Position numbers and translations under genes: made by a program
Shown: positions 1 to 64,000 of the stretch, one piece after another
How the letters are laid out: every line of letters starts with the position of its first letter
Numbering within the stretch: the stretch's first letter is position 1
Assembly: GCA_030583845.1 (NCBI GenBank)
Contig: CP129478.1
Location: forward strand, 66,655-130,654
Direction: 5' to 3'
Origin: Candidatus Dojkabacteria bacterium
Lineage (GTDB): Bacteria; Patescibacteriota; Dojkabacteria; SC72; JAHDCA01
DNA length: 64,000 nucleotides
Notes under the pieces: model-generated
Told to the model about the DNA's origin: nothing
What the model saw: the letters and a program-made list of their open reading frames with translations, nothing else
Database searches by the model: none

Positions 1-301
1 ATAGATATCGCCTAGCGCAATTGGAGATTACATATGTAAAGAGCTACCACAGAAGTAGATAGAGCCTACTTCAATTTATGCGATGATATCAATTTGCAAG
101 TTAAGAAATAGATAAATACTATCATTTAAGGCATTTCATCTTCATGAAGTAAAACAGCGACAGAGATTTGAACCGGTAATTAAAACGATACTAGAGGACA
201 TTAACTGATTGACTACATATGTTACTATACTTAGCGGGGTAAAATCTCTCTGATATAGACTGTTAGCTTAAGATATAATTTCTACGTCTGTTAACCGGCA
301 T

Positions 302-997
302 ATGAAACTTGCACTGTTAGACCTTGATGGGACGTTACTAGAAAACGAGAACCCATATCTCGAACTGGCTAAACACCTTGGTATTGAGGATCATGTAAAA
401 AGCCGTGTAGTAAAGTACTTGCACGATGAGCTTTCTTACTCAGAGTTGATCCGCTGGGAGGTCAAGGCGTTGAAGAGAGCGTACAAGGATATATATGGAC
501 TTGCTCCAATAAAAGGGGATTTTGAGCGATTATTGGGTACACCAATAGTAATCGATGGTGTAAAAGAGGTCCTCGACAAGCTAAGAGAGATGGATTATCA
601 GATATTTGTGCTTAGCTCTGGCCTCTATTTTATCGCCAAAGAGGTAATGCGATATGGCATACCAATCGGCAACATATTATGCAATGACTTCCTCTACGAC
701 ACAGATGGCAGGCTGAGCACAATTCGGGTGAGCGTAAAAGGAGACAAGATTCATGCTTACGACTTGCTGATAAGCGCCTTGAAGGTAAAGCCCGATGAGA
801 CATTCTATGTCGCCGACAATGCTTTCGAGACGAAGCTGATTGACCATATATTAGAAAAAGGGAGTCGTGTCTTCTATGCGAAGAAAGAGCATAAGATTTT
901 CGAGATGGAAAGCCTTCCAAAACACCCACTGTTCAGTGAATTCACAAGCCTTGCCGACATCCCAAAGATGCTTGCTGAGGGTCCAGCCCAAGCTTAG
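302..997 (+). CDS. HAD-superfamily hydrolase (phosphoserine-phosphatase-like)
   Basis: N-terminal HAD motif I (LLDLDGTLL). Length and overall composition fit a HAD fold. Confidence 0.55.
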   Translation: MKLALLDLDGTLLENENPYLELAKHLGIEDHVKSRVVKYLHDELSYSELIRWEVKALKRAYKDIYGLAPIKGDFERLLGTPIVIDGVKEVLDKLREMDYQIFVLSSGLYFIAKEVMRYGIPIGNILCNDFLYDTDGRLSTIRVSVKGDKIHAYDLLISALKVKPDETFYVADNAFETKLIDHILEKGSRVFYAKKEHKIFEMESLPKHPLFSEFTSLADIPKMLAEGPAQA

Positions 998-1446
998 GGC
1001 AGGTTTCTAAGATCTACGCCACCCTCAATTGCTAAGGTTTTGGCATGATATTTCTGCTCTAGAATCTGTTGAACGACTCGATTCTGCTGCGTGAGTCGGA
1101 AGTAGAGTTGGGTAACACCGTGCTCTTTCAAGTCTGCAATTGCTGTGTCGAGTAGTTTCTGGCAATGCTGCCTAGCGATTGTTTCATCGGAGAAAACTAC
1201 TTCAACAATCTCCCCAAGGTTGTCATTGCGGGTAGTGCTAATATAGCCAATAACTTCTTCCTCGTCGTTTCTCATAGCGAAGAATGTGTAGCCTTCTTCC
1301 GCACTACTTCTCTTTACGAGTGGGTGGGATCGAAAATCTAGCTGATACTTTTCAAATAAATACTCGTTATTGAGTGATGAGTAGTGGCGATGGAGCAATG
1401 AGATGATTTCAGGGGCTGTTTGTTGTGTGGCGGGGAGGATGTTCAT
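994..1446 (-). CDS. putative GNAT-family acetyltransferase
   Basis: 150 aa. The central region resembles a GNAT acetyl-CoA-binding core; the call is weak and motif-level only. Confidence 0.3.
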   Translation of the reverse strand: MNILPATQQTAPEIISLLHRHYSSLNNEYLFEKYQLDFRSHPLVKRSSAEEGYTFFAMRNDEEEVIGYISTTRNDNLGEIVEVVFSDETIARQHCQKLLDTAIADLKEHGVTQLYFRLTQQNRVVQQILEQKYHAKTLAIEGGVDLRNLP

Positions 1447-1641
1447 TTATCTATACAGTTCCCGTGGATTTTCTGGTGGCTCATAGTCATCGAGGCTATT
1501 CTGAACTCCTCGTTTTGGTATAACTATTGTACCAACCTTCGTTGTAACTGCTGTAACAAGTTCCCTCACATTGAATATCGTTAGCTGCACACCTTGCTCA
1601 TCCTCTGTAGCAGCCTGCTCGTCCTTATTCTTAGATCCCAT
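1447..1641 (-). CDS. hypothetical small protein
   Basis: 64-aa ORF on the minus strand. Its TAA stop lies immediately adjacent to the ATG of the downstream ORF at 1446, consistent with co-transcription. Confidence 0.25.
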   Translation of the reverse strand: MGSKNKDEQAATEDEQGVQLTIFNVRELVTAVTTKVGTIVIPKRGVQNSLDDYEPPENPRELYR

Positions 1642-1785
1642 AACCTAACCATGACAAATTATTCACCACTATACACCTCTATGCGCCGTCAGCAAGAAAC
1701 CATCAAGAAATCCCACTAAATTAAGCTCGATTTCCATCTATTCTAAATAGCTATATAATATCCAAGTAAACTAACTGAGAAACCT

Positions 1786-3069
1786 ATGACAACCTATAAA
1801 ATCGTTGGTGGAGAGCCTATTTCAGGCACAGTCACCCCAATGCCAAATAAGAATTCTATTGTCGCACTTATCCCTGCCGCTGTCCTTGCTGACGAGCCAG
1901 TGGTGTTCTCGAATGTGCCCATGAGCTCATCTGTGAGGGTAATGCTAAGGATTTTTCGCAAGCTTGGTGGGAAAGTCTCATATCTCAAAGATGGGAAAAT
2001 TAAGTTAGATGCCTCAACTATAAACTACACGGTTGTAGATAAAGAGCTCGCGAAAAAAGAGCGAGCTTCAATCATGTTCCTCGGTCCACTTGTATCCCGA
2101 TTTGGCGAAGCCGAATTCGGACAGTCTGGTGGCTGCAAGCTTGGTAGTAGGCCTATCGACACACTTCTACAAGGGCTCACAAATCTTGGCGCAAAGATTG
2201 ATCCTGAAAACATCTTCCACATAACTGCAAACGGGCTAAAAGGAAACGACAAAATATGGCAGCTCGAGACATCGGTTACGGGTACAGAAAATCTTGTAAT
2301 TGCAGCCGTTAAAGCAGAGGGACGAACAGTTATCTATAACGCAGCCTGTGAGCCACATGTGCAGGACCTATGCAATTTCTTCAATTCAATCGGTGCAGAT
2401 ATCCGAGGAGTGGGTACAAACAGATTAGAGATTAACGGCGTTGAGAAACTGAGAGGGGGGGAGTGGAGCGTCATTCCAGACTTCGTTGACATTGGTGGCC
2501 TAATTGTTGCAGCTGCAATTACAGGTGGAGAGCTCACAATCAAGAATGCCATTCCCGATCACATGCAGCATATCCTTATGTTCTACGACAAGATCAGTCT
2601 CAAGTACAATATAGATGGAGACAGCATTCACATCCCTGCAAAGCAGAAGCTTGAGTGTAAGCCAAATGCTCAGGGGGATATGGATAAAATTACAGCGCAG
2701 CCATGGCCGACAGGATTTCCTGCAGACCTGATCCCGCAAGCATTGGTACTTGCTGCATCAGCTGGTGGCAATATCAGAATCCAGAATATGATGTACGAGA
2801 CGCAGCTAAACTTCGTGGACACGCTCAATAAGATGAGGGCCAAAATCGCTCTCACCAGCCCGAACCAAGCGATTACATTTGGTCCATCACAGTTCAAAGG
2901 AACAGTGGTATCGGCACCTGACATTTTGCAATGTGCTCATGCTGTAGCTTTAGCTGCATTTGCGGCTAAGGGTGAAACGAAAATATTGAATGCCGACATT
3001 ATCAATCGAAGGTACCCAGAATTTGTATCAACGTTCAAAAAACTTGGTGCTAAGATTGCCGCAGAGTAG
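1786..3069 (+). CDS. murA: UDP-N-acetylglucosamine 1-carboxyvinyltransferase MurA
   Basis: EPSP-synthase fold. N-terminal KIVGGEPISGTV...PNKNS motif and an active-site Cys in GGCKLGSRPID. Length 427 aa. Confidence 0.9.
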   Translation: MTTYKIVGGEPISGTVTPMPNKNSIVALIPAAVLADEPVVFSNVPMSSSVRVMLRIFRKLGGKVSYLKDGKIKLDASTINYTVVDKELAKKERASIMFLGPLVSRFGEAEFGQSGGCKLGSRPIDTLLQGLTNLGAKIDPENIFHITANGLKGNDKIWQLETSVTGTENLVIAAVKAEGRTVIYNAACEPHVQDLCNFFNSIGADIRGVGTNRLEINGVEKLRGGEWSVIPDFVDIGGLIVAAAITGGELTIKNAIPDHMQHILMFYDKISLKYNIDGDSIHIPAKQKLECKPNAQGDMDKITAQPWPTGFPADLIPQALVLAASAGGNIRIQNMMYETQLNFVDTLNKMRAKIALTSPNQAITFGPSQFKGTVVSAPDILQCAHAVALAAFAAKGETKILNADIINRRYPEFVSTFKKLGAKIAAE

Positions 3070-3280
3070 CATCAAATACTTAGCGACCCATAGTCTCGTA
3101 TTACTCTTCCGATAAATAGTTCACTAGCTTGATACTACAAGATCACACTGTCACATTTTCTTGTCGCAGGAATCATTGTTGACCGCTTGCTTAGCAGGCA
3201 CGCAATATTACACATTTACCAACTATAAGATCCCAACTATTTTGACATAGCAATATGCTAGTGCTACATTGATACCATCT

Positions 3281-3315
3281 GAAGTGGTGAATGGTGGCAC
3301 AGAGTGGTGGGTGGA
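3281..3315 (+). promoter_or_regulatory. candidate MraZ operator (GTGG direct repeats at 10-bp phasing)
   Basis: GTGG boxes at 3284, 3294 and 3304, plus one at 3311, lie immediately upstream of the mraZ start and downstream of a TTGACA (3243) promoter-like element. Phased GTGG/TGGG repeats are the established MraZ binding architecture. Confidence 0.5.
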
Positions 3316-3333
3316 TGATATACTACACCAACC

Positions 3334-3774
3334 ATGTTGATAGGTGAATACCGAAGCAAAATAGGAGATAAGAAAAGAGTCGCCATTCCAAAGAGATTCA
3401 GAGACGAGATGGGGGATGATCTGATACTTACCCGAGGCTACGAAAAAGCTCTTGTATTAGTAAATAAAGAGATGTGGGGGAAAGTAGCAGGCGAGGTAAT
3501 TGGGGGCTCTTTCATAAACAAAAACATCAGAGACAGCAGCAGGTTCCTAGTAGGAAGCGCAGTTGAGTTGGATCTCGATCAGCAAGGACGAGTTGTAATC
3601 CCGACGGCACTCTACGAGCATGCAGCTTTAAGCAAAGAAGTAGTATTCGTTGGACTAGTAAACTGGGTAGAACTATGGGATAAAGAGATGTGGAAAGAGA
3701 GATTAAATTATCTTCAAGCCCACAGCGAGATTATCGCAGATGAATTAAGCAAGATTAAATCAGATGACAAATAG
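3334..3774 (+). CDS. mraZ: transcriptional regulator MraZ
   Basis: 146 aa. Duplicated MraZ/SpoVT-AbrB-like halves. Sits at the head of the dcw cluster directly before rsmH. Confidence 0.85.
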   Translation: MLIGEYRSKIGDKKRVAIPKRFRDEMGDDLILTRGYEKALVLVNKEMWGKVAGEVIGGSFINKNIRDSSRFLVGSAVELDLDQQGRVVIPTALYEHAALSKEVVFVGLVNWVELWDKEMWKERLNYLQAHSEIIADELSKIKSDDK

Positions 3775-4654
3775 CTACCATACACCAGTCCTTCTATACG
3801 AATCTCTGGAACTCTTGAATATTAAGCCTGATGGATTCTATCTGGATGCCACGCTTGGGGAAGCGGGACATAGCAGAGCAATCCTGGAGAGATTGAGTAG
3901 TGGCGGAAAGCTGCTGAGCATCGACCAGGATGAAGAAGCGATCCGATACGTCAGGCATAACTATCAGGAGCAGTTGTTAGGGGGCAACTGGGAGATCGTG
4001 CAAAGCAACTTTGCCAAAGTTCATGAAGTTTTAATGAACTACAATAGGAAACTGGATGGTGTCCTGATGGATCTTGGAATCTCTTCTCGGCAGATTGAAA
4101 TAGAAGGTAAAGGAATCAGTTACCATAATCAATCAGATCCGTTAGACATGAGGATGGATGATCAGCTGCAAGTTACAGCTGCAGACCTCCTAAATGCACT
4201 AACTGAGCAAGAGCTAGAGAAACTCTTCCGAGTATATGGTGAGGAGAGATATGCCAAGAGAATAGCAAGAATTATAAAGGAATCTCCGACGCCCGTTCAA
4301 AGCGTTGGGGAGCTTAATACCATTATAAGTAGAGCAGTACCGGCAACTAAAAACAGCTCTAAACACCCTTCCCGCAGGGTCTTCCAGGCCCTGCGAATAG
4401 CGGTTAACGACGAATTGAACAGTCTAAAAGCCGGATTAGAAGGATCATTTACAAATCTAAATAGCAATGGACGCTTAGTAGTAATCTCATTTCACTCACT
4501 AGAGGATCGGATTGTTAAGGAGTACTTTAATCAGCTCGCAAGAGAGGGCAAAGGAACACTTATCACAAAGAAGCCGATCGTGCCTACAGACACAGAAGTC
4601 ACACAAAACCCTAGATCGCATAGCGCGAAGGTGAGAGCGATAGAGAAGCTTTAA
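3764..4654 (+). CDS. rsmH: 16S rRNA (cytosine1402-N4)-methyltransferase RsmH (MraW)
   Basis: DATLGEAGHS SAM-binding motif. Overlaps the mraZ end by 11 nt. Length 296 aa. Confidence 0.9.
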   Translation: MTNSYHTPVLLYESLELLNIKPDGFYLDATLGEAGHSRAILERLSSGGKLLSIDQDEEAIRYVRHNYQEQLLGGNWEIVQSNFAKVHEVLMNYNRKLDGVLMDLGISSRQIEIEGKGISYHNQSDPLDMRMDDQLQVTAADLLNALTEQELEKLFRVYGEERYAKRIARIIKESPTPVQSVGELNTIISRAVPATKNSSKHPSRRVFQALRIAVNDELNSLKAGLEGSFTNLNSNGRLVVISFHSLEDRIVKEYFNQLAREGKGTLITKKPIVPTDTEVTQNPRSHSAKVRAIEKL

Positions 4655-4689
4655 GCCCGAATTTTGAAGTAAGATCTGTCCACTTGTAT

Positions 4690-4778
4690 ATCAAGTGGTC
4701 AGATGTTCCTTCAACTGGACCTCCCCGCTAACCTACCATTCGTAATTTTAGAGAAGAATGATAGGTTAGCGGGGGAGG
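4690..4778. repeat. two hairpins in the rsmH-ftsL spacer; the second is the CCCCGCTAACCTA variant of the interspersed inverted-repeat (IR) family
   Basis: A 7-bp stem CCACTTG/CAAGTGG lies at 4690-4708. A second hairpin has arms CCTCCCCGCTAACCTAC (4720-4736) and TAGGTTAGCGGGGGAGG (4762-4778), about 16 bp with one bulge. Confidence 0.7.
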
Positions 4779-4843
4779 CCTGGTTGGGTGGCTCACACAG
4801 CACACACATTTATAGTAGGGACGGGATCAATTTAATAACTGCC

Positions 4844-5197
4844 ATGATGAACAAGTACAAAAGAGCAATTCGCAATCTGTTCACCTCTCATCGAGCGAAG
4901 AGGAGCTTCAGTAAAGATTCGATTTTATTTGCAGCAGCCGGTGTTGCAGTAGTAGCTTTCATACTTACACAGCTTGTTACCAACTCAATACTGAGCCCAC
5001 TGGGCCATACACTGCAAAGCTTGAACGAAGAGAAGAACCAGCTAGTAGAGGTAAATCGAGAGGTTGAGCGTGAAATTGCCAGCAATGTTGCACTCTCTGT
5101 AGTAGATACATATGCAAAGGAGAAATTTAATCTCTCCGATGATTCTGACAGCGAGACTATCTATATTACCGACGACAGTATACAAGCCTCAAGGTAG
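4844..5197 (+). CDS. putative cell-division protein FtsL-like (single-TM)
   Basis: Position between rsmH and ftsI. Basic N-terminus followed by one TM helix (LFAAAGVAVVAFILTQLV) and a coiled-coil. The track start at 4703 lies inside the intergenic hairpins, so the in-frame ATG at 4844 is preferred. Confidence 0.4.
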   Translation: MMNKYKRAIRNLFTSHRAKRSFSKDSILFAAAGVAVVAFILTQLVTNSILSPLGHTLQSLNEEKNQLVEVNREVEREIASNVALSVVDTYAKEKFNLSDDSDSETIYITDDSIQASR

Positions 5198-5319
5198 AGT
5201 GATATGGTAAACTGCTTTTACAATGTAAGCACCATGTCTAAGCTAGATAACTCTCACATACTATGAGCCCACGATCGCGACATAGAAAAAAGACGATTTA
5301 CAAAAAGGGCGAGGTAAAA

Positions 5320-7095
5320 ATGGATAAGACGCCTGAGAAGATCTTTAGGCTGAACACCCGTGTTGTGTTTATATTTATCATTGTTTTTGGGTTTGCAGTC
5401 ATCCTCCAGATGGGCAGATGGCAGATTCTTGATCGTGAGAAATTTGAAGCGATGGCCAGCTCCCAATATTTGAGCACACAGAGACAGCCATCAGGCCGAG
5501 GCACCATCTTCGCAGCGGACGGAAGTATCTTAGCCACGGATAGACCTGCATGGGATGTGTATGCCTCGCTGAGCAGCATTGAAGAAGAAAGAGAGGCATT
5601 CTTTGCCGAAAAGGATAAATATGTGGAGAACGTATCGCAGGTGTTAGGCATTGATTCGAGTGAGCTAGACGAGAAGCTGACCGACGAATTCCGATATATC
5701 TCGATAGAGAAAGGTATAACCCCAGACGAGAAAAAATCATTAGAAGAGGCGCAAATATTTGAGGAAATGTCCCCTGGATTTGGGCTTTACTTTGAGAAGT
5801 CCGAAAAACGTTTCTATCCAAATGGATCGTTAGCTTCGCACGTCTTGGGCTACATGGGGAAGGATGCAAATGGTACCGATATTGGCCTCTACGGAATCGA
5901 AGGCTACTATTTCGGAGACCTGTTAGGCACCGAGGGCTACACATATGAAGAGCAGGATGCAAATGGCAATATTATCCTGACGGCTGAGTACGACCCAGTA
6001 CTACCTCGAGAAGGAAAGGATATCACCTTAACAATCATCCCTGGAATCCAGAAGAAAGTAGAGGACAAACTAAAGAAAGGTGTTGAAAACCACCAGGCAA
6101 AAAGCGGTAGCGCAATAGTGATGGATCCATCAACTGGGGCGATTATAGCAATGGCTAACTACCCAACTTACAATCCGAATGAGTATTGGAGACAGCAAGA
6201 GGCGTGGATCTTTAAAAATAAAGCCATCGCAGATGTTTACGAGCCAGGATCTATATTTAAGCCAATTACCGTAGCTATTGGCTTAGATACCAAAGCCATC
6301 GACGAGAACACTGTCTGCAATGATGAGAAAGGGTATATTACGATGTATGAAGGCACTCCAGATGAGGCGAAGATTTACACCTGGGACAGGAAGCCTGATG
6401 GCAAGATCACCCCCGCACAGTACCTACAGTTTTCAAACAATCCCTGCATTGCCACAACTGCCCTGGCTATCGGTCATGAGAAATATTTTCCCGCAGTTAA
6501 ACGGTTTGGGATAGGTGACTTTGTCGGACTAGGCCTACAGGATGAGACAAATAGCTACATCAGACCATACGAAGAATGGCTCGAGATCGACTTAGCCACC
6601 TCTTCTTTCGGCCAGGGAATCTCTGCAACCCCTATGCAGATGATCTCGGCACTTGCCTCACTTGCCAATGATGGGAAACGTATGCAGCCTCACATAGTAA
6701 AAGAGGTTGGCAATGGAGAAGAGGTTATACAGTTTACCCCTAGGGTAGTATCACAGACTGTGTCTGAAGAGAGCGCAAATAAGGTAGCACGTATGATGAC
6801 ATCGGTCGTTACAGGGGGTGATGCGAAATGGATATTTGATAAGTACTTAAGGGAGTATGACATCGCTGGGAAAACCGGAACAGCTCAGATCCCTAAGAAG
6901 GATACTGTGGGGTATTATGCAGACCGTACAAATACTACCTTTGTAGGATTTGCACCGGTCGACGATCCGAAAATGATCATGCTAATTAGACTTGAAGAGC
7001 CAAGTCTTGGTGAGCACTCGTCCGGTACAGCCGTGCCTGTATGGGTGGATACATTCCTAGCCATCGCTGACGACCTTGAGGTACCTAAGAAGTAG
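5320..7095 (+). CDS. ftsI: peptidoglycan D,D-transpeptidase (FtsI/PBP2-class penicillin-binding protein)
   Basis: N-terminal TM. SxxK (GSIFKP), SxN (FSNN) and KTG (AGKTGTA) motifs. The ATG at 5320 is preceded by GAGGT; the track start at 5263 is also possible. Confidence 0.85.
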   Translation: MDKTPEKIFRLNTRVVFIFIIVFGFAVILQMGRWQILDREKFEAMASSQYLSTQRQPSGRGTIFAADGSILATDRPAWDVYASLSSIEEEREAFFAEKDKYVENVSQVLGIDSSELDEKLTDEFRYISIEKGITPDEKKSLEEAQIFEEMSPGFGLYFEKSEKRFYPNGSLASHVLGYMGKDANGTDIGLYGIEGYYFGDLLGTEGYTYEEQDANGNIILTAEYDPVLPREGKDITLTIIPGIQKKVEDKLKKGVENHQAKSGSAIVMDPSTGAIIAMANYPTYNPNEYWRQQEAWIFKNKAIADVYEPGSIFKPITVAIGLDTKAIDENTVCNDEKGYITMYEGTPDEAKIYTWDRKPDGKITPAQYLQFSNNPCIATTALAIGHEKYFPAVKRFGIGDFVGLGLQDETNSYIRPYEEWLEIDLATSSFGQGISATPMQMISALASLANDGKRMQPHIVKEVGNGEEVIQFTPRVVSQTVSEESANKVARMMTSVVTGGDAKWIFDKYLREYDIAGKTGTAQIPKKDTVGYYADRTNTTFVGFAPVDDPKMIMLIRLEEPSLGEHSSGTAVPVWVDTFLAIADDLEVPKK

Positions 7096-7801
7096 ACTTA
7101 GCTTTGAGCAAGATATATCTGAACCTTCGATCTTGCTTTACCCATTTTTTGTAATAGTGTGTCTGTGCGAATCCCCACTCCTCCGGACGGTAAACGCCTG
7201 AAGTTACCTCAAATATTTCGCTCACTTTATTAGCCTGATCCAGCACGAAATCAAAATACTCCTCCCAATCGGTCGCGAAAATGATAAAGCCACCGTCTGC
7301 TAATTTTGTGCTAATCTGCTCAAACCAGCTTGCCACCAGCGGTCTTCGCTTATGGTGTCTTTTCTTATGCCACGGATCAGGAAAAAGGATATACACGCCG
7401 GCCAGTGAATGATCAGTAAAAAGCTTTATTGCGGCTTCATAGGCGTCAGCCTTAAACACCAGAGCGTTCTTCAGTCCAGAGACTTTCTTGTGCGACATCA
7501 AAGCAAATTTTTTAAATATCTCGAACCCTACATATAAATTCCCTGGGTTCTCTGTGGCTAGTTTCTGCAGCTGCTCACCATGACCGCTTCCGATTTCCAC
7601 ATATAGATGATCAAAATCCATATACTTCTCCCATGGAAATGGCCATGGCAGCTGCTCATAATTGAGTGGGTCAAGATCCGCAGCAGCATACTTGTAACTG
7701 CTGGCTTTGACAGACTTTTTTATCTGACGGACATTCTCACTTAGTTTACTCGCCGTCTGATACTTAATCTTTTTAACCTTGGTCTTTAATGACTTTTTCA
7801 T
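7085..7801 (-). CDS. trmB: tRNA (guanine46-N7)-methyltransferase TrmB
   Basis: EIGSGHGE SAM motif and a PDPWHKKRHHKRR motif typical of TrmB. Convergently overlaps the ftsI end by 11 nt. Confidence 0.85.
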   Translation of the reverse strand: MKKSLKTKVKKIKYQTASKLSENVRQIKKSVKASSYKYAAADLDPLNYEQLPWPFPWEKYMDFDHLYVEIGSGHGEQLQKLATENPGNLYVGFEIFKKFALMSHKKVSGLKNALVFKADAYEAAIKLFTDHSLAGVYILFPDPWHKKRHHKRRPLVASWFEQISTKLADGGFIIFATDWEEYFDFVLDQANKVSEIFEVTSGVYRPEEWGFAQTHYYKKWVKQDRRFRYILLKAKSTS

Positions 7802-7843
7802 AATCTGATACTAACTTTAGCGCTGATACTGTAAAATTCCAAT

Positions 7844-9082
7844 GTGATGAATTATACATTGAAAAAGAGAACTGGGATCATATTTCTGATAATAATTCTG
7901 TCCATACTTGCAGGACTGGCTATAATTATTGCGAAGATTAGCCGCACAGAAGAGCCTGAACGTACATCAAAAAATCAGCAGGAGCAGGTCATCGACATTG
8001 AGCGCGAAGAAATTGTCAAAAACCTTAGAGCCGAATATAACGATGCGCTTGAGGATCAATTCTCACCACTTTTGGAAAATTTCGAGATCGATAGCTACTC
8101 ATCATCAGTCACGTTTGAAGAGATAGCTCGATCTTCCAGTAGCCATAAGATTAAAGAGCTTGGATGGATCCCTTCATGGGCATATGCGTCAGGTGTGGAA
8201 AGTGTCAGAGCGAAAGGTGATCAGCTCTCACATGTATCACCCGTCTGGTATGCTATCGATGCTAACGGTAATATTGTGTCACGAGTAAGCAACAGAGATC
8301 AGCTGGTGCAACTAGCAGAGCAGGAGGATTTTCTATTGATTCCAACTATTACCTGCTTTGATTTCAACGATTTTCACACCTCTACAGCTGACGAAGCGAA
8401 GCTTCAGCAGCATATAGACACAATAGTAAGTATAGTGCTTGATAATGGGTACGATGGGATAGACCTTGATTATGAATCGATCCAAGAGATCGATGGAGAG
8501 GCCTTTATGACGATAGTTGAGGAGGTTGGAGAGAGACTTCATGAAGAGGATAAGCTTTTCTCCGTGACTGTCCTCTCAAAGTGGGGTGACAATGTAATCT
8601 ATCCTGCGTTTCAGGAGACTAGAAGGGTGCAGCAGTGGGATGATATTGCCCGACATGTCGATCAGCTAAGGATTATGACCTATGACTATACATCTCCTTC
8701 TGGAGAAATCCCTGGACCGATAGCCCCTACAGATTGGATGATTGCGGTAATGGAGTATGCTGTTACAAAAGTCCCTAGAGAGAAGTTATGGATGGGTGTC
8801 CATCTTTATAGCTACGAATGGCAGAGCAGTGGCGATAATAAGTCATACTTTCGCGAGACAGTAAAGAGCGTCCTCGACAGCGAGGATGCTGAGCCGTACT
8901 ACGATATGCAAACAAATGAGGCGATCGCAGCATACAACTGCCGTGATACTGAAATTGAGTGCATACTTTACTACCCGACTAGAGAAAGCATTGAAGCCCG
9001 CAAGAAGATTGCACAATATTTCAAAATAGCAGGGGTGGCCTACTGGAGCCTGGGCAAAGATGGGGATCTAATATCTGAGTAG
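7844..9082 (+). CDS. glycoside hydrolase family 18 (chitinase-like) membrane-anchored protein
   Basis: N-terminal TM. GH18 catalytic DxxDxDxE motif (YDGIDLDYE). Confidence 0.7.
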   Translation: MMNYTLKKRTGIIFLIIILSILAGLAIIIAKISRTEEPERTSKNQQEQVIDIEREEIVKNLRAEYNDALEDQFSPLLENFEIDSYSSSVTFEEIARSSSSHKIKELGWIPSWAYASGVESVRAKGDQLSHVSPVWYAIDANGNIVSRVSNRDQLVQLAEQEDFLLIPTITCFDFNDFHTSTADEAKLQQHIDTIVSIVLDNGYDGIDLDYESIQEIDGEAFMTIVEEVGERLHEEDKLFSVTVLSKWGDNVIYPAFQETRRVQQWDDIARHVDQLRIMTYDYTSPSGEIPGPIAPTDWMIAVMEYAVTKVPREKLWMGVHLYSYEWQSSGDNKSYFRETVKSVLDSEDAEPYYDMQTNEAIAAYNCRDTEIECILYYPTRESIEARKKIAQYFKIAGVAYWSLGKDGDLISE

Positions 9083-9089
9083 CTCTCTA

Positions 9090-9428
9090 CTATTGAGTGG
9101 AGTCTTTGGAATTTTCGATTATCTCCTCCCATGGCAAGTCCTCCAAAATGTCGTTTATCAATGGGAAAGTCTCTAATTGAGCCATAACAATGCTGGCGAC
9201 ATAGATTACAAATGCAAACACTATAGTGGCTCCAATTGCTGTAACCAGTCCTCTCATCAAGCTCACAGGGATCAGATATCGCCACCTGTAATCTCTACTC
9301 TTAATCTCGGTCAATTTCTGCACCGATCTGTCTAGCTGATTAATATCTAACTGTAGTGCCTCGATCTGGTTGCTGAGCTGCTCAATCTCTGTAGAATTGC
9401 TTTCCCTTTTCTGCTCTTTCTGTTCCAT
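9090..9428 (-). CDS. hypothetical coiled-coil / single-TM protein
   Basis: 112 aa. N-terminal coiled-coil (QLSNQIEALQLDINQL) and a C-terminal TM. Confidence 0.3.
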   Translation of the reverse strand: MEQKEQKRESNSTEIEQLSNQIEALQLDINQLDRSVQKLTEIKSRDYRWRYLIPVSLMRGLVTAIGATIVFAFVIYVASIVMAQLETFPLINDILEDLPWEEIIENSKDSTQ

Positions 9429-9498
9429 GGGTACAGTCTAGCATAACCAAACATGGACTTGTAGCTCAAATTTAAAGCTGCAACATGTATAATCAGTT

Positions 9499-10383
9499 AT
9501 GACCGACTCCCATACACACCTTACATCCGATGAGATCTACCCAGAGGTAGACAGTTTTGTAAATCGTTTCATAGAAGCGGGAGGCAGCGCGCTACTAAAT
9601 GTGGCTCACAACATTGAGAGCATTAATCAATCGCTTGAGCTGCATCGAAAATATCAGGGCGATCCTAGATTTAGCTACCGTACATCAATCGGGCTTCATC
9701 CAGATAACTTTTCTGCGAACTCGCTTTACGGCAAGACCTACTCGACACACGAAGCAATAAAACCATTGTTGAAGAACCTGGAGGGCACAATCACACAGAA
9801 CCTTGAAAGCATAAGTGCGATCGGCGAAACAGGATTGGACTACTACAGATTCCCATACGATGAAGGACTTACGGCTGAGCAGATAAGCACAACATACGAA
9901 GTGCAGAAAAGCGCTTTTCGTTGGCACTTGGAGCTGGCGGACAGATTCACAAAGCCGCTTACAATTCATACGCGGGAGTCAAAAGGGCAAACTGAATGCA
10001 TAACTGATGCAATCAAGCTGGTCTCAGAAGTAGGCGAGGGCAGGCTAACAGGATCATTCCATAGCTTCACAGGAGAAGTGAAGTTCGTAGAAGACATACT
10101 AAATCTCGGCTTCTATATCGGATTTAATGGGATTATCACATATAGCTCGGCTGACGATGTAAGGGAGATATTAAAAGAGGTGCCACTAGAGAGGGTACTG
10201 CTAGAAACCGATGCCCCATTCCTTCCACCGCGCTCTGTACGCAATAAGAAAAATGCTGCCATCAGACATGGACAGCCTTCCGATATCTTAGAAATCGCCG
10301 AGAAAGTTGCCGAGGTGAAATCTATCTCGATACAGGAAGTGCTAAGAGTCACTACAGAAAACTTTACAAAGCTATTTGGGTAA
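9499..10383 (+). CDS. TatD-family metal-dependent DNase/hydrolase
   Basis: N-terminal DSHTHL (HxH) motif and conserved TatD-like His/Asp/Glu positions. Length 294 aa. Confidence 0.7.
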   Translation: MTDSHTHLTSDEIYPEVDSFVNRFIEAGGSALLNVAHNIESINQSLELHRKYQGDPRFSYRTSIGLHPDNFSANSLYGKTYSTHEAIKPLLKNLEGTITQNLESISAIGETGLDYYRFPYDEGLTAEQISTTYEVQKSAFRWHLELADRFTKPLTIHTRESKGQTECITDAIKLVSEVGEGRLTGSFHSFTGEVKFVEDILNLGFYIGFNGIITYSSADDVREILKEVPLERVLLETDAPFLPPRSVRNKKNAAIRHGQPSDILEIAEKVAEVKSISIQEVLRVTTENFTKLFG

Positions 10384-11139
10384 AATAGCCTTCTGAAGCC
10401 TCTCGTTAACGTCCGCGAGTTTAATGAATTTCTCATTAAACTGCTCAACAGTTATATTAGATGAACTTAATGCTTCATCCACCAGAAATTCTCCTACCCG
10501 TGTCCGTCTTAGCTGTGTAGCTGTAGCCATGCTCCCAAGGCCCCTTGCAAGATCAACTATCAATGTACGTACATATGTCCCAGTCGAGACTACTACCTTA
10601 AATTCCACCACTGGCCAATTGTACTGTGTGAGTTCCCAAGAGGATACTTTGATTTTTCTTGCTTCAAGCTGGTGAATTTCTCCCTTTCGTGCATATTTGT
10701 ATGATGGTTTTCCCGATATCTTCTTAGCTGAGTAAGCAGGAGGGGTCTGCAAAAGCTCTCCGGTCATGCCTTCTATCGCTGACCGTATATAATCTACTGT
10801 TGCGACCTTATCATCCTCAAGCTTGGCGATTACCTCACCGGTAGGATCTTGAGTATCCGTCTCATAACCAAAGGTTGCCTCAACCAGATACTCCTTCTCA
10901 AGGGCATGCAGGGTATCGTTTAGCTTCGTGGCTTTGCCAAGCATCACGATTAGAAGACCGCTAGCAAAAGGGTCCAATGTACCAGCATGACCTATCTTGA
11001 GCTGCCTACGCTCACGACCCTCAAGCCCGTACTGTTCAAACAGCATCTTCTTAAGCCGCCTGATCACATCATACGAGCTAATGCCTATCTCTTTGTCTAT
11101 AAGCATCACTCCGTTTAGCGATTTAATGTCCTGATCCAT
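10372..11139 (-). CDS. truB: tRNA pseudouridine55 synthase TruB
   Basis: GHAGTLDP catalytic-Asp motif. Length 255 aa. 12-nt convergent overlap with the TatD-like gene. Confidence 0.9.
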   Translation of the reverse strand: MDQDIKSLNGVMLIDKEIGISSYDVIRRLKKMLFEQYGLEGRERRQLKIGHAGTLDPFASGLLIVMLGKATKLNDTLHALEKEYLVEATFGYETDTQDPTGEVIAKLEDDKVATVDYIRSAIEGMTGELLQTPPAYSAKKISGKPSYKYARKGEIHQLEARKIKVSSWELTQYNWPVVEFKVVVSTGTYVRTLIVDLARGLGSMATATQLRRTRVGEFLVDEALSSSNITVEQFNEKFIKLADVNERLQKAILPK

Positions 11140-11170
11140 ACTATTTAATAATTAGCTATGCGGGCATTTA

Positions 11171-11794
11171 ATGAAATTTGATATAATTATACATAGCAAC
11201 ATCACTTTTAGCCTATACCTTACTATCATGCAAAGAGGAATCCTGTTAGGAATTATTCTACTAATACTTTTCATCATCTCAGGCTTTATACTGACAGTGG
11301 TAATAAGCAGGAAGCTTATGCCTCTCGCCTCAACTCCAAAAGCTATTCTACCTGAGATATTAAGCCACATGAAAATCGTTGCAGGACAGACGATCGTAGA
11401 GCTTGGTGCCGGCGACTTCAGGATCTTGATAAGTGCATGGAAAGTGTACAAAGCTAAAGGGGTAGGGTACGAGATCTCTCCAATCCTTGGCCTCATGGGG
11501 AAGTTAAAGAAGCTAGTTAAGATTGGGCCTTTTGCACCTGTAGACATCAATGTGGAGAATTTCTTCAAGGCAAACATCAACTCTGCAGACAAGCTCTTCT
11601 GCCACTTAAACTCTGTTGCGCTCTACTCATTGACCGAGAAGCTTGAGAAAGAGCTACAGCCAAACACAGAGCTATACACATATGAGCATCCGATCCCTAA
11701 TATCTCACATATCGAGGCGTTTGACCTGCAAAATGGTGCCAAACTGTTTATGTATAAGAAGGAGTCCTTCACCACACCGACCCATAGCAAGTAG
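11171..11794 (+). CDS. putative SAM-dependent methyltransferase with N-terminal TM helix
   Basis: VELGAGDFRIL glycine-rich motif I and an acidic motif II (GYEISP). Weak call. Confidence 0.3.
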   Translation: MKFDIIIHSNITFSLYLTIMQRGILLGIILLILFIISGFILTVVISRKLMPLASTPKAILPEILSHMKIVAGQTIVELGAGDFRILISAWKVYKAKGVGYEISPILGLMGKLKKLVKIGPFAPVDINVENFFKANINSADKLFCHLNSVALYSLTEKLEKELQPNTELYTYEHPIPNISHIEAFDLQNGAKLFMYKKESFTTPTHSK

Positions 11795-11904
11795 AAGATC
11801 TGATTTGGATTTATTATTGACACTCGTCAGACAGAGTTATACTCTACCTTGCATATCCACCCGCTATAGGTTAGCGTGGTGACCATTAAATTTAGTAGTC
11901 CGCT

Positions 11905-13125
11905 ATGGAGCCGTTAGCATCTCGCATGCGCCCCAAAACATTAGACGAGTTTGTTGGCCAGCAACATCTGGTAGGTCCAAGCTCGCCGATCAGAAGATTT
12001 ATGGAGTCTGGGCAGCTGCCTTCAATGATATTTTGGGGACCACCTGGTACCGGCAAGACGACATTGGCATACATTATCTCGCAAAGCTTGCTATACGATT
12101 TTTACAAGATGCAGGCGGTAAGCAGTGGGAAGGCAAAGCTGATGAGCATCATCAAGATCGCCAGACAGAACCAGGATTACAATAAGAAAACCGTGCTTTT
12201 CCTAGACGAGATCCATAGATGGAACAAAGCGCAACAAGATACCCTGCTCCCGTATGTAGAGAAAGGGATTATCACCCTTATTGGAGCTACCACAGAGAAT
12301 CCCTCATTTACTATAAATAACGCCTTGCTCTCTAGGACAAAAGTATTTCTTTTCCACCCGCACACAGCGGAGGATATCGAGCTTCTACTCAAGCGAGCTG
12401 CGAAAGAGCTCAAGATCAAGATAAGAAAGCCGCTAATCGAGAGCATCGCAGATAGTGCAGATGGAGATATACGCAATGCTTACAACACACTTGAGATGGC
12501 CGAGATGCTCGCCCGCCAAGAGAGCCCATCTTCCATTAAAGGCACAGAAAACAAACAGCCTGAGATCACCAAGGAGCTTCTTGCCGCTGCAGTACAGAAG
12601 CAGCTGATGCACGACAGAGATGGAGAAGAACATTACAACATTATCTCTGCGATCCATAAATCTATGCGCTCGTCCGATCCAGATGCAGCGGTATATTGGA
12701 TAACAAGGATGCTAGTAGCAGGAGATGACCCGCTATATATTGCAAGAAGGTTGCTCCGCTTTGCGAGTGAAGATATCGGTAATGCCGACCCTCAAGCATT
12801 GATCTTGGCCAACTCTGTGTTTGAGGCATGCCAGAAGCTAGGTATGCCCGAGTGTGCTGTTCACCTCACACAGCTAGGTATCTACCTGGCTAACGCACCG
12901 AAAGACAACAGCGCATATGTTGCTTCTCAGCTGGCGACGGAAGATGTAAGGGTACATGGTAATCTTCCAGTGCCACTCCACATTCGCAATGCACCGACCA
13001 AACTCATGAAACAGCTCGGCTATAGCAAGGGGTATGTGTATGACCACGACGTCAAAGGGAAAAAGTCTGGTCAGCAATGCCTGCCTGACAAGCTGGTCGG
13101 CCGCAAGTATGTTAAGCCGAATTAA
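11905..13125 (+). CDS. rarA: replication-associated recombination protein A (RarA/MgsA AAA+ ATPase)
   Basis: Walker A GPPGTGKTT and Walker B LFLDEIHR. C-terminal MgsA domain. Confidence 0.9.
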   Translation: MEPLASRMRPKTLDEFVGQQHLVGPSSPIRRFMESGQLPSMIFWGPPGTGKTTLAYIISQSLLYDFYKMQAVSSGKAKLMSIIKIARQNQDYNKKTVLFLDEIHRWNKAQQDTLLPYVEKGIITLIGATTENPSFTINNALLSRTKVFLFHPHTAEDIELLLKRAAKELKIKIRKPLIESIADSADGDIRNAYNTLEMAEMLARQESPSSIKGTENKQPEITKELLAAAVQKQLMHDRDGEEHYNIISAIHKSMRSSDPDAAVYWITRMLVAGDDPLYIARRLLRFASEDIGNADPQALILANSVFEACQKLGMPECAVHLTQLGIYLANAPKDNSAYVASQLATEDVRVHGNLPVPLHIRNAPTKLMKQLGYSKGYVYDHDVKGKKSGQQCLPDKLVGRKYVKPN

Positions 13126-14026
13126 CAAAGCTTTTCAGAGCGTTTATCGTCAACTCGGGGATTACGAAGCCTCTCTTTACCAGGTTATCATTTAGTGACC
13201 ATAGCCACCTTGTATCCACAAGTACAGCCCCTCTGTCAGCCATAAATAGATTTTCTGTCTTCCAAACCCAATCACCTACAGATGATGCGAGATATTTTGG
13301 TCTGAGGTCGGGCACATACCCTTTGGTTGCTGCAAATGCCAGCACAGCTATCGCGAAGAGCAGCAGCTGACTCTTTTGCTCTGTTGTGACACTTTCAACA
13401 GAGTAGAGTGGCTTACCTTCCACATGCTGCTGGAAGATGTAGGATGTATTTTTGCCTCTACCAGACCTGTGCATAGCCGGACCGTACAGCAGGTACTCCT
13501 TTGGCAAATAGTTGTGAGCTCTTAGGAATTTGCTGCTGGCGACATCAACTTTAAACTGTGCTGAGATGTTAAGGTTAAACTCTCTCTCCACCAGCTGAAT
13601 ATATACCTCAAGATTCGACCTAAACTCCTTCTGTACTGCAAATATTTTCTCTCTGTACAGATGAGTGTATGCTTTCTCACTCTCAAAATAGCCAAGAAAT
13701 TTCGACAGCTCGAGATACTTGTTGTACTGGTCAATGATCTGCCCTTCACTCGGCAGGAATCTGAGTCTGAATAAAGATAGGAAGCTTTCGGTCAATTTAG
13801 CATGCACCGGCAGGGTCAGCTTCCTGATAATTTCAAAATCTAGATCCCATCGACCCTCTTTCACAACCCACCCTAAGCCACGGATTACATACACACGTGA
13901 AAAATGACCCTTGCCAATAGGTTGTAGCTCGTACTGCGAGAGTAATTGACCAAGGTCGGTTGGCACCAGATTCTGGCCAACTCCATAATAGGCGTGTTGC
14001 CTTAGATACTCTTCGAATTTTAGCAA
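13112..14026 (-). CDS. protein-kinase-like fold protein (atypical)
   Basis: Gly-rich loop IGKGHFSRVY. A VVK lysine motif. A catalytic-loop-like VPDLRPKY, compared with the canonical HRDLKPEN. Confidence 0.35.
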   Translation of the reverse strand: MLKFEEYLRQHAYYGVGQNLVPTDLGQLLSQYELQPIGKGHFSRVYVIRGLGWVVKEGRWDLDFEIIRKLTLPVHAKLTESFLSLFRLRFLPSEGQIIDQYNKYLELSKFLGYFESEKAYTHLYREKIFAVQKEFRSNLEVYIQLVEREFNLNISAQFKVDVASSKFLRAHNYLPKEYLLYGPAMHRSGRGKNTSYIFQQHVEGKPLYSVESVTTEQKSQLLLFAIAVLAFAATKGYVPDLRPKYLASSVGDWVWKTENLFMADRGAVLVDTRWLWSLNDNLVKRGFVIPELTINALKSFVNSA

Positions 14027-14044
14027 TTGGTGAGCAGTAAGAGG

Positions 14045-15457
14045 TTATGGTTGAGCGGTTACAGTGTCAAATTTTTCTATATCACCGCTACTTAATTCAT
14101 AATAGTAAAATCCACCCACCGATTCAACAATTATATAGCCTCGCTCTGTATTAACAGCTGCAACGACTACGTTGGCGATTTGTGGATTCTCCGTTGGTAA
14201 ATAGACTGTCCTATCTTCGAAACTGAGAAATTGATCTAAGAGTGAGACCTCCCTGCCTGTTGGTGTAACAGCCTCAACCAGCAGTTCTGTTGAGCTTAGT
14301 GGCCAGCCACTGCTTATCTTGATTGGGCTCTTCAATACGTTGCTTGAGCCATCGTCTAGGCTCACGATGTTGGTAAAGTACTCGCCAGTTACAATTGAAT
14401 CCACGGTTAGCACATATCTATTCCCGGGCAACCACGCACTGCTATATTGAAGTTCCTCACCGTCAGAGTATCTGTCTGCGAGCTGCGAGATATCCGCGAC
14501 GATAATCTCACTCTCACCGCTCATTGTGTAGATATCGAAATATTTATATACAAATGACCTACCGTCATCTGAAAGATCTAATGTGATATTCAACAAGTCA
14601 TTCCCATGGAGCGAAGCATAGCCCCGTCTATTAAAATCAATTGTGGAGATATTCGACTTATTAAGGTCTATTGATTCGATGCTCTCTATTGTATCTGGTG
14701 CTGCAGGGTTAACCAGAATGCTTAGATCTCTAAGATACAGCTCGCCGATCTTAGTACGTGTTGGTATGTCGTAATTAACAAAGTAGATAGACATCTCTAC
14801 ATCAGTACAGTTGTTGCAGATATTTCTCTTTAGCGTGGTTGCGCTTAAGAATCTTGCTTCCAACAGTCCGACAATATTGCCATCATCCGAGACATCATAG
14901 TCAATAACCAGGCTACCTTCAGAGTTAACATTGGCAGTGCTACCATCATCACGAGAGTAGTAAATAGCGTTATATCCTTCAAATGTTTTATCTGTCTCAA
15001 GAAGCGGTACCGACATACTTCCTTCAGTCAAAGCTACAACGGTATCAGCGGCTCCTCGATAGATAAATTCGCGACCAATATAGCCTTGCTCGGTAGATTG
15101 GTTCGTCGTTACAGCAGACTTCGAGCTCTGATTCCCGTCGGTGTATTTCAGCTCAAATGAAGTCTCCTCAAATTTGAGCGTGCCAGCTGTAAAATTCCTC
15201 TGGCTATCGTCTTCAACTGGACGACCCTCAATAAATGTCTGCTTAACATACTGGTTGCTCTCTGTCTCAACGGCTTGCGCCTTATCTGTTTCTGCCTCAG
15301 TTATACGTGCAATATAGCCATCCATGTCTATGAATGGGAAAACCGCAAAGCGGAGCAGTAAGGCAATTAGCAAAACAGCGCCAACAACTATGTACTTAAG
15401 ATACTTTCGCATAGTAGAATTGTAGCACATACTGTCGTACCGATCGGCCGCCTCCAC
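14045..15457 (-). CDS. hypothetical secreted/membrane-anchored protein
   Basis: 470 aa. N-terminal TM/signal anchor followed by a large extracytoplasmic region. Confidence 0.35.
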   Translation of the reverse strand: MEAADRYDSMCYNSTMRKYLKYIVVGAVLLIALLLRFAVFPFIDMDGYIARITEAETDKAQAVETESNQYVKQTFIEGRPVEDDSQRNFTAGTLKFEETSFELKYTDGNQSSKSAVTTNQSTEQGYIGREFIYRGAADTVVALTEGSMSVPLLETDKTFEGYNAIYYSRDDGSTANVNSEGSLVIDYDVSDDGNIVGLLEARFLSATTLKRNICNNCTDVEMSIYFVNYDIPTRTKIGELYLRDLSILVNPAAPDTIESIESIDLNKSNISTIDFNRRGYASLHGNDLLNITLDLSDDGRSFVYKYFDIYTMSGESEIIVADISQLADRYSDGEELQYSSAWLPGNRYVLTVDSIVTGEYFTNIVSLDDGSSNVLKSPIKISSGWPLSSTELLVEAVTPTGREVSLLDQFLSFEDRTVYLPTENPQIANVVVAAVNTERGYIIVESVGGFYYYELSSGDIEKFDTVTAQP

Positions 15458-15525
15458 ACATCATTCGATGGTGCCCACGGAGGTGCAAAAGAGAGGAAAG
15501 CAGCGATAAGTTTAACTATCAAGGT

Positions 15526-16758
15526 ATGAAAAGTGAGATGCACGAGGTTAAGAAGGATAAGGAGATAATTGACCTGATCTTGGACAAAGCAGTCGAAGAG
15601 ATCTTGCCATCACGCGAGGCACTCGAGGCAGCACTGATGTCCGGCAAACGACTGAAAGTATATATTGGTATAGATCCAACTGCTGATACATTGCACATCG
15701 GGCATACAGTCAGCATGCGTAGGCTTGAATATTTTAGACAGCTCGGTCACGAGGCGATACTCCTAATAGGTGACTTCACTGCACGTATTGGCGATCCAGA
15801 CAAGAAAGATACGAGGTCGCAGCTCACAGCCGAACAGGTTGCCGACAATTTAAAGCTTTATACTGAGCAAGCAAAGGCAATAATAAAGATCGACGACGAA
15901 TGGAACCCAGTCAAAGTGCTTTTCAATAACGATTGGCTTGGTCAGATGAAATTTGGAGATGTAGTACAGCTTGCCTCGAATTTCACAGTACAGCAGATGC
16001 TCAAGCGTGATCTATTCCAGAAGAGAATCGCTGAAGATAAGCCGCTATATGTGCACGAGTTTTTCTACCCAATGATGCAAGGGTGGGACTCAGTAGCGAT
16101 GGATATAGATGTTGAGATCGGTGGGAATGACCAACTCTTCAATATGCTAGCAGGCAGGCAGCTTGTGCAAACACATCTGAAGAAAGAGAAGTTTGTGGTC
16201 GCAGGAAAGCTGCTCACAACCGCAGACGGGACGAAGATGGGCAAGAGCGAGGGTAATATGGTAAAGCTTTCTGATAGCGCCGAAGAGATCTATGGCAAGA
16301 TTATGGCACTACCTGATAGCTCAATCGTCCAAGGCTTCGAGCTCTTAACCGACTCAAGCATGGAGCGAGTCAGAGAGACAGAAAACTCATTGGGAGGCAG
16401 TGATGCTAACCCGCTACAGTACAAAAAGATGCTGGCATTGGAAGTAACATCAGCCCTGAAAGGCGATGAAGCGGCGAAGAGGGCTGAGCAATACTTCGTG
16501 AGCGTGTTTCAGGAGAAGAACTACGAGGTAGATATACCGACGGTTAAAGTCGATTCGCAGACAATCAATATCTTAGCGCTAATTGTTGATGGGGCGAAGT
16601 TTGCCGAAAGTAAATCGCAAGCACGTCGACTAGTAGAGCAGGGTGCGGTCTATTTTGCCAACGAGAAAATCAGTGACTGGAACCATGAGGTCACGGTAAA
16701 TGCAGAAGGTGCAGTACTAAAAGTAGGTAGACAGGTGGCGAATATCACCACCGCCTAG
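15526..16758 (+). CDS. tyrS: tyrosine--tRNA ligase
   Basis: HIGH (LHIGHTV) and KMSKS (KMGKS) class-I motifs. C-terminal S4-like domain. Confidence 0.9.
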   Translation: MKSEMHEVKKDKEIIDLILDKAVEEILPSREALEAALMSGKRLKVYIGIDPTADTLHIGHTVSMRRLEYFRQLGHEAILLIGDFTARIGDPDKKDTRSQLTAEQVADNLKLYTEQAKAIIKIDDEWNPVKVLFNNDWLGQMKFGDVVQLASNFTVQQMLKRDLFQKRIAEDKPLYVHEFFYPMMQGWDSVAMDIDVEIGGNDQLFNMLAGRQLVQTHLKKEKFVVAGKLLTTADGTKMGKSEGNMVKLSDSAEEIYGKIMALPDSSIVQGFELLTDSSMERVRETENSLGGSDANPLQYKKMLALEVTSALKGDEAAKRAEQYFVSVFQEKNYEVDIPTVKVDSQTINILALIVDGAKFAESKSQARRLVEQGAVYFANEKISDWNHEVTVNAEGAVLKVGRQVANITTA

Positions 16759-16772
16759 TCACTTTCGATTAA

Positions 16773-17132
16773 TTACTCTGTTTCAAGCATCCCTAAACTT
16801 TCTAGAAGTTGGCGAGCATACTCGATGTAGATCTCAGGCGTAATATACTCATACTCGTCCGTCGTGCAGTCAGGAGGGTTCGCATCCTCTACACAGTATG
16901 GCGATGCTTCAGCTTTGACCGAATCTACCCGAATATAAAACTCATCATTAATTACCATATTGTAGTTATCGTTGAAGTATCCATGCCCAAACGATCCCTC
17001 TCCCAAGATATAATGCTCTACCTCACGGACACTCCCCAATATCTCAATCGGTGGAAACTCTGCAGGGTTTATTGATTCCGGCTCGCCTGGCGTGTATGTA
17101 ATGTTCGACTCAGTCTCTGAGAATAGCACCAC
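16773..17132 (-). CDS. hypothetical protein
   Basis: 119-aa acidic ORF with no recognisable motif. Confidence 0.25.
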   Translation of the reverse strand: MVLFSETESNITYTPGEPESINPAEFPPIEILGSVREVEHYILGEGSFGHGYFNDNYNMVINDEFYIRVDSVKAEASPYCVEDANPPDCTTDEYEYITPEIYIEYARQLLESLGMLETE

Positions 17133-17364
17133 GCTGTATGCACTTGCCTTATCGGTTGTACTATCTTTTATATTTGCAGTGATTTCCAGATACCTATTAG
17201 CGTATCACCATCAAAATCTGTCCTTACTTGGAATACCTCAGGATATCTGAAAGTAATGCCTCCAAAGATAGAAGCGTCTTCATATGTATACCAATCCATC
17301 TCTTTCTCGACTTCGACTACTCTCTCGACAACTTCAGGCTCTGTTTCAGCTTCTTCACTATTGA

Positions 17365-17580
17365 TCATCCTGTCTCTTCTTCTACTGGATCGCCGGATAT
17401 CACAGCAGCTGTTTTATCGCGCAGGGCATCGAACTCATCAGCCATAAAGAGGCCTCCAATAAATGCCGACGCTATAAAAAGCAGCAGAAGTACCCCTCCT
17501 ACCAGAAGCATAACTGTTTTTAATCTAGACTTCTTCTTTGGAGTCTTATACATTTCATCGTTAATCTTTTCCTGAGGCAT
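17365..17580 (-). CDS. hypothetical small membrane protein
   Basis: 71 aa with a single TM (VMLLVGGVLLLLFIASAFIGGLF). Confidence 0.3.
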   Translation of the reverse strand: MPQEKINDEMYKTPKKKSRLKTVMLLVGGVLLLLFIASAFIGGLFMADEFDALRDKTAAVISGDPVEEETG

Positions 17581-17811
17581 ACAGATTGATTTAACAAATT
17601 ATCCGTAGATCGTTTCCGATCACTTATCCATATTACTATACGTGTTAGATGATTAGAAGACAGAGCAACTTCTTGCTTTTAACATCATTTCTGTTTAGAA
17701 TGTCCGCGTGATAACAAAGAATACATCGACAACTCAAAAGCAGATTCTACTTACTTTCAGAACTTAAACCACCTGACGGGGATTGATGCTTGTTGATAAA
17801 ATAGAGAAAGA

Positions 17812-17834
17812 GATCCCCGGAAGGGGATTTTTTA
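17812..17834 (+). terminator. intrinsic-terminator-like hairpin in the relA leader (ATCCCCGGAAGGGGAT plus T6)
   Basis: GC-rich 6-bp stem, a tetraloop and TTTTTT sit 20 nt upstream of the relA ATG. The upstream CGGGGAT (17777-17783) can pair alternatively with the 5' half of the stem. Confidence 0.5.
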
Positions 17835-17853
17835 TTGGACTAAAGGAAATACG

Positions 17854-19380
17854 ATGACTAGTAGCAATATAAGAATAAAAAAGAACCATTTGGATAAAAA
17901 ACTTCTAATCGATGTGATAATGGAGAAGGTTCCGACGCAGTATCACTCGCTACTTATTGAGGCATTGCAATTTGCAGAGGAGGTTCACAAAGACCAGATT
18001 CGTAAATCAGGGGAGCCGTTCCTGTTCCACCCGCTAAATGTGGCCGCAATTGTGGCGGAGATAAATCTTGATACAGACTCAATTATCGCTGCATTGTTGC
18101 ACAACTGCTTTAAAGAAAAGAGCGCGCAAGAGATTCGCGAGTTATCTAGAGAAATCGAGGAAAAGTTTGGCGAAGAGGTGCTGAAAATGGTAAAGAATAT
18201 AGATCGTTTTTCTGCAGGGACACGCAGTGAAACAGATGCTGCCGTTATCACGAAATACATAATGGCCTGCACTGATGACATAAGGCTTGTCTTAATAAAA
18301 CTGGCTGACAGACTCCACAATAGCAGAACCATTGATGCTTTAACTGCAGAACAGCAGCAGAAAGCTGCTAAGAATATTATCAACATTTACAGTCCGCTCT
18401 GTACATACCTCAACCTATACGACTTTAAGAAGGAGTTGGAAGAAACTGCATTTAAAATCATGGATCCAAAGAAATTTGAGCTAATCGACAAGAGACTTAC
18501 AAAGCTGAAGATCAATGATCATGCCGAGATTTTGAAGATCAAGAAGCGCCTCGCCGATCTGCTCAGCCCATACGGAATGCATCCAATCATCTATGGACGT
18601 ATTAAAGGCCACTACAGTATCCACACCAAGCTGAAAGATAAGGGTGTAAGCAAGAATTTCCGCTTGGAAGATATCAAGGATTTGATGGCCTTCACGATCC
18701 TCGTAGATAAGGTGGAGGAGTGCTACAAAGTTGCAGAAATAGTAGTCAAAAATAGCGACATAGATATGTCGGAATACGATGACTATATCCGTCATCCGAA
18801 AAAGAACGGATATCGTGCGATTCATATTCAGACAAGCTTCGCTGATATGGGGGTAAGAGCTTTCGAGGTGCAGATAAAGACCGAGGAGATGCATCAGTAC
18901 AATATGTACGGTCCTGCTTCTCACATCGTTTATAAGATCGAGAGGGAGCTTGGCAAAGGCAACCCACGTGAGTATTACTGGGTGAAAGAATTGCATAAGA
19001 GCCTGTACGAGTACCAACAAATTAAGAAGTCACGCTCTATTCCTATCCGTTCAGATATCTTCAAAAACAAAGTATTCGTATTTACACCACAGAACCGGCT
19101 AATTGAACTGCCAGTAGGTTCTACTGTTGTTGATTTCGCTTATGAAATCCACAGCGATCTCGGCAACAAAATGACTGGTTGCAGGCTGAACGGACGAAAG
19201 AGCAAGGTCTGGACAATGCTTGCGACTGGAGATCTGGTCGAAGTTATTACAGACGAGAGCCAGGAGCTACCCGATAGGGAATGGCTCAAGTTTGTGCGCA
19301 CTAGGAAAGCGCGCGAGGCAATTGAGAGCGCAATCAGCAGGAATTCTGAGGGGGTGAAGTTTACCCACACGATACAGTAG
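17854..19380 (+). CDS. relA: (p)ppGpp synthetase RelA/SpoT-family with a TGS domain and no ACT domain
   Basis: Synthetase motifs GRIKGHYSIHTKL and GYRAIHIQT. TGS domain (VFVFTPQNRLIELPVGSTVVDFAY). The HD-domain signature reads HN (AALLHNCF), so the hydrolase half is probably inactive. Confidence 0.85.
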   Translation: MTSSNIRIKKNHLDKKLLIDVIMEKVPTQYHSLLIEALQFAEEVHKDQIRKSGEPFLFHPLNVAAIVAEINLDTDSIIAALLHNCFKEKSAQEIRELSREIEEKFGEEVLKMVKNIDRFSAGTRSETDAAVITKYIMACTDDIRLVLIKLADRLHNSRTIDALTAEQQQKAAKNIINIYSPLCTYLNLYDFKKELEETAFKIMDPKKFELIDKRLTKLKINDHAEILKIKKRLADLLSPYGMHPIIYGRIKGHYSIHTKLKDKGVSKNFRLEDIKDLMAFTILVDKVEECYKVAEIVVKNSDIDMSEYDDYIRHPKKNGYRAIHIQTSFADMGVRAFEVQIKTEEMHQYNMYGPASHIVYKIERELGKGNPREYYWVKELHKSLYEYQQIKKSRSIPIRSDIFKNKVFVFTPQNRLIELPVGSTVVDFAYEIHSDLGNKMTGCRLNGRKSKVWTMLATGDLVEVITDESQELPDREWLKFVRTRKAREAIESAISRNSEGVKFTHTIQ

Positions 19381-19426
19381 TCAGCATCTTCCCAAACAGA
19401 GTGCAATAAGCTACTATCATCAAGAT

Positions 19427-19543
19427 ATGACGAAGAAATCAAGAGAGAAAATAAACAAAACAATAACAATCATTCTCGGAATTGCCTTCCTGGCCTCAAT
19501 AGTATTCCCAGTGGTTGCTGCTGTTACAGACATCCTGAACTAA
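19427..19543 (+). CDS. possible 38-aa hydrophobic peptide
   Basis: ATG...TAA ORF (MTKKSREKINKTITIILGIAFLASIVFPVVAAVTDILN) in the relA-recG spacer, below the ORF-track length cutoff. Confidence 0.2.
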   Translation: MTKKSREKINKTITIILGIAFLASIVFPVVAAVTDILN

Positions 19544-19634
19544 TACCCACAAGTAGCTAGCGATTTAGCCTCAAAGAGTCGATTAGTAACATGGCCGAGT
19601 GGTCGGGCTAATCCTAATGTTGTAAAATTCCTGT

Positions 19635-21605
19635 ATGGCGGATGAAATTCAACTGCAATCTCCGATAACTGCCATCCCTCTGATCGGGCCTGCACAAGCG
19701 GGCAAATTGTCACGCTTAGGGATTACAACAGTAAACGACCTGCTTTACCATTTCCCTGTCAAATATAAAGACACCTCATCAATAGTGACTATCGAGCAGG
19801 CAAAAACTGCAGGCTCGGGCACAGTAAAGATTACAGTAGATGATATTAAGATGAACTTCACAAGGCGTGGCATGGTGATCACAAGGGCTGTAGTGAGAGA
19901 TGAAAGTGGCAGCGCGGGCATCGTATGGTTTAACCAACGATTTATCGTAAACAGCGTCAAGAAAGGGCATGACTACTTTATGGAGCTGAAGCTCCCCAAC
20001 AAGCCTGGCGCAAAAGATTTTTACTGTAACGAGTACGAGGAGGTGCAGGGCGAGCAGAAGCATCTGGGCAAGATTGTGCCGTACTATGACCAAACTGCTG
20101 GCATTAGCTCCAAATGGCTTAGGGCAAGGATGAGCACGCTGCAAGATAAGATCGACGAGATTGTCACCGACCCACTACCAAAGGCAATTATTAAGGAGCA
20201 AGGGGTAGTCGGCTTAAAAGAGGCACTGCACAAAATCCATTTCCCAGCGAGCTTTGAAGATGTCGAGGTGGCAAGAAAGAGACTCGCTCTAGATGAGATG
20301 CTAGGTGTCGCACGAAAGTTAGAAAAGAAGAAAGAGGAAACACGCGGCGGGTCAGCCCAACCTATAGAGGTAAAGGGTAGGGCGCTTCGGGAGTTTATAG
20401 GCGGATTGCCATTCATGCTTACAAATGATCAACAAAAAGCAATCGAAGAAATTCTTGGAGATATACAGAAAGAGCAGCCGATGTACCGGCTATTAAACGG
20501 AGATGTAGGCTCGGGCAAGACTATAGTGGCCGCGATCGCTTCATATATGACTGCGCTAAATGGCCGATCAACAATCATCATGGCTCCGACGACAATACTA
20601 GCCAATCAGCACTATGCTTCATTAAATTCAATCCTTGACCCGGAAGAGATTAACATCCAACTGCTGATAGCTGGCCAAACACTCGAGCCAACTATGAAAT
20701 CGCAAATAGTCGTGGGAACACATGCAATCCTTTTCGAGGAGTATCTACCAGACAATACAGGACTGGTAATTGTGGATGAGCAGCATAGATTCGGTGTAAA
20801 GCAGCGCGAGCAACTTCGCCAAACGGCATCAGGGCTCCGACCACACTACCTTACCATGACCGCCACGCCTATTCCGCGCACTTTAGCAAATGTTGTCTAC
20901 GGCGACATGGAAGTGTCACAGATCCGCGAGATGCCCAAAGATAGGCTACCCATCGAGACCCACGTCGTGCCATCAAAGAAATCTGCTGATTGCTACAAGT
21001 GGATCCACGATCGAATCGTTGCATCTAAGTTCGACGAGCAGGCATTTATCATATTCCCGCTAGTAGAGGAGTCAGAGAAAGTCGACCTTAAGGCTGCCAC
21101 AATCGCCCATGAGGAGCTAAGCAGCTCGATCTTCAAAGAGCTAAAGGTGGGACTGCTGCACGGTCGGATGAAAGAAGAAGAGAAGGATAAGGTGCTGAAA
21201 GATTTTAGAGATAAGAAATACCACGTGCTTGTATCTACTACTGTGATTGAGGTTGGAATCGACATCCCTGACGCCAGCATGGTCGTAATCGAGCACGCCG
21301 AGAGGTTTGGTCTTGCTCAACTGCACCAGCTGAGGGGTAGAGTAGGGCGTGGCAACAAACAATCTTTCTGTTACGTCATCCCAAGCCCCGATGTTGAGTT
21401 TGATTCACCAGCCTATGAGCGACTAAACTATTTTGCATCTCATAATTCCGGCTTCGATGTAGCAGAGTATGATCTGATAAGTCGCGGCCCTGGAGAGGTA
21501 TATGGTCTGAAGCAATCAGGGCTGCCAGACCTAAAGATAGCTGACTTCAACGACGTTGAGCTGCTGATAAAAGCTAGAGAGATCGCGAGACGACTCTCTA
21601 GCTAA
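19635..21605 (+). CDS. recG: ATP-dependent DNA helicase RecG
   Basis: N-terminal wedge domain. Walker A GDVGSGKT and DEQHRFG (DExH) motif. Two helicase domains. Length 656 aa. Confidence 0.9.
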   Translation: MADEIQLQSPITAIPLIGPAQAGKLSRLGITTVNDLLYHFPVKYKDTSSIVTIEQAKTAGSGTVKITVDDIKMNFTRRGMVITRAVVRDESGSAGIVWFNQRFIVNSVKKGHDYFMELKLPNKPGAKDFYCNEYEEVQGEQKHLGKIVPYYDQTAGISSKWLRARMSTLQDKIDEIVTDPLPKAIIKEQGVVGLKEALHKIHFPASFEDVEVARKRLALDEMLGVARKLEKKKEETRGGSAQPIEVKGRALREFIGGLPFMLTNDQQKAIEEILGDIQKEQPMYRLLNGDVGSGKTIVAAIASYMTALNGRSTIIMAPTTILANQHYASLNSILDPEEINIQLLIAGQTLEPTMKSQIVVGTHAILFEEYLPDNTGLVIVDEQHRFGVKQREQLRQTASGLRPHYLTMTATPIPRTLANVVYGDMEVSQIREMPKDRLPIETHVVPSKKSADCYKWIHDRIVASKFDEQAFIIFPLVEESEKVDLKAATIAHEELSSSIFKELKVGLLHGRMKEEEKDKVLKDFRDKKYHVLVSTTVIEVGIDIPDASMVVIEHAERFGLAQLHQLRGRVGRGNKQSFCYVIPSPDVEFDSPAYERLNYFASHNSGFDVAEYDLISRGPGEVYGLKQSGLPDLKIADFNDVELLIKAREIARRLSS

Positions 21606-21627
21606 GAGTGCAGGCTTGGTCGGAAGC

Positions 21628-22131
21628 CTATTCCACATCCTCCTCAAGCCAATCTATCCAGCTCTCTGACCAATCCACCGAGTCGCCGCTAAACACTAGC
21701 TCACCCATGAAATGCCTCTGATATCTGAGCATGTCAGGTACCCATAGCTCATCGTCTTCAAGCATCTCATCGAGCGGGAGTGAGTCTACGTCAAACCAGT
21801 TTGCCGCGACTTCCTGATTCTCCTCAAGCTCACCATCCCAATCACGGATTATGTAGACATGCCTATCAACAATCCTTCGCTCCTCCTTAATTCGGATTTT
21901 TCCGACCTCTTCATAATCTGCTATCTGCACCCCAAGCTCCTCATAGGCTTGACGAGCAAGAGCATCTGCCAAAGTCTTATCATTATCTGGGTCGAACTTG
22001 CCACTTACACCATTCCATTTGACTTCTCTCTGAGGATGGTCGTTTCCTGCTCTGTGTTGAGCTAGGCATACCTGAGTCTTTCCATCTTTCTCCCTCACAA
22101 GAAACCCGTGGGCAGTTTTGACTTGCAGCAT
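21628..22131 (-). CDS. NUDIX hydrolase
   Basis: Nudix box G-x5-E-x7-REAYEELGV. Length 167 aa. Confidence 0.75.
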   Translation of the reverse strand: MLQVKTAHGFLVREKDGKTQVCLAQHRAGNDHPQREVKWNGVSGKFDPDNDKTLADALARQAYEELGVQIADYEEVGKIRIKEERRIVDRHVYIIRDWDGELEENQEVAANWFDVDSLPLDEMLEDDELWVPDMLRYQRHFMGELVFSGDSVDWSESWIDWLEEDVE

Positions 22132-22187
22132 TATTATTTATGTAAAAATTTATTTACAGATTTAAATAGTGAAGAATGAGTGAGATC

Positions 22188-22490
22188 TTACTCAAACTCC
22201 TGCAACATAAGCTGGATGTTTTCGTCTGTGGCAACAGCTGCATCAAATATATCTGCGCTGTTTAGCAACCGCTTCTGCTTATCTCTGCTCAGGTTGGCTC
22301 GAAGCACCTTAAGCACTAGCCTCAGCTTACGAACAGTGAGGATATACTCTGGGAAATATTTGTTTACAACCTCGTCGTTGTCAAGAAGACCTTTATCTAC
22401 GCATTGCTCAATTTGTAGAGTCGAAAGCTCACTTAGCTCGGCAAGCTCTTCTAAGGAAACAAAGTCTGAATGCATCTTTATGAATGTCAT
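22188..22490 (-). CDS. putative MerR/CbpM-like HTH protein
   Basis: 100 aa. The N-terminal region resembles a MerR-type HTH (LSTLQIEQCVDKGLL). Weak call. Confidence 0.3.
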   Translation of the reverse strand: MTFIKMHSDFVSLEELAELSELSTLQIEQCVDKGLLDNDEVVNKYFPEYILTVRKLRLVLKVLRANLSRDKQKRLLNSADIFDAAVATDENIQLMLQEFE

Positions 22491-22543
22491 AACTTTACCG
22501 AAGCTAAACTTAATACTTACATTTTATTTCGTTACCCTTACCC

Positions 22544-22583
22544 TGTCAAGTATGTCAACTTGCAACTTGACAATGGTTTGACA
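22544..22583. promoter_or_regulatory. nested palindromic operator candidate (TGTCAA x2 / TTGACA x2) in the lexA promoter region
   Basis: TGTCAA at 22544 and 22553; TTGACA at 22567 and 22578. The inner pair forms the near-perfect 20-bp palindrome TGTCAAcTTGCAAcTTGACA. TTGACA at 22578 followed by TATATA about 17 nt downstream gives a sigma70-like promoter. Confidence 0.45.
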
Positions 22584-22625
22584 AAAATGGTACAGTTAAG
22601 ATATATAAGTTAAATATCTTGTAGT

Positions 22626-23261
22626 ATGCATCAGATACAGAAGGACCTTTTAGCCCTATCCAGAAACATAAATTTAGGTGAGCGCTCTCTTAGAGAGATA
22701 GGCTCGCTGATTGGAGTTGACCACCCACAGAAGGTGCAACACCATCTCGAGCAGCTAGAGAAGAAGGGATTTATCACCATTGATAGATCTGCAAAGACAA
22801 TTAAGAATAATAATTATGATCCGAGTAAAGAGAATCGATTTATAAATGTACCAATTGTGGGATCTGCGAGCTGTGGCCCCGCACAGCTTATTGCCGAGGA
22901 GAACATTGATGGCTTCCTCAAAATCTCAAAGTCAACTCTAAAACAGGAGAAGGTTATCGCAGTTGTGGCTAGTGGAAACTCTATGAATAAGGCAAAGATT
23001 GAAGGCAATTCTATAGAAGACGGAGATTATGTAATAGTAGACTACCTAGATAGGGAGCCACTGCATGGCTCCTACATTCTTTCTGTAGTAGACGGCGCCG
23101 CCAATATCAAGAGGTTATATGTGGATAAGGATAACCAGCAAGTTGTACTGCTTTCAGAGTCTTCTCAGAATTATCCCCCGATCTATATCCACGAAAAGGA
23201 TTACTCTGACTTTATGATAAATGGAAAAGTTGTCCAAGTTATAAAGAAGCCAAAGTTTTAG
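22626..23261 (+). CDS. lexA: LexA-family repressor (S24 peptidase)
   Basis: N-terminal winged HTH. Cleavage-site and catalytic-Ser region (VASGNSM) and a catalytic Lys (ANIKRLY). Confidence 0.8.
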   Translation: MHQIQKDLLALSRNINLGERSLREIGSLIGVDHPQKVQHHLEQLEKKGFITIDRSAKTIKNNNYDPSKENRFINVPIVGSASCGPAQLIAEENIDGFLKISKSTLKQEKVIAVVASGNSMNKAKIEGNSIEDGDYVIVDYLDREPLHGSYILSVVDGAANIKRLYVDKDNQQVVLLSESSQNYPPIYIHEKDYSDFMINGKVVQVIKKPKF

Positions 23262-23452
23262 CCCAGCGCCATATTTACCAATACAGGCATTGCGTAACGC
23301 CGCCACTTTTGTTAATATCCTGCCACGGTGGTGGTGACGCTTAGTGCCAGCTGTCCCCACAGCAATACCCCATGGCAGAGCAAGGGCTGGAGCGATTCAG
23401 AACCTACTTATGCGAACACGCCACCGTATTGATAGCGCCACAAATTGGGGAA

Positions 23453-24523
23453 TTAGACAAGCACCTCGTCAGGAGTAGAATCCTTAAACGAGTTCACAGC
23501 CTTATTATCGAACATACTGATCTTCTTAAAGGCGATAAATCCTATTAGGAGCGGAATCCATAGCGTTATCCCTCTATAAGCCAGAATTACAGCCAACGAC
23601 TTCCCACTATCATATCCGATTGCAGACATAGCGACCTGTACAAGCCCTTCCGCCACGCCGATTCCTTGCGGAGTAGGGGAAATAGTCGAAAAGAGCAACA
23701 GAAGCGAGTAACAGACAATAACCCCAGCGGCAGTCACGGGAGCACCAAAAGCGATAAAAAGACAGATCATAGCGATCAATTGTGTCAAATGGACCAAGAA
23801 TGTACCTACTAGCTCACCCCAGTATCTACCACTACCATGCGCTACTGTCTTGCTAGAGATGCAGTAATCGTGAACGTTTACTTCGAATGAATTTGATGAA
23901 AGGGCGAAGAGCCCCCCGACCTTGCTCCACTTATTTGAGATCCACACGGCAAATCTGTTGAGCGTAACTGGACGTCTATCGCCCGATAACAGTGTCAAAC
24001 AGATTACAAACAGCTCAACACTGTATAAAGTTACGGCTATGAAACCAAGCGACTTAATATAACCGTTGTATGGCGCCACATAATAGAGTGCCGGCAGTAT
24101 CAACGAGATGCCCCAAAACCCATATAAAATCCAGACGACAAGTGTACCGACCAATGCTCCACCAAGCGAGCGAGGATTTCTTGATGAATATAGATTTGCG
24201 TGATAAAGCGTGCCACCCCAGCCAGAGGTGGGATTAATAATGCTCACAAACATGAAAGCAAAAAAATTCTGGATCGCACGAGCTATTGATGTCTCATTAT
24301 AACCAAGCTTGCTCACAGATGAACGATAAAGTATTGCTAGCAGGCAAAATGAGAGCATAGAAATTGCGAAAGCAACAGCAAACCATCGATAGTCTGCATC
24401 TCTGACTACCTCGACAAAGTCCTCTATATCAGCAAAATACTTGTTAATAAACCAGAAGAAGGCAATCACTAAGCCCCAATATACGATACGTTTAAGCCAG
24501 ATGGTAAATTTTGATTTTTTCAT
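23453..24523 (-). CDS. polytopic membrane protein (flippase-like / UPF0104-like)
   Basis: 356 aa with about 8 predicted TM helices and no catalytic motif recognised. Confidence 0.35.
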   Translation of the reverse strand: MKKSKFTIWLKRIVYWGLVIAFFWFINKYFADIEDFVEVVRDADYRWFAVAFAISMLSFCLLAILYRSSVSKLGYNETSIARAIQNFFAFMFVSIINPTSGWGGTLYHANLYSSRNPRSLGGALVGTLVVWILYGFWGISLILPALYYVAPYNGYIKSLGFIAVTLYSVELFVICLTLLSGDRRPVTLNRFAVWISNKWSKVGGLFALSSNSFEVNVHDYCISSKTVAHGSGRYWGELVGTFLVHLTQLIAMICLFIAFGAPVTAAGVIVCYSLLLLFSTISPTPQGIGVAEGLVQVAMSAIGYDSGKSLAVILAYRGITLWIPLLIGFIAFKKISMFDNKAVNSFKDSTPDEVLV

Positions 24524-24566
24524 TTAAGCCTTTGAGATAAGCATCACTTCGGATATAATACCAAAA

Positions 24567-25100
24567 ATGCCAGGAGTTATAAATTTCCTTTATCGACGGG
24601 CATTAGAAGCGATGAGTAGAAATTCAGAAAGTAAAACGCTACATATTGTTTTGGATAATATCCGATCTGCATTTAATGTCGGCAGCGTTTTCCGTACTGC
24701 TGATGCAATAGGAAATTGCCAGATCTATCTGTGCGGCATCACTTCAACTATCGACAACCCAAAGATCTACAAGACCGCCCTTGGTGCGACAGAAAGCGTG
24801 CCATCCAAGCATTATCCAGATTCGATGATGGCAATCTCAGAGCTTAAAGAGGCGAATATACCGATCTTCAGCGTTGAGATCACAGATGGAAGCCAGCATT
24901 TTCAAGAAGTTGAATACCCAGAAGAGGTAGCTCTGGTATTGGGGCATGAGCGGCTAGGAGTGAACCAATTGATAATTGATCAATCTGACAAGCTTATCCA
25001 TATCCCTATGAATGGGATGAAAGAGTCGCTAAACGTAGCAATTGCCGGCAGTGTTATAATGTACGAGGCAGTACGACCTTCAATTAAACCCTTAAAATAA
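24567..25100 (+). CDS. SpoU/TrmH-family RNA 2'-O-methyltransferase
   Basis: SPOUT motifs (LVLGHERLGV; IPMNGMKESLNVAIAGSV). Length 177 aa. Confidence 0.75.
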   Translation: MPGVINFLYRRALEAMSRNSESKTLHIVLDNIRSAFNVGSVFRTADAIGNCQIYLCGITSTIDNPKIYKTALGATESVPSKHYPDSMMAISELKEANIPIFSVEITDGSQHFQEVEYPEEVALVLGHERLGVNQLIIDQSDKLIHIPMNGMKESLNVAIAGSVIMYEAVRPSIKPLK

Positions 25101-25113
25101 ACAGAAACCTGAA

Positions 25114-25851
25114 ATGGGCCTCAAATATGACTCGCTAAGAAAATTAAGAAAGCAGAAGCATAAGCTTAAAGCAGACAGCTGGGAAGAGTATGACAAGCAC
25201 GAGGACGAGATGCTTAAAGAGATGCTTCGGCATCAAGAACCAACTGTAAAAGGGAAAGTAAGGGTAACCGGTGGTAAGGTGAGAGGGTTTAAGATTGAGA
25301 TTCCACATAAGACGAGGCCTCTAACGGATAGGATGAAGACGCGAATATTCGATATATTGCGTGAGGATATTTTCAACAAGACAGTGCTAGATATCTATGC
25401 CGGCTCTGGCTCTTTCGGATTCGAAGCGCTATCAAGAGGTGCAAAAGAGGTGACCTTTGTAGATGCGGCCAAGCAAGCAGAGAAGATTCTCCATCAAAAT
25501 GCCAGGCATACAGGATTTCTTACCGAGACCTCGATTATTCGTGAGAAGGCTGATGAGTATGTAAAAGGAGCAATCTCACGAGAAGAGCAGTACGAGATTA
25601 TTTTTATGGATCCACCCTACAAGCTGTATAACACCAAGAAAAAGCAGGCTATGTCGCAGCTTATCACTGGATTACGAGAGCTGCTTCCAGGGTATAAAGA
25701 CCGGGAAACCAAGCTTTTCCCAGGAGCACTTATTATCAAGCATCCGTACTACTACCCACTAGCTGATGTGATCGAGACGATCGAGGGGATTGAGATAATG
25801 GATACTTATAGATTCGGTATGAATGCAGTGACATTCGTGATTCTCCAGTGA
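25114..25851 (+). CDS. rsmD: 16S rRNA (guanine966-N2)-methyltransferase RsmD-like
   Basis: VRVTGGKVRGFKI N-terminal motif. LDIYAGSGSFGFEALSRGA SAM motif. DPPY catalytic motif. The N-terminal extension is about 40 aa. Confidence 0.75.
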   Translation: MGLKYDSLRKLRKQKHKLKADSWEEYDKHEDEMLKEMLRHQEPTVKGKVRVTGGKVRGFKIEIPHKTRPLTDRMKTRIFDILREDIFNKTVLDIYAGSGSFGFEALSRGAKEVTFVDAAKQAEKILHQNARHTGFLTETSIIREKADEYVKGAISREEQYEIIFMDPPYKLYNTKKKQAMSQLITGLRELLPGYKDRETKLFPGALIIKHPYYYPLADVIETIEGIEIMDTYRFGMNAVTFVILQ

Positions 25852-26036
25852 GACAGTTGATTAATCGCTCCATGAGGTATAAAATTGCTATTGTGTACAG
25901 AGTATTAGGCGCAAAGCGCAACAAAATCGACAAACTTGTATATCCAACATGCAGCTAATGCTAGTTTTTCCTTTTCCATTTTATGGAGAATCCCTATCAA
26001 TGGGAGATTTATCACATTAATTGAACAGAAACCGTT

Positions 26037-27848
26037 ATGAGTAAGAAAGAAAAGAAGTCAAAAAATCCAGACGTCCCAGAATTAGAGAAGATGAGGCATA
26101 CAGCAGCGCATGTATTGGCACAAGCAGTATTGAAGCTTTACCCCGAAACCAAGCTGGGTATCGGGCCAGCCATAGAAAATGGCTTCTACTACGATTTTGA
26201 CTTTGCTGAGCCAATCAGTGAGGAAGATCTTCCAAAAATCGAAGCAGAGATGAAGCAGATCATTAAGTCAGACCTGAAGATGAATCAGGAATTTGTAGAG
26301 CGAGACGGGGCGATTGAGAGATATAAGGCACTTGAGCAGAAGTATAAGCTCGACCTAATGGAAAATGTAGAGGGCGACCCTCTAAGCTTCTATGTGACAG
26401 GTGACGGAGAGTTTGTAGACCTATGCCGAGGCCCTCACGTTGATTCGACCAAGAAAGTTGGCCATGTAAAGCTGCTTAGCCTTGCCGGTGCTTACTGGAG
26501 AGGCGATGAGAAGCAGCCAATGCTTACCCGAATATATGGCACTGCATTTGCAACTAAAGAGGAGTTAAAAGCACATCTTGATAACCTCGAGCTGGCAAAA
26601 GAGCGAGACCACCGAAAGCTTGGAAAAGAGCTAGGGCTATTTACCTTCTCTGAGACTGTGGGAAAGGGCTTGCCACTCTGGACTCCAAAAGGCTCGATTA
26701 TTAGACGCGAGCTTGAAAGATTTATTGTCGACCTCGAGACCGAGCGAGGATATCTACATGTCTACACTCCAGATATTGCAAATCTGAAGTTGTATGAGAA
26801 ATCAGGCCACTACCCATACTATAAAGAGTCGATGTACTCACCGATCGAGATTGACGATGAGAAATATATGCTTCGCCCAATGACCTGTCCGCATCACTTT
26901 GAGCTATTCTTGAGCGAGCCGAGAAGCTATCGTGACCTCCCGATGAGGATCGCAGAGCTGGCAAAACTGTATCGATATGAGCAGTCTGGCGAGCTGTCAG
27001 GACTAATGAGGGTTCGATCATTCTGTCTCTCAGACGCTCACATAGTATGTGCAGATGATGAGCAGGCTAAAGATGAGATTCGACTTGTATTGCAGCTGAT
27101 CGAGGATGTTGCCGGGACTTTTGGATTAAAGATGGGTGATAATTTCTGGTACAGACTCTCGCTTGGAGATAGGGAAGATGAGAAGAAGTACTACAAGGAC
27201 GACAAGGCTTGGGACAAGGCAGAAAAGATCTTACGAGATGTACTGGTAGAACGAGAGGCTATCTTCGAGGAAGCAGAAGATGAAGCAGCTTTCTACGGGC
27301 CAAAGATCGACATCCAGATGAAGAATGTGGCCGGTAAGTCAGACACTGCATTCACTGTTCAATACGACTTCGTGATGCCTAAGAGGTTTAAACTAAACTA
27401 TATCGACGCAAACAACGAGGAGCGTGAGGCTGTAGTCGTCCACAGATCAGGCATTGGAGCAGTTGAAAGAACTGTTGCTTTCTTGATTGAGCATTTTGGA
27501 GGGGCTTTTCCGCTTTGGATTTCGCCGGAACAGGTCCGAATCCTTCCAATTACAGATAAGCACCTTGAGTATGCCGAAGCGCTTAATGAACAGCTAAAGT
27601 CAGAAGGGATAAGATCTATGGTTGATAACCGTAATGAGCGACTTCAATACAAGATACGCGATGCCGAGGTAAATAAGATCCCTTATACCCTCGTAGTAGG
27701 CGACAAAGAGGTTGAAACAGATACGATTGCAGTGCGAGTCCGTGGGCTAAAAGATCAAGGGCTTCACAAAAAGGACGAGTTTATCAATATGGTAACCGAA
27801 GAGATTGATAATAGAAGCATAGGCCTGATGGTAGGCAGTAAGAAATAG
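26037..27848 (+). CDS. thrS: threonine--tRNA ligase (lacking the N1/TGS domain)
   Basis: Editing-domain His pair (HTAAHVLAQ). Class-II core with the ERDHRKLG motif. C-terminal anticodon-binding domain. Length 603 aa. Confidence 0.9.
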   Translation: MSKKEKKSKNPDVPELEKMRHTAAHVLAQAVLKLYPETKLGIGPAIENGFYYDFDFAEPISEEDLPKIEAEMKQIIKSDLKMNQEFVERDGAIERYKALEQKYKLDLMENVEGDPLSFYVTGDGEFVDLCRGPHVDSTKKVGHVKLLSLAGAYWRGDEKQPMLTRIYGTAFATKEELKAHLDNLELAKERDHRKLGKELGLFTFSETVGKGLPLWTPKGSIIRRELERFIVDLETERGYLHVYTPDIANLKLYEKSGHYPYYKESMYSPIEIDDEKYMLRPMTCPHHFELFLSEPRSYRDLPMRIAELAKLYRYEQSGELSGLMRVRSFCLSDAHIVCADDEQAKDEIRLVLQLIEDVAGTFGLKMGDNFWYRLSLGDREDEKKYYKDDKAWDKAEKILRDVLVEREAIFEEAEDEAAFYGPKIDIQMKNVAGKSDTAFTVQYDFVMPKRFKLNYIDANNEEREAVVVHRSGIGAVERTVAFLIEHFGGAFPLWISPEQVRILPITDKHLEYAEALNEQLKSEGIRSMVDNRNERLQYKIRDAEVNKIPYTLVVGDKEVETDTIAVRVRGLKDQGLHKKDEFINMVTEEIDNRSIGLMVGSKK

Positions 27849-27868
27849 ATAATTTATATATTTATAAT

Positions 27869-28504
27869 ATGTACAAGAAAAGCTCATTTAATTACAAGAG
27901 AAAGAGCGGTGGATACCGCAGGGACAGCTACCAAGACCGTAGTAGAGATTTTGGTCCTAGACGAAACCATATGATTAGAGTCCCTGAAGTGATGCTTATT
28001 GATGAAAACAACGAGAATGTAGGCGTTGTAGCAGTGCAAATAGCACAAACGAAGGCGCGAGATGCCGGATTGGATCTGGTAGAGGTAGCTCCAAATGCCA
28101 AGCCGCCGGTGTGCCGCATCATGGATTACTCGAAATTCCTGTATGAGCAGAAGAAAAAACAGCGTGAGGGCAAGCAAAAGACCAAGAATAAGCCACTCAA
28201 GCAGTTCAAGTTTAGTCCTGTAATAGATCAAAACGACATCGAGTATAAGTCAAAACGGGCAAAGGAGTATCTTTCAAAGGGTCACCAGGTGCGCTTGACC
28301 ATGGAGAGACGTGGTCGCCAGACCCATGAGCAGGCAAAGGAGACTTTCCTCGAGATATTGACTAAATTTGAGGGTTATAGTACTATCGAACCCGTACCAA
28401 AGACCGAAGGTAAAAAGATATTTATAACTTACAAGCCCGATGGCAAGAACCCGAAAACCAAACAAAACGAAGAAGACAGCACTCAAGAGGCTAAGGAAGA
28501 GTAA
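27869..28504 (+). CDS. infC: translation initiation factor IF-3 with basic N- and C-terminal extensions
   Basis: IRVPEVMLIDENNENVGVV N-domain motif and an IF3 C-domain. Length 211 aa. Confidence 0.8.
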   Translation: MYKKSSFNYKRKSGGYRRDSYQDRSRDFGPRRNHMIRVPEVMLIDENNENVGVVAVQIAQTKARDAGLDLVEVAPNAKPPVCRIMDYSKFLYEQKKKQREGKQKTKNKPLKQFKFSPVIDQNDIEYKSKRAKEYLSKGHQVRLTMERRGRQTHEQAKETFLEILTKFEGYSTIEPVPKTEGKKIFITYKPDGKNPKTKQNEEDSTQEAKEE

Positions 28505-28661
28505 CCCAAAGGGTAACCGTAAGTCTAAGCTTGTTTACAACGAAAGTTCGCAGGGCCACCTAAAGACAAAAAAGTCACGAAGGGCCAAGAGGCGAAAGAG
28601 CACTCGAACAGTAGTAAGTAGCTCCATTCAGAAGAGATATAAGAAAGTATTAAGCATATAG
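28440..28661 (+). CDS. rpmI: 50S ribosomal protein L35
   Basis: KTKKTALKRLRKSNPKGNRKSKL...HLKTKKSRRAKRRKSTRTVVS aligns with the L35 consensus. The ORF overlaps the infC 3' end by 65 nt in another frame. Confidence 0.7.
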   Translation: MARTRKPNKTKKTALKRLRKSNPKGNRKSKLVYNESSQGHLKTKKSRRAKRRKSTRTVVSSSIQKRYKKVLSI

Positions 28662-28667
28662 CAAATC

Positions 28668-29006
28668 ATGAGAACTAAGACAGGTATTGCAAGACGCAGA
28701 CGACACAATAAAGTATTGAAGGCAACCAAGGGTTATAGAATGACCAAGGGTCGTCTGTACCGCGTTTCACATGAGGCTTACCTCCACGCTGGTAACTACT
28801 CATTCGCACATAGAAAGCGAAGACCAACTCAGATTCGAAGAGTATGGATTGACAGAATCAATGCAGCCGCTCGCCTAAACGACACAACATATAGCGAGCT
28901 TATGGATAAGATGCACAAGGCGGATGTCAGACTAAACAAGAAAGTGCTTGCTGATATTGCATATAACAACCCTGAATCATTTAGTAGCCTAGTTAAGTCC
29001 TTGTAG
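28668..29006 (+). CDS. rplT: 50S ribosomal protein L20
   Basis: Canonical L20 sequence (ARRRRHNKVLKATKGY...WIDRINAAARLN). Confidence 0.9.
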   Translation: MRTKTGIARRRRHNKVLKATKGYRMTKGRLYRVSHEAYLHAGNYSFAHRKRRPTQIRRVWIDRINAAARLNDTTYSELMDKMHKADVRLNKKVLADIAYNNPESFSSLVKSL

Positions 29007-29030
29007 ATTCAGATTATAGTGGTGGATGAC

Positions 29031-29067
29031 AGGGACCTTTTACAAAATAAAAGGTCCCTTTTTATTT
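29031..29067 (+). terminator. rho-independent terminator after rplT
   Basis: 11-bp stem AGGGACCTTTT/AAAAGGTCCCT with a 7-nt loop, followed by TTTTATTT. Confidence 0.75.
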
Positions 29068-29091
29068 ATATATGGACTTAGGCTAATGAGT

Positions 29092-29139
29092 CCGCTAACT
29101 TATAGTCCGTCTCCGAGGCTTTGGACTATAAGTTAGCGG
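29092..29139. repeat. interspersed IR element, compact copy (17-bp perfect arms CCGCTAACTTATAGTCC, 14-nt loop)
   Basis: Arms at 29092-29108 and 29123-29139. Sits just upstream of the GGGTATAAT -10 element (29143-29151) of pheS. Confidence 0.85.
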
Positions 29140-29184
29140 GGATGGGTATAATGTGTATAATATATTGCTAAACAATTAACCTTC

Positions 29185-30231
29185 ATGAAAACAATGAGCA
29201 ACCAATCGAATCAGATAGAAGATGTAAGAAAAGAGCTTGAGCAAGATAGTCAAAATTTATCAGCTGACGAGATAAAGAAGAAATATCTCAGCAAGGGCGG
29301 TATCTTGAACTCCCTTCTAAGGGGCATAAAGGAAGTGGCATTGGAAGAGCGATCAAGATTTGGCAACGAGGCAAACGAATTGAAAAAGCAGATTGAGCAG
29401 ATCATTGATGCAGCCCAGAGTGACAAGCATATTGAGATCTCCACAGGTGAGAAGATCGACGTCACAGCACCATTTGATATCAATACTTCTACCGATAAGC
29501 GACCAGAGCTGATCTCAGCTCGTGGCTCGCAGCATCCACTCACCAAAGAGCTCGAGTATGTACTTGGTGTATTCGAGTCAATGGGATTCAATATTGAAGA
29601 GTGTCGCCAAATCGACAACGACTACAATATGTTCGAGGCATTAAATTTCCCGATCGGTCACCCTGCACGTGACCTGTGGGATACATTCTGGACAGATGAG
29701 AACCTTATACCACCTGCACATACGTCAACGATGCAAAACCGTGTGCTCAGGAATTACGAGATCCCTATTAGAGTTGTAGTACCAGGCCGATGCTTCCGCA
29801 ATGAAGCTACCGATGCCAGCCACGAGCATACACTTCACCAGATTGAGGGTGTGTATGTCGATGAGAATATTTCTGTAGGCGACATGATCGGCACAATTAA
29901 GACATATCTAGAAGCCTTCTTCCAGAAAGAGCTGAAGATTAAGCTTCAGCCTGCATATTTCCCATTTACTGAGCCAGATATTGAATTCTTGATTAATTGT
30001 CCATTCTGCAATGGCACAGGCTGCAGCATATGTGGCGGCACAGGTTGGATTGAGGCGATGGGTTGTGGAATGATCCATCCAAATGTGCTTGAGGAGGCAG
30101 GAATCGACTCGAAGAAATATACAGGGTTTGCCTGGGGATTCGGACTCGACAGGCTGGTGATGATAAAGCATGGTATTGAAGATATAAGGTGGCTGCATAG
30201 CGGAGACCTAGATTTCATTAAAAAATTTTAG
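29185..30231 (+). CDS. pheS: phenylalanine--tRNA ligase alpha subunit
   Basis: Class-II core with FPFTEPD and the Cys-rich CPFCNGTGCSICGGTGW insert. GFAWGFGLDRL motif 3. Confidence 0.9.
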   Translation: MKTMSNQSNQIEDVRKELEQDSQNLSADEIKKKYLSKGGILNSLLRGIKEVALEERSRFGNEANELKKQIEQIIDAAQSDKHIEISTGEKIDVTAPFDINTSTDKRPELISARGSQHPLTKELEYVLGVFESMGFNIEECRQIDNDYNMFEALNFPIGHPARDLWDTFWTDENLIPPAHTSTMQNRVLRNYEIPIRVVVPGRCFRNEATDASHEHTLHQIEGVYVDENISVGDMIGTIKTYLEAFFQKELKIKLQPAYFPFTEPDIEFLINCPFCNGTGCSICGGTGWIEAMGCGMIHPNVLEEAGIDSKKYTGFAWGFGLDRLVMIKHGIEDIRWLHSGDLDFIKKF

Positions 30232-30272
30232 CTTGATCGGGTTTTAACTTCATTAATTTTTAACCGCAAAAC

Positions 30273-32801
30273 ATGAAAATTTCATTAAACTGGATAAAAG
30301 AGCTCACACAGATAAACCTATTGACCGAAGAGTTTGTTGCACGCGTCCGAGCCCGAGTAGGTGAGGTCGAGGAGGTTATTGAGTATGACAAGAAGTACCA
30401 GAAGACTTTGCTTGCCCAGATCAAGGAGAAGCAGGAGCATCCAGAAGCCGACAAGCTGGCAATCTACAAGCTCGACATTGGGAGCGGCACAGATGTACAG
30501 GTAGTAGCTGGCGATAAAACGCTCGAAGTAGGTGACAAGGTCGCATATTTCCCACCGGAGACAGCGATCCCATACAACCCTAAGCCAGAGGAGCAAGGAA
30601 ACATCGTCAAGAAAGTGAAATTGCGAGGGATAGAGTCTAACGGTATGATCGCCTCTGCACGTGAGCTCGACATAAGCAACAACCACGAGCGGGTGATGCG
30701 GATGCACACAGATATGGCTCCAGGCACATCGATCAGCGAAGTGCTTGAGATGAATGATGTAGTCATTGATATCGAAAATAAGGCTCTAGCCAACCGTGCT
30801 GATTGCTTCGGGATCATTGGAATCGCTCGCGAAGCAGCGGGAATCCAAGGGCTAGAATTCAAATCGCCAGATTGGTATCTGGACCCGACAATTGAGCGAC
30901 CCGACACAGCTAGCAAAGAGGGTGGATTAGCTCTTAAAGTTGACAACCAGGCTGACAATCTCTGTCCACGCTATATGGCAGCAGTGATGTCAGGCATCCA
31001 GATAAAAGAATCGCCACTTTGGCTCCAGTCCAAGCTTGTAAAGTCGGGAGTACGCCCAATCAACAATATTGTCGACATCACCAACTACATCATGCTGCTT
31101 ACCGGGCAACCGCTTCATGCTTTCGACTACGACAAGCTGAAGGCAAAAGATACAAATGCCAAGGATAGCGCATATATAATTGTACGCCGTGCCAACACCG
31201 GTGAGGTTATCACAACACTCGACGGTAAGACTCATGAGCTCAACGACAGCAATGTAGTGATCTGCGATAGCTCCCACCCTGTGGCTATCGGAGGAGTAAT
31301 GGGCGGCCTCGATACTGAGATTGATGAAAACAGCAAGAACATCATTATCGAGTCAGCCAATTTCGAGAAGTCAAATATACGACGCACCTCGATGCAATTT
31401 GGACTGTTCTCTGAAGCTGTAACTAGATTTACCAAAGGCCAAGATCCGAATAAGTGCGAGAATGCTCTGTACCACGCCGTAAAGATGGTGGAAGAGCTGG
31501 CCAATGGCCAAGTTGCAGACAAGGTGCACGACATATATCAGCATCTCAGCGAGCCTCGACAGATCTCGGTCTCACTTGTGCGAGCTAACACGCATCTAGG
31601 TACAGAATTGAGCAGCGATGAGATCCACCAGATTTTAGAAAATGTTGAGCTACACAACCGAATGCTTGATGATGATCAGATGATTGTTGATATCCCGACA
31701 TACCGCAAAGATCTCCAGATCCCTGAAGATATCCACGAAGAGATCGGCCGACAGTACGGTTACGATAATATTCAAGTCACACTTCCAGGAAGGACATTGA
31801 TGCCGGCTGCTAAGAACCCAATCGTGGAGGTGCAGAAGTCAATTAGAAAGGCACTAACCGCAGCAGGGGCTGACGAGATCCTCACTTACAACTTCCGAGG
31901 CGCTGCTGATTTTGAGAACTTCAATCAGGATATTAAAAATGCATATCATATCAAGAATGCCCTATCGCCCGAGCTAGAGTATATGCGTACAAGCATCCTC
32001 CCATCAGTGTTAGAGAAGGTTAAGCTCAACTCCGTACGAGGCAAGTCGCACTTCGCGCTGTTCGAGATAAATAAATCCCATTCCAAGCTGAATGTAGACA
32101 AAGATGGCCTCCCGGTTGAGCAGCAGAGCGTTGCTTTTGGTATATCTATGGATGATAAGAGCGCCAAAGCTCAATACTCTGGATCGCCATACTATTTGGC
32201 CAAGCAGTATCTGGACGAGCTTATGCGAAGCCTAAATATCAATAGATACTCATATGAGCATCTAGCAGAGCTGCAGCTTGCCACATTGCCGTACTGGATC
32301 CAAAATCTTGTGCCACTTTTTAACAACAACGCTACAGCGATCGTGATAGCAGAGCGAGAAGGGGAGAAGAGCTATCTTGGAATTGTTGGCGATCTTAACC
32401 CAGTAGTGAAGAGTGATAACGGGCTAGCTCAGAACAGTGCAGGCTTCGAAATAGAGATAAAGGAGTTACAATACATAAATGATGGCGTGAGCAGCTATAG
32501 CGAGCCATCGAGATATCCTGCGGTCGTCGAGGATATCTGCTTCATAGTCGATAACTCAGTCCCAGCAGCCTATTTGCAGCAGGTAGGAGCAAAAGCCGTT
32601 GAGAGTAAAGAGCTTGTATCGAATGTATCGATTCTCGACATCTATCAGACAGATGAGCAGAAGAAGCAGGAGAAGAAGCAAGTCACGATCAGCATCATGC
32701 TTCAACATAAGGAGAAAACATTATCCGGGGAAGATGTATCAGCACTAGTGGGCAAAGTGTCCGATAAGGTCACCAAAGCAACTGGCGGGAAGGTAAAATA
32801 A
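30273..32801 (+). CDS. pheT: phenylalanine--tRNA ligase beta subunit
   Basis: 842 aa. N-terminal tRNA-binding domain, B3/B4 and B5 domains and a C-terminal FDX-ACB domain. Immediately downstream of pheS. Confidence 0.9.
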   Translation: MKISLNWIKELTQINLLTEEFVARVRARVGEVEEVIEYDKKYQKTLLAQIKEKQEHPEADKLAIYKLDIGSGTDVQVVAGDKTLEVGDKVAYFPPETAIPYNPKPEEQGNIVKKVKLRGIESNGMIASARELDISNNHERVMRMHTDMAPGTSISEVLEMNDVVIDIENKALANRADCFGIIGIAREAAGIQGLEFKSPDWYLDPTIERPDTASKEGGLALKVDNQADNLCPRYMAAVMSGIQIKESPLWLQSKLVKSGVRPINNIVDITNYIMLLTGQPLHAFDYDKLKAKDTNAKDSAYIIVRRANTGEVITTLDGKTHELNDSNVVICDSSHPVAIGGVMGGLDTEIDENSKNIIIESANFEKSNIRRTSMQFGLFSEAVTRFTKGQDPNKCENALYHAVKMVEELANGQVADKVHDIYQHLSEPRQISVSLVRANTHLGTELSSDEIHQILENVELHNRMLDDDQMIVDIPTYRKDLQIPEDIHEEIGRQYGYDNIQVTLPGRTLMPAAKNPIVEVQKSIRKALTAAGADEILTYNFRGAADFENFNQDIKNAYHIKNALSPELEYMRTSILPSVLEKVKLNSVRGKSHFALFEINKSHSKLNVDKDGLPVEQQSVAFGISMDDKSAKAQYSGSPYYLAKQYLDELMRSLNINRYSYEHLAELQLATLPYWIQNLVPLFNNNATAIVIAEREGEKSYLGIVGDLNPVVKSDNGLAQNSAGFEIEIKELQYINDGVSSYSEPSRYPAVVEDICFIVDNSVPAAYLQQVGAKAVESKELVSNVSILDIYQTDEQKKQEKKQVTISIMLQHKEKTLSGEDVSALVGKVSDKVTKATGGKVK

Positions 32802-32922
32802 CTAGTCCCGCTAACTTATAGTATGGTTTCAGGAATCATAACAATGATCAATCGCTTGTAGCTGATGAAAAAACAACATATGATCGGAGCATATACACGC
32901 TATAAGTTAGCGGGACTAGTTA
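32799..32922. repeat. interspersed IR element, MITE-like copy (23-bp terminal inverted repeats TAACTAGTCCCGCTAACTTATAG flanking a 78-bp core)
   Basis: Left arm at 32799-32821 and right arm at 32900-32922. The TAA stop of pheT and the TAG stop of the convergent PBP1A gene both lie inside the terminal repeats. Confidence 0.85.
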
Positions 32923-35900
32923 ACCCTTATAGTAATCTCTGAAACAATAATCGTAGTACCGCTGACAGAGCGAGCAGTTACAGTATACTCCCCATCTCCA
33001 GCGCCAATATCGTTCCAGTTAACGCTCCAACCACCGTTAGAGCTGTTGTCAGTATAGGTTCTTGTGTAATCAACATCTACCCCCTGAATTACAAATGTCA
33101 CACTCAACGGTGTGAAGCCAGAGGCTGTAACCTCTAAGGCATGAGGTATCGAGATAGTCTGATTGTTGGTTGGGGTGACCCAGTTCAACGATCCAGCATT
33201 GCCTGTGACAGTCACATTGATGCTAGTTGTACCTATTCGACCTGCGCTATCTACAGCACGTGCTGTGACTAGCATATTTCCAGCTACCCGGCCCGATGGT
33301 ACTGTGTACCTCAGCTGATATGGTGAGCTATCGTCTTCAATATCTACAGGTGAGCCATCGATCAGAAGCTCTACATAGTTTAGCGACCCTGTGAATCGGA
33401 CGTCTACATCAACCACGAGCTGCTCGCCAGCATCGATTGATGAGCCGGTGGCAGGAGAAGTGATTGTTGGGACAGGCTCGCCATTTGGACCTAGCGGTAG
33501 GTCACAGTTTGCTGACTCAGGCTGATTGAATACGAACATTCTTCGTCCATCGGTCTCAAGGTTGTCAAAGAATGCAGCAATAGTGCCCAGCTGTGCTCCG
33601 TTTTCTGGTGTGAAATTCAACCAGGTCTTGTCTTCTAGTATGTCGGGGAACTGTGAGGCTTGGTTGTAGTTTGATGCTATCTTGCCGTTTGAGCGGCATA
33701 TATGAGCAGTTTCCCGTTTATCCTCTCCAGGCTTGCGGGAATTCACATAAACTGTTTTCTCCTTCGAACAAGGAGTACTGTCGGAAGCCAGCCTTCCGGT
33801 ATCTCTACACACCTGGCCCTCGCTGACATTGGCCGGGCGTGAGTATAACTGTGAGGGATACTTACTTGAGACCCTCTCCATAAATGAGTGAGCAATAGGC
33901 AATGGCACAGTAGTGCTCCATGCACCAGGAACTTCTTCACCGTTGTTATTGCCGGCCCATACGCCGACTACCAGATTTTTATGATACTGCATAGATACAA
34001 GGTCCTTTGGACCGTTGGTTGTACCGGTCTTACCACAGATTGCTGGCTTACCACCGATATTATAGTAATACTGTGGTGCGCTACGCATGATCTGATCGCT
34101 GTGTGCACCAAGATCGCATAATGTCCAGTTCAATAGGTAGATATCCTCTTCCGAGAAGATTCTTTCACTCTTTTCCTCATACTCCTTTAACACCTCACCC
34201 TTTGAGTTTTCGACTTTTAGAAACGGCGTCACATCGCGCTTAATACCACCGGTGGCAAATATAGAGTATGCACCGGCATGCTCAAGAAGCGACATCTCAG
34301 CAGTTCCCAATGTGAAGCTAAGGCCATAGTTGCTTGGATCTCCGAGAGTTGTGATACCCATCTTCTCCATGTTAGCCATGACATTTTCCAGCCCGACAGC
34401 TTGCAATGTGTAAACCGCCGGTCGGTTTCTTGATTTCACAAGTGCTTCACGAGCAGTCATGATTCCCAAGGTCTTGGTATCCCAGTTTGGTGGGTTATAG
34501 TTACCGAAGCTCATCTCTGCAATGTCAGGGGCGGACATCCATGGGCCCCATCGCTGGAAAGCAGTAAAGTATGTGTATGACTTTACCGAAGAGCCTTGCT
34601 GCCTCAGAGCAGTTGTAACATTTACATTTCCGTCGATCCTCGGATCATCGGTGATTGTCGGGTCGACCGAGCCGACCATGGCAAGTATCTGGCCGGTGTT
34701 TGGGTCAATCGCGACCAATGCACCGTTGTAGACGCCCCATTTATTTCCATACTGCTTTATACCGTTCCTGATCTCCTCTTCGGCGACAATCTGGGTCGAC
34801 ATATCAAGTGTAGTTGTAACTTTCAGTCCTCCACGAGTTAGCATCTCATGGCCGAATTCCTGCTCGAGCTGCTGCTGTACATAGAATACGAAATGATAAG
34901 CTGGAATATCGTTGGTCAAAGTCTTGTAAACGATCTCTTCTTCAGCAGCTGCCTGGAGCTCTTCCTCGGATACTCCGGTCAGCTTCTTATGCTTCGACAT
35001 CTGATCGAGTACATATGCCTGTCTTACCTTTGCGCCTTCCTGCTCAACACCATAGATTGGTGCATAGTAGGTAGGGCTCTGGATCATCCCTGCGAGCATT
35101 GCGCTTTCAGCAAGTGTAAGATCACGGATATCCTTGCCGAAGTAGGCCTTCGAGGCAGACTGGAAGCCATAGTTTACGCTTCCCATAAACACCTCGTTCA
35201 TGTAAAGCTGGAGGATTTCATCTTTTGTGAATGTCTGCTCAACCTGCATGGTCAGTAGCATCTCTTTAAGCTTTCGCCTTGCAGCTTTTAGGAAATTGCT
35301 TCTCTCATAACACTCATCTCCGAATGCTTCATAACAGAGCGTGTTTCTTACCAACTGCTGGGAGATCGTGCTAGCACCACACACATCACCCGAGCCGGTG
35401 AGATACGATCTAGTGCTTTTAATACCACAACTTGTTATACCCTTCCAGTCGAGACCCTTATGCTCGTAGAATTCCACATCCTCAGCGGCAAGCAGTGCCC
35501 ATTTTGTGTGCTCTGGAATATCCTCCAGATCAACAAACTCGCGATTTTCTTCGGAGTAAACCTTAAAGAGCTCTTTCTTGCCGGTTCTATCATAAATTAT
35601 CGTGCTTCCGGCTACATCTCTCTCAATCAGCTTATCCGGATCAGGTAGCGATTGCTGCAGACCTTTCAAATATATGCCTAAAGCTATAAATGCAATTGCG
35701 GTTGTGACAAACGCAAATCCAAACATATATGCAAACAGCCTCTTGAAAAATAGCTTTCTATTCTTGGCTCCTGCTGATGGGCGTCCGCTACTTTTCGGCT
35801 TCTTGCCCACAAATCCGTTCCAAAGCTGGCCAATATTGGTCATGCTATTAAAGCGCCTCATGGTGGAGCGACCACTGGTGCGGCTTGCTGAGTGGCTGAT

Positions 35901-36050
35901 ATTTCCTGGCGATTTGTAGTTATGGGCGGATGAACGCTTATGCGCGGCGACAGAAGAGGCCCGAATCCTTCTCGGTGATGGCCTTCTCATGCGTCTACTT
36001 GCGTGTGCGCCAGTTGGGTTGTGGTCTGTAAATCCCATGTTGTATTTCAT
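32916..36050 (-). CDS. bifunctional class-A penicillin-binding protein (PBP1A-type glycosyltransferase/transpeptidase) with C-terminal Ig-like domains
   Basis: GT51 motif AAEDVEFYEHKGLD. Transpeptidase KTG motif (CGKTGTT). Arg-rich N-terminal tail and TM. About 300 aa of C-terminal beta-rich Ig-like repeats. Confidence 0.85.
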   Translation of the reverse strand: MKYNMGFTDHNPTGAHASRRMRRPSPRRIRASSVAAHKRSSAHNYKSPGNISHSASRTSGRSTMRRFNSMTNIGQLWNGFVGKKPKSSGRPSAGAKNRKLFFKRLFAYMFGFAFVTTAIAFIALGIYLKGLQQSLPDPDKLIERDVAGSTIIYDRTGKKELFKVYSEENREFVDLEDIPEHTKWALLAAEDVEFYEHKGLDWKGITSCGIKSTRSYLTGSGDVCGASTISQQLVRNTLCYEAFGDECYERSNFLKAARRKLKEMLLTMQVEQTFTKDEILQLYMNEVFMGSVNYGFQSASKAYFGKDIRDLTLAESAMLAGMIQSPTYYAPIYGVEQEGAKVRQAYVLDQMSKHKKLTGVSEEELQAAAEEEIVYKTLTNDIPAYHFVFYVQQQLEQEFGHEMLTRGGLKVTTTLDMSTQIVAEEEIRNGIKQYGNKWGVYNGALVAIDPNTGQILAMVGSVDPTITDDPRIDGNVNVTTALRQQGSSVKSYTYFTAFQRWGPWMSAPDIAEMSFGNYNPPNWDTKTLGIMTAREALVKSRNRPAVYTLQAVGLENVMANMEKMGITTLGDPSNYGLSFTLGTAEMSLLEHAGAYSIFATGGIKRDVTPFLKVENSKGEVLKEYEEKSERIFSEEDIYLLNWTLCDLGAHSDQIMRSAPQYYYNIGGKPAICGKTGTTNGPKDLVSMQYHKNLVVGVWAGNNNGEEVPGAWSTTVPLPIAHSFMERVSSKYPSQLYSRPANVSEGQVCRDTGRLASDSTPCSKEKTVYVNSRKPGEDKRETAHICRSNGKIASNYNQASQFPDILEDKTWLNFTPENGAQLGTIAAFFDNLETDGRRMFVFNQPESANCDLPLGPNGEPVPTITSPATGSSIDAGEQLVVDVDVRFTGSLNYVELLIDGSPVDIEDDSSPYQLRYTVPSGRVAGNMLVTARAVDSAGRIGTTSINVTVTGNAGSLNWVTPTNNQTISIPHALEVTASGFTPLSVTFVIQGVDVDYTRTYTDNSSNGGWSVNWNDIGAGDGEYTVTARSVSGTTIIVSEITIRVN

Positions 36051-36087
36051 CGTGTATGATTATACGCAACATTAAATGAATAGTCAC

Positions 36088-36151
36088 TCCGACAACCTAA
36101 CGTTTAAAAATAGTTGCGAGCAAATTGTTTTTAAGCGTTAGGTTGTCGGAG
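36088..36151. repeat. 24-bp inverted repeat (1 mismatch) forming a strong hairpin
   Basis: CTCCGACAACCTAACGTTTAAAAA ... TTTTTAAGCGTTAGGTTGTCGGAG. It overlaps the stop of the 36138-36908 gene and lies upstream of a TATAAT element (minus strand) before PBP1A. Confidence 0.7.
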
Positions 36152-36908
36152 GGCGCACGTACTTTGAGTCTGGAGTTGAGAGTTTTCCCAAGCCTGCATA
36201 TCCGTTGTACAACGCCTTAAATTTCTCTAAATTTTTAGATACTGTCAACCATAGCCACACACCAAGCGCCAAAACTACAGCTCCAAAAAAGAAGTTGAGG
36301 GCGCTATTGACTACATCGGGCATGATTGGGTACAAGAACAGCCTTATCAAGAGATAAATTACAAAAATCACTACAAAAGCAAGAATGGTTTTCTGGTTAA
36401 ATCGGGTAAAGTTGCCATCGACCATCTCCTGGAGCATCCCCTCCGAGCTCTGGTTGCGCTGGTAATTCTTAATCATGCGCGTCATTGCCCATACCTGATA
36501 TGCTTTCTGTACCTCAAACCCTTTGCGCAACGTAAAATCCTTAGGTACCTGATTTGGCTCCGTTACTGCCATTCTGGGCAATTCCTCAAAGGCACGCATC
36601 TTGTCGAGGTCCTCGCGCTTATCTGCAAAATAGTAGAATTTCCCCTCAAGAAACTGCTGCACGATGCTAAATTTCGGGACCTCGCCTAGATACTCAATGT
36701 CAAGCTCGCCAAAGTTATAGATCTCTAGAATCTCGTCGTAGCTTACAATAAAGTGGCTCTGGGTGAGATATAGGGTAGGGGTGACAAAATCGATCACATT
36801 GGTGTCTAGCGGGACAATTTCGAATTTGGTAATAATAGCTTCACCGCGGGCGGCCTTGCTAACGTTTGCTTCTTTTGTCTCAAGCGGGTCGAGTCGGACA
36901 GATATCAT
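36138..36908 (-). CDS. hypothetical membrane protein (two C-terminal TM helices)
   Basis: 256 aa with no catalytic motif recognised. Confidence 0.35.
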   Translation of the reverse strand: MISVRLDPLETKEANVSKAARGEAIITKFEIVPLDTNVIDFVTPTLYLTQSHFIVSYDEILEIYNFGELDIEYLGEVPKFSIVQQFLEGKFYYFADKREDLDKMRAFEELPRMAVTEPNQVPKDFTLRKGFEVQKAYQVWAMTRMIKNYQRNQSSEGMLQEMVDGNFTRFNQKTILAFVVIFVIYLLIRLFLYPIMPDVVNSALNFFFGAVVLALGVWLWLTVSKNLEKFKALYNGYAGLGKLSTPDSKYVRPPTT

Positions 36909-36921
36909 GCTTTATCTTACC

Positions 36922-37069
36922 CCGCTAACTTATAGAACACAACATATTAACCCTAGAAGCCGCAAATATAGCCCAAACTTTCCATTTCATGAAAATATAA
37001 TTAAATAATATGCTAAAATCGTTAATTCCCAGCTAAATATTTAATCTTCAGCGCATTATAAGTTAGCGG
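36922..37069. repeat. interspersed IR element (13-bp arms CCGCTAACTTATA flanking a 122-bp AT-rich core)
   Basis: Arms at 36922-36934 and 37057-37069. The element spans the divergent promoter region, and its right arm abuts the ATG of the M16 peptidase gene (37071). Confidence 0.8.
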
Positions 37070-37070
37070 C

Positions 37071-38369
37071 ATGAGATACAGGCACGAAACATTAAAAAAT
37101 GGATTGAGGGTGCTGGCAATCGGCACACCACAATTTAAATCGATCAACGTCCAGGTAAAGCTGCACGGCGGCCCATCGCTTGAGACCAAGAAAAACAATG
37201 GTATAAGCCATTTCGTAGAGCACATGGTGCTTGAAGGTGGCAAGCTGCACCCAGATAAGAACAAGTTTGACGAAGAGATCGAGCTGCTAGGAGGCGACTA
37301 CAATGGCTACACCTCTCACTATTCAGTTGGATTTACAATCTCAGTGCCGGATACCCACCTGCACTATGCGGTGGAGTACATGTACGATGTTTGCTTCCAG
37401 CCCACATTTCCAGAGGAGAGGCTCGAGAAGGAGCGCACAGCAATACTCGACGAGATTCACAATTATGAGAGCCGCCCAAACAGGAAATACTCAGATTTCT
37501 ACAGGAAGACTCGCTACCTAAACAACAGCGCACCGCTCCCGATTGTGGGCAAAGCGTCGCATGTCTCCAAAATGAGCCGCACAGCCTTGATGGAGTGGCA
37601 TAAAAAGCTGTTCGTTCCAGATAACATGACGATCTGCATAGTCGGCAATATCGACCCAGACGAGGCTGTGAGATATGTGGAGGAGGCATTTGGTGTAGAA
37701 AAAGCCTCAGGCCTAGATTTCCAGAAGGAGACGGCAACTTCGGAGCTATCGGGAAGGAGCATCAAGACCCAAGTTGATACGAATGAGACAAAGTCGATTG
37801 GCGCTATCACATTGCCAAGCTTAGAGCTACGACTGGATAATTTCAAAGAAAGACTGACTCTGTCGATGATTGCAGCTATATTTGCCAACTATAGAAGCAG
37901 CGTGCTATTTAAGAAGCTCCGAAAGGAGACAGGCATGATCTACTCGATCGGGGGAAGCTTCTCATCGGCGCTGAACGAGCCCGGCTATTTCGATATCGAT
38001 TTCACCACCTCAGACGACAAGATAATCACAGTGTACGAGATGGTATTTGAAGAGATTAAAAGATTGCTCAGAGATGGGTTCACAGAGAGAGAGCTGCAGA
38101 TCGGGATCGAGGGGAGCATCAATAGCCTCAAGATGGGGTGTAGCTCAATATCTGACTTCACCGACTGGTATATGCCTGGTATCTTCTGGTTTAACCGCTT
38201 CATGACCATAGAAGAGGAGATAAAGATGAAGGAGAGCATCACACTCGACGAGACAAATGCACTGTTCAGAGAGACTTTTAAGTGGGATAGGGTGAACATC
38301 ATAAGCAGGGTAAATAGCCCTTCGGTACGGACGAAATTGAACAGAAAGCTCGAGGAAGTCGTGCGCTAG
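37071..38369 (+). CDS. M16-family (insulinase/pitrilysin-like) zinc peptidase
   Basis: Inverted zinc motif HFVEHMVLEG (HxxEH). Length 432 aa. Confidence 0.75.
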   Translation: MRYRHETLKNGLRVLAIGTPQFKSINVQVKLHGGPSLETKKNNGISHFVEHMVLEGGKLHPDKNKFDEEIELLGGDYNGYTSHYSVGFTISVPDTHLHYAVEYMYDVCFQPTFPEERLEKERTAILDEIHNYESRPNRKYSDFYRKTRYLNNSAPLPIVGKASHVSKMSRTALMEWHKKLFVPDNMTICIVGNIDPDEAVRYVEEAFGVEKASGLDFQKETATSELSGRSIKTQVDTNETKSIGAITLPSLELRLDNFKERLTLSMIAAIFANYRSSVLFKKLRKETGMIYSIGGSFSSALNEPGYFDIDFTTSDDKIITVYEMVFEEIKRLLRDGFTERELQIGIEGSINSLKMGCSSISDFTDWYMPGIFWFNRFMTIEEEIKMKESITLDETNALFRETFKWDRVNIISRVNSPSVRTKLNRKLEEVVR

Positions 38370-38488
38370 CAGCGCTACAAACACACCCTACGAGGAAATC
38401 GACACTTTGTGCCGCCCAATGTTTAATTAACCCCTTCAGTAAGCCGGATCATTGACATCGTCATGCGTTGACAATATAATTATAGATC

Positions 38489-38803
38489 ATGAATAAGCGA
38501 AAAACGCATGAATCTGTCCGGAAACTTTACCAAGCTTTCCTAACAATACAGAGCGAAGAGGAGTGTAGATCTTTTCTCCGTGATTTGATGACCGAGCAGG
38601 AGATCGAGACTTTTGCGTCGAGACTTTACGCCGCTGAGCACCTATTAAAAGACGATATGTCATACAGAGATATAAGCAAAGAAACAGGAATAAGCACGAC
38701 TACAATCACCAGGATCAATTACTGGCTAGAGCATGGCATGGGTGCATTTGAAGTTGTTCTCAATCGGCTCAACTCATCCGCCAAGGGTAAGCATCACCGC
38801 TAA
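38489..38803 (+). CDS. TrpR-like YerC/YecD-family DNA-binding protein
   Basis: SYRDISKETGISTTTITRINYWLEHG HTH characteristic of the TrpR/YerC family. Confidence 0.6.
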   Translation: MNKRKTHESVRKLYQAFLTIQSEEECRSFLRDLMTEQEIETFASRLYAAEHLLKDDMSYRDISKETGISTTTITRINYWLEHGMGAFEVVLNRLNSSAKGKHHR

Positions 38804-38855
38804 GGCAAAACTTATACGGCTATACTTTACATAGCCACTTTTCACTTTAATTCAT

Positions 38856-38960
38856 TCACCCGACCACTTAGCGTCGATAAAAAAACAATCGGATCAACAC
38901 AGCAAGCTCGAGAGATGGCTAACACAGCTTTTCCTATCTATCGGAGCTAAGTGGTCGGGT
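38856..38960. repeat. 16-bp perfect inverted repeat pair (CACCCGACCACTTAGC / GCTAAGTGGTCGGGTG) with a 73-bp spacer, upstream of hisS
   Basis: Arms at 38856-38871 and 38945-38960. A related AGTGGTCGGG core also occurs at 19604-19615. Confidence 0.7.
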
Positions 38961-38976
38961 GATATACTAAACCAAT

Positions 38977-40269
38977 ATGAAAACTACAATATCAAATGAG
39001 CCCTACAAGGGCACTGCCGACTGGACGCCAAGCGAATTTAAGATTCGCAAGTATATCTTTGATAGCTGGCGCTCAGTATGTACAAAATTTGGATACCAAG
39101 AATATCTGACTCCGCTGCTTGAGTTTGCCGATCTATATCGCGCAAAATCAGGCGAAGACCTTGGCGGCAAAGAGCTGATGATAGTGATCGACCGCTCAGG
39201 TCGTGAATTAGCTATCCGCCCAGAGATGACTCCATCGGTAACTCGCATGGTGAGCAGGAGCTATGAAGGGGAGGCCAAGCCGATCAAGCTATTCTCGATC
39301 GCCAACTTTATGCGCGGTGAGAAGCCACAGCGTGGCCGTAACCGCGAGTTCTGGCAGCTCAACTTCGACATCTTCGGCGAGAATTCAATCAACGCCGACA
39401 TCGAGATCTTGCAGGTGGCACTTGAGATTATGCTTAGCTTCAACCCACCTGACGGGGCATTCACACTATTCGTAAACAACAGAAAATTAATTGACGCAGT
39501 GCTCAATCGCTTTGCGCAGGTGACTCCAGAGCAGCGAGGCGAGGTAGTGCGCATCCTCGACAAGTGGGAGAAAGAGGAGCAGAGCAGCTTGATTGAGAGA
39601 CTGACACAGATCGGACTAAATGAAGCGCAGATCGCAGCATTAAGAGCCTTCATGGATAGCAAATCAGAGCAAGAGCTACTTACAAATATCCCACAGATCG
39701 ATAGCGAAGAGGGATATCTGGAGATGCGCCAGATTATTGGCAAATTGACCGCACTTGGATATGAGAAGTGGGTGAAATTCCAGCCAAATGTAATCCGTGG
39801 ATTCGACTACTATGATGGCATGGTATTTGAGGTGTTCGACAATAACCCTGAGAATAACCGCTCAATGTTTGGCGGCGGTCGATATAATGGTCTAGCCGAG
39901 CTATTTGGTGTGAATTCATTCCCGGCAACTGGGTGCGCACCAGGCGATGAGACTACTAAGCTATTCCTGGAGAGCTGGGGGTTGCTTGGAAATATCCAAT
40001 TCGATGACCCGACCGATCGATACTATGTGCCGCTTCTTGATGAGAAGTTTTACGACGAAGTAAATCGCATTGCAGCCAAATTACGAAGCGAGGGCAAAGT
40101 GGTAGAGACTGGCTTCGAGGTCGAGGGGGTAGGGAAGGCGTTGAAATATGGCAACAGTAAGAATTTTGGCAATGTCGTGATCTATGGTGACTTCGAGGCG
40201 GAGAAGGGCGTATATAAGGTGAAGGATATGGCGAGCGGCGAGGAGAGAGAGGTGTCGCTTGCCGAGTAA
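38977..40269 (+). CDS. hisS: histidine--tRNA ligase
   Basis: Class-II motifs (RPEMTPSVTRM; GGGRYNGL). C-terminal anticodon-binding domain. Length 430 aa. Confidence 0.9.
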   Translation: MKTTISNEPYKGTADWTPSEFKIRKYIFDSWRSVCTKFGYQEYLTPLLEFADLYRAKSGEDLGGKELMIVIDRSGRELAIRPEMTPSVTRMVSRSYEGEAKPIKLFSIANFMRGEKPQRGRNREFWQLNFDIFGENSINADIEILQVALEIMLSFNPPDGAFTLFVNNRKLIDAVLNRFAQVTPEQRGEVVRILDKWEKEEQSSLIERLTQIGLNEAQIAALRAFMDSKSEQELLTNIPQIDSEEGYLEMRQIIGKLTALGYEKWVKFQPNVIRGFDYYDGMVFEVFDNNPENNRSMFGGGRYNGLAELFGVNSFPATGCAPGDETTKLFLESWGLLGNIQFDDPTDRYYVPLLDEKFYDEVNRIAAKLRSEGKVVETGFEVEGVGKALKYGNSKNFGNVVIYGDFEAEKGVYKVKDMASGEEREVSLAE

Positions 40270-40296
40270 ATCAAGCAAGTATAAAGTTCCTATCAA

Positions 40297-40929
40297 ATGG
40301 AGAATGACCATCAGCTAAAAGATATATTTGTAAGGCCAGCAAGGCAGATTGGGATTGTGGTCTTGGTCTGTGTAGTGCTGTTTGTTCTGCTTGCAATCCT
40401 CTCTTCGGCGAAGAATGCCCTGCTTGGGGACAGATCAACTGACAACGACCAGAACGAGCAATCAGACGAGCCTGCAGAGCCAGGCTTTGCAGGCCAGACA
40501 CTTACAACAGAGAGATTCTCACTTAAAGTGCCATTTGAAGATGGTAAGCTCAATTCATATCAGAGCAGCCTCCCAGTCGACGGTCACGATGAGCCGTACA
40601 GCTACTACGAGGTCGCTTCTCAGGCTGATCCCACTGCAAAAGTAATAGCTGTAGAGCATGAGAGCGATAAAGATCAAAGAACAGAGATAATCGAGCGAGG
40701 TGAAATGCTTTTCCCAAGCCTGGTGCAGGGCATGCCAGCTGTAACCGAACTCACAATCAATGAAGTGAAATATACGAAGGTCACATATGACCAGTGTAGC
40801 GAGGTAGACTGCATACAGGCGATGGAACGAAGCTACTACTACATGCGGCTTTACGAGGATACCGTCCTATACATGTATCTCGGAGAGTATGATACTGAGG
40901 TGCTTTCGACATTCCAGTTGAGCAACTAG
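40297..40929 (+). CDS. hypothetical protein with N-terminal TM
   Basis: 210 aa. Signal-anchor helix followed by a soluble acidic domain. Confidence 0.35.
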   Translation: MENDHQLKDIFVRPARQIGIVVLVCVVLFVLLAILSSAKNALLGDRSTDNDQNEQSDEPAEPGFAGQTLTTERFSLKVPFEDGKLNSYQSSLPVDGHDEPYSYYEVASQADPTAKVIAVEHESDKDQRTEIIERGEMLFPSLVQGMPAVTELTINEVKYTKVTYDQCSEVDCIQAMERSYYYMRLYEDTVLYMYLGEYDTEVLSTFQLSN

Positions 40930-40950
40930 TCCGGGCTACAGCTCCCTTGA

Positions 40951-42081
40951 TTACTGCTGAGAGTTATAGTAGTTGAGCCACCTCTTGTTAACACTTTCAA
41001 GTAGCTCTTCGTTTGTCATCCCTTTATGTATAGGATGCGGACAGACAGTACCATATTCCAATGCACACTGGTCATTCCAGTACTCGACTTCATACTCCAT
41101 ACGGTGCTCATACTCTTGACGACTCTCTAGATCGTCTGGTTCGTTGCCGAAGATAAAGTACTTCTCTGTCGTGTCGAATGATCCGATCAGGGCCGCAATC
41201 TTGTCTGACTCTCCCACCAAGGTCTCTTCAGTCGCTCTGATCGTATGTCTGAATTTCTGACCGTACTGATCTTCAATTGCATAGTCGATGACATATACGG
41301 TCTCTTCATCCGGCACGCCATCATCATCCAGCATCTCTAGATAGATATATAGTTTCTCAAATTTAGAATCCTCAACATTAATCACGCCGAGCATATAGAA
41401 ATCATTGCTTTCCCCCCATATCTTATTGGCTCTAGTCTGGATAAGTGATTGCTCGGTTACCCACTCTAAACTACGACCATAAAACGCATGGTATTTAAAG
41501 TATGTAATCTGAAAAGGTGGAGTCTCGGTAGAACCGGTTACTCCAAGGTCGGTGCGATACTGTACGAAGTTGTGATACTTGTTCATGTTGTTCTCGCATA
41601 GCTGACAGAAATACTCACTGCGCGCTATAACGCTTCCGAATGGTGCAGGTGCCATGCTCTTATCTACTAGATAGCTCATCCCATGCAGATTATAGTTCTC
41701 CTCAAGTCCATGATTTTCCGGGTAGGGTGCATCAAACAGATATACTGTCGGATATTTAAATCCGTATATCTCCTCAATATCTTCTACAGACTCTATCTCC
41801 GGTATGTCGAACTGATAATCCTTAAGAACCTCGTCCACATTGCTGAAATTAAGGAGTACGGGCTCGAGTACAGCGGATTCTATCGGAGACTTCTCCTCTA
41901 TAGGTGGCTCTTCCTCAACTGCCGGAGGTGGATCAACCTCTTCTAGTTGTGTCTCACTATTTAAGATATATATAGATGTTGCGGCTGAGGCACAGCAGCA
42001 GAGCATTAAGACCAGAAACAGTGCCGCGACCAGTGCTGGGATGAAGTACTTGTGCTGAGTAATGTTTTTCGTTGGTTCCAT
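40951..42081 (-). CDS. hypothetical protein with N-terminal TM
   Basis: 376 aa. N-terminal TM and an aromatic/acidic-rich extracytoplasmic region. Confidence 0.35.
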   Translation of the reverse strand: MEPTKNITQHKYFIPALVAALFLVLMLCCCASAATSIYILNSETQLEEVDPPPAVEEEPPIEEKSPIESAVLEPVLLNFSNVDEVLKDYQFDIPEIESVEDIEEIYGFKYPTVYLFDAPYPENHGLEENYNLHGMSYLVDKSMAPAPFGSVIARSEYFCQLCENNMNKYHNFVQYRTDLGVTGSTETPPFQITYFKYHAFYGRSLEWVTEQSLIQTRANKIWGESNDFYMLGVINVEDSKFEKLYIYLEMLDDDGVPDEETVYVIDYAIEDQYGQKFRHTIRATEETLVGESDKIAALIGSFDTTEKYFIFGNEPDDLESRQEYEHRMEYEVEYWNDQCALEYGTVCPHPIHKGMTNEELLESVNKRWLNYYNSQQ

Positions 42082-42132
42082 GGGGAATTATATCACTACA
42101 GATTCGTACCGCAATACAATAATTAGTGAAAG

Positions 42133-42810
42133 CTACTTCTTCTTCAGCAACAAAACTGCCCCAATGCCCACCAATATCACTGGCCAGATATCGCCGAAGT
42201 CAAACCATCCGAGTAATCCCATATTCTCAAGCCAGAAATAGCATCCCAGGAATACAGCGATGAGACCGAAAACAGTTCGTGCATTGCCCTGCTTGCTACC
42301 CTCTTTGACTGATTCCCAGATATCGTTGCCTTTGCTTACAACATCTGCGGTATTCTTGCGGATCGATTCTTCATTGATCATCTCTGAGCTAGATACACCA
42401 GCGACACCATCATCTTCAGGGATCAAGATCCAGAGCGCGATATAGAGGAATACACCTGCGCCACCTGCCATTGTGAGTGCGATGAAGGCGAGTCGTACCA
42501 GGATAGGGTCGACCTCGATATACTCGGCTATACCTGCACAAACACCGCCAATGATTGAATCGGAGCTGCGGTGGAGGCGCTTGGTCGAGGTAAATTGGAC
42601 CTTGGGAATGCCTTCTTCTTTGGTCGGTCGCTCGGGCTTAGGGGCTGGCTCGGACTTGGGAGCTGGGTCGGCTGCGGGCTGCTGTGGAATCTCCGTTACG
42701 GTCGCCGCTACATTCTCGGCTGCTTTAACATTCTTGGCTGCATTCTCAACGCCTGATTTTGCTTTTGAAGGTTTGATTTTACCTTTGCTTTTCTTAGAGG
42801 TAGTTGCCAT
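42133..42810 (-). CDS. PspC-domain membrane protein
   Basis: PspC domain (SSDSIIGGVCAGIAEYIEVDPILVRLAFIAL) plus additional TM helices. Confidence 0.6.
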   Translation of the reverse strand: MATTSKKSKGKIKPSKAKSGVENAAKNVKAAENVAATVTEIPQQPAADPAPKSEPAPKPERPTKEEGIPKVQFTSTKRLHRSSDSIIGGVCAGIAEYIEVDPILVRLAFIALTMAGGAGVFLYIALWILIPEDDGVAGVSSSEMINEESIRKNTADVVSKGNDIWESVKEGSKQGNARTVFGLIAVFLGCYFWLENMGLLGWFDFGDIWPVILVGIGAVLLLKKK

Positions 42811-42847
42811 ATCTGTTTAATATTTGCAGGTTAGCTAATAGGTGGGG

Positions 42848-43147
42848 CTATTTCTTGCCGTTGTCACCCTTAAGACCCTTCTCAACACCCTTCATCACCT
42901 CGTTGGCTTTCTCTGCCATCTCGTTTGCACCTGTGGAAACTGTGTCACTGCCTGACTTAGCTGTATCAAGAGGGAGGATTAGCCAGAGGATGAGGTAGAT
43001 CCAGAAGGTAGCACCCATGAAGAATGCTGCAACGATGAATAGTACTCGTACAAGCATTGGATCGAGTCCGAAGTATGCTCCTAGTCCGCCGCAGACGCCT
43101 GCGATTACTTTATCTGATGAGGAGCGTGTAAGTCTTTTCTCTGCCAT
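42848..43147 (-). CDS. PspC-domain protein (short)
   Basis: PspC domain (SSSDKVIAGVCGGLGAYFGLDPMLVRVLFIVAA). Lies in tandem with the upstream PspC-domain gene. Confidence 0.6.
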   Translation of the reverse strand: MAEKRLTRSSSDKVIAGVCGGLGAYFGLDPMLVRVLFIVAAFFMGATFWIYLILWLILPLDTAKSGSDTVSTGANEMAEKANEVMKGVEKGLKGDNGKK

Positions 43148-43233
43148 TTTGTGATGGTAATAATTTATGTATATGTATGGTATATGTTAGCACAGTGGGG
43201 GAGGTTTGAGTACTGGCTTAAGTTGACGCTGCT

Positions 43234-43950
43234 TTAATGGAGCGTTTGAGTTCCTGCCATCCTGAAAGCTGACTCAAAGTGATCTCCAAATGGAAAAATC
43301 TTGACGCTGATTAGACCCATTCTCGACCTTGTCAGATCTTCAACTATTCCCTCTGGCTTTGAAAGGTTAGCCTTGGAGATAAAGTGTAGTGCCTGTTTGG
43401 TGTTAAACAGATGCATAAAGAGTCTGCGGGTCATAGCAATGTACAGCTCTTCTTCGGCCTCCTCTTCTTCTCCGATAAACTCCCATGCTATATTGTAACG
43501 AGAAAGTTTGACTGAGGCCGTCTTTAACAGTCGTCTCTGAGCCTCCTGCGCTGTCATACACTCACCTCGCGATTTCGCCTTATCTTTAGCATTAATGTAG
43601 CCATGAACAAGTGCTCCATCTACGAGTTCATAGCACTCCTCATAAAAGCAGCTCAGAGTAGCTCTAAACTGGTCAAATAGATCAAAAGGGGTACGTTCTT
43701 CAATACCTGTCTGACGCAAATTATCGTGATCAATAAAATCTCTAACAAACTTTGCCATACCAATTATACGATTAGATTCTCCTGCGTACTCCATACTTCC
43801 ATAGGATTCTTGGATAATAAGCCCCAACAGTCCCATCGATGCCGCGAGGCTCATTCCTGGCTTCTCTGTTTGCTCTTGTCTGTGTTCTAGCCAGCCCACT
43901 AGGGTGGGAGAGATTGTTTTTAGTTCAGGTTTCGTAAGCGTTTTATCCAT
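43234..43950 (-). CDS. hypothetical protein
   Basis: 238-aa soluble ORF at the left border of the R-M island with no motif recognised. Confidence 0.3.
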   Translation of the reverse strand: MDKTLTKPELKTISPTLVGWLEHRQEQTEKPGMSLAASMGLLGLIIQESYGSMEYAGESNRIIGMAKFVRDFIDHDNLRQTGIEERTPFDLFDQFRATLSCFYEECYELVDGALVHGYINAKDKAKSRGECMTAQEAQRRLLKTASVKLSRYNIAWEFIGEEEEAEEELYIAMTRRLFMHLFNTKQALHFISKANLSKPEGIVEDLTRSRMGLISVKIFPFGDHFESAFRMAGTQTLH

Positions 43951-44052
43951 GCGGGATTATACCGCTAGTAATAACATAACGCTATAGGGTTGCGACATAT
44001 TAAGAAGTAAATGAGGCAACGCTGATGTTTCCGTTTAACTGGCGTAGAAGGC

Positions 44053-44127
44053 TATACCCAGCTGGCCTCAGTCTCCAGAAAGATTATAGAGCAACTCAAG
44101 TTGAAAGATTTCACCGCTGGGTATAAT
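44053..44127 (+). promoter_or_regulatory. candidate autoregulatory operator and promoter of the HTH-methyltransferase
   Basis: 10-bp inverted repeat TATACCCAGC (44053-44062) / GCTGGGTATA (44116-44125). The downstream copy overlaps the GGGTATAAT -10 (44122-44127). A CCAGCTGG palindrome is also present at 44057-44064. Confidence 0.45.
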
Positions 44128-44149
44128 ATATCACTAAATTGAAACCGTT

Positions 44150-45364
44150 ATGTATTTATCACAGAAATTACAACAAGAGAGAGAATTTAAAGGTCTAACT
44201 CAAAGAGAGCTTGCCGACTTATCTGGGGTAAATTACTCAACAATTACCAAGCTTGAGAGCGGTGTGTATCAAAATCCTACTCTCGATACCATTATGAAAA
44301 TAAGTAGCGCCCTTGAGATAAAGATTGAAAGTCTCTTACAACCGCGGAAAGAATTTGGAATGCCTTCTAACACAATGATTGAATCCCACGCTGAAGTCAA
44401 AGGTGTAAAATTTACCTTTATTGACCTCTTCGCAGGTATTGGAGGAATTAGAATTGCCTTTGAGAGGCAAGGCGGGCGCTCTTTGTTTTCTTCTGAAATT
44501 GATAAGTATGCGGTTAAAACCTACCAAGCTAACTACGGTGAGACGCCTGCTGGCGATATTACCCAAATTGATGCCACAAATATACCTGATCACGATATTT
44601 TACTAGCAGGATTTCCATGCCAACCTTTTTCAATCGCTGGAGTTTCAAAAAGGCAGAGTTTGGGCAGGGGTCACGGTTTCTTTGATGAAACAAAGGGAAC
44701 ATTATTTTTCGACATCGCAAGAATTATTGAAGTGAAGAGGCCTAAAATCGTGTTTCTCGAAAATGTGAAGAACCTTATGTCACATGATAAAGGAAGGACT
44801 TTCGAAGTAATAATCAACACACTAAAAGAGCTTGATTACATACCATACTATAAAGTTAATGACGGACAGCATTTTGTCCCACAGCACAGGGAAAGAACAA
44901 TTATTGTAGCTTTTGATAATAAAGTATTTAAAGGCAAAGAGAATTTTGAATTTCCAGAGCTACCTAAAAAAGAAGTGAGGCTCTCAGATATTCTTGAAAA
45001 AGAGGTTGACCCTAAATATACACTTACTGATAAACTGTGGGAGTATCTTCAAAACTATGCGAAAAAACATAAAGAAAAGGGTAATGGATTTGGTTATGGG
45101 CTTGCTGATTTTAATGGAATCACTAGAACCTTAAGTGCTAGGTATTACAAAGATGGATCAGAGATTCTTATCCCTCAGGAAGGTAAAAACCCAAGAAGGC
45201 TTACCCCAAGAGAATGTGCAAGACTTCAAGGTTTCCCTGAGGATTTCATAATTCCTGTTTCCGATACACAAGCATATAAGCAGTTCGGAAATGCTGTAGT
45301 TGTTCCTTTAATGGAGTACTTAGCTAATTCAGTTGTTAAATCATTAGGATATGTTAGAAAATAA
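44150..45364 (+). CDS. DNA (cytosine-5)-methyltransferase with an N-terminal XRE-type HTH regulatory domain (M.EcoRII/M.SsoII-like)
   Basis: N-terminal HTH ([23 protein letters not shown]). C5-MTase motifs [50 protein letters not shown] and [10 protein letters not shown]. Confidence 0.9.
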
Positions 45365-46529
45365 TTTTGCAGGTCAGGCAATTGAGGCTGTTAAAAGAGG
45401 TTCTGTAGCTTTCTCGAAATTTATAACTTCAAACGATGCTGGAGTAACTGGAGGTCATCAAAGTGGATTCCATCTACATAAGAACTCATACCCTCTTTTT
45501 TTTGAGACTCAAGGAGTCAAAGGTGAAAATAGTGAAAAATTTGCAAAGATAAAATGGCAGGGAGATTTTGAAACAGACAGCAGGTTTATCTACTATGGGG
45601 TCGGTACAAGAGATGAATACAGACTTACAAGGTTCGGCAAAGGATTTCCGTTTTTAACAGAGGAAAGCGTTGGAAACCTTCTTATTCTTACTAAACAGAC
45701 AGATGAGTACTACGAGGCGTTTGTACTTTCAAGTGATGATGAGATAGAAACCTTCTTCAGTGCATTCGGCATAAGTCCACAGGAAACAAATAAAATCATT
45801 CCTAAAACAAATACTGTAAGTGTTGAAGATCAGCTTATGAAGATGTTTGAGGCTTACATAGGTACTATCAGCGTTGATTTCCCTCTTACAACCGAGATTG
45901 CAGATAATGCTAGGAAAATAATTATGCAGGTTTCTGGAATATCTACAATTGATGTCAAATCTAATCCAGATAAGGAGCTTTTGAGATGGCTTGATACAGA
46001 GTATAAGTTATTTAAAACTATTGAGAATAATAGATATTCAAACATCATAGGGCAACCTTTTAAGGATGTAGATTCTTTCATACAAACAGCGAACAGCATT
46101 TTAAATAGAAGAAAAAGTAGAGCTGGAAAGTCACTTGAGCATCACCTTTCAAATATGTTTACAACTTTTGATTTGAAATTCAGTGAGCAGACTGTAACAG
46201 AAGAGCACAAAAAGCCTGATTTCATCTTCCCAAGCCCGGAAGCATATCACAATTTTTTATTTGATCAGAATAAGCTTGTTTTTCTTGCAGCGAAAACAAC
46301 ATGCAAAGACAGATGGAGACAGATCTTGAATGAAGCTGACAGAATCAAAGTAAAACATTTATTTACATTACAGCAGGGAATATCTTCCAATCAGATGAAA
46401 GAAATGACGCGCTACAATGTTAAACTTGTTGTTCCAAAAGAATATATAAACACTTATCCTAAGGAGTACAGAGAAGGAATTTATTCGCTTGGTCAGTTTG
46501 TAAGATACGTCGATGCAACTCAAAAATAG
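45351..46529 (+). CDS. EcoRII-family type IIE restriction endonuclease (likely CCWGG-type specificity)
   Basis: Overlaps the MTase end by 14 nt. The N-terminal effector domain ([18 protein letters not shown]) resembles the EcoRII-N B3-like domain. C-terminal catalytic-domain signatures [42 protein letters not shown] and HLFTLQQG match my recollection of EcoRII; this comparison is from memory and was not aligned. Confidence 0.7.
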
Positions 46530-46558
46530 TGACAGACAACTAACAAAGAGCCTAGAAT

Positions 46559-46645
46559 ATGTCTAGAGACACCTCGGTAAGACAGATTCTTGAAAATAAA
46601 GAATGGAAAGTGATCTATATATGGGAATGTAAAATGAGAACCGGA
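46559..46645 (+). pseudogene. vsr: remnant of very-short-patch repair endonuclease gene vsr (C-terminal about 27 codons only)
   Basis: Translation RDTSVRQILENKEWKVIYIWECKMRTG matches the Vsr C-terminus (...RDRRVNEALEAQGWRVLIVWECALRG). In-frame stops lie immediately upstream. Only 29 nt separate the REase stop from this fragment, so about 120 N-terminal codons are missing. Confidence 0.6.
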
Positions 46646-46693
46646 CATAATATTTTCAAAATTTTACGAATACAAGATCTTGCTGATAGCAAG

Positions 46694-47914
46694 CTAATCA
46701 GGTGGCTCTTGGATATGTGCTTGAAAATAGATTATCTCGTTGACCAAGTTTTTCTGCGTATACTTCATTTCTTGGTATTTGTAGTAATCATTGAAGTACC
46801 CACTTAGGCTTGCGAGTTGCCTGCTGAATCTTCCAAGAAATGCTGTTACGCCTTCTAAAGTGAAATCAACAGAGTCAATGCCATCACCTAGGTCATCTAA
46901 CATCTTTCTGCAAACAAAGTATCGACCAAAATCCGTACTATTACCACGCAGCTTCGGTTTTGTTATTAAAAGTGGTTCATAGATGGGCTTGTAGATGTCG
47001 AGTTCCATTTCTTCGCTCATGTTCTGCGTAGCTTGGTGCAACCTTATTGCCCTTGTAATCGTATCATTTGATCTTGGCTCCAATACTAAAAGCTGGCTAT
47101 AGGCATATTTTATTACTGAAGAGACGACGGTCCCACTATACTTCTTCAAAGGCATATCTTTATCTTTTTTCCAATCTAGAAGTGTTGATAACACTACGCC
47201 CCAAAATATATAACGACCATATTCACACTGTAGGCAACTGTTGGGTGTTTCTGATAAAACTTCTTTCGAGATTACAAAGAGATAGAAAGAAACAACTTCA
47301 GACATGAGTGCTCCTTGTGAGATATCATGCAGTAACTCTCTATCACATTCTGCTACATTCCTTATACAGTTCGTTGCAATGCTTTGTGCGATACTCTTGC
47401 TGTTGTCTTCAAGTTTTCGTGGTCTTTCATAATCATTAACCCAAGTAAGATCGAGCCACTTTGATAAACAGATAAAACCGTTAAGAAGATGATTTATACC
47501 TTTAGTATTACCATGTACAACCACCTCATATAAAGACTCCGTGATTTTATCCATTCTACCTCGCCTAGAGTTAATCCAAATTTCCAACGGGGACAATCTG
47601 ACGCCAAACGGCACTAAGGCATTATACACAAGCAAGTTAGTTGCGATATCAAAGGTGTATGGGCCACCTGCATTAATTTCGTGAGAACGTATTTCACATA
47701 GGTAGCTATGAGGCATCCTTTTCAATACTCTACCAATAACAGAGACATACAATGAAAAATCTTTGAGGGTTAATAGTTGCGGCGTGTCAGCATTACCAAA
47801 AAAGCTATCTATTAATCGATTCGCCAGAAAATAATCCCCTTCCAACTCAGTTTCGCCCACAAGTGCAAGGGTAATTATTCGCCAATTCTCACATTCAGCG
47901 TCTAAAACTGCCAA
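46694..47914 (-). CDS. hypothetical 406-aa protein adjacent to the R-M module (possible defence-associated, HEPN/Abi-like?)
   Basis: AT-rich like the R-M genes. Soluble protein with a single Rx4H match (RAIRLH). No confident family assignment. Confidence 0.4.
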   Translation of the reverse strand: MAVLDAECENWRIITLALVGETELEGDYFLANRLIDSFFGNADTPQLLTLKDFSLYVSVIGRVLKRMPHSYLCEIRSHEINAGGPYTFDIATNLLVYNALVPFGVRLSPLEIWINSRRGRMDKITESLYEVVVHGNTKGINHLLNGFICLSKWLDLTWVNDYERPRKLEDNSKSIAQSIATNCIRNVAECDRELLHDISQGALMSEVVSFYLFVISKEVLSETPNSCLQCEYGRYIFWGVVLSTLLDWKKDKDMPLKKYSGTVVSSVIKYAYSQLLVLEPRSNDTITRAIRLHQATQNMSEEMELDIYKPIYEPLLITKPKLRGNSTDFGRYFVCRKMLDDLGDGIDSVDFTLEGVTAFLGRFSRQLASLSGYFNDYYKYQEMKYTQKNLVNEIIYFQAHIQEPPD

Positions 47915-48057
47915 GGATACTTCTTAGCCATCAATATTCTTAAAAACCTTCTAGGATTTAACAATTTCCTTCTTGTTTGCGGATACAACAAAAAACCCTC
48001 AATGTATGAACTGTGCATACTTGTAAATCTGCAAAGTTAAATCAGTACATTACATCA

Positions 48058-49290
48058 TTAAGCCAAGTGCTCGTCAACCCTCCCCCTCCTAAATCTCCTA
48101 CCAATCCACCCAAACCACCCCCTACGCACCATCAAGAACACACTAAACACCAATCCCACCGCACTCAGCCCCAAGAGTACAGTCCATAGCCTTACATTTA
48201 CCTCGCTACCATTCACCACCTTCAAGTCATCAGTCTCTAGCCCCTTATTCGTTACCTCATCCTCATCTACCTCATCACCCTCATCAGTTATCACTCCACC
48301 CAAGTCTGCAGGGTCTATCCCTTCAGGGATCTCTTCCTCTTCGACAGTAGGCTCATCCCGGGTCGCAGCTGGAGCGGCAGGAGTATCAGCCTGACCAAGC
48401 ATGGCAGCTGTTACAGCGACAGAGGCGTCACCTGTGCTTTTCACCTCGGCATGGCCGAAAGCATCTTCTGTGACTACCATCAGGGCATATGTGCCAACGG
48501 TAAGGCTGGCATCACTTACGTCGAGCGTCTTGCTACATGTACCGCTGCGGGTTGCATCTGCTGTCCCTGCACTAATCCACTGGTTGTTGGCGAAATATCT
48601 AAATGAGCAAACCCGGTCTTCCAGATAGTTGGCATTGCTCGGCTCAGTTACTGTACCTGTCATCTGGATCTTCCAATCGGGGTTGTCGGCACCGTTGGCA
48701 TTGGTGATCTGGGCGGTCAGAGTGCTGCGGGGTGCCTCACCATCTACGGTGATTGTGTTGAGTGTCTGGCCATTGATGAGCGGGGAGCTTGTTGGGTCAT
48801 ATACCCAGAACCTGACACTGTATGTAGCAACAGGGTCGAGTAGTGTGCGGTTAATATTGTTGGTACAGGAGTAGCTCAGCATGGTTGGGTCATCTTCATC
48901 TGGGACACCCGCGGAAAGTGTGCCGTTGTACTGTCCTGTCTCACCGCTTCCCCAGTTAAATGACACCTTGCATGTGGCAATGGTTGCATCACTCTCAAAT
49001 GTGATAACCGAGGTGAAGACATCGTTTACATACATTGTGGAGCCGTCAACCTTGTTTGGCGTGTATGCAGAGGTCTTAACTGTCGTGGCGGCATATGCGG
49101 GGCTGCTGGAGACGAAAGAGAGTATGGCTACGATAACTATGGCGAGGAAGGGGATGAGTAGGTGTCTTTTGCGTCCGACCACTTGTCGGCGATACGGTAG
49201 AAGGAAAGGCTTTTGCTTTGAGCCAACTGGTCGGACTGGATTCTCAATGTCTCGACGTTGTGGCTCTTTATCTGTATGAGTTGTTTTCAT
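48058..49290 (-). CDS. cell-surface protein with N-terminal signal anchor, beta-rich Ig-like region, acidic linker and C-terminal TM anchor
   Basis: N-terminal TM (LIPFLAIVIVAILSFVSS). C-terminal acidic stretch (EEEEIPEGIDPADLGG...DEVDEDE) followed by a TM helix and an RRGRVDEHLA basic tail. Confidence 0.45.
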   Translation of the reverse strand: MKTTHTDKEPQRRDIENPVRPVGSKQKPFLLPYRRQVVGRKRHLLIPFLAIVIVAILSFVSSSPAYAATTVKTSAYTPNKVDGSTMYVNDVFTSVITFESDATIATCKVSFNWGSGETGQYNGTLSAGVPDEDDPTMLSYSCTNNINRTLLDPVATYSVRFWVYDPTSSPLINGQTLNTITVDGEAPRSTLTAQITNANGADNPDWKIQMTGTVTEPSNANYLEDRVCSFRYFANNQWISAGTADATRSGTCSKTLDVSDASLTVGTYALMVVTEDAFGHAEVKSTGDASVAVTAAMLGQADTPAAPAATRDEPTVEEEEIPEGIDPADLGGVITDEGDEVDEDEVTNKGLETDDLKVVNGSEVNVRLWTVLLGLSAVGLVFSVFLMVRRGWFGWIGRRFRRGRVDEHLA

Positions 49291-49333
49291 TGCAGATATA
49301 ATATAGCAGAGGCGGGGTGGGTTGTGAAATGGG

Positions 49334-49756
49334 CTATCTTGATCCTCTTTGGTTTTGTATATGCTCGAGAAGCATCTCGTTCATTATTGTTTGAATCTGG
49401 AAAGGCGTGAGGTCGATCATTTGAGGATTGCACAGTACACGCTCGACTTTGCTTCCCATCGCGTAAATGATCACATACAACTCATCCTGTTGTGCGTTCA
49501 GTACTCTATATAGCCTTACAGCAGATAGAGAAGAGTCGTTCTCGTACTGTGGCATCATTTCGGCATTGTCTGGCCTAAGCGTATATCTTGTCCATCCAAA
49601 TGTGTCTGGTCCAATAGCAAACCCACCCCAGCTATCTGGCCTTTCTGTTTTTAGTATTGTATGTATGCCTTCGTACTGAGCTTCTCTATCACGGAAATGC
49701 TCGTCAACGTGTCCGTAAAGTTCTTCAGTACTCATCTGGCCATAACTATTTATCAT
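49334..49756 (-). CDS. hypothetical small acidic protein, possible paralogue family member A
   Basis: 140 aa. Shares E-x-L-x-x-x-YG...F N-terminal and hydrophobic YVIIY core patterns with the ORFs at 49789 and 52267. Confidence 0.35.
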   Translation of the reverse strand: MINSYGQMSTEELYGHVDEHFRDREAQYEGIHTILKTERPDSWGGFAIGPDTFGWTRYTLRPDNAEMMPQYENDSSLSAVRLYRVLNAQQDELYVIIYAMGSKVERVLCNPQMIDLTPFQIQTIMNEMLLEHIQNQRGSR

Positions 49757-49788
49757 GGCTTGATTTATACTATAAGTCTATTGCAGAT

Positions 49789-50256
49789 TCAACCACGTAC
49801 ACCTCGCCATCTCGGATCATCACCGTTTCGTCGCATACCCTGTGCATACTCAAACATTAGCCTGTGGCACACTCGAACAACCGTTTGATTAGCGAGATAG
49901 TGAGAAGAGAAGCTCAAGATTACTTCCCACCTACGATCCAACGCGCCAGCAGTTACGTACGCCAGCTCTTTGCCCACTTCTTGATACAGCAAGAAATAGC
50001 CCATGCTTTCGCGTCGATCAAACTCCCTGAGAACCTCCGGTACCTCCCAAGTGAGACCCATGTTATCGGGCTCAATCTCTTCACAATAATATATGCGGTA
50101 TCGCTCTGTCCGACCGCCCAGTTCCAAGTCTTTGTATGATAGCTGATATATCTCGGTTGAGGCATAATTCCAAGGCAGCTCGCGCTCTCCCACTCTGAGT
50201 GGAAATTGCATTTCCGATCTATCACCGTAGTAGCGATGGCTCCCGTTTTCGCCCAT
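49789..50256 (-). CDS. hypothetical small protein, paralogue family member B
   Basis: 155 aa. Shares SEMQFPL...PW and MGYFLLYQ segments with the ORF at 52267 (SERFPL...PW; QGYFLLYR). Confidence 0.4.
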   Translation of the reverse strand: MGENGSHRYYGDRSEMQFPLRVGERELPWNYASTEIYQLSYKDLELGGRTERYRIYYCEEIEPDNMGLTWEVPEVLREFDRRESMGYFLLYQEVGKELAYVTAGALDRRWEVILSFSSHYLANQTVVRVCHRLMFEYAQGMRRNGDDPRWRGVRG

Positions 50257-50302
50257 GCTTATATTGTATGTAGTGAAGGATTATGGTTGAGTAAAGTGAA
50301 AT

Positions 50303-50680
50303 CTAGAACTGTATCTCATCAAAACTTAGATACTGGATAGCTTCATGATGCTTGAGAGCTGATGCATATGCATATTGGGAACGTTGTCTGAATTCATCAG
50401 ACAGGGGGGCCGTTATACTATGCCCATCAAGTCCACAGCCGGACAAGTTCGGGACAAATATGTCGAGTAATCTAACCTTACCGTTATCAAGTAGAAGATG
50501 CACATATACCTTATTACAACCTTCGTACAGATATGGCGATAACTCATCTATCCCAACCGTATCGCCATTGAGCGACGTATAACAAGCGAGAACACACCCT
50601 TCGCCTTCATGTACAATCTCGGTTTCACATCCATCTCTTTCTAGCCCTTTAGTTGTATCGCCACCAAACTCCGACATCAT
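50303..50680 (-). CDS. hypothetical small Cys-containing protein, possible paralogue family member C
   Basis: 125 aa with a KVYVHLLLDNGK hydrophobic core segment. Confidence 0.3.
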   Translation of the reverse strand: MMSEFGGDTTKGLERDGCETEIVHEGEGCVLACYTSLNGDTVGIDELSPYLYEGCNKVYVHLLLDNGKVRLLDIFVPNLSGCGLDGHSITAPLSDEFRQRSQYAYASALKHHEAIQYLSFDEIQF

Positions 50681-50808
50681 TTGTCACTAGGAATAATTTA
50701 ACTATTTGCATACCCCATAGTCTCTATCTGTAAATAATCGGAGATGTTCCATCTCCATTACATACCCATTACACGCTCAAAATATCAATCCTGTATAATT
50801 TACCGAGT

Positions 50809-51504
50809 ATGAAACTAAACTACACCCTCAAACGAGAAAAACGCCGCTCCCTTACTATCCGCATCACCGAAAACGCCGACGTCATTGTCAAAGCACCTCA
50901 CCGCCTCCCACAGCAGCAGATCGACCAATTCCTAGAGGAGAAATCCGGCTGGATAAGCAAGAAGCTTGCTCTACAGCAGCGCCGCAGCGGAGAACGCCCT
51001 GCGCACAGATTTAATGAGGGTGAAAAATTCGAGTATCTCGGCGAGACTTACAGCCTGCAAATAATCCCTCCAAGCGCAGTCACCAAATATGGGCTCACAC
51101 TAAGAGAGCCGCTAGACCTGCACCAAGACTTCATCCTCCATGCCGAGAAGCAGCCGAAAGCGCGCGAGGCATTCACAAAATGGTACAAGAGTGAAGCACG
51201 TACAATTCTGGCCGATAGAGTAGGGCATTTCTGCGACCTAGCCGGGCTTAGGCACCAATCGATCAAGCTCTCAAATGCCAAGACTCGCTGGGGCTCATGC
51301 AGCAGCAAGGGCAATCTAAACTTCAACTGGCGTATCATAATGGCTCCGATGGAGGTAGTAGACTATCTGGTCGCCCACGAGGTAGCGCATCTAAGGCATC
51401 AGAATCATTCGAAGAGCTTCTGGAATTTGGTGGGGGAGATCTATCCGGATTATAAGCAGCATCGGAGGTGGCTGAAGGAGAATGGGCATAGGCTGGAGAT
51501 CTAA
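50809..51504 (+). CDS. YgjP/DUF45-family (WLM/M48-like) zinc metallopeptidase
   Basis: C-terminal WGSCSSKGNLNFNWRIIMAPMEVVDYLVAHEVAHLRHQNHSKSFW, the HExxH signature of the family. Confidence 0.75.
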   Translation: MKLNYTLKREKRRSLTIRITENADVIVKAPHRLPQQQIDQFLEEKSGWISKKLALQQRRSGERPAHRFNEGEKFEYLGETYSLQIIPPSAVTKYGLTLREPLDLHQDFILHAEKQPKAREAFTKWYKSEARTILADRVGHFCDLAGLRHQSIKLSNAKTRWGSCSSKGNLNFNWRIIMAPMEVVDYLVAHEVAHLRHQNHSKSFWNLVGEIYPDYKQHRRWLKENGHRLEI

Positions 51505-51508
51505 TCGC

Positions 51509-52108
51509 CTAACAGTAGCCCTTAATGGCTGGGTGAAGAATACTATACCAATTGGTTTCTCCAGTTCCCCTCTGTTTTGAGCTTCCACGAGGTACTCTCC
51601 CTCTAAAGTTCAAACCCTGAATAGGGTGCCCCACAGGAGTAACTGCAGCTGTGCTCAAAGTTCCATGTCCGTAGTTCATGCCACTGACCAGCTCTTCTAG
51701 CGTAGCGACAGCATCTACTACATCAGGATTAAAGTATCTTATGCCAGGCATACCCTTACACGCATATACATAGGCCCGCTTCTGGCCTTTGGATCTAGGT
51801 AATTCAACCACATGAAATGCCTCGGCAGAACAAAGACCAAAGGCATTTGGGGCTATAAAATAGATGCACTCTCGGTAATCAATCTCGGTATAGAGTACCG
51901 GTGGAATTGTATACCTATCATTATGATAAAAGTCCCACTCAATTTCATATGCATTTCGCTGTGTCAACAATGCTAATAGAGTGGTAGATTCATCCATCCC
52001 TTTTTGGAATAGTGGTAGGGACTTCTCGATTACCCCCTTATACTCATAACTGATTACAGTTCGTATATTCGGCTTTGGATTGTGTGTGTGTTCCAGGTCG
52101 GTGCTCAT
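51509..52108 (-). CDS. hypothetical protein, possible paralogue family member D
   Basis: 199 aa with the aromatic-rich pattern (WDFYHNDRYTIPPVLYTEIDYRECIYFIAPNAFG). Confidence 0.3.
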   Translation of the reverse strand: MSTDLEHTHNPKPNIRTVISYEYKGVIEKSLPLFQKGMDESTTLLALLTQRNAYEIEWDFYHNDRYTIPPVLYTEIDYRECIYFIAPNAFGLCSAEAFHVVELPRSKGQKRAYVYACKGMPGIRYFNPDVVDAVATLEELVSGMNYGHGTLSTAAVTPVGHPIQGLNFRGRVPRGSSKQRGTGETNWYSILHPAIKGYC

Positions 52109-52266
52109 ACTCGTTTAGCAGGATGGAGACAATTGGACTTCCATAACCCACTACCTTAAGACTATTTCATATTGCGAAGCAAAGTGGGCAGCCTAGAGTT
52201 TATACATATAGGGATTATACACTACTTGTAGTTTGCATTAGATGCAACGAAATTACATTGAGAACA

Positions 52267-52887
52267 TTACTCCGCTTCAACAGGCCAGTTCAATTTCATA
52301 AACCAGCTATTAAATATCTCTTTCGAGACAATTAGCCTACTGTTGTACTCCCCGAAGTCGAAGATCCTGCCAGTAAACCGACTTGGCTTGAGGTTCCCAG
52401 CGAGTATTTCTATACCCTCGTCACTTGCGACGCTTTCATACAATTTACCGAAGCTAGCCACAGGATCTACATCGATAGATGACAGTAACACTGGTGCTCT
52501 GAATTCATAATTCCGATACAGCAGGAAGTAGCCTTGATCAGTAACAACCAGCATCGCCATATTCCTATTTGTGTCCATTACTCCGTAGCATGCATTCTGA
52601 GCTGTACCGAACTTCCCATCCTGTTCAAGCCCTGTAAACCCAGTAAAGATTATAACCCTTGATTTTTCAATCATCTCAAGAGATTCATTTCCATTTTCAT
52701 ACTCCATAATCATCTCCTCCATCAAGGGAACAACTGCCGAGTAGTATGCTGTTTCTCCATCATTATGCTTGACCCATGGTGCACGATTGAATTCTTCCAT
52801 GTACAGCTCGAGGGGAAATCGCTCACTCTTCTCTCCGTACTCAACTGCCAGGTTTTCTAATCTCTCACTACTTGGTCCACCCATCAC
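52267..52887 (-). CDS. hypothetical protein translationally coupled to mutS, paralogue family member E
   Basis: 206 aa. Its start overlaps the mutS stop (ATGA). Segments SERFPLELY...APW and DQGYFLLYRNYEF are shared with the ORF at 49789. Confidence 0.4.
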   Translation of the reverse strand: MMGGPSSERLENLAVEYGEKSERFPLELYMEEFNRAPWVKHNDGETAYYSAVVPLMEEMIMEYENGNESLEMIEKSRVIIFTGFTGLEQDGKFGTAQNACYGVMDTNRNMAMLVVTDQGYFLLYRNYEFRAPVLLSSIDVDPVASFGKLYESVASDEGIEILAGNLKPSRFTGRIFDFGEYNSRLIVSKEIFNSWFMKLNWPVEAE

Positions 52888-55514
52888 TCAAACCTCCTCT
52901 TCAACTCCACCAGCTTATTCAGCGCCTCCACCGGCGTCATCCCATCTAGATCCAGCCCTTTCAACTCATTAATAAGCTCCGACTCCTGCGCAGAGAAGAA
53001 TGATAATTGATCAATGCTAGCTGCTTTGCTCGATTTCCCCTTAGTCGCTGCTGCTATCTGCTCATCATCAGACTCGCCCTTGCCATTTGATAGAGTAGAG
53101 AGGATCTCATTCGCTCGCGTTACCACCTCCTCAGGCAATCCAGCCAGCTGCGCTACATAGATGCCGTAGCTCCGATCAGTACCACCCTCGACGATCTTCC
53201 GCATGAAAGTTACTTCGCCTTTCTCCTCATCCTCGCTCACCATCACATTGTAGTTGCGGACAAATTCAGGGTGCTCGGCTGCCAGCTTCAGCAGCTCGTG
53301 ATAATGGGTAGCAAACAGTGTGCGAGCCTTGACTCGACTCACAAGATACTCGGAGAGAGCCCATGCAATGCTTACACCATCGTAGGTGCTTGTACCTCGA
53401 CCCACCTCATCCAGTATCACCAGGCTGTTTTCGGTCGCATTATTCAATATATTTGCCGCTTCCTCCATCTCCACCATAAATGTGCTCCGTCCCTGGCTCA
53501 GATTGTCTGAAGCACCTACTCGTGAGAACACACGATCGACCAGCGAGATCTCAGCATCATTTGCTGGCACGAATGAGCCGATCTGCGCCATCAAGACGAT
53601 AAGTGCGATCTGACGGATATAGGTTGATTTACCCGACATATTGGGGCCGGTGATGATGGCCATGCGATTGCCCATGATTGTCACATCGACATCGTTTGAT
53701 ACAAACTCATCATCTGAGATCTTCTCGACTACAGGGTGGCGGCCACCTGCTATCTTTAAAACTCCGTCGCGCACACCAAAATCATGCATGATAGGCTTGA
53801 TGTAAAGATTTGACCGCGCAATATTTGCAAACCCGGCCAGGACATCAAGCTTGCCAGTCTCATGAGATAGCTGCTTGATCGCTGTGAGGTAGGGGAGCAG
53901 CTCTTCCCGCAGCTCTTGGAAGATATTGTACTCGAGCTTGAAAAGCCTCTCCTCAGCGCCAAGGATCACCTCTTCTTTCTTCTTCAGCTCATCGGTAATG
54001 AAGCGCTCGCAATTTACCAAAGTCTGCTTGCGGATATAGTAGCCGGGGACTTTATCAATATGCGCATTAGTGACTTCTATGTAGTAGCCAAAAACCTTGT
54101 TGAATCCGATCTTGAGCGATGGGATGCCGGTCTTCGCTTTCTCGACCTCAACCATCTCTTGGACCCACTCGTTTTTCTGGCCTGAGTTGCTGCTGCCAGC
54201 CAGTGATCTTAATTCATCTACCTCTGGGCTGTAACCGGCTTTGACAATTCCACCCTCACTTATCGTAGTAGGTGGTGAATCCGAGATTGTAGAGTCAAGG
54301 CGGGTGATCAGGCTATTTATTGGGAGTTTTTCGTCGGAGAAGAGCTGGGCGAATTTAAATTTCTCAAGCAGCTCGCTATGCTCTGCTAATCTATCAGATA
54401 TTTGCAGCATATTTTGCAATGAAAGCTGCAACCCTTTCAAGTCGCGCGCTGAGGCTCTGTTTAGACCGACTTTGCCGACAATTCGCTCTGTGTCGCTTAC
54501 TTCAGATAGAAGCTTGCGGATTTCATTAAGTAGCTCAAAGTCATTGTGAAAATACTCGACAACTTCATGCCTTTCATTAATTTCATGAAGATTAAGCAGC
54601 GGATTAATTACCCAAGAGTAGAGCATACGCCTGCCCATGACAGTACGAGTGTCATCGAGCACCTCAAGCAGTGTGTCGTGAGATTGCCCAGTGTAGGAGT
54701 TCTGCACCAGGTCGAGGTTGCGGATTGTCGCTCGATCAAGAACCATCGTGCCCTGAGTCGAGAAGTATTGCGGTCTGCTGATATGCTCTGGGTTCATTTT
54801 CTGCGTATCCAAGATATAGCTGATAAGCATGGAAGCAGCTCTGGCCGCTAACTTATAGTCCGCTATAAAAAGCGAATCCAAGCTTTTCGCTTTATAGAAT
54901 TCTTTGAGCGTCTTCTCAGCGGCGGCTGGCTTGCTCTCTGCAGCGCTGATAAGCTGCACAGGGATTTCATTAAATTTTAATGAAGTCTCGGAGTCCGGAA
55001 GCAAAATCTCTACAGGGTCGTGCGCCGCAATTAATGAATTTAATGAATCCCGACTCAGCGGAATCTCAGTAATCTTAAATTCACCAGTTGAGAGATCTGC
55101 AAATGCAACGCCGATCTTTTCCTTATCCTGCACGACAGCCATCACATATGGATTTTTGCGCGAATCGGCCAGATCGCCATCAAGCGTACCTGGCGTGACT
55201 ACTCGAGTGACACCTCTTTTAACTACTCCCTTGGCCAGCTTAGGATCCTCAAGCTGATCAACAACAACAGCGCTGTGGCCTGATTTGATGATCTTGGGCA
55301 GATATTGATCAAGCGCATGGTGTGGGAAACCGGCAAGTGGGGTAGGGTCGGTAGCTTTGTCGCGGGTAGTTAATGTGATATTTAATACTTTAGAGGCCAG
55401 CTTGGCATCATCGCCAAATGTCTCATAGAAATCACCCATCCGAAACAGCACAATCTTGTCAGGATATTGCCTCTTGACGCCTAAATATTGTTCCATCATG
55501 GGGGTCTTTTTCAT
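52884..55514 (-). CDS. mutS: DNA mismatch repair protein MutS
   Basis: N-terminal mismatch-binding domain (MEQYLGVKRQYPDKIVLFRMGDFYETFGDDA). Walker A GPNMSGKST and an ABC signature. Length 876 aa. Confidence 0.9.
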   Translation of the reverse strand: MKKTPMMEQYLGVKRQYPDKIVLFRMGDFYETFGDDAKLASKVLNITLTTRDKATDPTPLAGFPHHALDQYLPKIIKSGHSAVVVDQLEDPKLAKGVVKRGVTRVVTPGTLDGDLADSRKNPYVMAVVQDKEKIGVAFADLSTGEFKITEIPLSRDSLNSLIAAHDPVEILLPDSETSLKFNEIPVQLISAAESKPAAAEKTLKEFYKAKSLDSLFIADYKLAARAASMLISYILDTQKMNPEHISRPQYFSTQGTMVLDRATIRNLDLVQNSYTGQSHDTLLEVLDDTRTVMGRRMLYSWVINPLLNLHEINERHEVVEYFHNDFELLNEIRKLLSEVSDTERIVGKVGLNRASARDLKGLQLSLQNMLQISDRLAEHSELLEKFKFAQLFSDEKLPINSLITRLDSTISDSPPTTISEGGIVKAGYSPEVDELRSLAGSSNSGQKNEWVQEMVEVEKAKTGIPSLKIGFNKVFGYYIEVTNAHIDKVPGYYIRKQTLVNCERFITDELKKKEEVILGAEERLFKLEYNIFQELREELLPYLTAIKQLSHETGKLDVLAGFANIARSNLYIKPIMHDFGVRDGVLKIAGGRHPVVEKISDDEFVSNDVDVTIMGNRMAIITGPNMSGKSTYIRQIALIVLMAQIGSFVPANDAEISLVDRVFSRVGASDNLSQGRSTFMVEMEEAANILNNATENSLVILDEVGRGTSTYDGVSIAWALSEYLVSRVKARTLFATHYHELLKLAAEHPEFVRNYNVMVSEDEEKGEVTFMRKIVEGGTDRSYGIYVAQLAGLPEEVVTRANEILSTLSNGKGESDDEQIAAATKGKSSKAASIDQLSFFSAQESELINELKGLDLDGMTPVEALNKLVELKRRFE
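54845..54861. repeat. solo copy of the 17-mer CCGCTAACTTATAGTCC inside the mutS coding sequence
   Basis: Identical to the left arm at 29092-29108. On the minus strand it encodes DYKLAA within MutS. No inverted partner is found nearby. Confidence 0.6.
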
Positions 55515-55516
55515 GT

Positions 55517-55936
55517 TTGGAGTATAACATATGGGCTGCCGCAGTGGCTTCGTTGGGGTACACGGATGTAATTATTTGCACACAAGAGTATGCCTCATCT
55601 AAAATTACAAGTGGGGCAAGAAGCTATCGTGATAATCAAGGGAAGTATGGTTTCTATCCAGAGCATGAAGATGATGTCTACTCGTATGCAGTTACAGCAT
55701 TTGAGCTGATACTCGGAAGGCTACCTATGAATCTGGATCCTGACTCAGATAGATTTGAAGTCATGATGCACTATCAAAATGCCGAAGCGCGGCTATCTGT
55801 AATTGATAGGCTTGGGTTGAGCCCGGCAGTAGCTAGTCGTGTTCGTGAAGTATTCATGCGAGCGTTTGAGAATTTTGGATATTCATCGGCTGGCGCATTT
55901 CTTCAAGACTTCAAGCTGGCATATTCCCACAACTAG
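55517..55936 (+). pseudogene. Ser/Thr protein-kinase C-lobe fragment (N-lobe and catalytic loop missing)
   Basis: DDVYSYAVTAFELILGRLP and the downstream helices match kinase subdomains IX-XI. No Gly-loop, HRD or DFG motifs are present, and the ORF starts 3 nt from the divergent mutS start. Confidence 0.4.
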
Positions 55937-55971
55937 ACTGAACGTTTATGAGCCGTAGACTGTTTACAGCT

Positions 55972-56538
55972 CTACGATAGACCAAACAGCGGATCACCAG
56001 AGTAATCCTTTTTGAGATTTCCCTCCAACTGTTCCAGATCCAGACGATTAGGATAGAACAATCTTGCGACTCTAGCTCCTTTTGGTACGAAATTGATGCC
56101 TACGTCCATGACATTATGCTGCGGCACTATACCTTTGTAATCAGTACCCTTAAGAGCAAGTCCAAATTGATCTCTTTCATACACAACCTGTATTTGTGTG
56201 AGCTCGTCAAGAGCCTCAACTACAACTACTTTGTAGATGTCATACGGGTAAAAGTATAAACGGCATTCCTGCATACTCGGCGTATCGTGTTCGCCCCTGA
56301 ATAGGGTAAGCTCTGTGTGCTGATTACCGCCCGCCTCCATAGTAGCCATCTGTAATCCCCAATCGTCTGCTATATGTAACTCATTCTCTCGAGTCACCAG
56401 AGACTCACCATTGTAGATCAGAATTTCTGTGTATACGATTGTTGCCATATTTACTCCTCTGCGCAATTGATTAATTCTACGTTTAGAGCACGACCATATT
56501 ATACTATGGGTTCTGCAACAATTCCATGACAAAAACAA
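55972..56538 (-). CDS. hypothetical protein
   Basis: 188-aa ORF. The likely start is at the internal Met (MATIVYTEILIYNG..., near 56449). Confidence 0.3.
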   Translation of the reverse strand: MFLSWNCCRTHSIIWSCSKRRINQLRRGVNMATIVYTEILIYNGESLVTRENELHIADDWGLQMATMEAGGNQHTELTLFRGEHDTPSMQECRLYFYPYDIYKVVVVEALDELTQIQVVYERDQFGLALKGTDYKGIVPQHNVMDVGINFVPKGARVARLFYPNRLDLEQLEGNLKKDYSGDPLFGLS

Positions 56539-56611
56539 CCTTTTACGGCATTAATTTTACTCCAATCTTTGATGACCACACTTTGGACAACCACTCTAAC
56601 AAAGTCGAAGC

Positions 56612-59485
56612 CTACATCTTCATCACCATTCTTGCTTCGGTCTCCGCGACCACTCGCTTTGCTTCCATGTAAGCCTCTGGCTTTACCATCACTCCGTAGA
56701 CACCCCATTCCACAGCCTTCTTGATCAGGGCTGGATCATCCTCGGCGATTATATAGACACGCTGCTTAGAGCCGCGGGTCTGTGCCAGTATGCTCTCCAA
56801 TATTTTGGCGACGCTGCCAACACTTAGGTCATAGCGGACATTTTTCTCATGGACTGAGAAGCCTTGCATCTGTCGAGCCAGCCATGGGGTATTGATAATT
56901 ACACCATCAACGCCAGCTGCCAATATGTCGTCGACAAGTATCACTTCAGATGGGCGGTCGATCACTGCATATATCATAAGTGTGGTTGTGCGTCGCAATC
57001 CGGCTGCCGACATCTCTTTCTTGATATCTTTCAATAGGCTGCCATTAACTGGCGAGTGAAGGGCGATAGAGACGTTGCGGCTCTTGTACACGTTGCGAAC
57101 TCGCTTCAGTGTAAGCATTACTTTCTCAAAGAGTCGAGTATTCTGCATATAGCGGGCGACACCATTCATCTCGTCGGGGAGATCTTTCCCTTCCATCGAT
57201 GTACCCTTAACTAGCTCGCGGAACATGCCTACTGTGCCTGAGCCTAGTGATACAATAACCTCATTGCCTTTGGCTACATCAGAGAACTCATCGATCATTA
57301 CTTCAATATCTTTTGAATATTCACGGTATTTCTTCTCCTCGGCATAGGCGAGTGGGTGACGACCTTTTTCTACCATCACCATATCAAGATCGAGTAGGCC
57401 GTAGCCATCGGTCACATCTTTCAGGTCGTTATATTTCTCAACCCTTGCGCCATACTCTGGTGTTAACATTACCTTGGTAGCGGTTGCCATCTTGACAACC
57501 TGATCAGGTTTCGACGGTGTTGATTGAGCGTTATCTACAGCTCCCGTTTGTGCAATAGCATTCTGCAGCTGGTCTTCTGGCTTCTCGCGAAGGACTCGGT
57601 AGACGCTTCCAACAGTACCATCAATCTTTACCACTTCACCCTCAGTTATCAATGTCGTGGCAAGGCCTGTGCCGACTACTGCTGGGACTTCAAGCTCGCG
57701 ACAAAGTATGGCCACGTCGCTTGTCAATCCACCCTCATCCATCAATACACCGCCAGCTTCAGAGATATATTTCTCCATGTCTGGTGAGAACTTCTTGAGC
57801 AGCAGGATTGTCCCTTTTGTCACAATCAGCTTATCTGGCACCTTGTCGCCGATTACTTTGACCTCACCAGTAACTGCACCGGCACTCGCTCCGATTCCTG
57901 TTAGTAGGAACTCCATATTGTCTTTCACAGACTTCACACCTAGGTCAAGAAGCTTACCAACCTGTTTCTTTTCTACTTTCTCTTTGGCCTTCTCATTCTT
58001 CTGGGCTGCTCGCTCGCTCATCTGGCGGAATTTCTCGCTCAGCTTCTCCAATGTCTTCACATCTTTCTCTCGCTCCTTATACTCCTCGACAGCCTCTTTC
58101 TTTGGCATCTGCTCGACCTCTTCCTTCAGCTCGGCTGTCTCGCGATCTAGTCGAGTCTCTTCGACGGTGTACAGATCATCAACCTTTGCACCGACTGCCT
58201 TCTTCTTGGCTTCTTCTACATCTTTTTTGGCGAGCTTCCTATCTTCTGCGGCTTCTTCAGCCATCTTCGAGGCAACTACTGTACCAATTATGGCTTTCTC
58301 TTTAAGCTTCTCCTCTTTGACTATGTCGACTGCTACATCGAATACTGTGTCTGGAGCCTTTTCTTCTGTTTTAGGCGCTTGAGTGCTGTCACTGGTCTCG
58401 AGCGGATCTTTGATAACTGGCTCTGCAGGAACCTCAGTGGCAGACGCAGCCTGCATCTGAGCTTTAGCCTCTTTCTCTTCACTCTTTGGAGCTGGCTCGA
58501 TGATTGGCTTCGATTGGAGTACCCAAACAGTGCCGCTTTCCCAGAGCCACTCAATAATCTGTGGTGATCCTACGCGATCTTCAGCGATTAAAGCTACTTT
58601 GGCTACAAACTCTACATTCTTATCTTCAAGCTTCTGCTGGTGACTCCAAGCCTGCGAGATCTGGATCCTGTGGTGATCAACCTTCTGGCCAGGCTTACGA
58701 TCCTGTGAGAGATTGCGAATCTTCATCCAGTCCTGAGGGGAGATATGCTTCTCGAGAATTTCAAGGTTCTTCTTGTTCAGCAGGTACTGGTCTGGGGTAA
58801 TTGTACCGTCAGCGATTACATCTCCAAGTCCGAATACTGCTTCGATGCTGACTTTCTTACTATCGTTTGTGATTGGGTCAACAGTGTATGCCACTCCAGA
58901 TACCTCCGGCTGGATCATTTTCTGTACTACGACCGCCATCTGTACCTCGGTAAGGTCGACAGAGTGGTTGGCTGCATATGCGACGACACTATCTCGGAAA
59001 AGTGATAGGTAGACATGCTTGACCGATTCGACCAGCGCGTTGATATTGCGGACATTTAATTCAGTCGCAAATACACCCGAGAATGATACGCCAGGATCTT
59101 TCGGATATACGACGGAGGAGCGAACTGCTACCCAGGCATTTGAGAATCCAGAGAGTCGTGAATATGCACGCAGCAATTCTTCGTAGAAATCTCTGTCAAA
59201 CTCAGCCTCGAGTATAAGTTTCTCGAGCTTGCTTATATCGGGCTCCTTCGCATTCTTGATTACATTTTCTAGCTTATGGTCAAATGCTTTGAGCAAGAAT
59301 TTCTTGTAAACTTCTGGAGAGATAACGAAGAACCCTGGGGTAGGGATGTCCATGCTTCTGAGCTGAAAGAGGCTTCGACCTTTGCGGCCAACTAATGCTT
59401 CATTTACATCTTTAAAGGCGTAATCCTCATGGAAGAAGATCGACTGATCTTGCGTGTCTTCAGACTTTTTAGCGAAACCGAACAT
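56612..59485 (-). CDS. PEP-utilizing-enzyme-family protein (PEP synthase / pyruvate phosphate dikinase-like) with a K/E-rich coiled-coil insert and His-to-Asp substitution at the phospho-histidine
   Basis: N-terminal PEP/pyruvate-binding ATP-grasp domain. About 180 aa of EEKEAKAQ.../KEKVEKK low-complexity coiled-coil. Mobile domain GGLTSDVAILCRELEVPAVVG, compared with the consensus GGxTSHAAIxAR. C-terminal PEP-utilizers TIM-barrel region. Confidence 0.7.
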   Translation of the reverse strand: MFGFAKKSEDTQDQSIFFHEDYAFKDVNEALVGRKGRSLFQLRSMDIPTPGFFVISPEVYKKFLLKAFDHKLENVIKNAKEPDISKLEKLILEAEFDRDFYEELLRAYSRLSGFSNAWVAVRSSVVYPKDPGVSFSGVFATELNVRNINALVESVKHVYLSLFRDSVVAYAANHSVDLTEVQMAVVVQKMIQPEVSGVAYTVDPITNDSKKVSIEAVFGLGDVIADGTITPDQYLLNKKNLEILEKHISPQDWMKIRNLSQDRKPGQKVDHHRIQISQAWSHQQKLEDKNVEFVAKVALIAEDRVGSPQIIEWLWESGTVWVLQSKPIIEPAPKSEEKEAKAQMQAASATEVPAEPVIKDPLETSDSTQAPKTEEKAPDTVFDVAVDIVKEEKLKEKAIIGTVVASKMAEEAAEDRKLAKKDVEEAKKKAVGAKVDDLYTVEETRLDRETAELKEEVEQMPKKEAVEEYKEREKDVKTLEKLSEKFRQMSERAAQKNEKAKEKVEKKQVGKLLDLGVKSVKDNMEFLLTGIGASAGAVTGEVKVIGDKVPDKLIVTKGTILLLKKFSPDMEKYISEAGGVLMDEGGLTSDVAILCRELEVPAVVGTGLATTLITEGEVVKIDGTVGSVYRVLREKPEDQLQNAIAQTGAVDNAQSTPSKPDQVVKMATATKVMLTPEYGARVEKYNDLKDVTDGYGLLDLDMVMVEKGRHPLAYAEEKKYREYSKDIEVMIDEFSDVAKGNEVIVSLGSGTVGMFRELVKGTSMEGKDLPDEMNGVARYMQNTRLFEKVMLTLKRVRNVYKSRNVSIALHSPVNGSLLKDIKKEMSAAGLRRTTTLMIYAVIDRPSEVILVDDILAAGVDGVIINTPWLARQMQGFSVHEKNVRYDLSVGSVAKILESILAQTRGSKQRVYIIAEDDPALIKKAVEWGVYGVMVKPEAYMEAKRVVAETEARMVMKM

Positions 59486-59774
59486 GTCTAGGCAGTAATA
59501 TAAGTTAGAATCATACTGAAATTATTGTAGCACCCATATCGAGATAAATCTACAATCCGCGATATACAGGCCTATATAGCACTCAACCAACTGCTTTGCA
59601 AGCAGTCGGGTGGCGTAAAACGCCGGCACCATGTATAATCCAGCACTTCATGAAATTCGATTCAACAATGAACAATAAAGTTGAATCTGCCCTTAAGACA
59701 ATTTACAAAGTAGCGTTAGGCGGTGGAGTAATCCTCGCTCTCTCATTCCTGCTGAAAGTTCAGGCGTTTGCCTG

Positions 59775-61013
59775 TTAAATCTTCCCTTCGGCCTTCAATT
59801 TCTGATAGTTCACGTAGAAGTCGTATCCGATCTTTATAAGCACCATTGCCGGGACAGCCATGATTGCTCCGGTTATACCACCGATACTCAATCCTACTAG
59901 CAATCCTACAAATACAACAATCGGCTTAACACCAATCACATTCCCCATGATTTTTGGCACAAGAATTGCATTCTCAATCTGGTAGAACACAATATATGCA
60001 CCAGCAACCATCAAGGCATTGGCGACACCGTTGCTAACCAAAGCTACAACAACCGCAGGTATAAATGAGATCACTGCTCCACCACTAGGAATCAGCTCTG
60101 CCATAGCTGCAAGCAGCGCGAGCGGAAGCGCAAATGGTACACCAAAAACAGTAAGTATTAGCCATACTGACACACCAACAATGAGCGAGAGTGCTCCTTG
60201 TCCTAGTAGCCAGCGACCAAGCTTATCCTCAACATCACGCAGCATTCCTTTCGCCAGCGTGCGTTTATTTTCGTCCATAATCCTCAGGAATACGATATCC
60301 AAGAATGTATCGTGCTCGGAGATAATGTAGATAGATAAAATAACAGAGAGGAAGAGTGAGCCTAGCACAGCACCAAAGTCAGAGATCGTCCTGAATGTCT
60401 CGGCAGCTCGATCGCCACCTGAGTTAAGGATCAATTCACCTCTAATTAGACGGCCACCATACTCGTTTAGCGCCGCGGCCACCTGCTCTGGATCTACGTC
60501 GGCCACAGCAGCAATGATGTGCGAGACATCATTGATAAGCTGCTCCTTCATTGAAGGGAAAGAGTGTGAGATCGCAGATATTTCTTGCGCGAGCGGAGCG
60601 AGCACCATAATAAGCAGAGCAATAACTATTACCGCAAGCCCGAGATATGTGATCGCAATCGCCCAGAATTTGCCAATGCCTCTGCGCATTAATTTCCTTA
60701 CAGGTGGGAGCAGCACAGCTGAGAACACGAAGCCTAAGAAGAAGACCGACAATAGGCTCAGAAGCCGCATCCCGAGATAGAGCGCACCTAAGGTGATAAG
60801 CACCATTGCGATGCTTTTCCATGTGATCTCGATCTTATGGACAACGGTTGTCGGATCGACCTCGTGCCCTTTAGTTACATAATTAATGAAATTGTTCACG
60901 CCTTCTGCGCTATTTTTCGACTTCTGTGATTTGCGGCTTCGACTCGAGGCTTTCGCGCCATCTCTCTTATAATCGATCTTCCCGTTGTTGTTTACCATGC
61001 TAAGATTTTTCAT
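59775..61013 (-). CDS. AI-2E family transporter (PerM/UPF0118)
   Basis: 412 aa with about 8 TM helices and a topology and length typical of AI-2E. Confidence 0.7.
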   Translation of the reverse strand: MKNLSMVNNNGKIDYKRDGAKASSRSRKSQKSKNSAEGVNNFINYVTKGHEVDPTTVVHKIEITWKSIAMVLITLGALYLGMRLLSLLSVFFLGFVFSAVLLPPVRKLMRRGIGKFWAIAITYLGLAVIVIALLIMVLAPLAQEISAISHSFPSMKEQLINDVSHIIAAVADVDPEQVAAALNEYGGRLIRGELILNSGGDRAAETFRTISDFGAVLGSLFLSVILSIYIISEHDTFLDIVFLRIMDENKRTLAKGMLRDVEDKLGRWLLGQGALSLIVGVSVWLILTVFGVPFALPLALLAAMAELIPSGGAVISFIPAVVVALVSNGVANALMVAGAYIVFYQIENAILVPKIMGNVIGVKPIVVFVGLLVGLSIGGITGAIMAVPAMVLIKIGYDFYVNYQKLKAEGKI

Positions 61014-61677
61014 TTCCTGACCCGTTTTTCTCTAATTTGGAATCTTCTCCATTATTATACAGCATCTCCAGGCTATCAAGCAGAACCGGAATTATAATCA
61101 TCGCAAACCCAATCCCGAAAAGTGCGCCTGTAACAATTCGCTTAGGGATATTGTCGTAATAAGCCTCCGGTAGCTGTCCGACTAGGAAAAACTCTGTCGC
61201 ATACTGAAATACCCCATCGACCGCCATAGGCATCATAAAGAGCAGTATCATCCACCACGGAAATTTCTTCACCCTCTTCTTCTTGCGCGCTATTGCCAAG
61301 TAGATCCACCCAAAGATCAGGAATGCTAAATAGAGTGGCACATCTCTCATGCAGAGGGGCATCTTATACCCCATCTCCGAATTTCCCACATATGGATAGC
61401 CGAAGAATCGCTCATCAAACGGCTCCGGAATCTCCGGGTTTTCAAGCGGAATCACGCCGGCTTCTTGCAGCTCATCACGTGTGTAGAAATTTATTATCCC
61501 TTCCTCACCAAATAGAAATGCCGACCTCTCCACCCTCTGGTGGCAGAAAATTCTATATATCGAGTGTATCCCCATGCCAGCATCTGTGAAGCCAAGCCTC
61601 AGCAAAGTTGGCGCAGCAAATGCCAACAGTACATATATGGATACAAATATTAGAAGGATCTCGGGTAATCTTCTCAT
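61000..61677 (-). CDS. DUF2085-like membrane protein
   Basis: CHQRVERSAFLFG motif with several TM helices. Overlaps the AI-2E gene by 14 nt. Confidence 0.4.
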   Translation of the reverse strand: MRRLPEILLIFVSIYVLLAFAAPTLLRLGFTDAGMGIHSIYRIFCHQRVERSAFLFGEEGIINFYTRDELQEAGVIPLENPEIPEPFDERFFGYPYVGNSEMGYKMPLCMRDVPLYLAFLIFGWIYLAIARKKKRVKKFPWWMILLFMMPMAVDGVFQYATEFFLVGQLPEAYYDNIPKRIVTGALFGIGFAMIIIPVLLDSLEMLYNNGEDSKLEKNGSGNEKS

Positions 61678-63341
61678 AAGTGTGGCGTCTCAGAAATTAT
61701 ATTTTGGTCAATTAGAACAACCTTTAGCTGATAGTAGCTCTCAGGGATCAGGTCACTTATCAGGCTCGATTCTGCAGCAGTAGTGGTCCACATTTTATAG
61801 ATCTCCGCGATATCGCTGTTTCGCACCCGTGACTGGGTCAGCATGAGAAAATCCGGCTCAGACTTAATATCAAGCATTGACCCTAGAGCCAAGACACGAT
61901 CGCCATCTTTCGAGCTACCAATCGCAATTAGCGGTAAGATCTCTAGCCACTCAAGTAGCAGTCTCGAGCATTCCCGCCCAAGCAGTGTGGCAATTATGCT
62001 TAGCCTGTACTTCGCTGTAGCCTGATTATCTTTCATCCACTCGCGAAGCTCTTTTGCCAACTCTAGCTCCTCTTTGGAGGCGACAAGTATGAGCGGCTTC
62101 ACCTCAAGAGTGATCAAGCTACATAGTAACTCAATCTGCTTATCCAGCATCTCTAGCAAGTCTGTAGCCACTGGCAGCCTCTCCCTATCGATCTCCCAGT
62201 TGGGTGAAAGCTCTTGGTCTGGCTGCTGCTCGAGCTTACTGTTTACATAATCATCAAATATCCCTCCTAGCATCACCAGCTTGGCGTTGCCCTTGCTTAG
62301 CGAGGCAATGCCGTGCTCGTAATACTCGCTTTTATCCCTCAATTCTGCCTGCATCGAGACATCGGTAGAGACCAGCCTTGAGACATGACGTATCGATGTT
62401 GGATCATCCTTGTCGGCAAGTTCGTTGTAGGGCAGCGGCTCCTGCCTCTTGCGGCTGCTTTTATCAAGCACATCTTGTAGATCTGCCAGGTATAGCTCTC
62501 GACCAAGCTCGGAGACAATATCGGGTAGCTGTGCAAGAGTTCGCTTCGTAGCGACTTCGGTCTTTCCAGCCGTGTCAAATCTCACCGTAGCCTTATCCAT
62601 CCCGTGAGCTTTGTAAAATTGCACGAGCTTGAGCAGCTTGTCATTTAGCGACATGCGTACCTTTGATAGTTGATTCATCATGAAGAGCCACTCTTTTTCT
62701 GAGATCTCGTAATGCTGGGCTAATTGCATAGGAGAAGACTTTGGAAGTCGCGCCATATATGCCAAAACCTCATCTAGCAATGACTCAATATACTTGCTTT
62801 GGTCGTTATCTTGCTCAGGTAGCTTTAGATCTGGCATCAATACGTTGAGGAATTCTAGCAGCCTGGATAAGCCATCCTCAGATAGTGAGAGCATAGCTTC
62901 GTCGTTTATAACTCCGAGGTCGCGCAATGTTCTCGCCAGTGTGCCTCGATCAGCTGGGTAGCTATTGGCATACATTATTAATGCCAAGCGAAGGGTAGGG
63001 GAGTCCTGCTTGGAAAAATAGCGATTTCTTCTAAAGAGTGCGCCAAGCTTATATTTGTTATCTAGAAGTAGGATCGCTCTAAATATTGGCTCGAAATCCG
63101 CTATCCGATCTGAGTTGTGCGGCTTTGTAACTATTTCTTGCATAGGCTGAGCAACAGGGGGAGCAACTGATTGTGGCGCCGACACTTCGCGCTCGGGTTG
63201 AGCTACAGGTATATTTTCAGACATGCCGCCGGTAGTAGGATGGTCACTTGCGTCGCTCATCTCTGCCTCTTTCAGCTTTTTCGGGTCGATCCGGTCTATA
63301 AGATCTTGATATTTACTACTCATACCGTAAGTATATCGCAT
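61674..63341 (-). CDS. hypothetical 555-aa protein
   Basis: Long soluble ORF with a 4-nt overlap on the downstream gene and no motif recognised. Confidence 0.35.
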   Translation of the reverse strand: MRYTYGMSSKYQDLIDRIDPKKLKEAEMSDASDHPTTGGMSENIPVAQPEREVSAPQSVAPPVAQPMQEIVTKPHNSDRIADFEPIFRAILLLDNKYKLGALFRRNRYFSKQDSPTLRLALIMYANSYPADRGTLARTLRDLGVINDEAMLSLSEDGLSRLLEFLNVLMPDLKLPEQDNDQSKYIESLLDEVLAYMARLPKSSPMQLAQHYEISEKEWLFMMNQLSKVRMSLNDKLLKLVQFYKAHGMDKATVRFDTAGKTEVATKRTLAQLPDIVSELGRELYLADLQDVLDKSSRKRQEPLPYNELADKDDPTSIRHVSRLVSTDVSMQAELRDKSEYYEHGIASLSKGNAKLVMLGGIFDDYVNSKLEQQPDQELSPNWEIDRERLPVATDLLEMLDKQIELLCSLITLEVKPLILVASKEELELAKELREWMKDNQATAKYRLSIIATLLGRECSRLLLEWLEILPLIAIGSSKDGDRVLALGSMLDIKSEPDFLMLTQSRVRNSDIAEIYKMWTTTAAESSLISDLIPESYYQLKVVLIDQNIISETPHL

Positions 63342-63370
63342 TGGAGCGACAAAGGTATATGCGAAGCTGG

Positions 63371-63991
63371 TTACAAGCCACTTGCCTGAGCTCCCGGGGT
63401 AACAATATCACTCACAAGTTGGTAGAAGTACTCACAAGCCTCCTCAAAACCAGTCCTATATATTGCATCAAGCGGGAACTGCGCATTGTGCAGATAGAAG
63501 TGTGCCGTTGATTCTGATTGTCGCAACATCTCAACGGAATCAACAAACCGCTGCTTCAAATTGTCACGCACAGCTCCTGAGCTATCGATCCTATGGAATG
63601 AATCAGACCATGAGTCGGGCATAACAAAAACCACAGCGATATTAAATAGCCCTTTCAGCTTGCGACGCAGTTCAAGCACAGCGTCCGGCTCATTCACGAT
63701 TAGGGGGGTGCGGCCTGCTGCTAACGCCTCATCTAGACTGCTTTTGGGCAACCCATAAAGGTTGCCATGGGTTGTACTGCTTTCAATTAGCTCGTACTCG
63801 TTTATCAGATTCTCATGATACTGCTCAATGCTTTCATCACCTTTGCGTAGTCGCATAAACTTAAATGCAAATCCATCTTCACCGTGCCGCCTCAGCCTGG
63901 TGGTAGCAGTCTTAACCCTAGTGACCAGCCCACGCTCTTCTAATTGAGCGGCCAGGCTTGATTTACCTGAGCCTACGATTCCATTGACCAT
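63371..63991 (-). CDS. gmk: guanylate kinase-like P-loop kinase
   Basis: P-loop GIVGSGKSSL and TATTRLRRHGEDGFAFKFM, which matches the Gmk STTRPPRPGEVDGVDYHF region. Confidence 0.65.
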   Translation of the reverse strand: MVNGIVGSGKSSLAAQLEERGLVTRVKTATTRLRRHGEDGFAFKFMRLRKGDESIEQYHENLINEYELIESSTTHGNLYGLPKSSLDEALAAGRTPLIVNEPDAVLELRRKLKGLFNIAVVFVMPDSWSDSFHRIDSSGAVRDNLKQRFVDSVEMLRQSESTAHFYLHNAQFPLDAIYRTGFEEACEYFYQLVSDIVTPGAQASGL

Positions 63992-64000
63992 TATGAGCCA

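Follow-up and report, generated by a model that had tools for sequence, protein, structure and literature searches.

A candidate ribosome-mediated transcription attenuator upstream of the (p)ppGpp synthetase gene rel in Dojkabacteria

How is a (p)ppGpp synthetase gene transcribed when a hairpin with the shape of an intrinsic terminator stands just before its start codon? This arrangement occurs in the window, which denotes the whole 64,000-nucleotide stretch of Candidatus Dojkabacteria DNA that was analyzed. The original prediction described a 273-nt untranslated region before a gene named relA, with two mutually exclusive pairings near its end. The gene, its promoter, and its divergent neighbor define the locus as follows.

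16773–17580, minus strand: divergent neighbor, one gene in three open reading frames (ORFs) through two frameshifts, which bounds the regulatory region.
17673–17678, plus strand: −35 element TTGCTT of promoter P1, aligned with TTGCAT in lineage L081 and TTGATT in L083/L170.
17696–17701, plus strand: −10 element TAGAAT of P1, which is TACAAT in L081 (3843-48) and TAGAAT in L170 (2837-42).
17843–17848, plus strand: Shine-Dalgarno (SD)-like motif AAGGAA of rel.
17854–19380, plus strand: rel, a short RelA/SpoT homologue of 508 aa with HD_4, RelA_SpoT, and TGS domains (Pfam, NCBIfam).

The encoded protein matches a Candidatus Dojkabacteria MAG protein at 100% identity. It has the three domains listed above, and the C-terminal ACT region of long RSH proteins is missing at 508 aa. 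The gene is thus a short Rel/RSH and not RelA in the strict sense, and it is called rel here. The HD motif of the protein reads H83-N84 where solved Rel proteins show HD, and this reading is invariant in five relatives. An SD-like motif is present in only 3 of the 52 window genes, and its presence at rel fits an internal rather than a 5′-terminal cistron.

The proposed extent of the leader was right in part. The spacer at 17581–17853 stands, but it is a divergent intergenic region and not all 5′ untranslated region, because the neighboring ORF at 17365–17580 is on the minus strand. The three ORFs of the neighbor match a 264-aa gene that is intact in L081 (tblastn E = 1e-55; frames −3, −1, and −2). 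A sigma-70-type promoter, TTGnnT-17-TAnAAT, is kept in three lineages and occupies 17673–17701 in the window. Its 17-nt spacing is the same in the aligned window, L081, and L083/L170 sequences, and the −10 element of L184 is TATAAT at 1611-16. Transcription is predicted from these elements to start near 17708. The leader is only about 146 nt long because the conserved promoter sets the start at this position. ARAGORN returned no tRNA or tmRNA.

The elements between the promoter and rel that take part in the two folds are listed below.

17766–17774, plus strand: segment 1, AAACCACCT, the outer strand of the antiterminator, which pairs with 17822–17826 in the minimum free energy (MFE) structures.
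17777–17784, plus strand: segment 2, also called X, CGGGGATT, the antiterminator strand, which forms 8 bp with 17812–17819.
17812–17819, plus strand: segment 3, also called X′, GATCCCCG, common to the antiterminator and the 5′ arm of the terminator.
17813–17828, plus strand: terminator hairpin ATCCCC-GGAA-GGGGAT with a GNRA loop, −10 kcal/mol, or −11.6 kcal/mol with flanking A/U pairs.
17828–17836, plus strand: U-tract TTTTTTATT, a T-rich tail that follows the hairpin in 6/6 lineages.

Reading of the sequence and a strict terminator scan both bore out the terminator-shaped hairpin. The hairpin and its T6 span 17813–17833, and the rel ATG lies 20 nt downstream. The letters are GATCCCC at 17812–17818, the loop GGAA at 17819–17822, and GGGGAT at 17823–17828; the T6 occupies 17828–17833 and is followed by ATT. 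The A-rich stretch at 17808–17812, 5′ of the hairpin, is able to pair with the T-run. The hairpin, where termination is predicted, lies about 105 nt after the predicted transcription start. The strict scan found only two canonical hairpin plus T-run terminators in the 64 kb, the one in the rel leader and one at 29031–29059 after rplT. A minus-strand terminator flagged by the promoter scan was rejected, as it stands at the end of no minus-strand gene and its tail on that strand is unconserved in relatives. A REP-like repeated palindromic element was also rejected, since there is no second copy in the 64 kb.

The upstream CGGGGAT(T) was predicted to pair alternatively with the 5′ arm of the terminator, and this pairing was recovered as an 8-bp helix. 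Between the 5′ arm and the 66 nt that precede it, the most favorable duplex has p = 0.0035 for the arm alone and p = 0.0003 for the arm plus 2 nt, as estimated with dinucleotide shuffles. RNA structure prediction for 17760–17845 gave a long alternative hairpin as the MFE structure, in which 17777–17784 pairs with 17812–17819 and 17769–17774 pairs with 17822–17826. Its energy is −24.6 kcal/mol (z = −4.1), and no fold this stable arose in 200 shuffles. A weak hairpin between segments 1 and 2 is also possible.

A switch would be called into question if related leaders had lost the alternative pairing, and the opposite was found. The comparison covers six lineages, namely the window, L081, L083/L170, L184, L085/L181, and L082, with Rel protein identities of 39–55%; the sample is small, and three of the six have common sequence ancestry. 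All six carry the same three-part layout directly 5′ of rel: X, then X′, then X again with a T-run. L081 (55% Rel identity) has X GGGGATTGA and the hairpin GATCCCC-GAGA-GGGGAT plus T6, and L083/L170 (50%) has X GGGGGATC and the hairpin ACCCCCA-GAAA-TGGGGGT. In L184, X is GGGGGTGATG and the hairpin ACCCCCTA-GAAA-TAGGGGGT has an analogous 8-bp stem. L085/L181 (39%) has X GGGGGA and the hairpin AATCCC..GGGATT. L082 (47%) has X TTCGAAGTAG and the hairpin CTACTTC-GAAA-GAAGTAG, which is the same architecture in unrelated sequence. All three elements co-vary across the six lineages; in L170 and L184, a G4 to G5 change occurs jointly in X, X′, and the 3′ arm. Across five lineages, 35/35 tabulated terminator pairs are canonical, with 2–4 pair types per column, and the loop is a GNRA tetraloop in 5/6 hairpins.

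The p values of the alternative pairing in the six lineages are 0.0003 (window), 0.003, 0.07 (L170), 0.0007, 0.036, and 0.007. Statistical support for the pairing is weak in L170 and also in the L181 variant (p = 0.13), where one X:X′ pair is lost without compensation. Variation within lineages (L170–L180, L181) is too small for informative substitutions and includes one G/A change at the base of the stem. The short-Rel loci L183 and L168 have no such leader, and the L182 locus is truncated. A profile-based homologue search added only P0137, where rel overlaps the upstream gene and there is no leader. In L082, a promoter-like TTGCAA-16-TAGATT, read by eye, ends 5 nt before the rel ATG and could bypass the terminator.

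A background set was assembled from genome and metagenome contig loci that match the Rel protein or profile; it contains no close relatives, and its Rel proteins are at most 37% identical. All Dojkabacteria-type lineages compared (the L081, L082, L083/L170, and L085 groups) have a terminator-like hairpin no more than 120 nt from the rel start, compared with 5 of about 160 distant rel loci. Four of these five distant loci lack the alternative pairing (p = 0.2–0.78). The fifth, the Saccharibacteria locus L078, has it (p = 0.001), and its geometry suggests the opposite logic, in which a ribosome on the stop codon would make X available. These comparisons bear on whether the hairpin and its complementarity arose by chance in an AT-rich spacer. 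The stems are short (6–8 bp) and the tests involved many post hoc choices, as chance would allow. Chance is already disfavored and has become a negligible explanation, given shuffle p values of 0.0003–0.007 in four lineages, a structure kept, with co-variation, alongside Rel proteins of only 39–55% identity, the GNRA loops, and the rarity of any such hairpin upstream of distant rel genes.

The hairpin could instead act after transcription, either as a 5′-terminal stabilizer of a rel mRNA made from a second promoter, P2, or as a translational switch at the ribosome-binding region. A promoter scan identified CTGACG-18-TGaTAAAAT at 17773–17802 with a start near 17809, just before the hairpin. In addition, L082 and L085 have a purine-rich 3′ arm (GAAGTAG and AGGGAT) 9–18 nt before the ATG, in the SD position. 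P2 was rejected as the main promoter, since its hexamers are not conserved (in L081, L170, and L082) and the terminator is not bypassed; a transcript from 17809 still carries the whole hairpin and U-tract. The SD-like AAGGAA of the window lies outside the hairpin, and the T-rich tail right after the stem in 6/6 lineages indicates termination over translation control. A post-transcriptional role is consequently very improbable.

Leaderless initiation is the norm in this genome, because TAnnnT is found 5–9 nt before the start codon in 20/52 window genes, compared with the few that have an SD-like motif. An upstream ORF (uORF) in the rel leader has this layout.

17708–17767, plus strand: leaderless uORF with a GTG start and 19 codons, VITKNTSTTQKQILLTFRT, ending at the stop TAA 17765–17767, in the layout of the usual leaderless starts of the genome.

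A second in-frame stop, TGA, is at 17774–17776. A 19–21-codon ORF of putative translation is present in 4/4 lineages with their own promoter (window, L081, L170, and L184), and it starts 6–10 nt past the −10 element and ends 0–10 nt before X. The distance from its stop to the core of X is 10 nt in the window and L081 and falls to 0 nt in L170 and L184. Shuffle p values for the uORF are 0.016 (window), 0.043 (L081), 0.026 (L170), and 0.062 (L184), and their Fisher combination is about 6e-4. In the remaining two lineages, the uORF is replaced by a full-length gene whose end is at X. This gene is tyrS in L085, where the stop is only 3 nt from X, and an M20 peptidase gene in L082, where the stop codon is inside X. 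An upstream ORF thus has its stop codon 0–10 nt before X or within X in 6/6 lineages. The peptide sequence of the uORF is not conserved across the four own-promoter lineages, and these uORFs share no amino-acid codon run. Thr accounts for 6/19 residues in the window, 3/20 in L081, 1/21 in L170, and 1/19 in L184. A Thr-Phe dipeptide occurs in 3/4 uORFs with differing third positions (ACT TTC, ACT TTT, and ACA TTC), and, as a post hoc observation, it carries little weight. The frame that ends GAT-TGA (17781–17786) was rejected as a leader ORF; it has a TTG start in L081 and no start codon in the window.

The same layout could be read without any regulated switch. The hairpin would then be a plain terminator of an upstream unit, rel would be expressed by constitutive leak-through, and X would be left over after the terminator palindrome had been duplicated in tandem. 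The upstream unit would be the tyrS or M20 peptidase operon in some lineages and a P1-driven small-protein or small RNA gene in others. A repeat search recovered the same inverted repeats as the pairing analysis, and it showed that 17768–17783 repeats the terminator palindrome directly, in degenerate form, with an offset of 45 nt; the segment 1 region is a degenerate copy of the terminator 5′ arm. Alternative pairing arises automatically when a palindrome is duplicated. The hairpin comes directly after a co-directional gene in L082 and L085, and P1, the uORF, and the terminator make up a self-contained mini-gene of about 125 nt. A small RNA of that size may end at the terminator. Against this reading, X tracks a hairpin that has changed completely (L082) or partly (L170 and L184), unlike a neutral relic, and the unconserved uORF peptide is unlike a functional small protein. 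Only 8–32 nt follow the terminator, too few to hold a promoter for rel, which thus relies on read-through. Canonical terminators otherwise are very rare, with two per 64 kb, and it is unlikely that one of them stands incidentally 20 nt before an important gene. We regard the absence of a regulated switch as unlikely, and a conserved terminator/antiterminator attenuator before rel as quite probable. The original prediction of an undescribed regulatory leader with mutually exclusive pairings is supported in this respect by its conservation in six lineages.

Energy models were used to compare the two conformers with and without a ribosome at the stop codon of the upstream ORF. In RNA that ends at X′, the MFE structure contains the X:X′ helix in 5/5 lineages tested and in L184. 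The gap between the terminator and antiterminator conformers is only 0.6–4 kcal/mol, and masking 9–12 nt past the stop codon tips the balance to the terminator in every lineage. The free leader of the window has an antiterminator of −24.6 kcal/mol versus a terminator of −19.8. With 9 nt masked, the shift is small (−15.7 versus −16.6), and with 12 nt masked, the values are −6.2 and −15.8. Masking abolishes the antiterminator in L170, L082, L085, and L184. In the window, the model indicates that a terminating ribosome would take away only the outer 1:4 stem.

These energies are consistent with the following mechanism. The four segments after the uORF can form two exclusive folds, with 2:3 (inner) and 1:4 (outer) pairing as the antiterminator and 3:4 pairing as the terminator. 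The nascent leader alone would adopt the antiterminator, so RNA polymerase would read into rel. A ribosome at the uORF stop would hide segment 1 and the edge of segment 2, or all of segment 2 in relatives; the antiterminator would thereby be lost and the terminator could form. The tyrS or M20 peptidase gene would stand in for the uORF in two lineages. Because the ribosome at the upstream stop would select the terminator, rel output would depend on the pace of translation. Transcription of rel would be low while ribosomes match the pace of RNA polymerase; slow translation or a shortage of ribosomes, the conditions that call for a (p)ppGpp synthetase, would raise it. Read-through into recG is probably gated by the attenuator as well. 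The lack of a conserved codon run in the uORF means that general translation, and not one amino acid, would be sensed. Taken as a whole, and by computation only, a ribosome-mediated transcription attenuator that gates rel is somewhat favored; in these models, the part of the ribosome as its sensor is evenly poised.

An attenuator of this architecture might use another sensor, with the uORF incidental. The candidates are a small ligand (a nucleotide or (p)ppGpp), an RNA-binding protein, an uncharged tRNA, or NTP-dependent polymerase kinetics. Such a protein could possibly be Rel itself, acting via its TGS domain. Conservation extends to the terminator/antiterminator architecture and not to the peptide sequence or stop position of the uORF, and a conserved CACCTGA / CCACC motif lies beside X in differing frames or outside the uORF, depending on the lineage. 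Moreover, tyrS is the ancestral upstream neighbor and L170 has a weak T-box-like match before tyrS, so tRNA-sensing leaders may exist in the clade. Several observations weigh the other way. An aptamer would fall within coding sequence in L085 and L082, because of the position of their stop codons at or inside X. The X–X′ loop is 15–27 nt and unconserved, the 70 nt from the start site to X are not significantly structured (z = −1.3 over the whole region), and an ORF ends at X in every lineage.

Rfam matches nothing. The whole window gave no match at gathering thresholds, including ykkC/ppGpp, PRPP, and the Thr/Trp/His/Leu leaders, and the best subthreshold match, STnc130 (25.7 bits versus a threshold of 55), is terminator-driven. 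T-box RF00230 had no match at E ≤ 10 in 17300–18100 (cmscan), and Rfam including T-box had no match at E ≤ 0.1 in the rel leaders of L081, L170, L082, and L085. The original prediction had recognized no riboswitch or T-box, and these searches agree with it. A sensor other than the ribosome is accordingly improbable, and the translating ribosome on the leaderless 19-codon uORF, rather than a ligand-binding aptamer, is the likely one.

No earlier description of such a leader before rel was found in the searchable literature. Leader-peptide attenuators have a short leader ORF followed by segments that form either a 2:3 antiterminator or a 3:4 intrinsic terminator. The rel leader resembles them in its short ORF, in the 2:3 or 3:4 pairing directly before the controlled gene, and in having the ORF stop at or just before segment 2, where a ribosome favors the terminator. 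The known examples control amino-acid operons (trp, his, leu, thr, pheA, and ilv; PMC2965389, PMC3082878). Unlike them, the rel leader is in a CPR bacterium and precedes a (p)ppGpp synthetase gene and not a biosynthetic operon. Its uORF is leaderless, without a Shine-Dalgarno motif or a conserved run of cognate-amino-acid codons, and is replaced by a full-length tyrS or M20 peptidase gene in two lineages. Its antiterminator is a long hairpin with the extra 1:4 outer stem.

Three other systems share features with the rel leader. The leader ORF of Escherichia coli pyrBI extends through the terminator, and a ribosome that follows closely keeps termination from occurring. The rel leader would likewise sense how tightly the leader-ORF ribosome trails RNA polymerase beside an intrinsic terminator, but its ORF stops before the terminator and the predicted logic is the opposite. 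T-box leaders also act through terminator/antiterminator control; their signal, uncharged tRNA, is physiologically related, and the rel leader belongs to a tyrS neighborhood. The rel leader, however, is only about 146 nt, lacks Stem I, specifier, and T-box sequences, and is negative by cmscan. The bmrCD, lmo0919, and erm-type leaders are uORF attenuators of the same kind as that of vmlR. The Bacillus subtilis vmlR leader is a translation-stress-responsive uORF attenuator of a resistance gene (PMC9226507). This type resembles the rel leader in having a short uORF without amino-acid specificity, in the choice of terminator or antiterminator by ribosome position or stalling, and in a signal that is the state of translation itself. 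It responds to antibiotic-stalled ribosomes and controls ABCF, efflux, or methylase genes, whereas the rel leader lacks a recognizable stalling motif and sequence similarity to it. Since the downstream gene is rel, the leader is not in the vmlR/bmrCD class, and the resemblance is one of functional analogy only.

CPR bacteria are uncultured and have tiny genomes and few transcription factors. To our knowledge, almost nothing is known about gene regulation in the Candidate Phyla Radiation. We tentatively suggest that a CPR clade with mostly leaderless mRNAs has kept a generic translation-pace attenuator while exchanging the upstream ORF among a mini-ORF, tyrS, and a peptidase gene. The Saccharibacteria look-alike hints that the principle may extend across the CPR. 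If the Rel hydrolase site is truly degenerate (HN for HD), tight control of synthetase expression would be physiologically sensible. The element of about 130 nt is a compact test case for leaderless-uORF-dependent attenuation. A conserved cis-acting RNA switch before rel would be among the first concrete regulatory mechanisms proposed for the CPR, and it would add a transcriptional layer to the stringent response, in which the synthetase gene itself is governed by translation status.

The rel gene (17854-19380, + strand), called relA in the original prediction, is probably preceded by a conserved terminator/antiterminator attenuator, judging from sequence comparison and folding models. The hairpin, its T6 tract, the upstream pairing strand, and the rel ATG lie exactly where that prediction had placed them.

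Elements directly upstream of rel, from the sequence read
17777-17784, +, antiterminator strand X, CGGGGATT, complementary to GATCCCCG at 17812-17819 (X')
17812-17828, +, terminator hairpin: GATCCCC (17812-18), loop GGAA (17819-22), GGGGAT (17823-28)
up to 17833, +, T6, then ATT
17843-17848, +, SD-like AAGGAA, upstream of rel ATG 17854

The minimum free energy (MFE) structure of 17760-17845 is a long alternative hairpin (-24.6 kcal/mol, z = -4.1; 0 of 200 shuffles fold as well) with an inner stem of 17777-84 with 17812-19 and an outer stem of 17769-74 with 17822-26. The terminator 5' arm pairs with the 66 nt upstream of it better than dinucleotide shuffles do (p = 0.0035 with the arm alone, 0.0003 when 2 nt are added to it). 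These data support the predicted mutually exclusive pairing. The terminator palindrome ATCCCCGGAAGGGGAT has a degenerate direct repeat 45 nt away in the X region at 17768-83 (ACCACCTGACGGGGAT), which suggests that the alternative pairing originated by copying of the palindrome.

A strict scan of the 64 kb (GC-containing hairpin plus T-run) found two convincing intrinsic terminators, the rel leader hairpin and one after rplT, so a canonical terminator 20 nt before the rel start codon is conspicuous. The second (29031-29059, +) reads AGGGACCTTTTA-caaaa-TAAAAGGTCCCT plus TTTTATTT and lies directly 3' of rplT (L20, 28669-29006).

The rel product, a short RelA/SpoT homologue, is 100% identical to a Candidatus Dojkabacteria (CPR/Patescibacteria) MAG protein; it has HD_4, RelA_SpoT, and TGS domains but lacks an ACT region. 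Its public annotation has 496 aa from TTG 17890, 12 codons downstream of ATG 17854. ATG 17854 is more likely the start because AAGGAA lies upstream and a 506-aa relative (P0002) aligns across the full length of the query begun there. At the hydrolase HD motif, where solved Rel proteins have LHDVVED, rel encodes LLHNCFKE (H83-N84, 18100-18105), and H-N is invariant in five Dojkabacteria-type Rel proteins; by sequence, the (p)ppGpp hydrolase site may be degenerate and the enzyme synthetase-only. Between rel and recG, a 38-aa ORF (19428-19544, +) encodes a single hydrophobic helix, MTKKSREKINKTITIILGIAFLASIVFPVVAAVTDILN, with same-place counterparts at two relatives' rel loci (L081, a called 38-aa gene, 5564-5680; L181, 36 aa, 3481-3591).

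Relatives were sought by genome and metagenome contig scans, which returned only Rel proteins ≤37% identical, close relatives being rare; a few short Rel lineages with DNA came from the protein database and from a full HMMER scan of the cluster representatives. The order tyrS ... rel - recG holds throughout the relatives examined. In six lineages the stretch directly 5' of rel consists of X, a 15-27 nt spacer, X', a short loop, X again, and a T-rich tail.

Pairing elements by lineage (L numbers are relatives' rel loci)
Window: X CGGGGATT; hairpin GATCCCC-GGAA-GGGGAT; tail TTTTTATT
L081: X TGGGGATT; hairpin GATCCCC-GAGA-GGGGAT; tail TTTTTATT
L083/L170 group: X GGGGGATC; hairpin ACCCCCA-GAAA-TGGGGGT; tail CTTTATTT
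L184: X CGGGGGTGATG; hairpin ACCCCCTA-GAAA-TAGGGGGT; tail TTTTGATTATT
L085/L181: X GGGGGA; hairpin AAATCCC-CCTAATAA-GGGATTT; tail CTTTTTCT
L082: X CTTTCGAAGTAG; hairpin CTACTTC-GAAA-GAAGTAG; tail ATTTTATT

All three L082 elements are unrelated in sequence to those of the other lineages, with the architecture kept, and in L170 and L184 a G4 to G5 change is shared by X, X', and the 3' arm. Terminator pairs tabulated for five lineages are all canonical (35/35), with 2-4 pair types per column; L184 has an analogous 8-bp stem, and five of the six lineage loops are GNRA tetraloops. The alternative pairing, whose absence from related leaders had been named as what would refute the idea, is kept in six lineages (p = 0.0003 in the window, 0.003 in L081, 0.07 in L170, 0.0007 in L082, 0.036 in L085, 0.13 in the L181 variant, and 0.007 in L184), statistically weakly in L170 and L181. 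The element is absent at the short-Rel loci L183 and L168, and the L182 sequence is incomplete. Among about 160 distant rel loci, just five have a terminator-like hairpin ≤120 nt from the rel start, and alternative pairing was not found in four of these (p = 0.2-0.78). The fifth, L078 from Saccharibacteria, has it (p = 0.001). In this similar layout before rel in another CPR class (L078 2861-2975), a 749-aa gene has its stop codon at 2861-63; next comes a 13-bp palindrome (2867-2892) overlapping TTGGCGG (2889-95), and TTGGCGG pairs with the 5' half-stem of the terminator, CCGCC-AAATA-GGCGG plus TTGTTTTT (2952-66). The geometry suggests a polarity opposite to that of the switch proposed here.

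The whole 273 nt before rel (17581-17853) had been taken as untranslated leader. It is a divergent intergenic region, the neighboring ORF (17365-17580) being on the minus strand, and a shorter leader stands in its place. Alignment identified what is, by sequence, a conserved sigma-70-type promoter, missed by a simple promoter scan because its -35 element is weak; transcription is therefore predicted to start near 17708, giving a leader of ~146 nt.

Predicted promoters (window aligned with L081 and L083/L084) and short leaderless ORFs (uORFs) between promoter and X
Window, +: TTGCTT 17673-78, 17 nt, TAGAAT 17696-17701; uORF GTG 17708 to TAA 17765-67, 19 codons, VITKNTSTTQKQILLTFRT
L081: TTGCAT-17-TACAAT; uORF ATG 7 nt past the -10 element, MKLPRQTKSKTELTFLAIYI
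L083/L170: TTGATT-17-TAGAAT; uORF (L170) ATG 10 nt past the -10 element, MNRPIRKHNFNLLLIVITPDI
L184: -10 element TATAAT overlapping the tyrS stop codon; uORF ATG 9 nt past it, MKNISMHIVTFKRLPINRG

The scan had reported CTGACG-18-TAAAAT (17773-17802), which is unconserved and would still transcribe the whole terminator. The terminator-to-rel gap (8-32 nt) is too short for a promoter, so rel expression depends on read-through. In L082, a promoter-like TTGCAA-16-TAGATT (3968-4000, found by eye) overlaps the terminator hairpin and stops 5 nt short of the rel ATG; in this lineage it may drive a separate leaderless rel transcript.

The minus-strand neighbor represents the N-terminal part of a gene split by two frameshifts. 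The ORFs at 16773-17580 (119, 66, and 71 aa; frames -3, -1, and -2) are pieces of one gene, homologous to a membrane-anchored protein that is intact in L081 (264 aa; tblastn E = 1e-55); the frameshifts mean that the gene is a pseudogene or that the assembly has (homopolymer) errors.

The uORF starts with GTG in the window, a weak point of the model, and ATG in the other three. Using criteria set post hoc (start 4-12 nt past the -10 element, end within 16 nt of X), such an ORF arose in 1.6%, 4.3%, 2.6%, and 6.2% of dinucleotide shuffles of the window, L081, L170, and L184, respectively (Fisher combination ~6e-4, on the same post hoc criteria). L085 and L082 lack a promoter and uORF of their own; only 3 nt lie between the end of tyrS and X in L085, and the stop codon of an M20 peptidase gene lies inside X in L082. 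All six lineages thus have an ORF whose end falls inside X or 0-10 nt ahead of it. The uORFs share no amino-acid bias. Thr-Phe occurs in three of the four (window 17750-17758, L184 ~1650-1658, L081 ~3892-3900; Asn-Phe, AAC TTT, in L170) with codons differing at third positions (ACT TTC, ACT TTT, ACA TTC), and may be chance or else a conserved motif at the peptide or RNA level. This genome appears to use leaderless mRNAs as a rule: an SD-like motif precedes only 3 of 52 large window ORFs, rel among them, and TAnnnT (often perfect TATAAT) ends 5-9 nt before the start codon in 20 of 52. The uORF layout is therefore not exotic for its host. We found no paper joining "leaderless" with Patescibacteria.

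When nascent RNA was folded up to X', the X:X' helix was in the MFE structure in every lineage, so the antiterminator should form first. The full-length conformers lie 0.6-4 kcal/mol apart. To model a ribosome positioned on the upstream stop codon, the next 9-12 nt were masked, which flips the preference from antiterminator to terminator in every lineage. Antiterminator versus terminator energies are -24.6 versus -19.8 in the free window leader and -15.7 or -6.2 versus -16.6 or -15.8 when masked; in L081 they are -18.9 versus -18.2 free and -11.9 or -4.4 versus -13.0 or -12.1 masked. Masking abolishes the antiterminator in L170, L082, L085, and L184. The stop-to-X distance varies among lineages; in the window a terminating ribosome would strip the outer stem only, and the computed shift is small.

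With the pairing strands numbered 1-4, in state 1 the pairs 2:3 (inner stem) and 1:4 (outer stem) would form a single long hairpin, and in state 2 a weak 1:2 hairpin would stand apart from 3:4, the terminator. A ribosome that keeps up with RNA polymerase to the end of the leader ORF would cause termination; a lagging or absent ribosome would allow read-through into rel. The ribosome, not a ligand, is the likely sensor, and we consider the chances evenly balanced that the attenuator is ribosome-mediated. The signal would be the general pace of translation, since the uORFs have no common amino-acid bias.

No Rfam family matches the leader, and it is no T-box, in agreement with the expected lack of a known riboswitch or T-box; below threshold, STnc130 scores best (E = 0.17), owing to the terminator. 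Upstream of the long tyrS (B3_4 fusion) of the L083/L170 lineage, L170 452-637 (+) weakly resembles a T-box (34.9 bits, E = 2.6e-4, against a gathering score of 93); window tyrS (15526-16758) has no such match in its upstream stretch of only 68 nt. As in classical leader-peptide attenuation, a ribosome at the leader-ORF end would favor the terminator. The trp/his/thr-type attenuators share this working logic, but the rel leader has no regulatory codon run. Because its uORFs lack codon bias, it is closer in function to the uORF attenuators that respond to translation stress at vmlR-type resistance genes (PMC9226507), from which it differs in target gene. It fails defining features of both families. 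Full-text literature searches (attenuation or antitermination with relA or the stringent response; the stringent response in CPR) found no such leader described before rel; the mechanism is of a known kind. The proposal of an undescribed regulatory leader before the stringent-response synthetase gene is thus supported, and refined by the shorter leader, the conserved promoter, the leaderless uORF, and a likely ribosome sensor. Translation pace would be a sensible input for the gene of a (p)ppGpp synthetase. From computation on few genomes, the leader offers a plausible regulatory mechanism on a central stress-response gene in a lineage with almost none known.

Follow-up and report, generated by a model that had tools for sequence, protein, structure and literature searches.

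An inverted repeat stands just ahead of pheS in a genome of Candidatus Dojkabacteria, and arms of the same sequence recur at other gene boundaries within the 64,000-nucleotide stretch of DNA analysed here (the window). The locus raises the question of whether these arms belong to a spreading repeat, to a regulatory site, or to a structural signal read in the RNA. The initial annotation had described a family of interspersed inverted repeats reminiscent of Neisseria Correia elements or REP/MITE families, and had offered the operator of a global regulator as the alternative. The copies in the window are listed below; the pairs carry no assigned strand.

225 to 237, plus strand: degenerate solo arm CTATACTTAGCGG, upstream of the HAD-hydrolase gene at 302.
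4720 to 4778, no assigned strand: TAGG-variant hairpin pair, between mraW and the ftsL-like/ftsI genes.
11860 to 11878, plus strand: collapsed copy CCCGCTATAGGTTAGCGTG, 28 nt upstream of the rarA start codon.
29092 to 29139, no assigned strand: hairpin pair with arms CCGCTAACTTATAGTCC and GGACTATAAGTTAGCGG, 17-bp perfect, with a 14-nt loop.
32799 to 32922, no assigned strand: wide pair, its 23-bp arms (TAACTAGTCCCGCTAACTTATAG) perfect and its core 78 nt long, in the spacer of the convergent genes pheT and PBP1A.
36922 to 37069, no assigned strand: wide pair, with arms of 14 and 13 nt around a core of about 120 nt, between a gene for a 256-aa hypothetical protein (minus strand) and an M16 peptidase gene (plus strand).
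54842 to 54858, minus strand: exact 17-mer arm GGACTATAAGTTAGCGG, inside mutS at codons ~217-223 (..ADYKLAA..).

The claim that the motif recurs far beyond chance is upheld: at up to two mismatches, CCGCTAACTTATAG/CTATAAGTTAGCGG has 8 matches in the window, against 0.42 expected for a 14-mer from dinucleotide shuffles of the window, and none of 100 shuffles reaches 8. The 8-mer GTTAGCGG occurs nine times in the window, each time within a copy of the family. Ten clear arms are present (four inverted pairs, the collapsed copy and the mutS copy), and 19 arms lie in the 83 kb of genome scanned when the flanks are added to the window, which excludes a chance-level count. The full arm, of approximately 18 nt, reads CGNA-CTATARGTTAGCGG; across 37 arms from six sources the consensus reads C(-4) G(-3) N A(-1) CTATARGTTAGCGG, followed by a weak G-rich continuation. 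A position weight matrix (PWM) built from those 37 arms, which score at least 16.7 bits, gives a bimodal distribution: the scanned sequence has no match above 14 and below 16.7 bits, and the scan found no ungapped, partly decayed arms. In 670 kb of unrelated viral DNA it scores only the exact 14-mers by which those loci had been selected. Viral contigs contain 79 single chance matches to the 14-mer and no match to the pair pattern, and carriage by phage was rejected because the pair pattern is missing there. No Rfam family reaches its gathering score across positions 1-64000 of the window, with no tRNA, riboswitch or leader among them, and a full-text literature search returned no description of this Dojkabacteria repeat.

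Copies are concentrated between genes. Putative genes occupy 91% of the window and non-coding sequence 8.9%, yet the latter holds six of the seven window loci (P = 3e-6), and a coding location is seen at one locus in 11. Density along the chromosome is also uneven: the 9.3 kb beyond the right end of the window, read from a Logan contig 99.66% identical to that end, hold nine further arms (four pairs and one solo), whereas the scan found none in the 9.7 kb beyond the left end. Between 2 and 7.3 kb of contig L114, from a close strain, an arm pair or single copy is found in nearly every spacer.

The geometries that had been given for the individual copies proved largely accurate. The pair at 29092-29139 has exactly the perfect arms and loop described; it sits after the intrinsic terminator of rplT (29031-29059) and ahead of the TATAAT boxes of pheS, and it folds at -31.1 kcal/mol on the plus strand (z -5.7) and -29.8 kcal/mol on the minus strand (z -8.4). 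The wide pair at 32799-32922 is likewise as claimed, with both stop codons, TAA for pheT and TAG for PBP1A, in or at its arms, and folds at -47.6 kcal/mol (z -8.0). The variant pair at 4720-4778 is present with 16-nt arms of the TAGG variant, CCTCCCCGCTAACCTA (4720-4735) and TAGGTTAGCGGGGGAGG (4762-4778), and folds at -37.7 kcal/mol (z -7.1); a 98.75%-identical strain carries TAAG in the right arm, which creates a C.A mismatch. Both a mechanical open reading frame and the public gene call at 4703-5197 (14404-14898 of contig L113) begin upstream of this hairpin and run through it, and the true start of the ftsL-like gene is probably the ATG near 4846. The pair at 36922-37069 matches its description in arm length, core and divergent neighbours, abuts two start codons and has a fold z-score of -2.6. 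Across the five pair folds, four reach z -5.7 to -8.4 and this one is the fifth; the pairs form very stable hairpins as single-stranded DNA or RNA, from either strand.

Of the three degenerate solo copies that had been proposed, one is genuine, one was partly misread and one falls away. The copy placed at about 224-239 is real and lies at 225-237, where CTATACTTAGCGG carries one substitution and a one-base deletion and is too degenerate for an ungapped PWM scan. The copy upstream of rarA (given as 11859-11876) exists; it is a collapsed 5-bp mini-palindrome, CGCTA-TAGGT-TAGCG, rather than a solo arm, and forms a small hairpin (z -2.8). The sequence at 59499-59508 amounts to a 9-nt match (ATAAGTTAG) that is indistinguishable from chance.

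The genes of the window are housekeeping genes (mraZ/mraW, PBPs, truB, rarA, recG, thrS-infC-rplT, pheST, hisS and mutS). Most have a TATAAT-like box 5-12 nt before the ATG, with no visible Shine-Dalgarno sequence; examples are the genes at 3334, 9499, 24567 and 38489 and, on the minus strand, at 32916-36050, 40951-42081, 43234-43950 and 52884-55514. Because of the position of the box and the missing Shine-Dalgarno sequence, leaderless mRNAs appear, from sequence, to be used almost throughout the genome. The interval at 44001-48000 has a G+C content of 0.374 against 0.44-0.48 elsewhere, and approximately 10 kb of the window are missing from the gene arrangement of the lineage of a syntenic relative, L093, so this region is a candidate for an acquired island.

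Several arms overlap or abut promoter regions, as would be expected of the operator of a global transcription factor. At the divergent pair, the right arm ends 1 nt before the ATG of the M16 gene and places TAAGTT at the leaderless -10 position, so that one arm may supply the -10 box of a leaderless gene; on the other side, an arm fills the spacer between the TTGTGT -35 box and the TAAGAT -10 box of the 256-aa gene. An operator is nevertheless hardly credible as a general explanation, since the two arms can be anywhere between 3 and 127 nt apart, mutS, rRNA helices and convergent gene ends all contain copies, and orthologous promoters show no conservation of the arms; the rRNA and convergent-end copies largely refute it. 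A general promoter function was rejected on related grounds, as most arms either precede a -10 box distinct from them or lie at the ends of genes or in rRNA, and so was a role in processing transcripts to leaderless mRNA, as the distance from an arm to the downstream ATG ranges from 1 to ~160 nt.

The one coding copy in the window, at 54842-54858 in mutS, was absent from the initial annotation. The arm lies in its only open frame, has a degenerate partner arm just upstream, and is in frame with the length of the gene unchanged; the region forms no stable hairpin (z -1.1). MutS aligns here without gaps to E. coli MutS and to relatives of 79% and 61% identity, and nine consecutive codons differ from the relatives at the site of the arm. 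From this alignment the copy looks like a replacement or in-place evolution rather than a net insertion, and a simple cut-and-paste model fails to explain it.

A change of sequence at constant length is what a DNA uptake sequence would leave behind, where the bias of the competence machinery accumulates the motif and inverted pairs form at stems. The mutS copy and a copy in helix 6 of a 16S rRNA (described below) both arose in this way, one of the copies is in a genome-maintenance gene, and CPR bacteria are thought to depend on DNA uptake, which counts in favour of such an origin. The distribution of the family argues in the other direction, with one coding locus in 11 in a window that is 91% coding, almost no single or one-off copies, wide pairs that are always inverted and in one configuration, and a density that changes from nine arms in 9.3 kb to none in 9.7 kb. 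An uptake sequence is therefore regarded as very improbable.

The anatomy of the pairs was compared across 18 examples. All 18 are oriented CCGCTAAC...GTTAGCGG, and neither the opposite inverted arrangement nor a direct arrangement occurs in any; 15 of them came from scanning for single arms, so the single orientation is not an artefact of the search pattern. The interiors range from 3 to 127 nt, the shortest being a 3-nt loop at L093 7535-7573, the spacing between the 14-mers is 11 to 127 nt, and total element length runs from 39 to ~155 bp with no length classes. The stems closed by the arms are 14-26 bp long. A single arm can form at most a 5-bp stem with a 2-nt bulge, which is perfect only in the copy at 11860.

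The cores had been described as lacking homology, which is borne out within the window, and an all-against-all comparison of the 18 interiors found one related pair only. This is the right half of L114 4327-4481 and the solo copy at L114 7204, which have 68 nt and an arm in common at 87% identity; their homology stops exactly at the outer GCGG. The pair at L114 2211-2367 has perfect 26-nt arms (CTATAGGTTAGCGGGGTGGTCGGGTT), exceeding the shared motif by 12 nt, and a G-rich tail (GGTGG/GGATG) similar to that of this pair trails many other arms. In several copies the palindrome reaches 4-12 nt outside the conserved block, and the pairing that flanks the block on both sides uses different sequences in different copies. 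Compensatory change is marked, with 14 of 22 stem positions altered on both sides and none of 500 shuffles reaching the observed values. At the variable R/Y position of the arms the combinations are T-A in six, C-G in five, T.G in six and C.A in two, and covariation between the arms at this position is not significant.

These features bear directly on the Correia-like part of the earlier description and on the rival explanation of a true MITE of the Correia or IS630 kind, in which the arms would be the terminal inverted repeats of deletion derivatives of an insertion sequence that inserts at TA/CTAG. The pair at 32799-32922, flanked by ACTAGT on both sides, is the only copy compatible with a CTAG target and a duplicated TA; the homology of one duplicated copy ends at the outer GCGG; and -10-like hexamers lie near arm ends, as they do near the ends of Correia elements. 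However, no other copy has a TA/CTAG duplication, and no target-site duplication of any kind, TA or other, is consistent across copies. The cores show no homology next to the arms, lengths of 39 to ~155 bp form no classes, the palindrome continues 4-12 nt past the conserved block in several copies, and no full-length or autonomous element with these ends was seen in ~250 kb of the window, flanks and relatives. Such a MITE is consequently considered improbable, and the Correia likeness, which calls for a conserved core, a fixed length class, a consistent duplication and a palindrome that does not so often exceed the block, was abandoned. The broader REP/MITE-type reading fared better: the repeat is beyond chance, is almost exclusively intergenic and differs in presence between relatives.

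Inverted repeats held in common around unrelated interiors of 78-127 bp, one of which contains an extended -10 box (TGCTAAAAT), could also be invertons, in which the arms bound promoter-switching segments flipped by one master invertase. Most interiors are only 3-38 nt and too short for inversion, copies lie inside rRNA, the promoters of neighbouring genes are outside the pairs, no flipped orientation is present in four independent (consensus) assemblies, and no recombinase gene is nearby, which leaves inversion a highly improbable explanation.

A link to a transposase of the RAYT type was also considered. A Y1_Tnp gene encoding 197-199 aa is fixed in four L093-lineage strains, where it stands between mutS and a PPDK-like (PEP-utilising enzyme) gene, at the following positions.

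L108, 9388-9981: Y1 transposase gene.
L110, 9388-9981: Y1 transposase gene.
L111, 1859-2452: Y1 transposase gene.
L112, 9382-9981: Y1 transposase gene.

The link to the repeat was rejected, as this transposase of a sister lineage has no arms in its flanks. Its protein scores 32 bits against the NCBIfam model REP_Tyr_transpos, for which the cut-off is 80, and the fixed position of the gene looks like domestication. The syntenic gap in the window (55515-56611) holds two unknown open reading frames, 55517-55936 on the plus strand and 55972-56538 on the minus strand. No Y1 homologue was found in the window or the fetched flanks, and none of the best 120 database matches lies on a contig as long as that of the window's genome. 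A 48%-identical homologue, the nearest relative found, is encoded on L116, another CPR contig, which is without the motif and where it is bracketed by an inverted repeat of its own, GCTGCGAACCA / TGGTTCGCAGC (~8190 and 8903-8918), unrelated to the motif.

The distribution of the copies among relatives shows turnover at the scale of genera. Strains 98.75-100% identical to the window (L001, L002, L113, L114 and L115) all have the same copies, and no empty-versus-filled site was found among them. Differences in presence appear only at ~71% nucleotide identity, where flanks no longer align, and alignment of orthologous spacers to define insertion boundaries was dropped because the spacers are too diverged. 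At that distance stands L093, a syntenic relative with a 72% identical PheT, which carries pairs in two spacers, thrS-infC and trpR-hisS, and, ahead of rsmD, a solo arm. L093 has no pair at pheT/PBP1A, where its spacer is 50 bp, or between the hypothetical and M16 genes, and the pair at 36922-37069 is absent from L094 and L109 as well. The PWM scan found zero copies in L094 (65% identity, 12.6 kb) and L109 (54-61%, 22.6 kb). Between its pheT and PBP1A genes, the spacer that holds the wide hairpin pair in the window, L094 has an extra gene (2661-4046) for a 461-aa protein with no Pfam match.

One spacer is occupied in both lineages. Between rplT and pheS, the window and L093 have pairs whose 14-nt arms are identical but which differ in loop, in flanks and in how far they lie from the terminator and from the -10 box. 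With three and four spacers occupied among ~25, one common spacer is expected by chance at an estimated ~40%, so this pair is not proof of ancient conservation; copies behaving as conserved syntenic elements were found at one of about seven comparable sites, within chance. Over shorter distances the arms change less than their surroundings. In the trpR-hisS pair of four L093-lineage strains (93-99% identical), 0 of 28 arm positions are substituted against 17 of 100 core positions (P = 0.02). Between L108 18358 and L111 12803 or L112 20314, the part of the trpR-like gene that encodes the C-terminus differs by an indel of 18 nt (6 codons), which directly abuts the outer end of an arm; the TAA stop of the gene comes from that arm.

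A narrow-pair scan of 185,579 species-representative genomes gave 11 matches, nine of them ordinary unrelated hairpins, so that narrow pairs with the full motif occur in only two of the genomes, L092 and L090, and additionally in one rRNA operon from JGI. In L092, a Dojkabacteria MAG, the pair lies between convergent genes and provides a TAA stop.

The two other cases are in rRNA, where hairpins were placed by covariance-model alignments. In L090, a MAG labelled Saccharibacteria, the pair constitutes helix 6 (V1) of the 16S rRNA, and helix 10 (V2) is lengthened by 57 nt through a degenerate pair. The JGI operon (L100, the same as L104) has four motif hairpins, at the tip of 16S helix 44 and in 23S helix 25, at ~H45 (a position inferred from a coordinate offset) and in helix 98. 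The two 16S genes are 82% identical with their hairpins in different helices, and L104 has ordinary V1 and V2 sequences. The helix 6 hairpin of L090 is no longer than the motif-free helix 6 of L104, from which comparison the L090 copy, like that in mutS, looks like a replacement or in-place evolution, not an insertion. Most non-Watson-Crick pairs of the rRNA copies are G.U when read on the rRNA strand, which would be expected of a stem maintained at the RNA level. All six sites (H25, H45, H98, h6, h10 and h44) are what we take to be the classic tips that carry intervening sequences or tolerate insertion. The repeat alters 16S V1, V2 and V9 in some lineages.

The main rival to a spreading repeat is a host cis-element, in which the arm is the site of a conserved sequence-specific protein or RNase. 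The pairs would then mark the boundaries of transcription units as factor-dependent terminators, insulators or RNA-processing stems, and the rRNA stems would direct excision or processing. Such a function is consistent with the lack of ungapped, partly decayed copies, with arms that are kept while cores and flanks diverge, with the same arm in genomes whose 16S genes are 82% identical, and with the punctuation-like filling of nearly every spacer of L114 2-7.3 kb. It is also consistent with the small number of predicted intrinsic terminators at 28600-37300 (8, against 6.4 in shuffles) and with the gathering of G.U pairs on the transcribed strand of the rRNA copies. Positions nevertheless differ between the window and L093, and the family is missing from the next relatives examined. 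Copies stand between divergent promoters, where a terminator is unneeded, start-codon distances spread from 1 to 160 nt, the R/Y position of the arms shows no covariation, and no candidate protein was identified. Host function is therefore a tentative alternative that we consider rather unlikely. A related but more doubtful proposal joins the two ideas, with the arm as a stem module read by a CPR factor on rRNA and at gene boundaries, a form of maturation punctuation that also spreads between lineages. The factor would mark the 16S and 23S helix extensions for excision or binding and would also act at the gene boundaries of a genome that relies on almost entirely leaderless mRNAs.

The explanation that we prefer, with confidence about evenly balanced, is a clade-restricted palindromic repeat, similar to REP/REPIN and to rRNA intervening sequences (IVSs), that is spreading or turning over, with copies tolerated at the boundaries of genes and at the tips of rRNA helices. 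It accords with the long, invariant arm, the almost constant inverted pairing, the intergenic bias, the entry into gene ends, a protein loop and rRNA, the patchy occurrence among lineages with sites that differ between relatives, and the single clear duplication. The motif would be the conserved arm (5'-CGNA-CTATARGTTAGCGG-3') of short palindromic repeats in Candidatus Dojkabacteria, and the family would be selfish or at least dynamic DNA whose copies are gained and lost on the time scale that separates genera. We infer that the repeat is mobile, and that a trans-acting factor may read the 18-nt arm, which would explain why the arm is constant across very divergent genomes while its surroundings change. 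Copies are found in spacers, in the final codons of genes, in a MutS loop that is variable and, in other genomes, at the tips of rRNA helices on the periphery. At such places a hairpin does little harm, and selection would filter copies accordingly, leaving those whose stem is neutral or of use. The stem would lengthen a helix in rRNA, as an intervening sequence does; in mRNA it would probably serve as an insulator, as a 3' end or as the substrate of an RNase III-type enzyme.

Certain observations weigh against a mobile repeat. The analysis found no empty site between close strains, no consistent target-site duplication, no autonomous element and no transposase linked to the motif. The interiors are unrelated, unlike those of a unit that copies itself whole, and the mutS and L090 helix 6 copies alter sequence and not length. 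The lack of ungapped decayed copies and the near-identical arm at 82% 16S identity also fit purifying selection on a host function.

CPR genomes are tiny and dense, and interspersed repeats are not a known trait of CPR bacteria, yet in this one arms of a single 18-nt stem sequence are spaced at about one per 1-6 kb. The repeat sets stop codons and possibly a -10 box, and supplies expansion hairpins in both rRNAs. It is a likely cause of assembly breaks in these MAGs, and the fixed 18-mer offers a handle for finding the factor that recognises it.

Several known systems resemble the repeat in part. The attC sites of integrons have outer CTAAC...GTTAG boxes in the same orientation and a conserved stem with a variable terminal structure of 3 to >100 nt. 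In the Dojkabacteria repeat, however, the stems pair perfectly, with no base left extrahelical, neither cassette arrays nor an integrase accompany them, and copies are found among housekeeping genes and in rRNA. The Correia elements of Neisseria (CREE/NEMIS) also have inverted-repeat ends, intergenic locations near promoters, -10-like hexamers and hairpin transcripts, but differ in their conserved core, which contains an IHF site, in their two length classes and in their TA duplication, all of which the present family lacks.

The short palindromic repeats of Volvox mitochondria and plastids fill spacers, nest and enter an rRNA module (PMC2670323), and by analogy they are the nearest behavioural counterpart found (PMC2670323). 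Together with the GC clusters of yeast mitochondria and the palindromic elements of Rickettsia, they resemble the present family as hairpin-forming and, here presumably, selfish repeats, which occupy spacers, intrude into protein genes or rRNA-coding modules if tolerated there, and nest to give heterogeneous units. The organellar and Rickettsia families differ in having a conserved loop or core and a large non-coding share, whereas here only a stem segment of ~18 nt is conserved and the host is a compact 1-Mb CPR genome.

REP, REPIN and BIME repeats, which are mobilised by RAYT (Y1 HUH) transposases, are similar as short intergenic repeats (for the present family, hundreds per genome if extrapolated), as inverted doublets folding into long hairpins, with a clade-specific, patchy occurrence, and in the weak internal palindrome of each arm, CG(NA)CTA...TAGCG. 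The differences are that the GTAG/GGAG head is lacking and a single arm forms at best a 5-bp stem, that doublet spacing is not fixed (3-127 nt), and that no RAYT flanked by the Dojkabacteria repeat was found and copies lie inside rRNA genes. The last of these features is shared with rRNA intervening sequences, which form extended stem-loops at the same helix tips (H25, ~H45 and H98; h6, h10 and h44), are sporadically distributed among lineages, and are excised by RNase III to leave fragmented rRNA. We know of no report of such intervening sequences as members of a genome-wide intergenic repeat family that shares an identical stem. Intervening sequences of rRNA and REP/MITE-like intergenic repeats are usually treated apart, and here the two are tied to one sequence family.

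Follow-up and report, generated by a model that had tools for sequence, protein, structure and literature searches.

Between pheT and the gene of a class A penicillin-binding protein (PBP), which converge on each other in the genome of a Candidatus Dojkabacteria bacterium, the spacer is taken up by an inverted repeat whose ends contain the stop codons of both genes. The locus raises the question of where this element came from, and whether it captured the stop codons of two abutting genes or brought stop codons of its own. The window, i.e., the whole stretch of DNA analyzed, comprises 64,000 nt (assembly GCA_030583845.1, contig CP129478.1, positions 66,655–130,654, forward strand). Within it pheT (30273–32801, plus strand; domains B3_4, B5, tRNA_synthFbeta, FDX-ACB and tRNA_bind) faces the PBP gene (32916–36050, minus strand; Transgly, Transpeptidase and Big_7). 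The two arms of the element (32799–32821 and 32900–32922, 23 nt each, 100% complementary) are separated by 78 nt and give a total length of 124 nt. According to the initial annotation both arms begin exactly with a stop codon. This is correct for the left arm, whose outer 3 nt are the pheT TAA (32799–32801); in the right arm, read on the minus strand (TAAC-TAG), nt 5–7 represent the TAG of the PBP gene (complement of 32916–32918), and the last two PBP codons together with the stop (GTT AAC TAG) lie inside this arm. The stop codons are 114 nt apart, all of which belong to the element, so that it fills the entire convergent spacer as originally described.

The inverted repeat is a genuine feature of the genome. 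In 100 dinucleotide shuffles of the window no arm match with up to 3 mismatches occurred (0/100). Assemblies made independently of other samples, namely Logan SRR24881069 and DRR779145 (the latter differing by 3 SNPs in 20 kb), contain the same sequence, so that the element is not an assembly artefact. The sole closer strain that was found, itself near-identical, also has the element, and no presence/absence polymorphism was thus seen at this site. The long hairpin proposed initially was borne out by RNA fold prediction, with −49.2 kcal/mol for the plus strand (z −7.5) and −50.6 kcal/mol for the minus strand (z −7.2) of the 124-nt region. The partly self-paired interior (32822–32899) is unique sequence: no second copy was detected in about 1 Mb of DNA compared, and its only ORF has 12 codons and no Shine-Dalgarno sequence (SD). 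No Rfam family matched anywhere in the window at the gathering threshold, a permissive scan of the element returned merely sub-threshold look-alikes of miRNA precursors, i.e., generic hairpins, with no family for the interior, and the window contains no tRNA or tmRNA genes.

The arms, TAACTAGTCCCGCTAACTTATAG on the plus strand (left) and on the minus strand (right), carry a 14-nt core (CCGCTAACTTATAG, 32808–32821 in the left arm) which makes the element a member of a dispersed repeat family. Three further spacers of the window contain inverted pairs of the core CCGCTAACYTATAG, all in the same polarity, and one more copy lies within mutS. Allowing up to 2 mismatches, eight 14-mer cores were counted in the window (0.42 expected); the 8-mer CCGCTAAC was found nine times (0.78 expected), and inverted pairs of a single polarity four times in the 64 kb, compared with 0.05 in shuffles. 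Altogether the window contains about 10 copies (approximately one per 7 kb), of which eight are paired and one lies in a coding sequence; an extension of 9.7 kb to the left of the window (L107/L108) added none. The family consensus reads (AGT)CCCGCTAACYTATAG(YGYG), conserved over approximately 14–22 nt of the arms, with the CCGC end always outermost. Members have arms of 14–23 nt which are 92–100% complementary and enclose variable centers of 10–120 nt, unrelated in sequence and length, and every member is predicted to fold as a long hairpin (z −4.6 to −9.6). The outer ends of the pairs lie 0–85 nt past the stop codon of the upstream ORF, and where this distance is long a complete small hairpin intervenes. 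That the arms belong to a repeat family is the main fact about the locus and had been missed in the initial annotation.

The sister copies occupy quite different positions. A short hairpin with 20 nt between its 14-mers (29092–29139, plus strand) follows the canonical rplT terminator and precedes the pheS promoter. A second copy, with the variant core CCGCTAACCTA (4723–4774, plus strand), separates rsmH/mraW from an ftsL-like ORF. This downstream ORF starts with TTG at 4784, and its SD is probably part of the outer stem CCTCC/GGAGG of the copy. A third pair (36922–37069, plus strand) spans an entire divergent spacer, its arms ending 13 nt and 1 nt from the start codons; a TATAAG in its right arm precedes the ATG of an M16 peptidase gene by 8 nt, and the relative L002 has TATAAT 9 nt before this ATG. 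Two more sequences are less regular, namely a solo degenerate copy with 2 mismatches (ACGCTAACCTATAG, 11864–11877, minus strand) 27 nt upstream of an MgsA-like gene, and an inverted repeat with 24-nt, 92% complementary arms (TCACCCGACCACTTAGCG...) in the trpR-like/hisS spacer (38856–38962, plus strand), after alignment of the spacers still only a possible diverged member; L002 carries a canonical family pair in this spacer. The intragenic mutS copy (54845–54874, minus strand) consists of an exact 14-mer (54845–54858) and a degenerate partner arm (54863–54874), on the minus strand CGCTTTTTATAG-CGGA-CTATAAGTTAGCGG, with a 4-nt separator that reads TCCG on the plus strand. Its exact 14-mer falls within the codons for DYKLAA, inside a variable loop. 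As it involves no change in length relative to homologues, this copy is not explained by simple insertion, and an in-frame insertion was ruled out.

Comparison with related genomes revealed that the family turns over at the level of individual sites. L002, whose pheT is 72% identical and whose gene order is fully syntenic, possesses three family pairs in about 37 kb, all in spacers, and one solo copy. The rplT-pheS spacer is the only site common to both genomes; five of six sites differ, among them pheT-PBP, the divergent spacer, thrS-infC and the methyltransferase site. In three more distant relatives, L003, L105, and L106 (pheT 65, 54, and 52% identical), the motif is absent. In the alignment of the rplT-pheS spacers the terminator is present in all four genomes, followed by an extra hairpin of 50–65 nt in the window and L002 only, the site being empty in L105 and L106; the thrS-infC site is filled in L002 and otherwise empty. 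The pheT-PBP spacer measures 17 nt in L106, 49 nt without a repeat in L002 and 114 nt in the window. In a further genome, L012 (Dojkabacteria Bin_334), a copy again separates two convergent genes, the left of which ends with the TAG of the 14-mer.

These data favor an insertion over a spacer that was formed in situ, as the initial annotation had considered, because the core is dispersed, the relatives have spacers of 49 and 17 nt without repeat, and sister copies show filled and empty sites. We therefore regard it as probable that the 124-bp inverted repeat is a copy of a lineage-specific, non-coding hairpin repeat family which spread by a copy-and-insert process and landed in the convergent spacer. 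A family that resembles REPs or MITEs and has spread through spacers in a single Candidatus Dojkabacteria subclade (CPR/Patescibacteria) is the best reading of the data. The spacer that received the copy would have been very short, and 7 of the 10 convergent junctions in the window overlap or are separated by at most 22 nt, all seven without a hairpin. A mobilizing enzyme was sought in vain in the window, which contains neither a transposase nor a Y1 (HUH) gene. The only Y1/RAYT-like gene found belongs to the L002 lineage (L111, 9388–9981, next to mutS); its flanks consist of two unrelated hairpins instead of the motif, and none of its 120 best matches came from the window genome. As a lead it did not connect; it resembles an IS200-type unit bounded by end hairpins of its own. 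No target-site duplication common to the members was detected; at the pheT-PBP copy TA or ACTAGT is ambiguous as a duplication because it is part of the palindrome.

The comparison of the 3′ ends with relatives lacking the element, as suggested initially, gave different answers for the two genes. According to protein alignments PheT ends in ...TGGxxK in all relatives. The pheT stop thus sits at its ancestral position, and no new stop was captured on this side. The PBP ends in RVN* in the window and in RVGG* or KVDPTSPN* in relatives, which makes it 1–5 residues shorter; of the two gene ends, only this tail differs. The alternative offered at the same time, an element with stop codons of its own, is supported, because TAACTAGTCCCGCTAACTTATAG, read inward in either arm, has a TAA at nt 1 and a TAG at both nt 5 and nt 21 and thereby interrupts each of the three frames. 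Insertion of the repeat would accordingly have closed all reading frames from both sides, leaving the pheT stop unmoved and trimming the PBP tail by one to a few codons, so that it would now end in the arm. A pheT or PBP transcript would then end in, or run through, a perfect stem of 23 bp.

Scans of larger collections indicate that the hairpin is not confined to spacers. A scan of genome contigs for short-loop pairs gave nine matches, which were mostly unrelated chance hairpins (Actinobacteria, Paenibacillus, and others), and a scan of viral contigs for the 14-mer gave 79 single matches and no pairs, for which reason the motif is not phage-borne. From metagenomes 13 matches were obtained, of which L018 and L022 alone were informative. 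These two contigs, 99.6% identical and derived from two metagenomes, carry the rRNA operon of another uncultured bacterium, and comparison with the Rfam models placed hairpin insertions in 16S h44 and in 23S H25, H45, and H98. H25 and H45 of 23S rRNA are the classical sites of intervening sequences (IVS), which are excised by RNase III in other bacteria. The rRNA hairpins share 18–20 identical nt with the arms of the window (AGTCCCGCTAACTTATAG; TCCCGCTAACTTATAGCGTG), and all four copies have an asymmetric end GUC...GAUG with wobble pairs that work in the sense strand alone. From the shared stretches we infer that the hairpins in h44, H25, H45, and H98 belong to the same family by descent as the window repeat. 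In an alignment of 12 members the pairing is maintained: the 14 core pairs are nearly always paired, the variable core position is occupied by UA, CG, or UG and never by CA, and compensatory changes occur in the hairpins H45, H98, and w4725. The covariation score amounts to 0.314, compared with 0.19 in shuffles (0/500), and decreases to 0.14 or less when the partners are slid.

Such a pattern might also be read as a sequence-specific RNA (or DNA) signal under selection, recognized by a lineage-specific nuclease or binding protein and serving both for operon punctuation and for the excision or marking of rRNA insertions. The rplT-pheS copies speak for it, as at this orthologous site all 28 core bases of both arms are identical in the window and L002 while the loop differs, despite a pheT identity of only 72%; selection or concerted evolution fits this better than a neutral relic. 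The occurrence of one core in mRNA context and in four rRNA helices, including two IVS sites known for RNase III excision, the uniform GUC...GAUG end with its sense-only wobble pairs, and the position of copies exactly at gene boundaries, in one case with an SD in the outer stem, point in the same direction. Against it stand the difference of five of six sites between the two closest genomes and the presence of the same junctions without the motif in relatives. Moreover, RNase III does not depend on a particular sequence, a search for a candidate partner protein identified none, and positions as different as the spacer behind a complete terminator, a convergent spacer and the inside of mutS lack a common functional logic. 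We consider this explanation unlikely.

Still less likely is a bidirectional terminator that evolved at the pheT-PBP locus and resembles the other hairpins through convergent use of a favored stem. The function as a bidirectional terminator had been proposed in the initial annotation, and the location between convergent genes, the very stable hairpin predicted on both strands and the UUAUUUUACCUU following the stem on the PBP strand are in agreement with it. On the pheT side, however, the stem is followed by UUAACCCUUAUAG without a U-tract, the loop has 78 nt, and a terminator consensus scan which calls the rplT terminator (stem of 12 bp, loop of 5, T-run) does not call the element. Local convergence is not expected to give exact identity over 14–23 nt among copies. 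Sister copies are located behind a terminator that is complete in itself, in the promoter spacer of divergent genes and within mutS; most convergent junctions of the window manage without any hairpin, and the orthologous junction with a spacer of 0–50 nt is already seen in relatives at 72 and 52% identity. Within the preferred reading of an inserted repeat, the stem would serve less as a classical intrinsic terminator than as a stabilizer of the 3′ end or a substrate of RNase III.

Hardly credible is a DNA-level motif, such as a DNA-uptake sequence (DUS) or protein-binding site, that accumulated by drive and formed inverted pairs secondarily, as in Neisseria, where DUS pairs occur in terminators: the mutS copy that arose without an indel in a variable loop, the lineage specificity and the pairs at gene ends are compatible with it, but the density of about one per 7 kb, the pairing of eight of about 10 copies in a single polarity, the filled sites as true insertions of 50–120 nt and the motif inside rRNA helices with RNA-type wobble pairs are not, and the family departs from the DUS/USS pattern, in which copies number about one per kb, are mostly unpaired and lie for the greater part in coding DNA. 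Integron attC sites were rejected as well, since CGCTAAC/GTTAGCG deviates from the consensus RYYYAAC/GTTRRRY at two positions per side, the flanks are syntenic housekeeping genes in four genomes and the window contains no integrase. A T-box, an attenuator or an L20-mimic upstream of pheS was excluded because the hairpin is found at unrelated junctions, too, and L105 and L106 lack it.

Among known systems REPs, REPINs, and BIMEs as well as Y1-associated (RAYT/TIRYT) terminal inverted repeats come closest. They too are short, non-coding, dispersed palindromes whose inverted pairs fold into larger hairpins, and like them the window family has dispersed extragenic copies near ORF 3′ ends, no target-site duplication and an occasional intragenic copy, here in the DNA-repair gene mutS. 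REPs concentrate in convergent and unidirectional ORF spacers, conv-REPs lying less than 20 bp from both ORF ends; their termini often provide a TAG stop, and DNA-repair genes are a frequent location of intragenic copies (Di Nocera et al., 2013, PMC3733652). A REP unit of 20–40 bp is itself an imperfect palindrome; the window family differs in that its single arm is not palindromic (fold of −0.5 kcal/mol), the palindrome arising only between the arms, which are 14–120 nt apart. An unpaired GTAG/CGTC tag is not evident; the arms end in ATAG (GTAG in the rRNA copies), and this end is inner and base-paired. Furthermore, no repeat-flanked RAYT was found, the centers are long and variable, and the copies, some of them in rRNA, belong to CPR bacteria, with a window genome of only about 1 Mb.

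MITEs such as Correia/NEMIS (Neisseria), RUP/SPRITE (S. pneumoniae), and QMITE1/2 (Coxiella) share the terminal inverted repeats, the size of 100–150 bp and the position adjoining or overlapping gene 3′ ends, the overlap amounting to 1–50 bp in Coxiella QMITEs (PMC5896051). Their hairpin RNA was proposed or shown to be a substrate of RNase III, and −10-like boxes in their ends can drive outward transcription. Unlike MITEs, the window family has no target-site duplication, no uniform interior and no parent IS with matching ends in the DNA compared; the window showed no IS at all. The family thus fits neither the REP nor the MITE definition. Rickettsia palindromic elements are likewise palindromic repeats tolerated between and inside the genes of a reduced genome; they add 30–50 in-frame codons, whereas the mutS copy adds none, and there is no sequence relationship. 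Rho-independent bidirectional terminators have in common with the element a stable hairpin between convergent genes and a partial U-run on one side; the element differs by its loop of 78 nt instead of the usual 3–8 nt, the lack of a U-run on the pheT side, and a stem sequence that recurs at non-terminator positions. The IVS of 23S rRNA are characterized by an extended stem at the tip of H25 or H45. Stems with the arms of the window family are located exactly there in L018/L022, and also at H98 and h44, while the window element itself lies outside rRNA, between protein genes. For rRNA genes of CPR bacteria, short insertions other than introns have been described (Tsurumaki et al., 2024, PMC11270868), and an IVS family which doubles as a dispersed intergenic repeat was not reported in the literature searched.

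To a specialist, a palindromic repeat that sits between two convergent genes and provides their stop codons will be no surprise. The overlap with stop codons is known behavior of REPs and MITEs; the link to rRNA helices is the novel part and of greater interest. CPR genomes are usually considered poor in mobile DNA, which makes the presence of such repeats in a genome as small as about 1 Mb noteworthy in itself. For annotation the repeats matter as they shape the end of the PBP gene, the start of the M16 peptidase gene with a putative −10 box within the arm, and the SD of the ftsL-like ORF. It is a tentative and rather doubtful idea that the conserved hairpin represents an RNA module common to the rRNA helices h44, H25, H45, and H98 and to mRNA punctuation at CPR gene boundaries. 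If true, it would imply either one dedicated processing or binding factor for rRNA and mRNA, or an alternative in which a genome-wide mobile hairpin, its master form selected at the RNA level, seeds bacterial rRNA IVSs and expansion segments; such selection would account for the asymmetry of the GUC...GAUG end and for wobble pairs that function in the sense strand alone. The origin of rRNA IVSs has long been ascribed to mobile DNA, to our knowledge without a source population having been identified. With one family in both spacers and rRNA helix tips, a mobile-DNA origin of IVSs would become directly testable with existing metagenomes and metatranscriptomes.

The element at 32799-32922 consists of two 23-nt arms, TAACTAGTCCCGCTAACTTATAG and its complement, which are 100% complementary and lie 78 nt apart; no comparable arm match occurred in shuffled windows, even if three mismatches were allowed. 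Independent assemblies from other sequencing runs contained an identical or near-identical sequence. The element is flanked on the left by pheT (30273..32801, plus strand) and on the other side by a gene encoding a class A penicillin-binding protein (PBP) with transglycosylase, transpeptidase and Big_7 domains (32916..36050, minus strand). All 114 nt between the two stop codons lie inside the element, which therefore fills the convergent spacer as described in the initial annotation. The accompanying statement that the arms begin exactly with the stops holds for pheT, whose TAA makes up the first three nt of the left arm, and has to be corrected for the PBP gene, whose TAG occupies nt 5-7 of the right arm on its own strand. 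Read inward, each arm closes all three frames (with TAA, TAG and TAG), in agreement with the suggestion that the element brings its own stop codons. The long hairpin was recovered by RNA folding, with -49.2 and -50.6 kcal/mol on the two strands and z about -7.5 and -7.2.

An inverted-repeat scan of the whole window revealed further copies of CCGCTAACTTATAG, the inner 14 nt of each arm. With up to two mismatches this 14-mer is found eight times in the window versus 0.42 expected, and the 8-mer CCGCTAAC nine times versus 0.78. Inverted pairs have a single polarity, CCGC being always outermost and TATAG innermost, and shuffled windows yielded 0.05 of them. Four pairs were detected: between rsmH/mraW and an ftsL-like ORF (4723-4774), between the rplT terminator and pheS (29092-29139), between pheT and the PBP gene (32799-32922) and at 36922-37069, where the pair takes up a whole divergent spacer, leaving 13 nt and 1 nt between its arms and the start codons on either side. 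The centres, of about 14, 20, 78 and 120 nt, are unrelated in length and sequence, and a comparison with about 1 Mb of DNA gave no second match to the 78-nt centre of the pheT/PBP copy. Beyond the core, the stems are often extended by copy-specific sequence, TAACTAGT in the pheT/PBP copy and CCTCC/GGAGG in the 4723 copy. A solo 14-mer with two mismatches is located at 11864. Inside mutS, an exact 14-mer with a degenerate partner (54845-54874, codons ~214-224) encodes part of the variable MutS loop FIADYKLAARA. As the length of this loop is unchanged compared with eight homologs, the mutS copy does not derive from a simple insertion.

A small separate hairpin, CCACTTG-tatat-CAAGTGG (4670-4700), follows the rsmH stop and precedes the repeat hairpin; it parallels the rplT terminator in front of the 29092 copy. 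Family copies seem to land immediately downstream of a 3' hairpin that was already present. Two other long inverted repeats are found in spacers. The one at 36087-36151 (29 nt, 90% complementary, 7-nt loop) overlaps the stop of a 256-aa ORF, and the one at 38856-38962 (24 nt, 92% complementary, 59-nt centre) abuts the hisS -10 box with its outer end. In the latter, 10 of 15 arm positions (CCCGACCACTTAGCG) agree with the family core, and the nearest syntenic relative, L002, has a canonical pair in the same spacer.

A scan of metagenomes for short-loop pairs yielded two loci from independent metagenomes, L018 (JGI) and L022 (NCBI LSQX01), which are 99.6% identical, contain several copies each and were assigned with Rfam to a 16S-tRNA-tRNA-23S operon. 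Compared to the bacterial models, the hairpins (422-487, 1635-1690, 2314-2377 and 4079-4142 in L018, also present in L022) are inserted at four helix tips: 16S helix 44 (53 nt versus 6 in the model) and 23S helices 25 (a 46-nt insert), 45 (directly before GGUAGGGGAGCG) and 98 (63 nt versus 4). All four have the rRNA sense orientation and the common ends GUC-CCGCUAAC-UUAUAG ... CUACAG-GUUAGCGG-GAUG; they contain U-G wobbles, with pairing in the sense strand only. The helix following H45 is also extended in these rRNAs, to 35 nt versus 8 nt, and does not contain the motif. The putative link between the window repeat and the rRNA hairpins rests on sequence identity, namely on 18-20 nt stretches shared with the window arms (AGTCCCGCTAACTTATAG, TCCCGCTAACTTATAGCGTG, ACTAGTCCCGCTAA). 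23S H25 and H45 are the classical sites of intervening sequences (IVSs) excised by RNase III. Many short non-intron insertions at H25/H45 were reported in a survey of CPR rRNAs, which suggested them to be IVSs and did not connect them to genomic repeats (PMC11270868). Another Dojkabacteria genome from GTDB (L012) carries an asymmetric-type copy between convergent genes, the TAG of the 14-mer being the stop of the left ORF. In a Saccharibacteria 16S gene (L010, 6056-6096) a full 14-mer pair, CCGCTAACTTATAGCGCG...CTATAAGTTAGCGG, forms helix 6, whose loop has 23 nt versus 2 in the model; this pair may be coincidental or may place the family in a further CPR phylum.

Each member folds as a long hairpin whose stem base is formed by the core (z -4.6 to -9.6). 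For an alignment of the pairing (A7) 12 members with 29 nt per arm were used and the loops were replaced by a tetraloop. The 14 core pairs were unpaired in only four of 168 cells. The single core position that often varies is U-A (4), C-G (3) or U-G (5) and never C-A, and the H45, H98 and 4723 copies show compensatory double changes. Covariation was scored at 0.314 versus 0.190 in shuffles (reached in 0 of 500) and at most 0.139 with slid partners. This shows that the pairing of the arms is maintained, which would fit selection at the RNA level as well as a DNA process that symmetrises palindromes.

Comparison with relatives indicated a turnover of the copies. In L002/L111 (Logan SRR28525167) pheT and MutS are 72% and 79% identical to those of the window, with full synteny over >20 kb. 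L002 contains three pairs and one solo copy of the same core, mostly at other junctions: between thrS and infC, where the window has only 20 nt; at trpR-like/hisS, where CCGC-TAA-C provides the gene with its TAA stop; and ahead of a methyltransferase gene, 9 nt from its ATG. The only repeat site common to both is rplT-pheS. There, the rplT terminator and the pheS start are common to four genomes and an extra 50-65 nt with the hairpin is found only in the window and L002 (A3), so that the alignment is a clean filled versus empty site. The thrS-infC spacer has the same pattern, with L002 alone filled (A4). No family copy was found in the more distant relatives L003, L105 and L106.

The pheT-PBP spacer comprises 49 nt without a repeat in L002 and 17 nt in L106 (pheT 52% identical). 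All three alignable pheT proteins end in ...TGGxxK, and those of the window and L002 are equal in length (A2). The pheT TAA therefore occupies the ancestral stop position, which argues against the capture of a stop codon proposed for this gene. After the conserved ...ITxRV, the PBP tails read N* in the window, GG* in L002 and DPTSPN* in L003, the window tail being the shortest (A1). Four of ten convergent pairs in the window have overlapping 3' ends, with overlaps of 4-14 nt (994-997, 7085-7095, 10372-10383, 13112-13125), and three more are at most 22 nt apart, so that a near-zero ancestral spacer between pheT and the PBP gene would be normal here. Convergent transcription without an intervening hairpin is the norm in this genome. 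Since the palindromic ACTAGT is present at both element ends, we infer that removal of 32804-32917 would yield ...AAA TAA CTA GTT AAC..., with both frames and both stops intact and abutting.

A role as bidirectional terminator, as initially proposed, was not supported: the loop comprises 78 nt and there is no U-run on the pheT side. The PBP side has UUAUUUUACCUU. A consensus terminator scan called the rplT terminator and not the 32799-32922 hairpin, and sister copies occupy positions where a terminator makes no sense. Most likely, the consequences at pheT/PBP are passive. Translation entering from either side would stop within 23 nt, and both mRNAs would gain a 23-bp perfect stem at or near the 3' end. 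The stem could have a stabilising effect or serve as a substrate of RNase III. Such effects of a stem, stabilising or leading to RNase III cutting, have been shown for Correia elements. For the QMITEs of Coxiella, stabilisation or RNase III cutting of mRNA was proposed (PMC5896051).

Read outward, the inner half of the arm gives TATAAG. Many window genes lack an SD and have, 5-9 nt ahead of the ATG, a TATAAT-like box (often TGnTATAcT), corresponding to a leaderless layout (e.g., starts at 9499, 24567, 36050(-), 38489, 38977, 42081(-), 43950(-) and 55514(-)), and in three genomes hisS is preceded by the same box at the same spacing (TGATATAC-TTAAACCAWT-ATG). This suggests that leaderless mRNAs may be widespread in this Dojkabacteria genome. 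In the divergent-spacer copy TATAAG lies 8 nt before the ATG of an M16 peptidase, for which L002 has TATAAT 9 nt before. Because TATAAG sits there at the position of the leaderless box, one may speculate that the arms double as weak outward promoters, with antisense transcripts at pheT/PBP.

Regarding mobility, no target-site duplication shared among family members, no self-complementarity of single arms and no transposase or integrase encoded in the window were found. The L002 lineage encodes a 197-aa Y1_Tnp protein (IS200/RAYT-like; L111 9351-9981) between a PPDK-like gene and mutS, with 44.9 bits in Pfam and, as the only NCBIfam match, REP-associated tyrosine transposase at 32 bits, under the cut-off. 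This gene did not connect to the family: in the manner of an IS200-type unit, it is bracketed by two different unrelated 14-bp-stem hairpins, and the motif does not flank it; the second hairpin overlaps the Y1_Tnp stop just before the mutS -10 box. The corresponding position of the window holds an unrelated ~1.1 kb (55515-56611) with two ORFs without Pfam match, and none of the best 120 Y1_Tnp homologs came from the window genome. The window also contains an EcoRII-type restriction-modification pair (44150-46529), in which an HTH-fused C-5 cytosine methylase precedes an endonuclease with EcoRII N and C domains; the pair has no counterpart in the compared stretch of the L002/L111 contig.

The behavior of the family closely matches that of REPs and bacterial MITEs. 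Conv-REPs lie <20 bp from both ORF ends with TAG stops supplied by the REP termini, and intragenic REPs were reported in DNA-repair genes of other bacteria (PMC3733652). SPRITE and REP sequences are biased to convergent gene ends (PMC3184786), and QMITEs overlap gene 3' ends (PMC5896051). In contrast to REPs, however, the family unit is not self-palindromic and was not found to flank a RAYT; unlike MITEs, the family has neither a target-site duplication nor a common interior. It is not assignable to either class, mainly because of the results on target-site duplication, self-complementarity, transposases and mutS. The overlap of the element with stop codons is ordinary; worth following is that such a family occurs in a CPR genome and is identical with rRNA insertions at IVS and expansion sites.

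Follow-up and report, generated by a model that had tools for sequence, protein, structure and literature searches.

Background

In Escherichia coli K-12, dcm and vsr occur as a solitary pair, with no restriction endonuclease beside them. Loss of vsr leaves E. coli strains deficient in VSP repair, with frequent C-to-T mutation at 5-methylcytosines, and over-production of Vsr is itself mutagenic via competition for MutL (PMC2715241). Some bacteria are documented to encode C5-methylases but no vsr-like gene, and Vsr genes that are unlinked to their methylase are on record as well (PMC12907096).

We analysed a stretch of 64,000 nucleotides from the genome of a Candidatus Dojkabacteria bacterium (assembly GCA_030583845.1, contig CP129478.1, positions 66,655 to 130,654 of the forward strand), referred to below as the window, with all coordinates counted from its first letter unless a related locus is named. 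It carries an EcoRII-type pair of methyltransferase and endonuclease genes, behind which lies a fragment that an initial annotation, made from the sequence alone, had taken for the C-terminus of Vsr. We regard positions 46529 to about 46680 as very probably a vsr pseudogene, the third gene of an EcoRII-type cassette of methyltransferase, endonuclease and vsr (M-R-V), disabled by an internal deletion.

An EcoRII-type restriction-modification pair

The first gene of the cassette (44150-45364, + strand; WKZ31251.1) encodes a C5 cytosine DNA methyltransferase of 404 aa with an N-terminal HTH. Its translation matches positions 1-323 of the 324 in the Pfam profile DNA_methylase (PF00145, E 3.4e-95) as well as HTH_3 (E 2.2e-13), scores 332.8 bits against the NCBIfam dcm model TIGR00675 (cut-off 100.65), and contains the motifs FAGIGG, PCQ, ENV, QxRxR and GNAV of a cognate C5-methyltransferase; against NF007772 it reaches 393 bits, short of the 710 at which that model has its cut-off. 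The second gene (45351-46529, + strand; WKZ31252.1; stop codon TAG at 46527-46529) encodes an EcoRII-like type II restriction endonuclease of 392 aa in which both domains, EcoRII-N (PF09217, E 2.6e-19) and EcoRII-C (PF09019, E 2.2e-64), are recognised. It aligns over its full length with the EcoRII structure 1NA6 (E 1.5e-60), and the segments KKPDF, K-x-x-x-x-D-R-W and ILNEAD (E-A-D) are conserved. Judged from their translations, both genes look intact and both enzymes are predicted to be active, with CCWGG presumably the site that is methylated and recognised.

Homology of the downstream fragment to Vsr

Exactly 29 nt separate the endonuclease stop codon from the ATG at 46559, as initially annotated, and this ATG opens a mechanically listed ORF of 82 aa (46559-46807, + strand) whose translation begins with MSRDTSVRQILENKEWKVIYIWECKMRTG. 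General searches with the ORF returned little. There was no match in Pfam or PADLOC, a phmmer search of the PDB found no Vsr at E<=10 and only chance matches (e.g. MecI/BlaI-like, E~1), and a word-index protein search of 5.8 billion clusters and proteins gave no candidate homologue. The NCBIfam model 'vsr' (TIGR00632) aligned residues 1-24 to profile positions 95-118 of 119, at E 0.033 and with 14.5 bits against a cut-off of 97.85. Since the remnant spans only about 30 residues, for which such generic tools are too blunt, we built Vsr profiles from related cassettes.

The targeted searches agree on a single segment. With E. coli Vsr as query (a sequence identical to PDB 1CW0 chain A), tblastn gave one match in the window, at 46556-46639, corresponding to Vsr residues 93-120. 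When a profile made from the Vsr sequences of related cassettes (20 proteins) was searched against all 2,424 six-frame stop-to-stop segments of the window, the segment 46556-46804 ranked first (E 1.4e-6; runner-up E 0.8). A second profile, built from the best 120 database relatives of the Vsr of the closest related cassette (L004, described below; about 7,900 further matches exist), gave the same segment at E 3.8e-7, the next best segments across both profiles lying at E 0.4-0.8. On these profiles, 142-143 positions in length, the fragment occupies positions 92/94-125. In BLASTP comparisons with the best 120 Vsr proteins it always falls at positions ~79/92-120, with 40-56% identity, and in tblastn against the L004 Vsr it corresponds to codons 92-118 (48% identity). 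The residues themselves, NMSRD...EWKVIYIWEC, fit the conserved pattern N-[IV]-x-R-D ... G-W-x-[VI]-x-x-[VI]-W-E-C. Going by these alignments, the similarity of the fragment to Vsr is real, and the proposal that it is a Vsr C-terminus has held up both in the tblastn and in the profile searches. No other Vsr-like segment occurs among the 2,424 six-frame segments of the window.

Anatomy of the remnant

The Vsr-like stretch (46556-46651, + strand; N-M-S-R-D ... W-E-C, equivalent to E. coli Vsr residues ~93-125) does not coincide with the extent of 46559-46645 first given to it. It begins one codon 5' of the ATG, with the N at 46556, and ends at about 46651 according to the profile alignment. It possibly ends at about 46681, as one relative (P0006) aligns 42 residues up to its own C-terminus, although identity past WEC is weak. 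We therefore describe 46652-46693 as a possible degenerate Vsr tail. It holds no recognisable stop codon: none is left near 46651-46681, and the frame continues to 46807. At the end of the possible tail, still inside the 82-aa ORF, lies the hairpin CTTGCTGATAGCAAG (46679-46693), a terminator-like site on the - strand, apparently terminating the convergent 406-aa gene (46694-47914, - strand; WKZ31253.1). Codons 46-82 of the ORF (46694-46804) and its stop are antisense to the 3' end of this gene. Only the first ~31-41 codons of the ORF are derived from vsr, and the initial view that most of it is not Vsr protein is borne out, its last 38 codons (46694-46807) being antisense sequence. Folding of the RNA of 46520-46760 gave no structure signal (z-score -0.03).

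In the motif N-[IV]-x-R-D, the I/V position is occupied in the window by the ATG (M) of the 82-aa ORF, so that the apparent start codon is an accident of substitution. The reading frame upstream of it is closed by two in-frame stops, TAA at 46538-46540 and TAG at 46553-46555, as had been noted. Between the former start at 46529 and the ATG at 46559 these stops leave nothing of the uninterrupted reading frame of about 120-170 codons of a vsr gene.

A second piece of vsr lies at the endonuclease stop codon. The former start codon, now GTG, overlaps this stop and is followed by ACAGACAA (M/V-T-D-), so that the 5' remnant (46529-46539, + strand) reads GTG-ACA-GAC-AA. From the stop onwards, TAGTGACAGACAA in the window matches TAATGACAGACAA at the homologous position of L004 in 12 of 13 nt (46527-46539). 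Beyond its first 11 nt the 5' piece aligns to L004 only poorly and noisily. The intervening positions 46540-46555 form a junction zone that holds the breakpoint of the internal deletion and the in-frame stops, the first of which spans the border to the 5' remnant. The N-terminus of vsr is consequently not simply absent, as the initial annotation had it, since the first ~11-28 nt of the gene persist. The loss was also overstated at about 120 codons: relatives are 134-150 aa long and the fragment starts from position ~92, leaving roughly 80-90 codons missing.

What is missing is the functional centre of the enzyme. Numbered on the E. coli sequence identical to 1CW0, residues ~9-92 of Vsr hold Asp51, Thr63/His64, Cys66, Phe67, Trp68, His69, His71, Cys73 and Trp86, which we take to make up the catalytic and zinc/intercalation core. 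The equivalent of Asp51 (PD) and the GCFWH(x)H(x)C / zinc motif were lost with the middle of the gene, and only the equivalents of Asp97 (R-D) and Cys117 (W-E-C) are retained in the 3' remnant. No counterpart of the core was found in any frame of 46500-46810, nor did any other segment of the window match the core positions of the Vsr profile significantly. With the catalytic core deleted, T:G nicking activity is expected to be absent, and as far as its coding capacity can be read, the remnant cannot encode an active enzyme and is without repair function. The fragment thus has the C-terminal N-x-x-R-D ... G-W-x-V-x-x-x-W-E-C segment and the linkage to a C5 cytosine methyltransferase, 29 nt past the endonuclease of the pair, that are seen in the Vsr family. 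Its match to the Vsr profile is confined to C-terminal positions 92/94-125 and does not cover the whole domain. Given the missing core and the broken reading frame, it fails as a functional member of the family and is better described as Vsr-derived DNA than as a Vsr.

The remnant is not an assembly artefact, as positions 44001-48100 are 100% identical in three independent assemblies (runs SRR24881069, DRR779146 and DRR859400). No gene is called between the endonuclease and the 406-aa gene in these assemblies (loci L001-L003), the NCBI accessions of these two proteins are consecutive (WKZ31252.1 and WKZ31253.1), and the 82-aa sequence is absent from a collection of 15 billion proteins.

The closest cassette and a survey of relatives

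A genome scan identified the closest relative of the cassette in another Ca. Dojkabacteria MAG (L004; JAFGFJ010000006.1). Its methyltransferase is 71% identical to that of the window over the full length and its endonuclease 66% identical, with 392 aa in both. Order and orientation are likewise the same: an HTH-methyltransferase, an EcoRII-like endonuclease, and a vsr that begins at the endonuclease stop with the same TGACAGACAA. In contrast to the window, the vsr of L004 is intact, with 141 codons and an ATG that overlaps the endonuclease stop (TAATG), and a gene for a large serine recombinase comes next, whereas the window copy is short by ~240-250 nt and abuts the convergent 406-aa gene. 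The recombinase gene of L004 (515 aa, 5579-7126 of that locus) and the 3' end of the intact vsr share 26 nt, which suggests that a recombinase-borne element carries the M-R-V unit from place to place. The cassette of the window has no recombinase next to it.

Among 40 loci that encode relatives of the window endonuclease, about 30 include a vsr, which is full-length unless cut by a contig end or by N-masking. It lies directly after the endonuclease, upstream of the methyltransferase or 1.6 kb downstream, or is fused to the methyltransferase. In an Ignavibacteria MAG (L010; JAAXKQ010000018.1), for example, an N-terminal Vsr and a C5-methyltransferase share one ORF of 541 aa (2380-4005 of that locus) upstream of an EcoRII-like endonuclease. 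Three loci with full 4-kb flanks (L024, L029 and L031) have neither a vsr nor a detectable Vsr remnant nearby, so the linkage of vsr to this cassette family is frequent and not universal. The window is the sole locus of the 40 with a partial vsr remnant.

Other relatives of the endonuclease are more distant. The metagenome scan yielded full-length relatives of at most 58% identity and a 158-residue fragment (L043) of 61%, and the best match in the viral scan was 49%. Exact-protein look-ups of the endonuclease, a 238-aa gene and the 406-aa gene returned the same strain only, and the genome, metagenome and viral scans found no ancestral or sister strain with an intact vsr, nor an 'empty site', at this locus.

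Probable internal deletion and alternative explanations

We aligned the window to the L004 vsr in two pieces, anchored at the former start codon, ending at the WEC codon and with one long gap allowed free of cost. The break falls in the interval 46546-46563, and 237-249 nt of the L004 gene (~ codons 9-92) have no counterpart in the window; the alignment scores higher than 198 of 200 shuffles of the middle segment. Since the comparator is only 66-71% identical in the adjoining genes, these breakpoints are uncertain by about +/-10 nt. The initial suggestion that related genomes could locate the break is thus answered to within this interval, the exact position being beyond reach at such divergence. 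A different register, in which NMSR belongs to the N-terminal R-S-x-N-M-S-R-I motif (R-S-W-N-M-S-R-I) and the gene was fused in frame by microhomology between the two similar motifs, scored only slightly lower (13 against 17). On the protein profiles NMSRD falls firmly within the C-terminal N-[IV]-x-R-D, and this register is therefore kept only as an alternative breakpoint.

The order of events that we infer is as follows. An ancestral vsr would have started at the endonuclease stop, in an overlapping and translationally coupled TA[A/G]TG as in L004. An internal deletion of ~240-250 nt would have removed roughly codons 9-92 together with the catalytic core, after which small indels and two in-frame stops would have built up in the 5' piece that was kept. 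A change of I/V to M in N-[IV]-x-R-D would have supplied the ATG, and with it a spurious ORF of 82 codons running into the antisense of the neighbouring gene.

The evidence for a deletion within the gene bears directly on a simpler account, a 5' truncation in which the event that joined the cassette to its neighbour took the front ~90 codons of vsr and left a 29-nt spacer of unrelated origin. In favour of this account, the remnant is located at the margin of a variable slot, with synteny to two related loci (L050 and L051, see below) ending at about 46721, and the spacer past its first 11 nt aligns poorly. However, an intact endonuclease gene lies upstream, so that the junction would fall inside the cassette and not at its edge; the match of 12 of 13 nt to the vsr start of L004, at exactly the homologous position, indicates that the 5' end was retained; and the two-piece alignment outdoes nearly all shuffles. 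We accordingly consider a 5' truncation unlikely. The start context of vsr was kept after the endonuclease stop, which means that the middle of the gene was lost and not its whole front.

The two other explanations concern the nature of the ORF itself. That it is a functional new small protein, in which the C-terminal segment of Vsr has been joined to a hydrophobic tail (FLRILHFLVFVVIIEV), could be argued from its intact ATG frame of 82 codons, a weak Shine-Dalgarno-like AAGAG 8 nt upstream of 46559, a promoter-like GTGACA-18-TAGAAT at 46529-46558 and a sequence that is identical across assemblies. Yet this identity reflects one clonal strain and not conservation, no homologue exists in the 5.8 billion clusters, the ORF is absent as a called protein, and its second half reads through the terminator-like hairpin into the antisense of a conserved gene. 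Promoter-like sites, moreover, are no commoner here than in shuffles, and this one would initiate downstream of the ATG. A new small protein thus seems very improbable to us. The promoter-like site is the best sigma-70-like match of the region (10/12, + strand); it lies within the vsr 5' remnant, points into the 406-aa gene and is probably fortuitous. Chance resemblance of the peptide to the Vsr C-terminus might be entertained on the marginal TIGR00632 value (E 0.033) and the negative Pfam and PDB sequence searches alone, but the in-window values of 1.4e-6 and 3.8e-7 against 0.4-0.8 for the next segment, the consistent alignment to one C-terminal stretch in all 120 Vsr proteins, and the location of the fragment exactly where the closest cassette has its vsr make coincidence hardly credible.

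A variable slot beside a conserved gene pair

The cassette lies in a tract of low GC content (34-39% over about 44000-48000, against a window mean of 45%). We considered whether this tract is a single island that includes the 406-aa gene, a possibility that is ruled out by synteny with L050 and L051. A search of 1.84 billion representatives yielded only two remote homologues of the 406-aa protein (27-28% identity). In each case the gene immediately upstream is a homologue (53-54% identity) of the 410-aa gene that partners the 406-aa gene in the window (48058-49290, - strand); these pairs lie at 112-2613 of L050 and 1-2588 of L051. The 406-aa gene is thus a conserved neighbour of the 410-aa gene, and an island boundary drawn on GC content has to be rejected. 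The product of the 410-aa gene is a membrane/surface protein. The 406-aa protein has no match in Pfam, NCBIfam or PADLOC, and its AlphaFold single-sequence model is all-helical with a pLDDT of 39.9; the gene looks like a fast-evolving one that borders a variable defence slot.

In tblastx comparisons, synteny between the window and L050 and L051 ends at about 46721, at the 3' end of the 406-aa gene. Past this point each genome differs: the window has the vsr remnant and the EcoRII-type pair, L050 a convergent Mrr-type endonuclease, and L051 genes for DUF2779, an S8 peptidase, an AAA ATPase and a ResIII helicase. As different restriction or defence genes follow in each genome, the cassette occupies a variable slot, with the vsr remnant at its edge. 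The initial interpretation of the fragment as a rearrangement junction at an island edge therefore stands as regards the edge of a variable region, while the lesion itself is an internal deletion of ~240-250 nt with added stops: vsr was inactivated by a loss from within the gene, which does not coincide with the boundary of the slot. A search with ARAGORN detected neither tRNA nor tmRNA genes anywhere in the 64 kb.

Potential mutational consequences

Unless a second vsr exists elsewhere in the genome, the deamination of 5-methylcytosine at methylated sites would be left to general mismatch repair; a MutS is encoded at 52884-55514. The 120 best database relatives of the L004 Vsr, beyond which about 7,900 more matches exist, include none from a contig of 1,036,382 bp, the length of the source contig, a result of little weight for the presence or absence of such a second copy. 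An accumulation of C-to-T transitions following the loss of vsr is plausible, and the direction of the CCWGG deficit fits it. Under a third-order Markov model, 69 CCWGG sites were observed in the window against 92.8 expected (O/E 0.74, z -2.5), which places CCWGG 7th when the 512 pentamer classes are ranked by depletion. For CTWGG/CCWAG, into which deamination would turn it, 211 sites were counted against 194.5 expected, an excess within noise. Comparable depletion affects GGWCC (O/E 0.60), GGCC (0.74) and CCSGG (0.76). Because other palindromes are as depleted, and because restriction avoidance predicts the same deficit, the depletion of CCWGG is not decisive. GGWCC (30 observed, 49.8 expected) is the third most under-represented pentamer class and more depleted than CCWGG, and its depletion may stem from another restriction specificity acting on the genome. 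We also compared CCWGG with CTWGG/CCWAG inside the methyltransferase and endonuclease genes of 29 distinct cassettes, some with vsr and some lacking it; each has 0-3 sites, too few to be informative.

A bolder version of this reading holds that this 1.04-Mb CPR genome keeps an active EcoRII-type pair and has lost its only Vsr, that its CCWGG sites are hot spots of unrepaired C-to-T change, and that the 26% deficit together with the slight surplus of CTWGG/CCWAG is their footprint; we regard it as speculative and rather unlikely. If such hot spots existed, the stop TAG at 46553-46555, which lies in CCTAG, could be a deaminated CCTGG site within vsr itself. Around the cassette, the 4.2 kb of 43900-48100 contain no CCWGG site and 22 CTWGG/CCWAG sites, the CCTAG at the in-frame stop being one of them; a rough zero-order expectation would be about 3 CCWGG, making the absence of marginal significance.

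Comparison with known systems

The locus presents ordinary gene decay that is of use for annotation and of minor evolutionary interest, and current understanding is not overturned by it. For annotators, the locus is best entered as a vsr pseudogene inside an M-R-V cassette, and no protein should be called from the 82-aa ORF. In evolutionary terms it offers a small and clean example of differential decay within a restriction-modification cassette, the repair accessory being lost and the selfish M-R pair left intact. Should the genome prove to encode no further Vsr, it would also provide a natural case in which to measure the mutational load of 5-methylcytosine in a minimal CPR genome.

Like the EcoRII system, the window encodes an endonuclease with both EcoRII-N and EcoRII-C domains and a Dcm-like methyltransferase, with the fragment directly behind them, as initially annotated. 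Unlike EcoRII and the dcm-vsr pair of E. coli, its genes are collinear in the order M, R, V, and an HTH is fused to the methyltransferase. With Vsr itself (E. coli, PDB 1VSR/1CW0; TIGR00632; PF03852) the fragment shares residues 93-120, the R-D and W-E-C elements and an adjoining Dcm-type methyltransferase, the typical neighbour of vsr genes, whereas the window copy lacks the whole stretch between residues ~9 and 92 and has in-frame stops ahead of its ATG. Finally, the locus differs from those bacteria that have a C5-methyltransferase and no vsr-like gene in that a recognisable remnant is still in place, so that the loss of vsr appears here to have been caught in the act.
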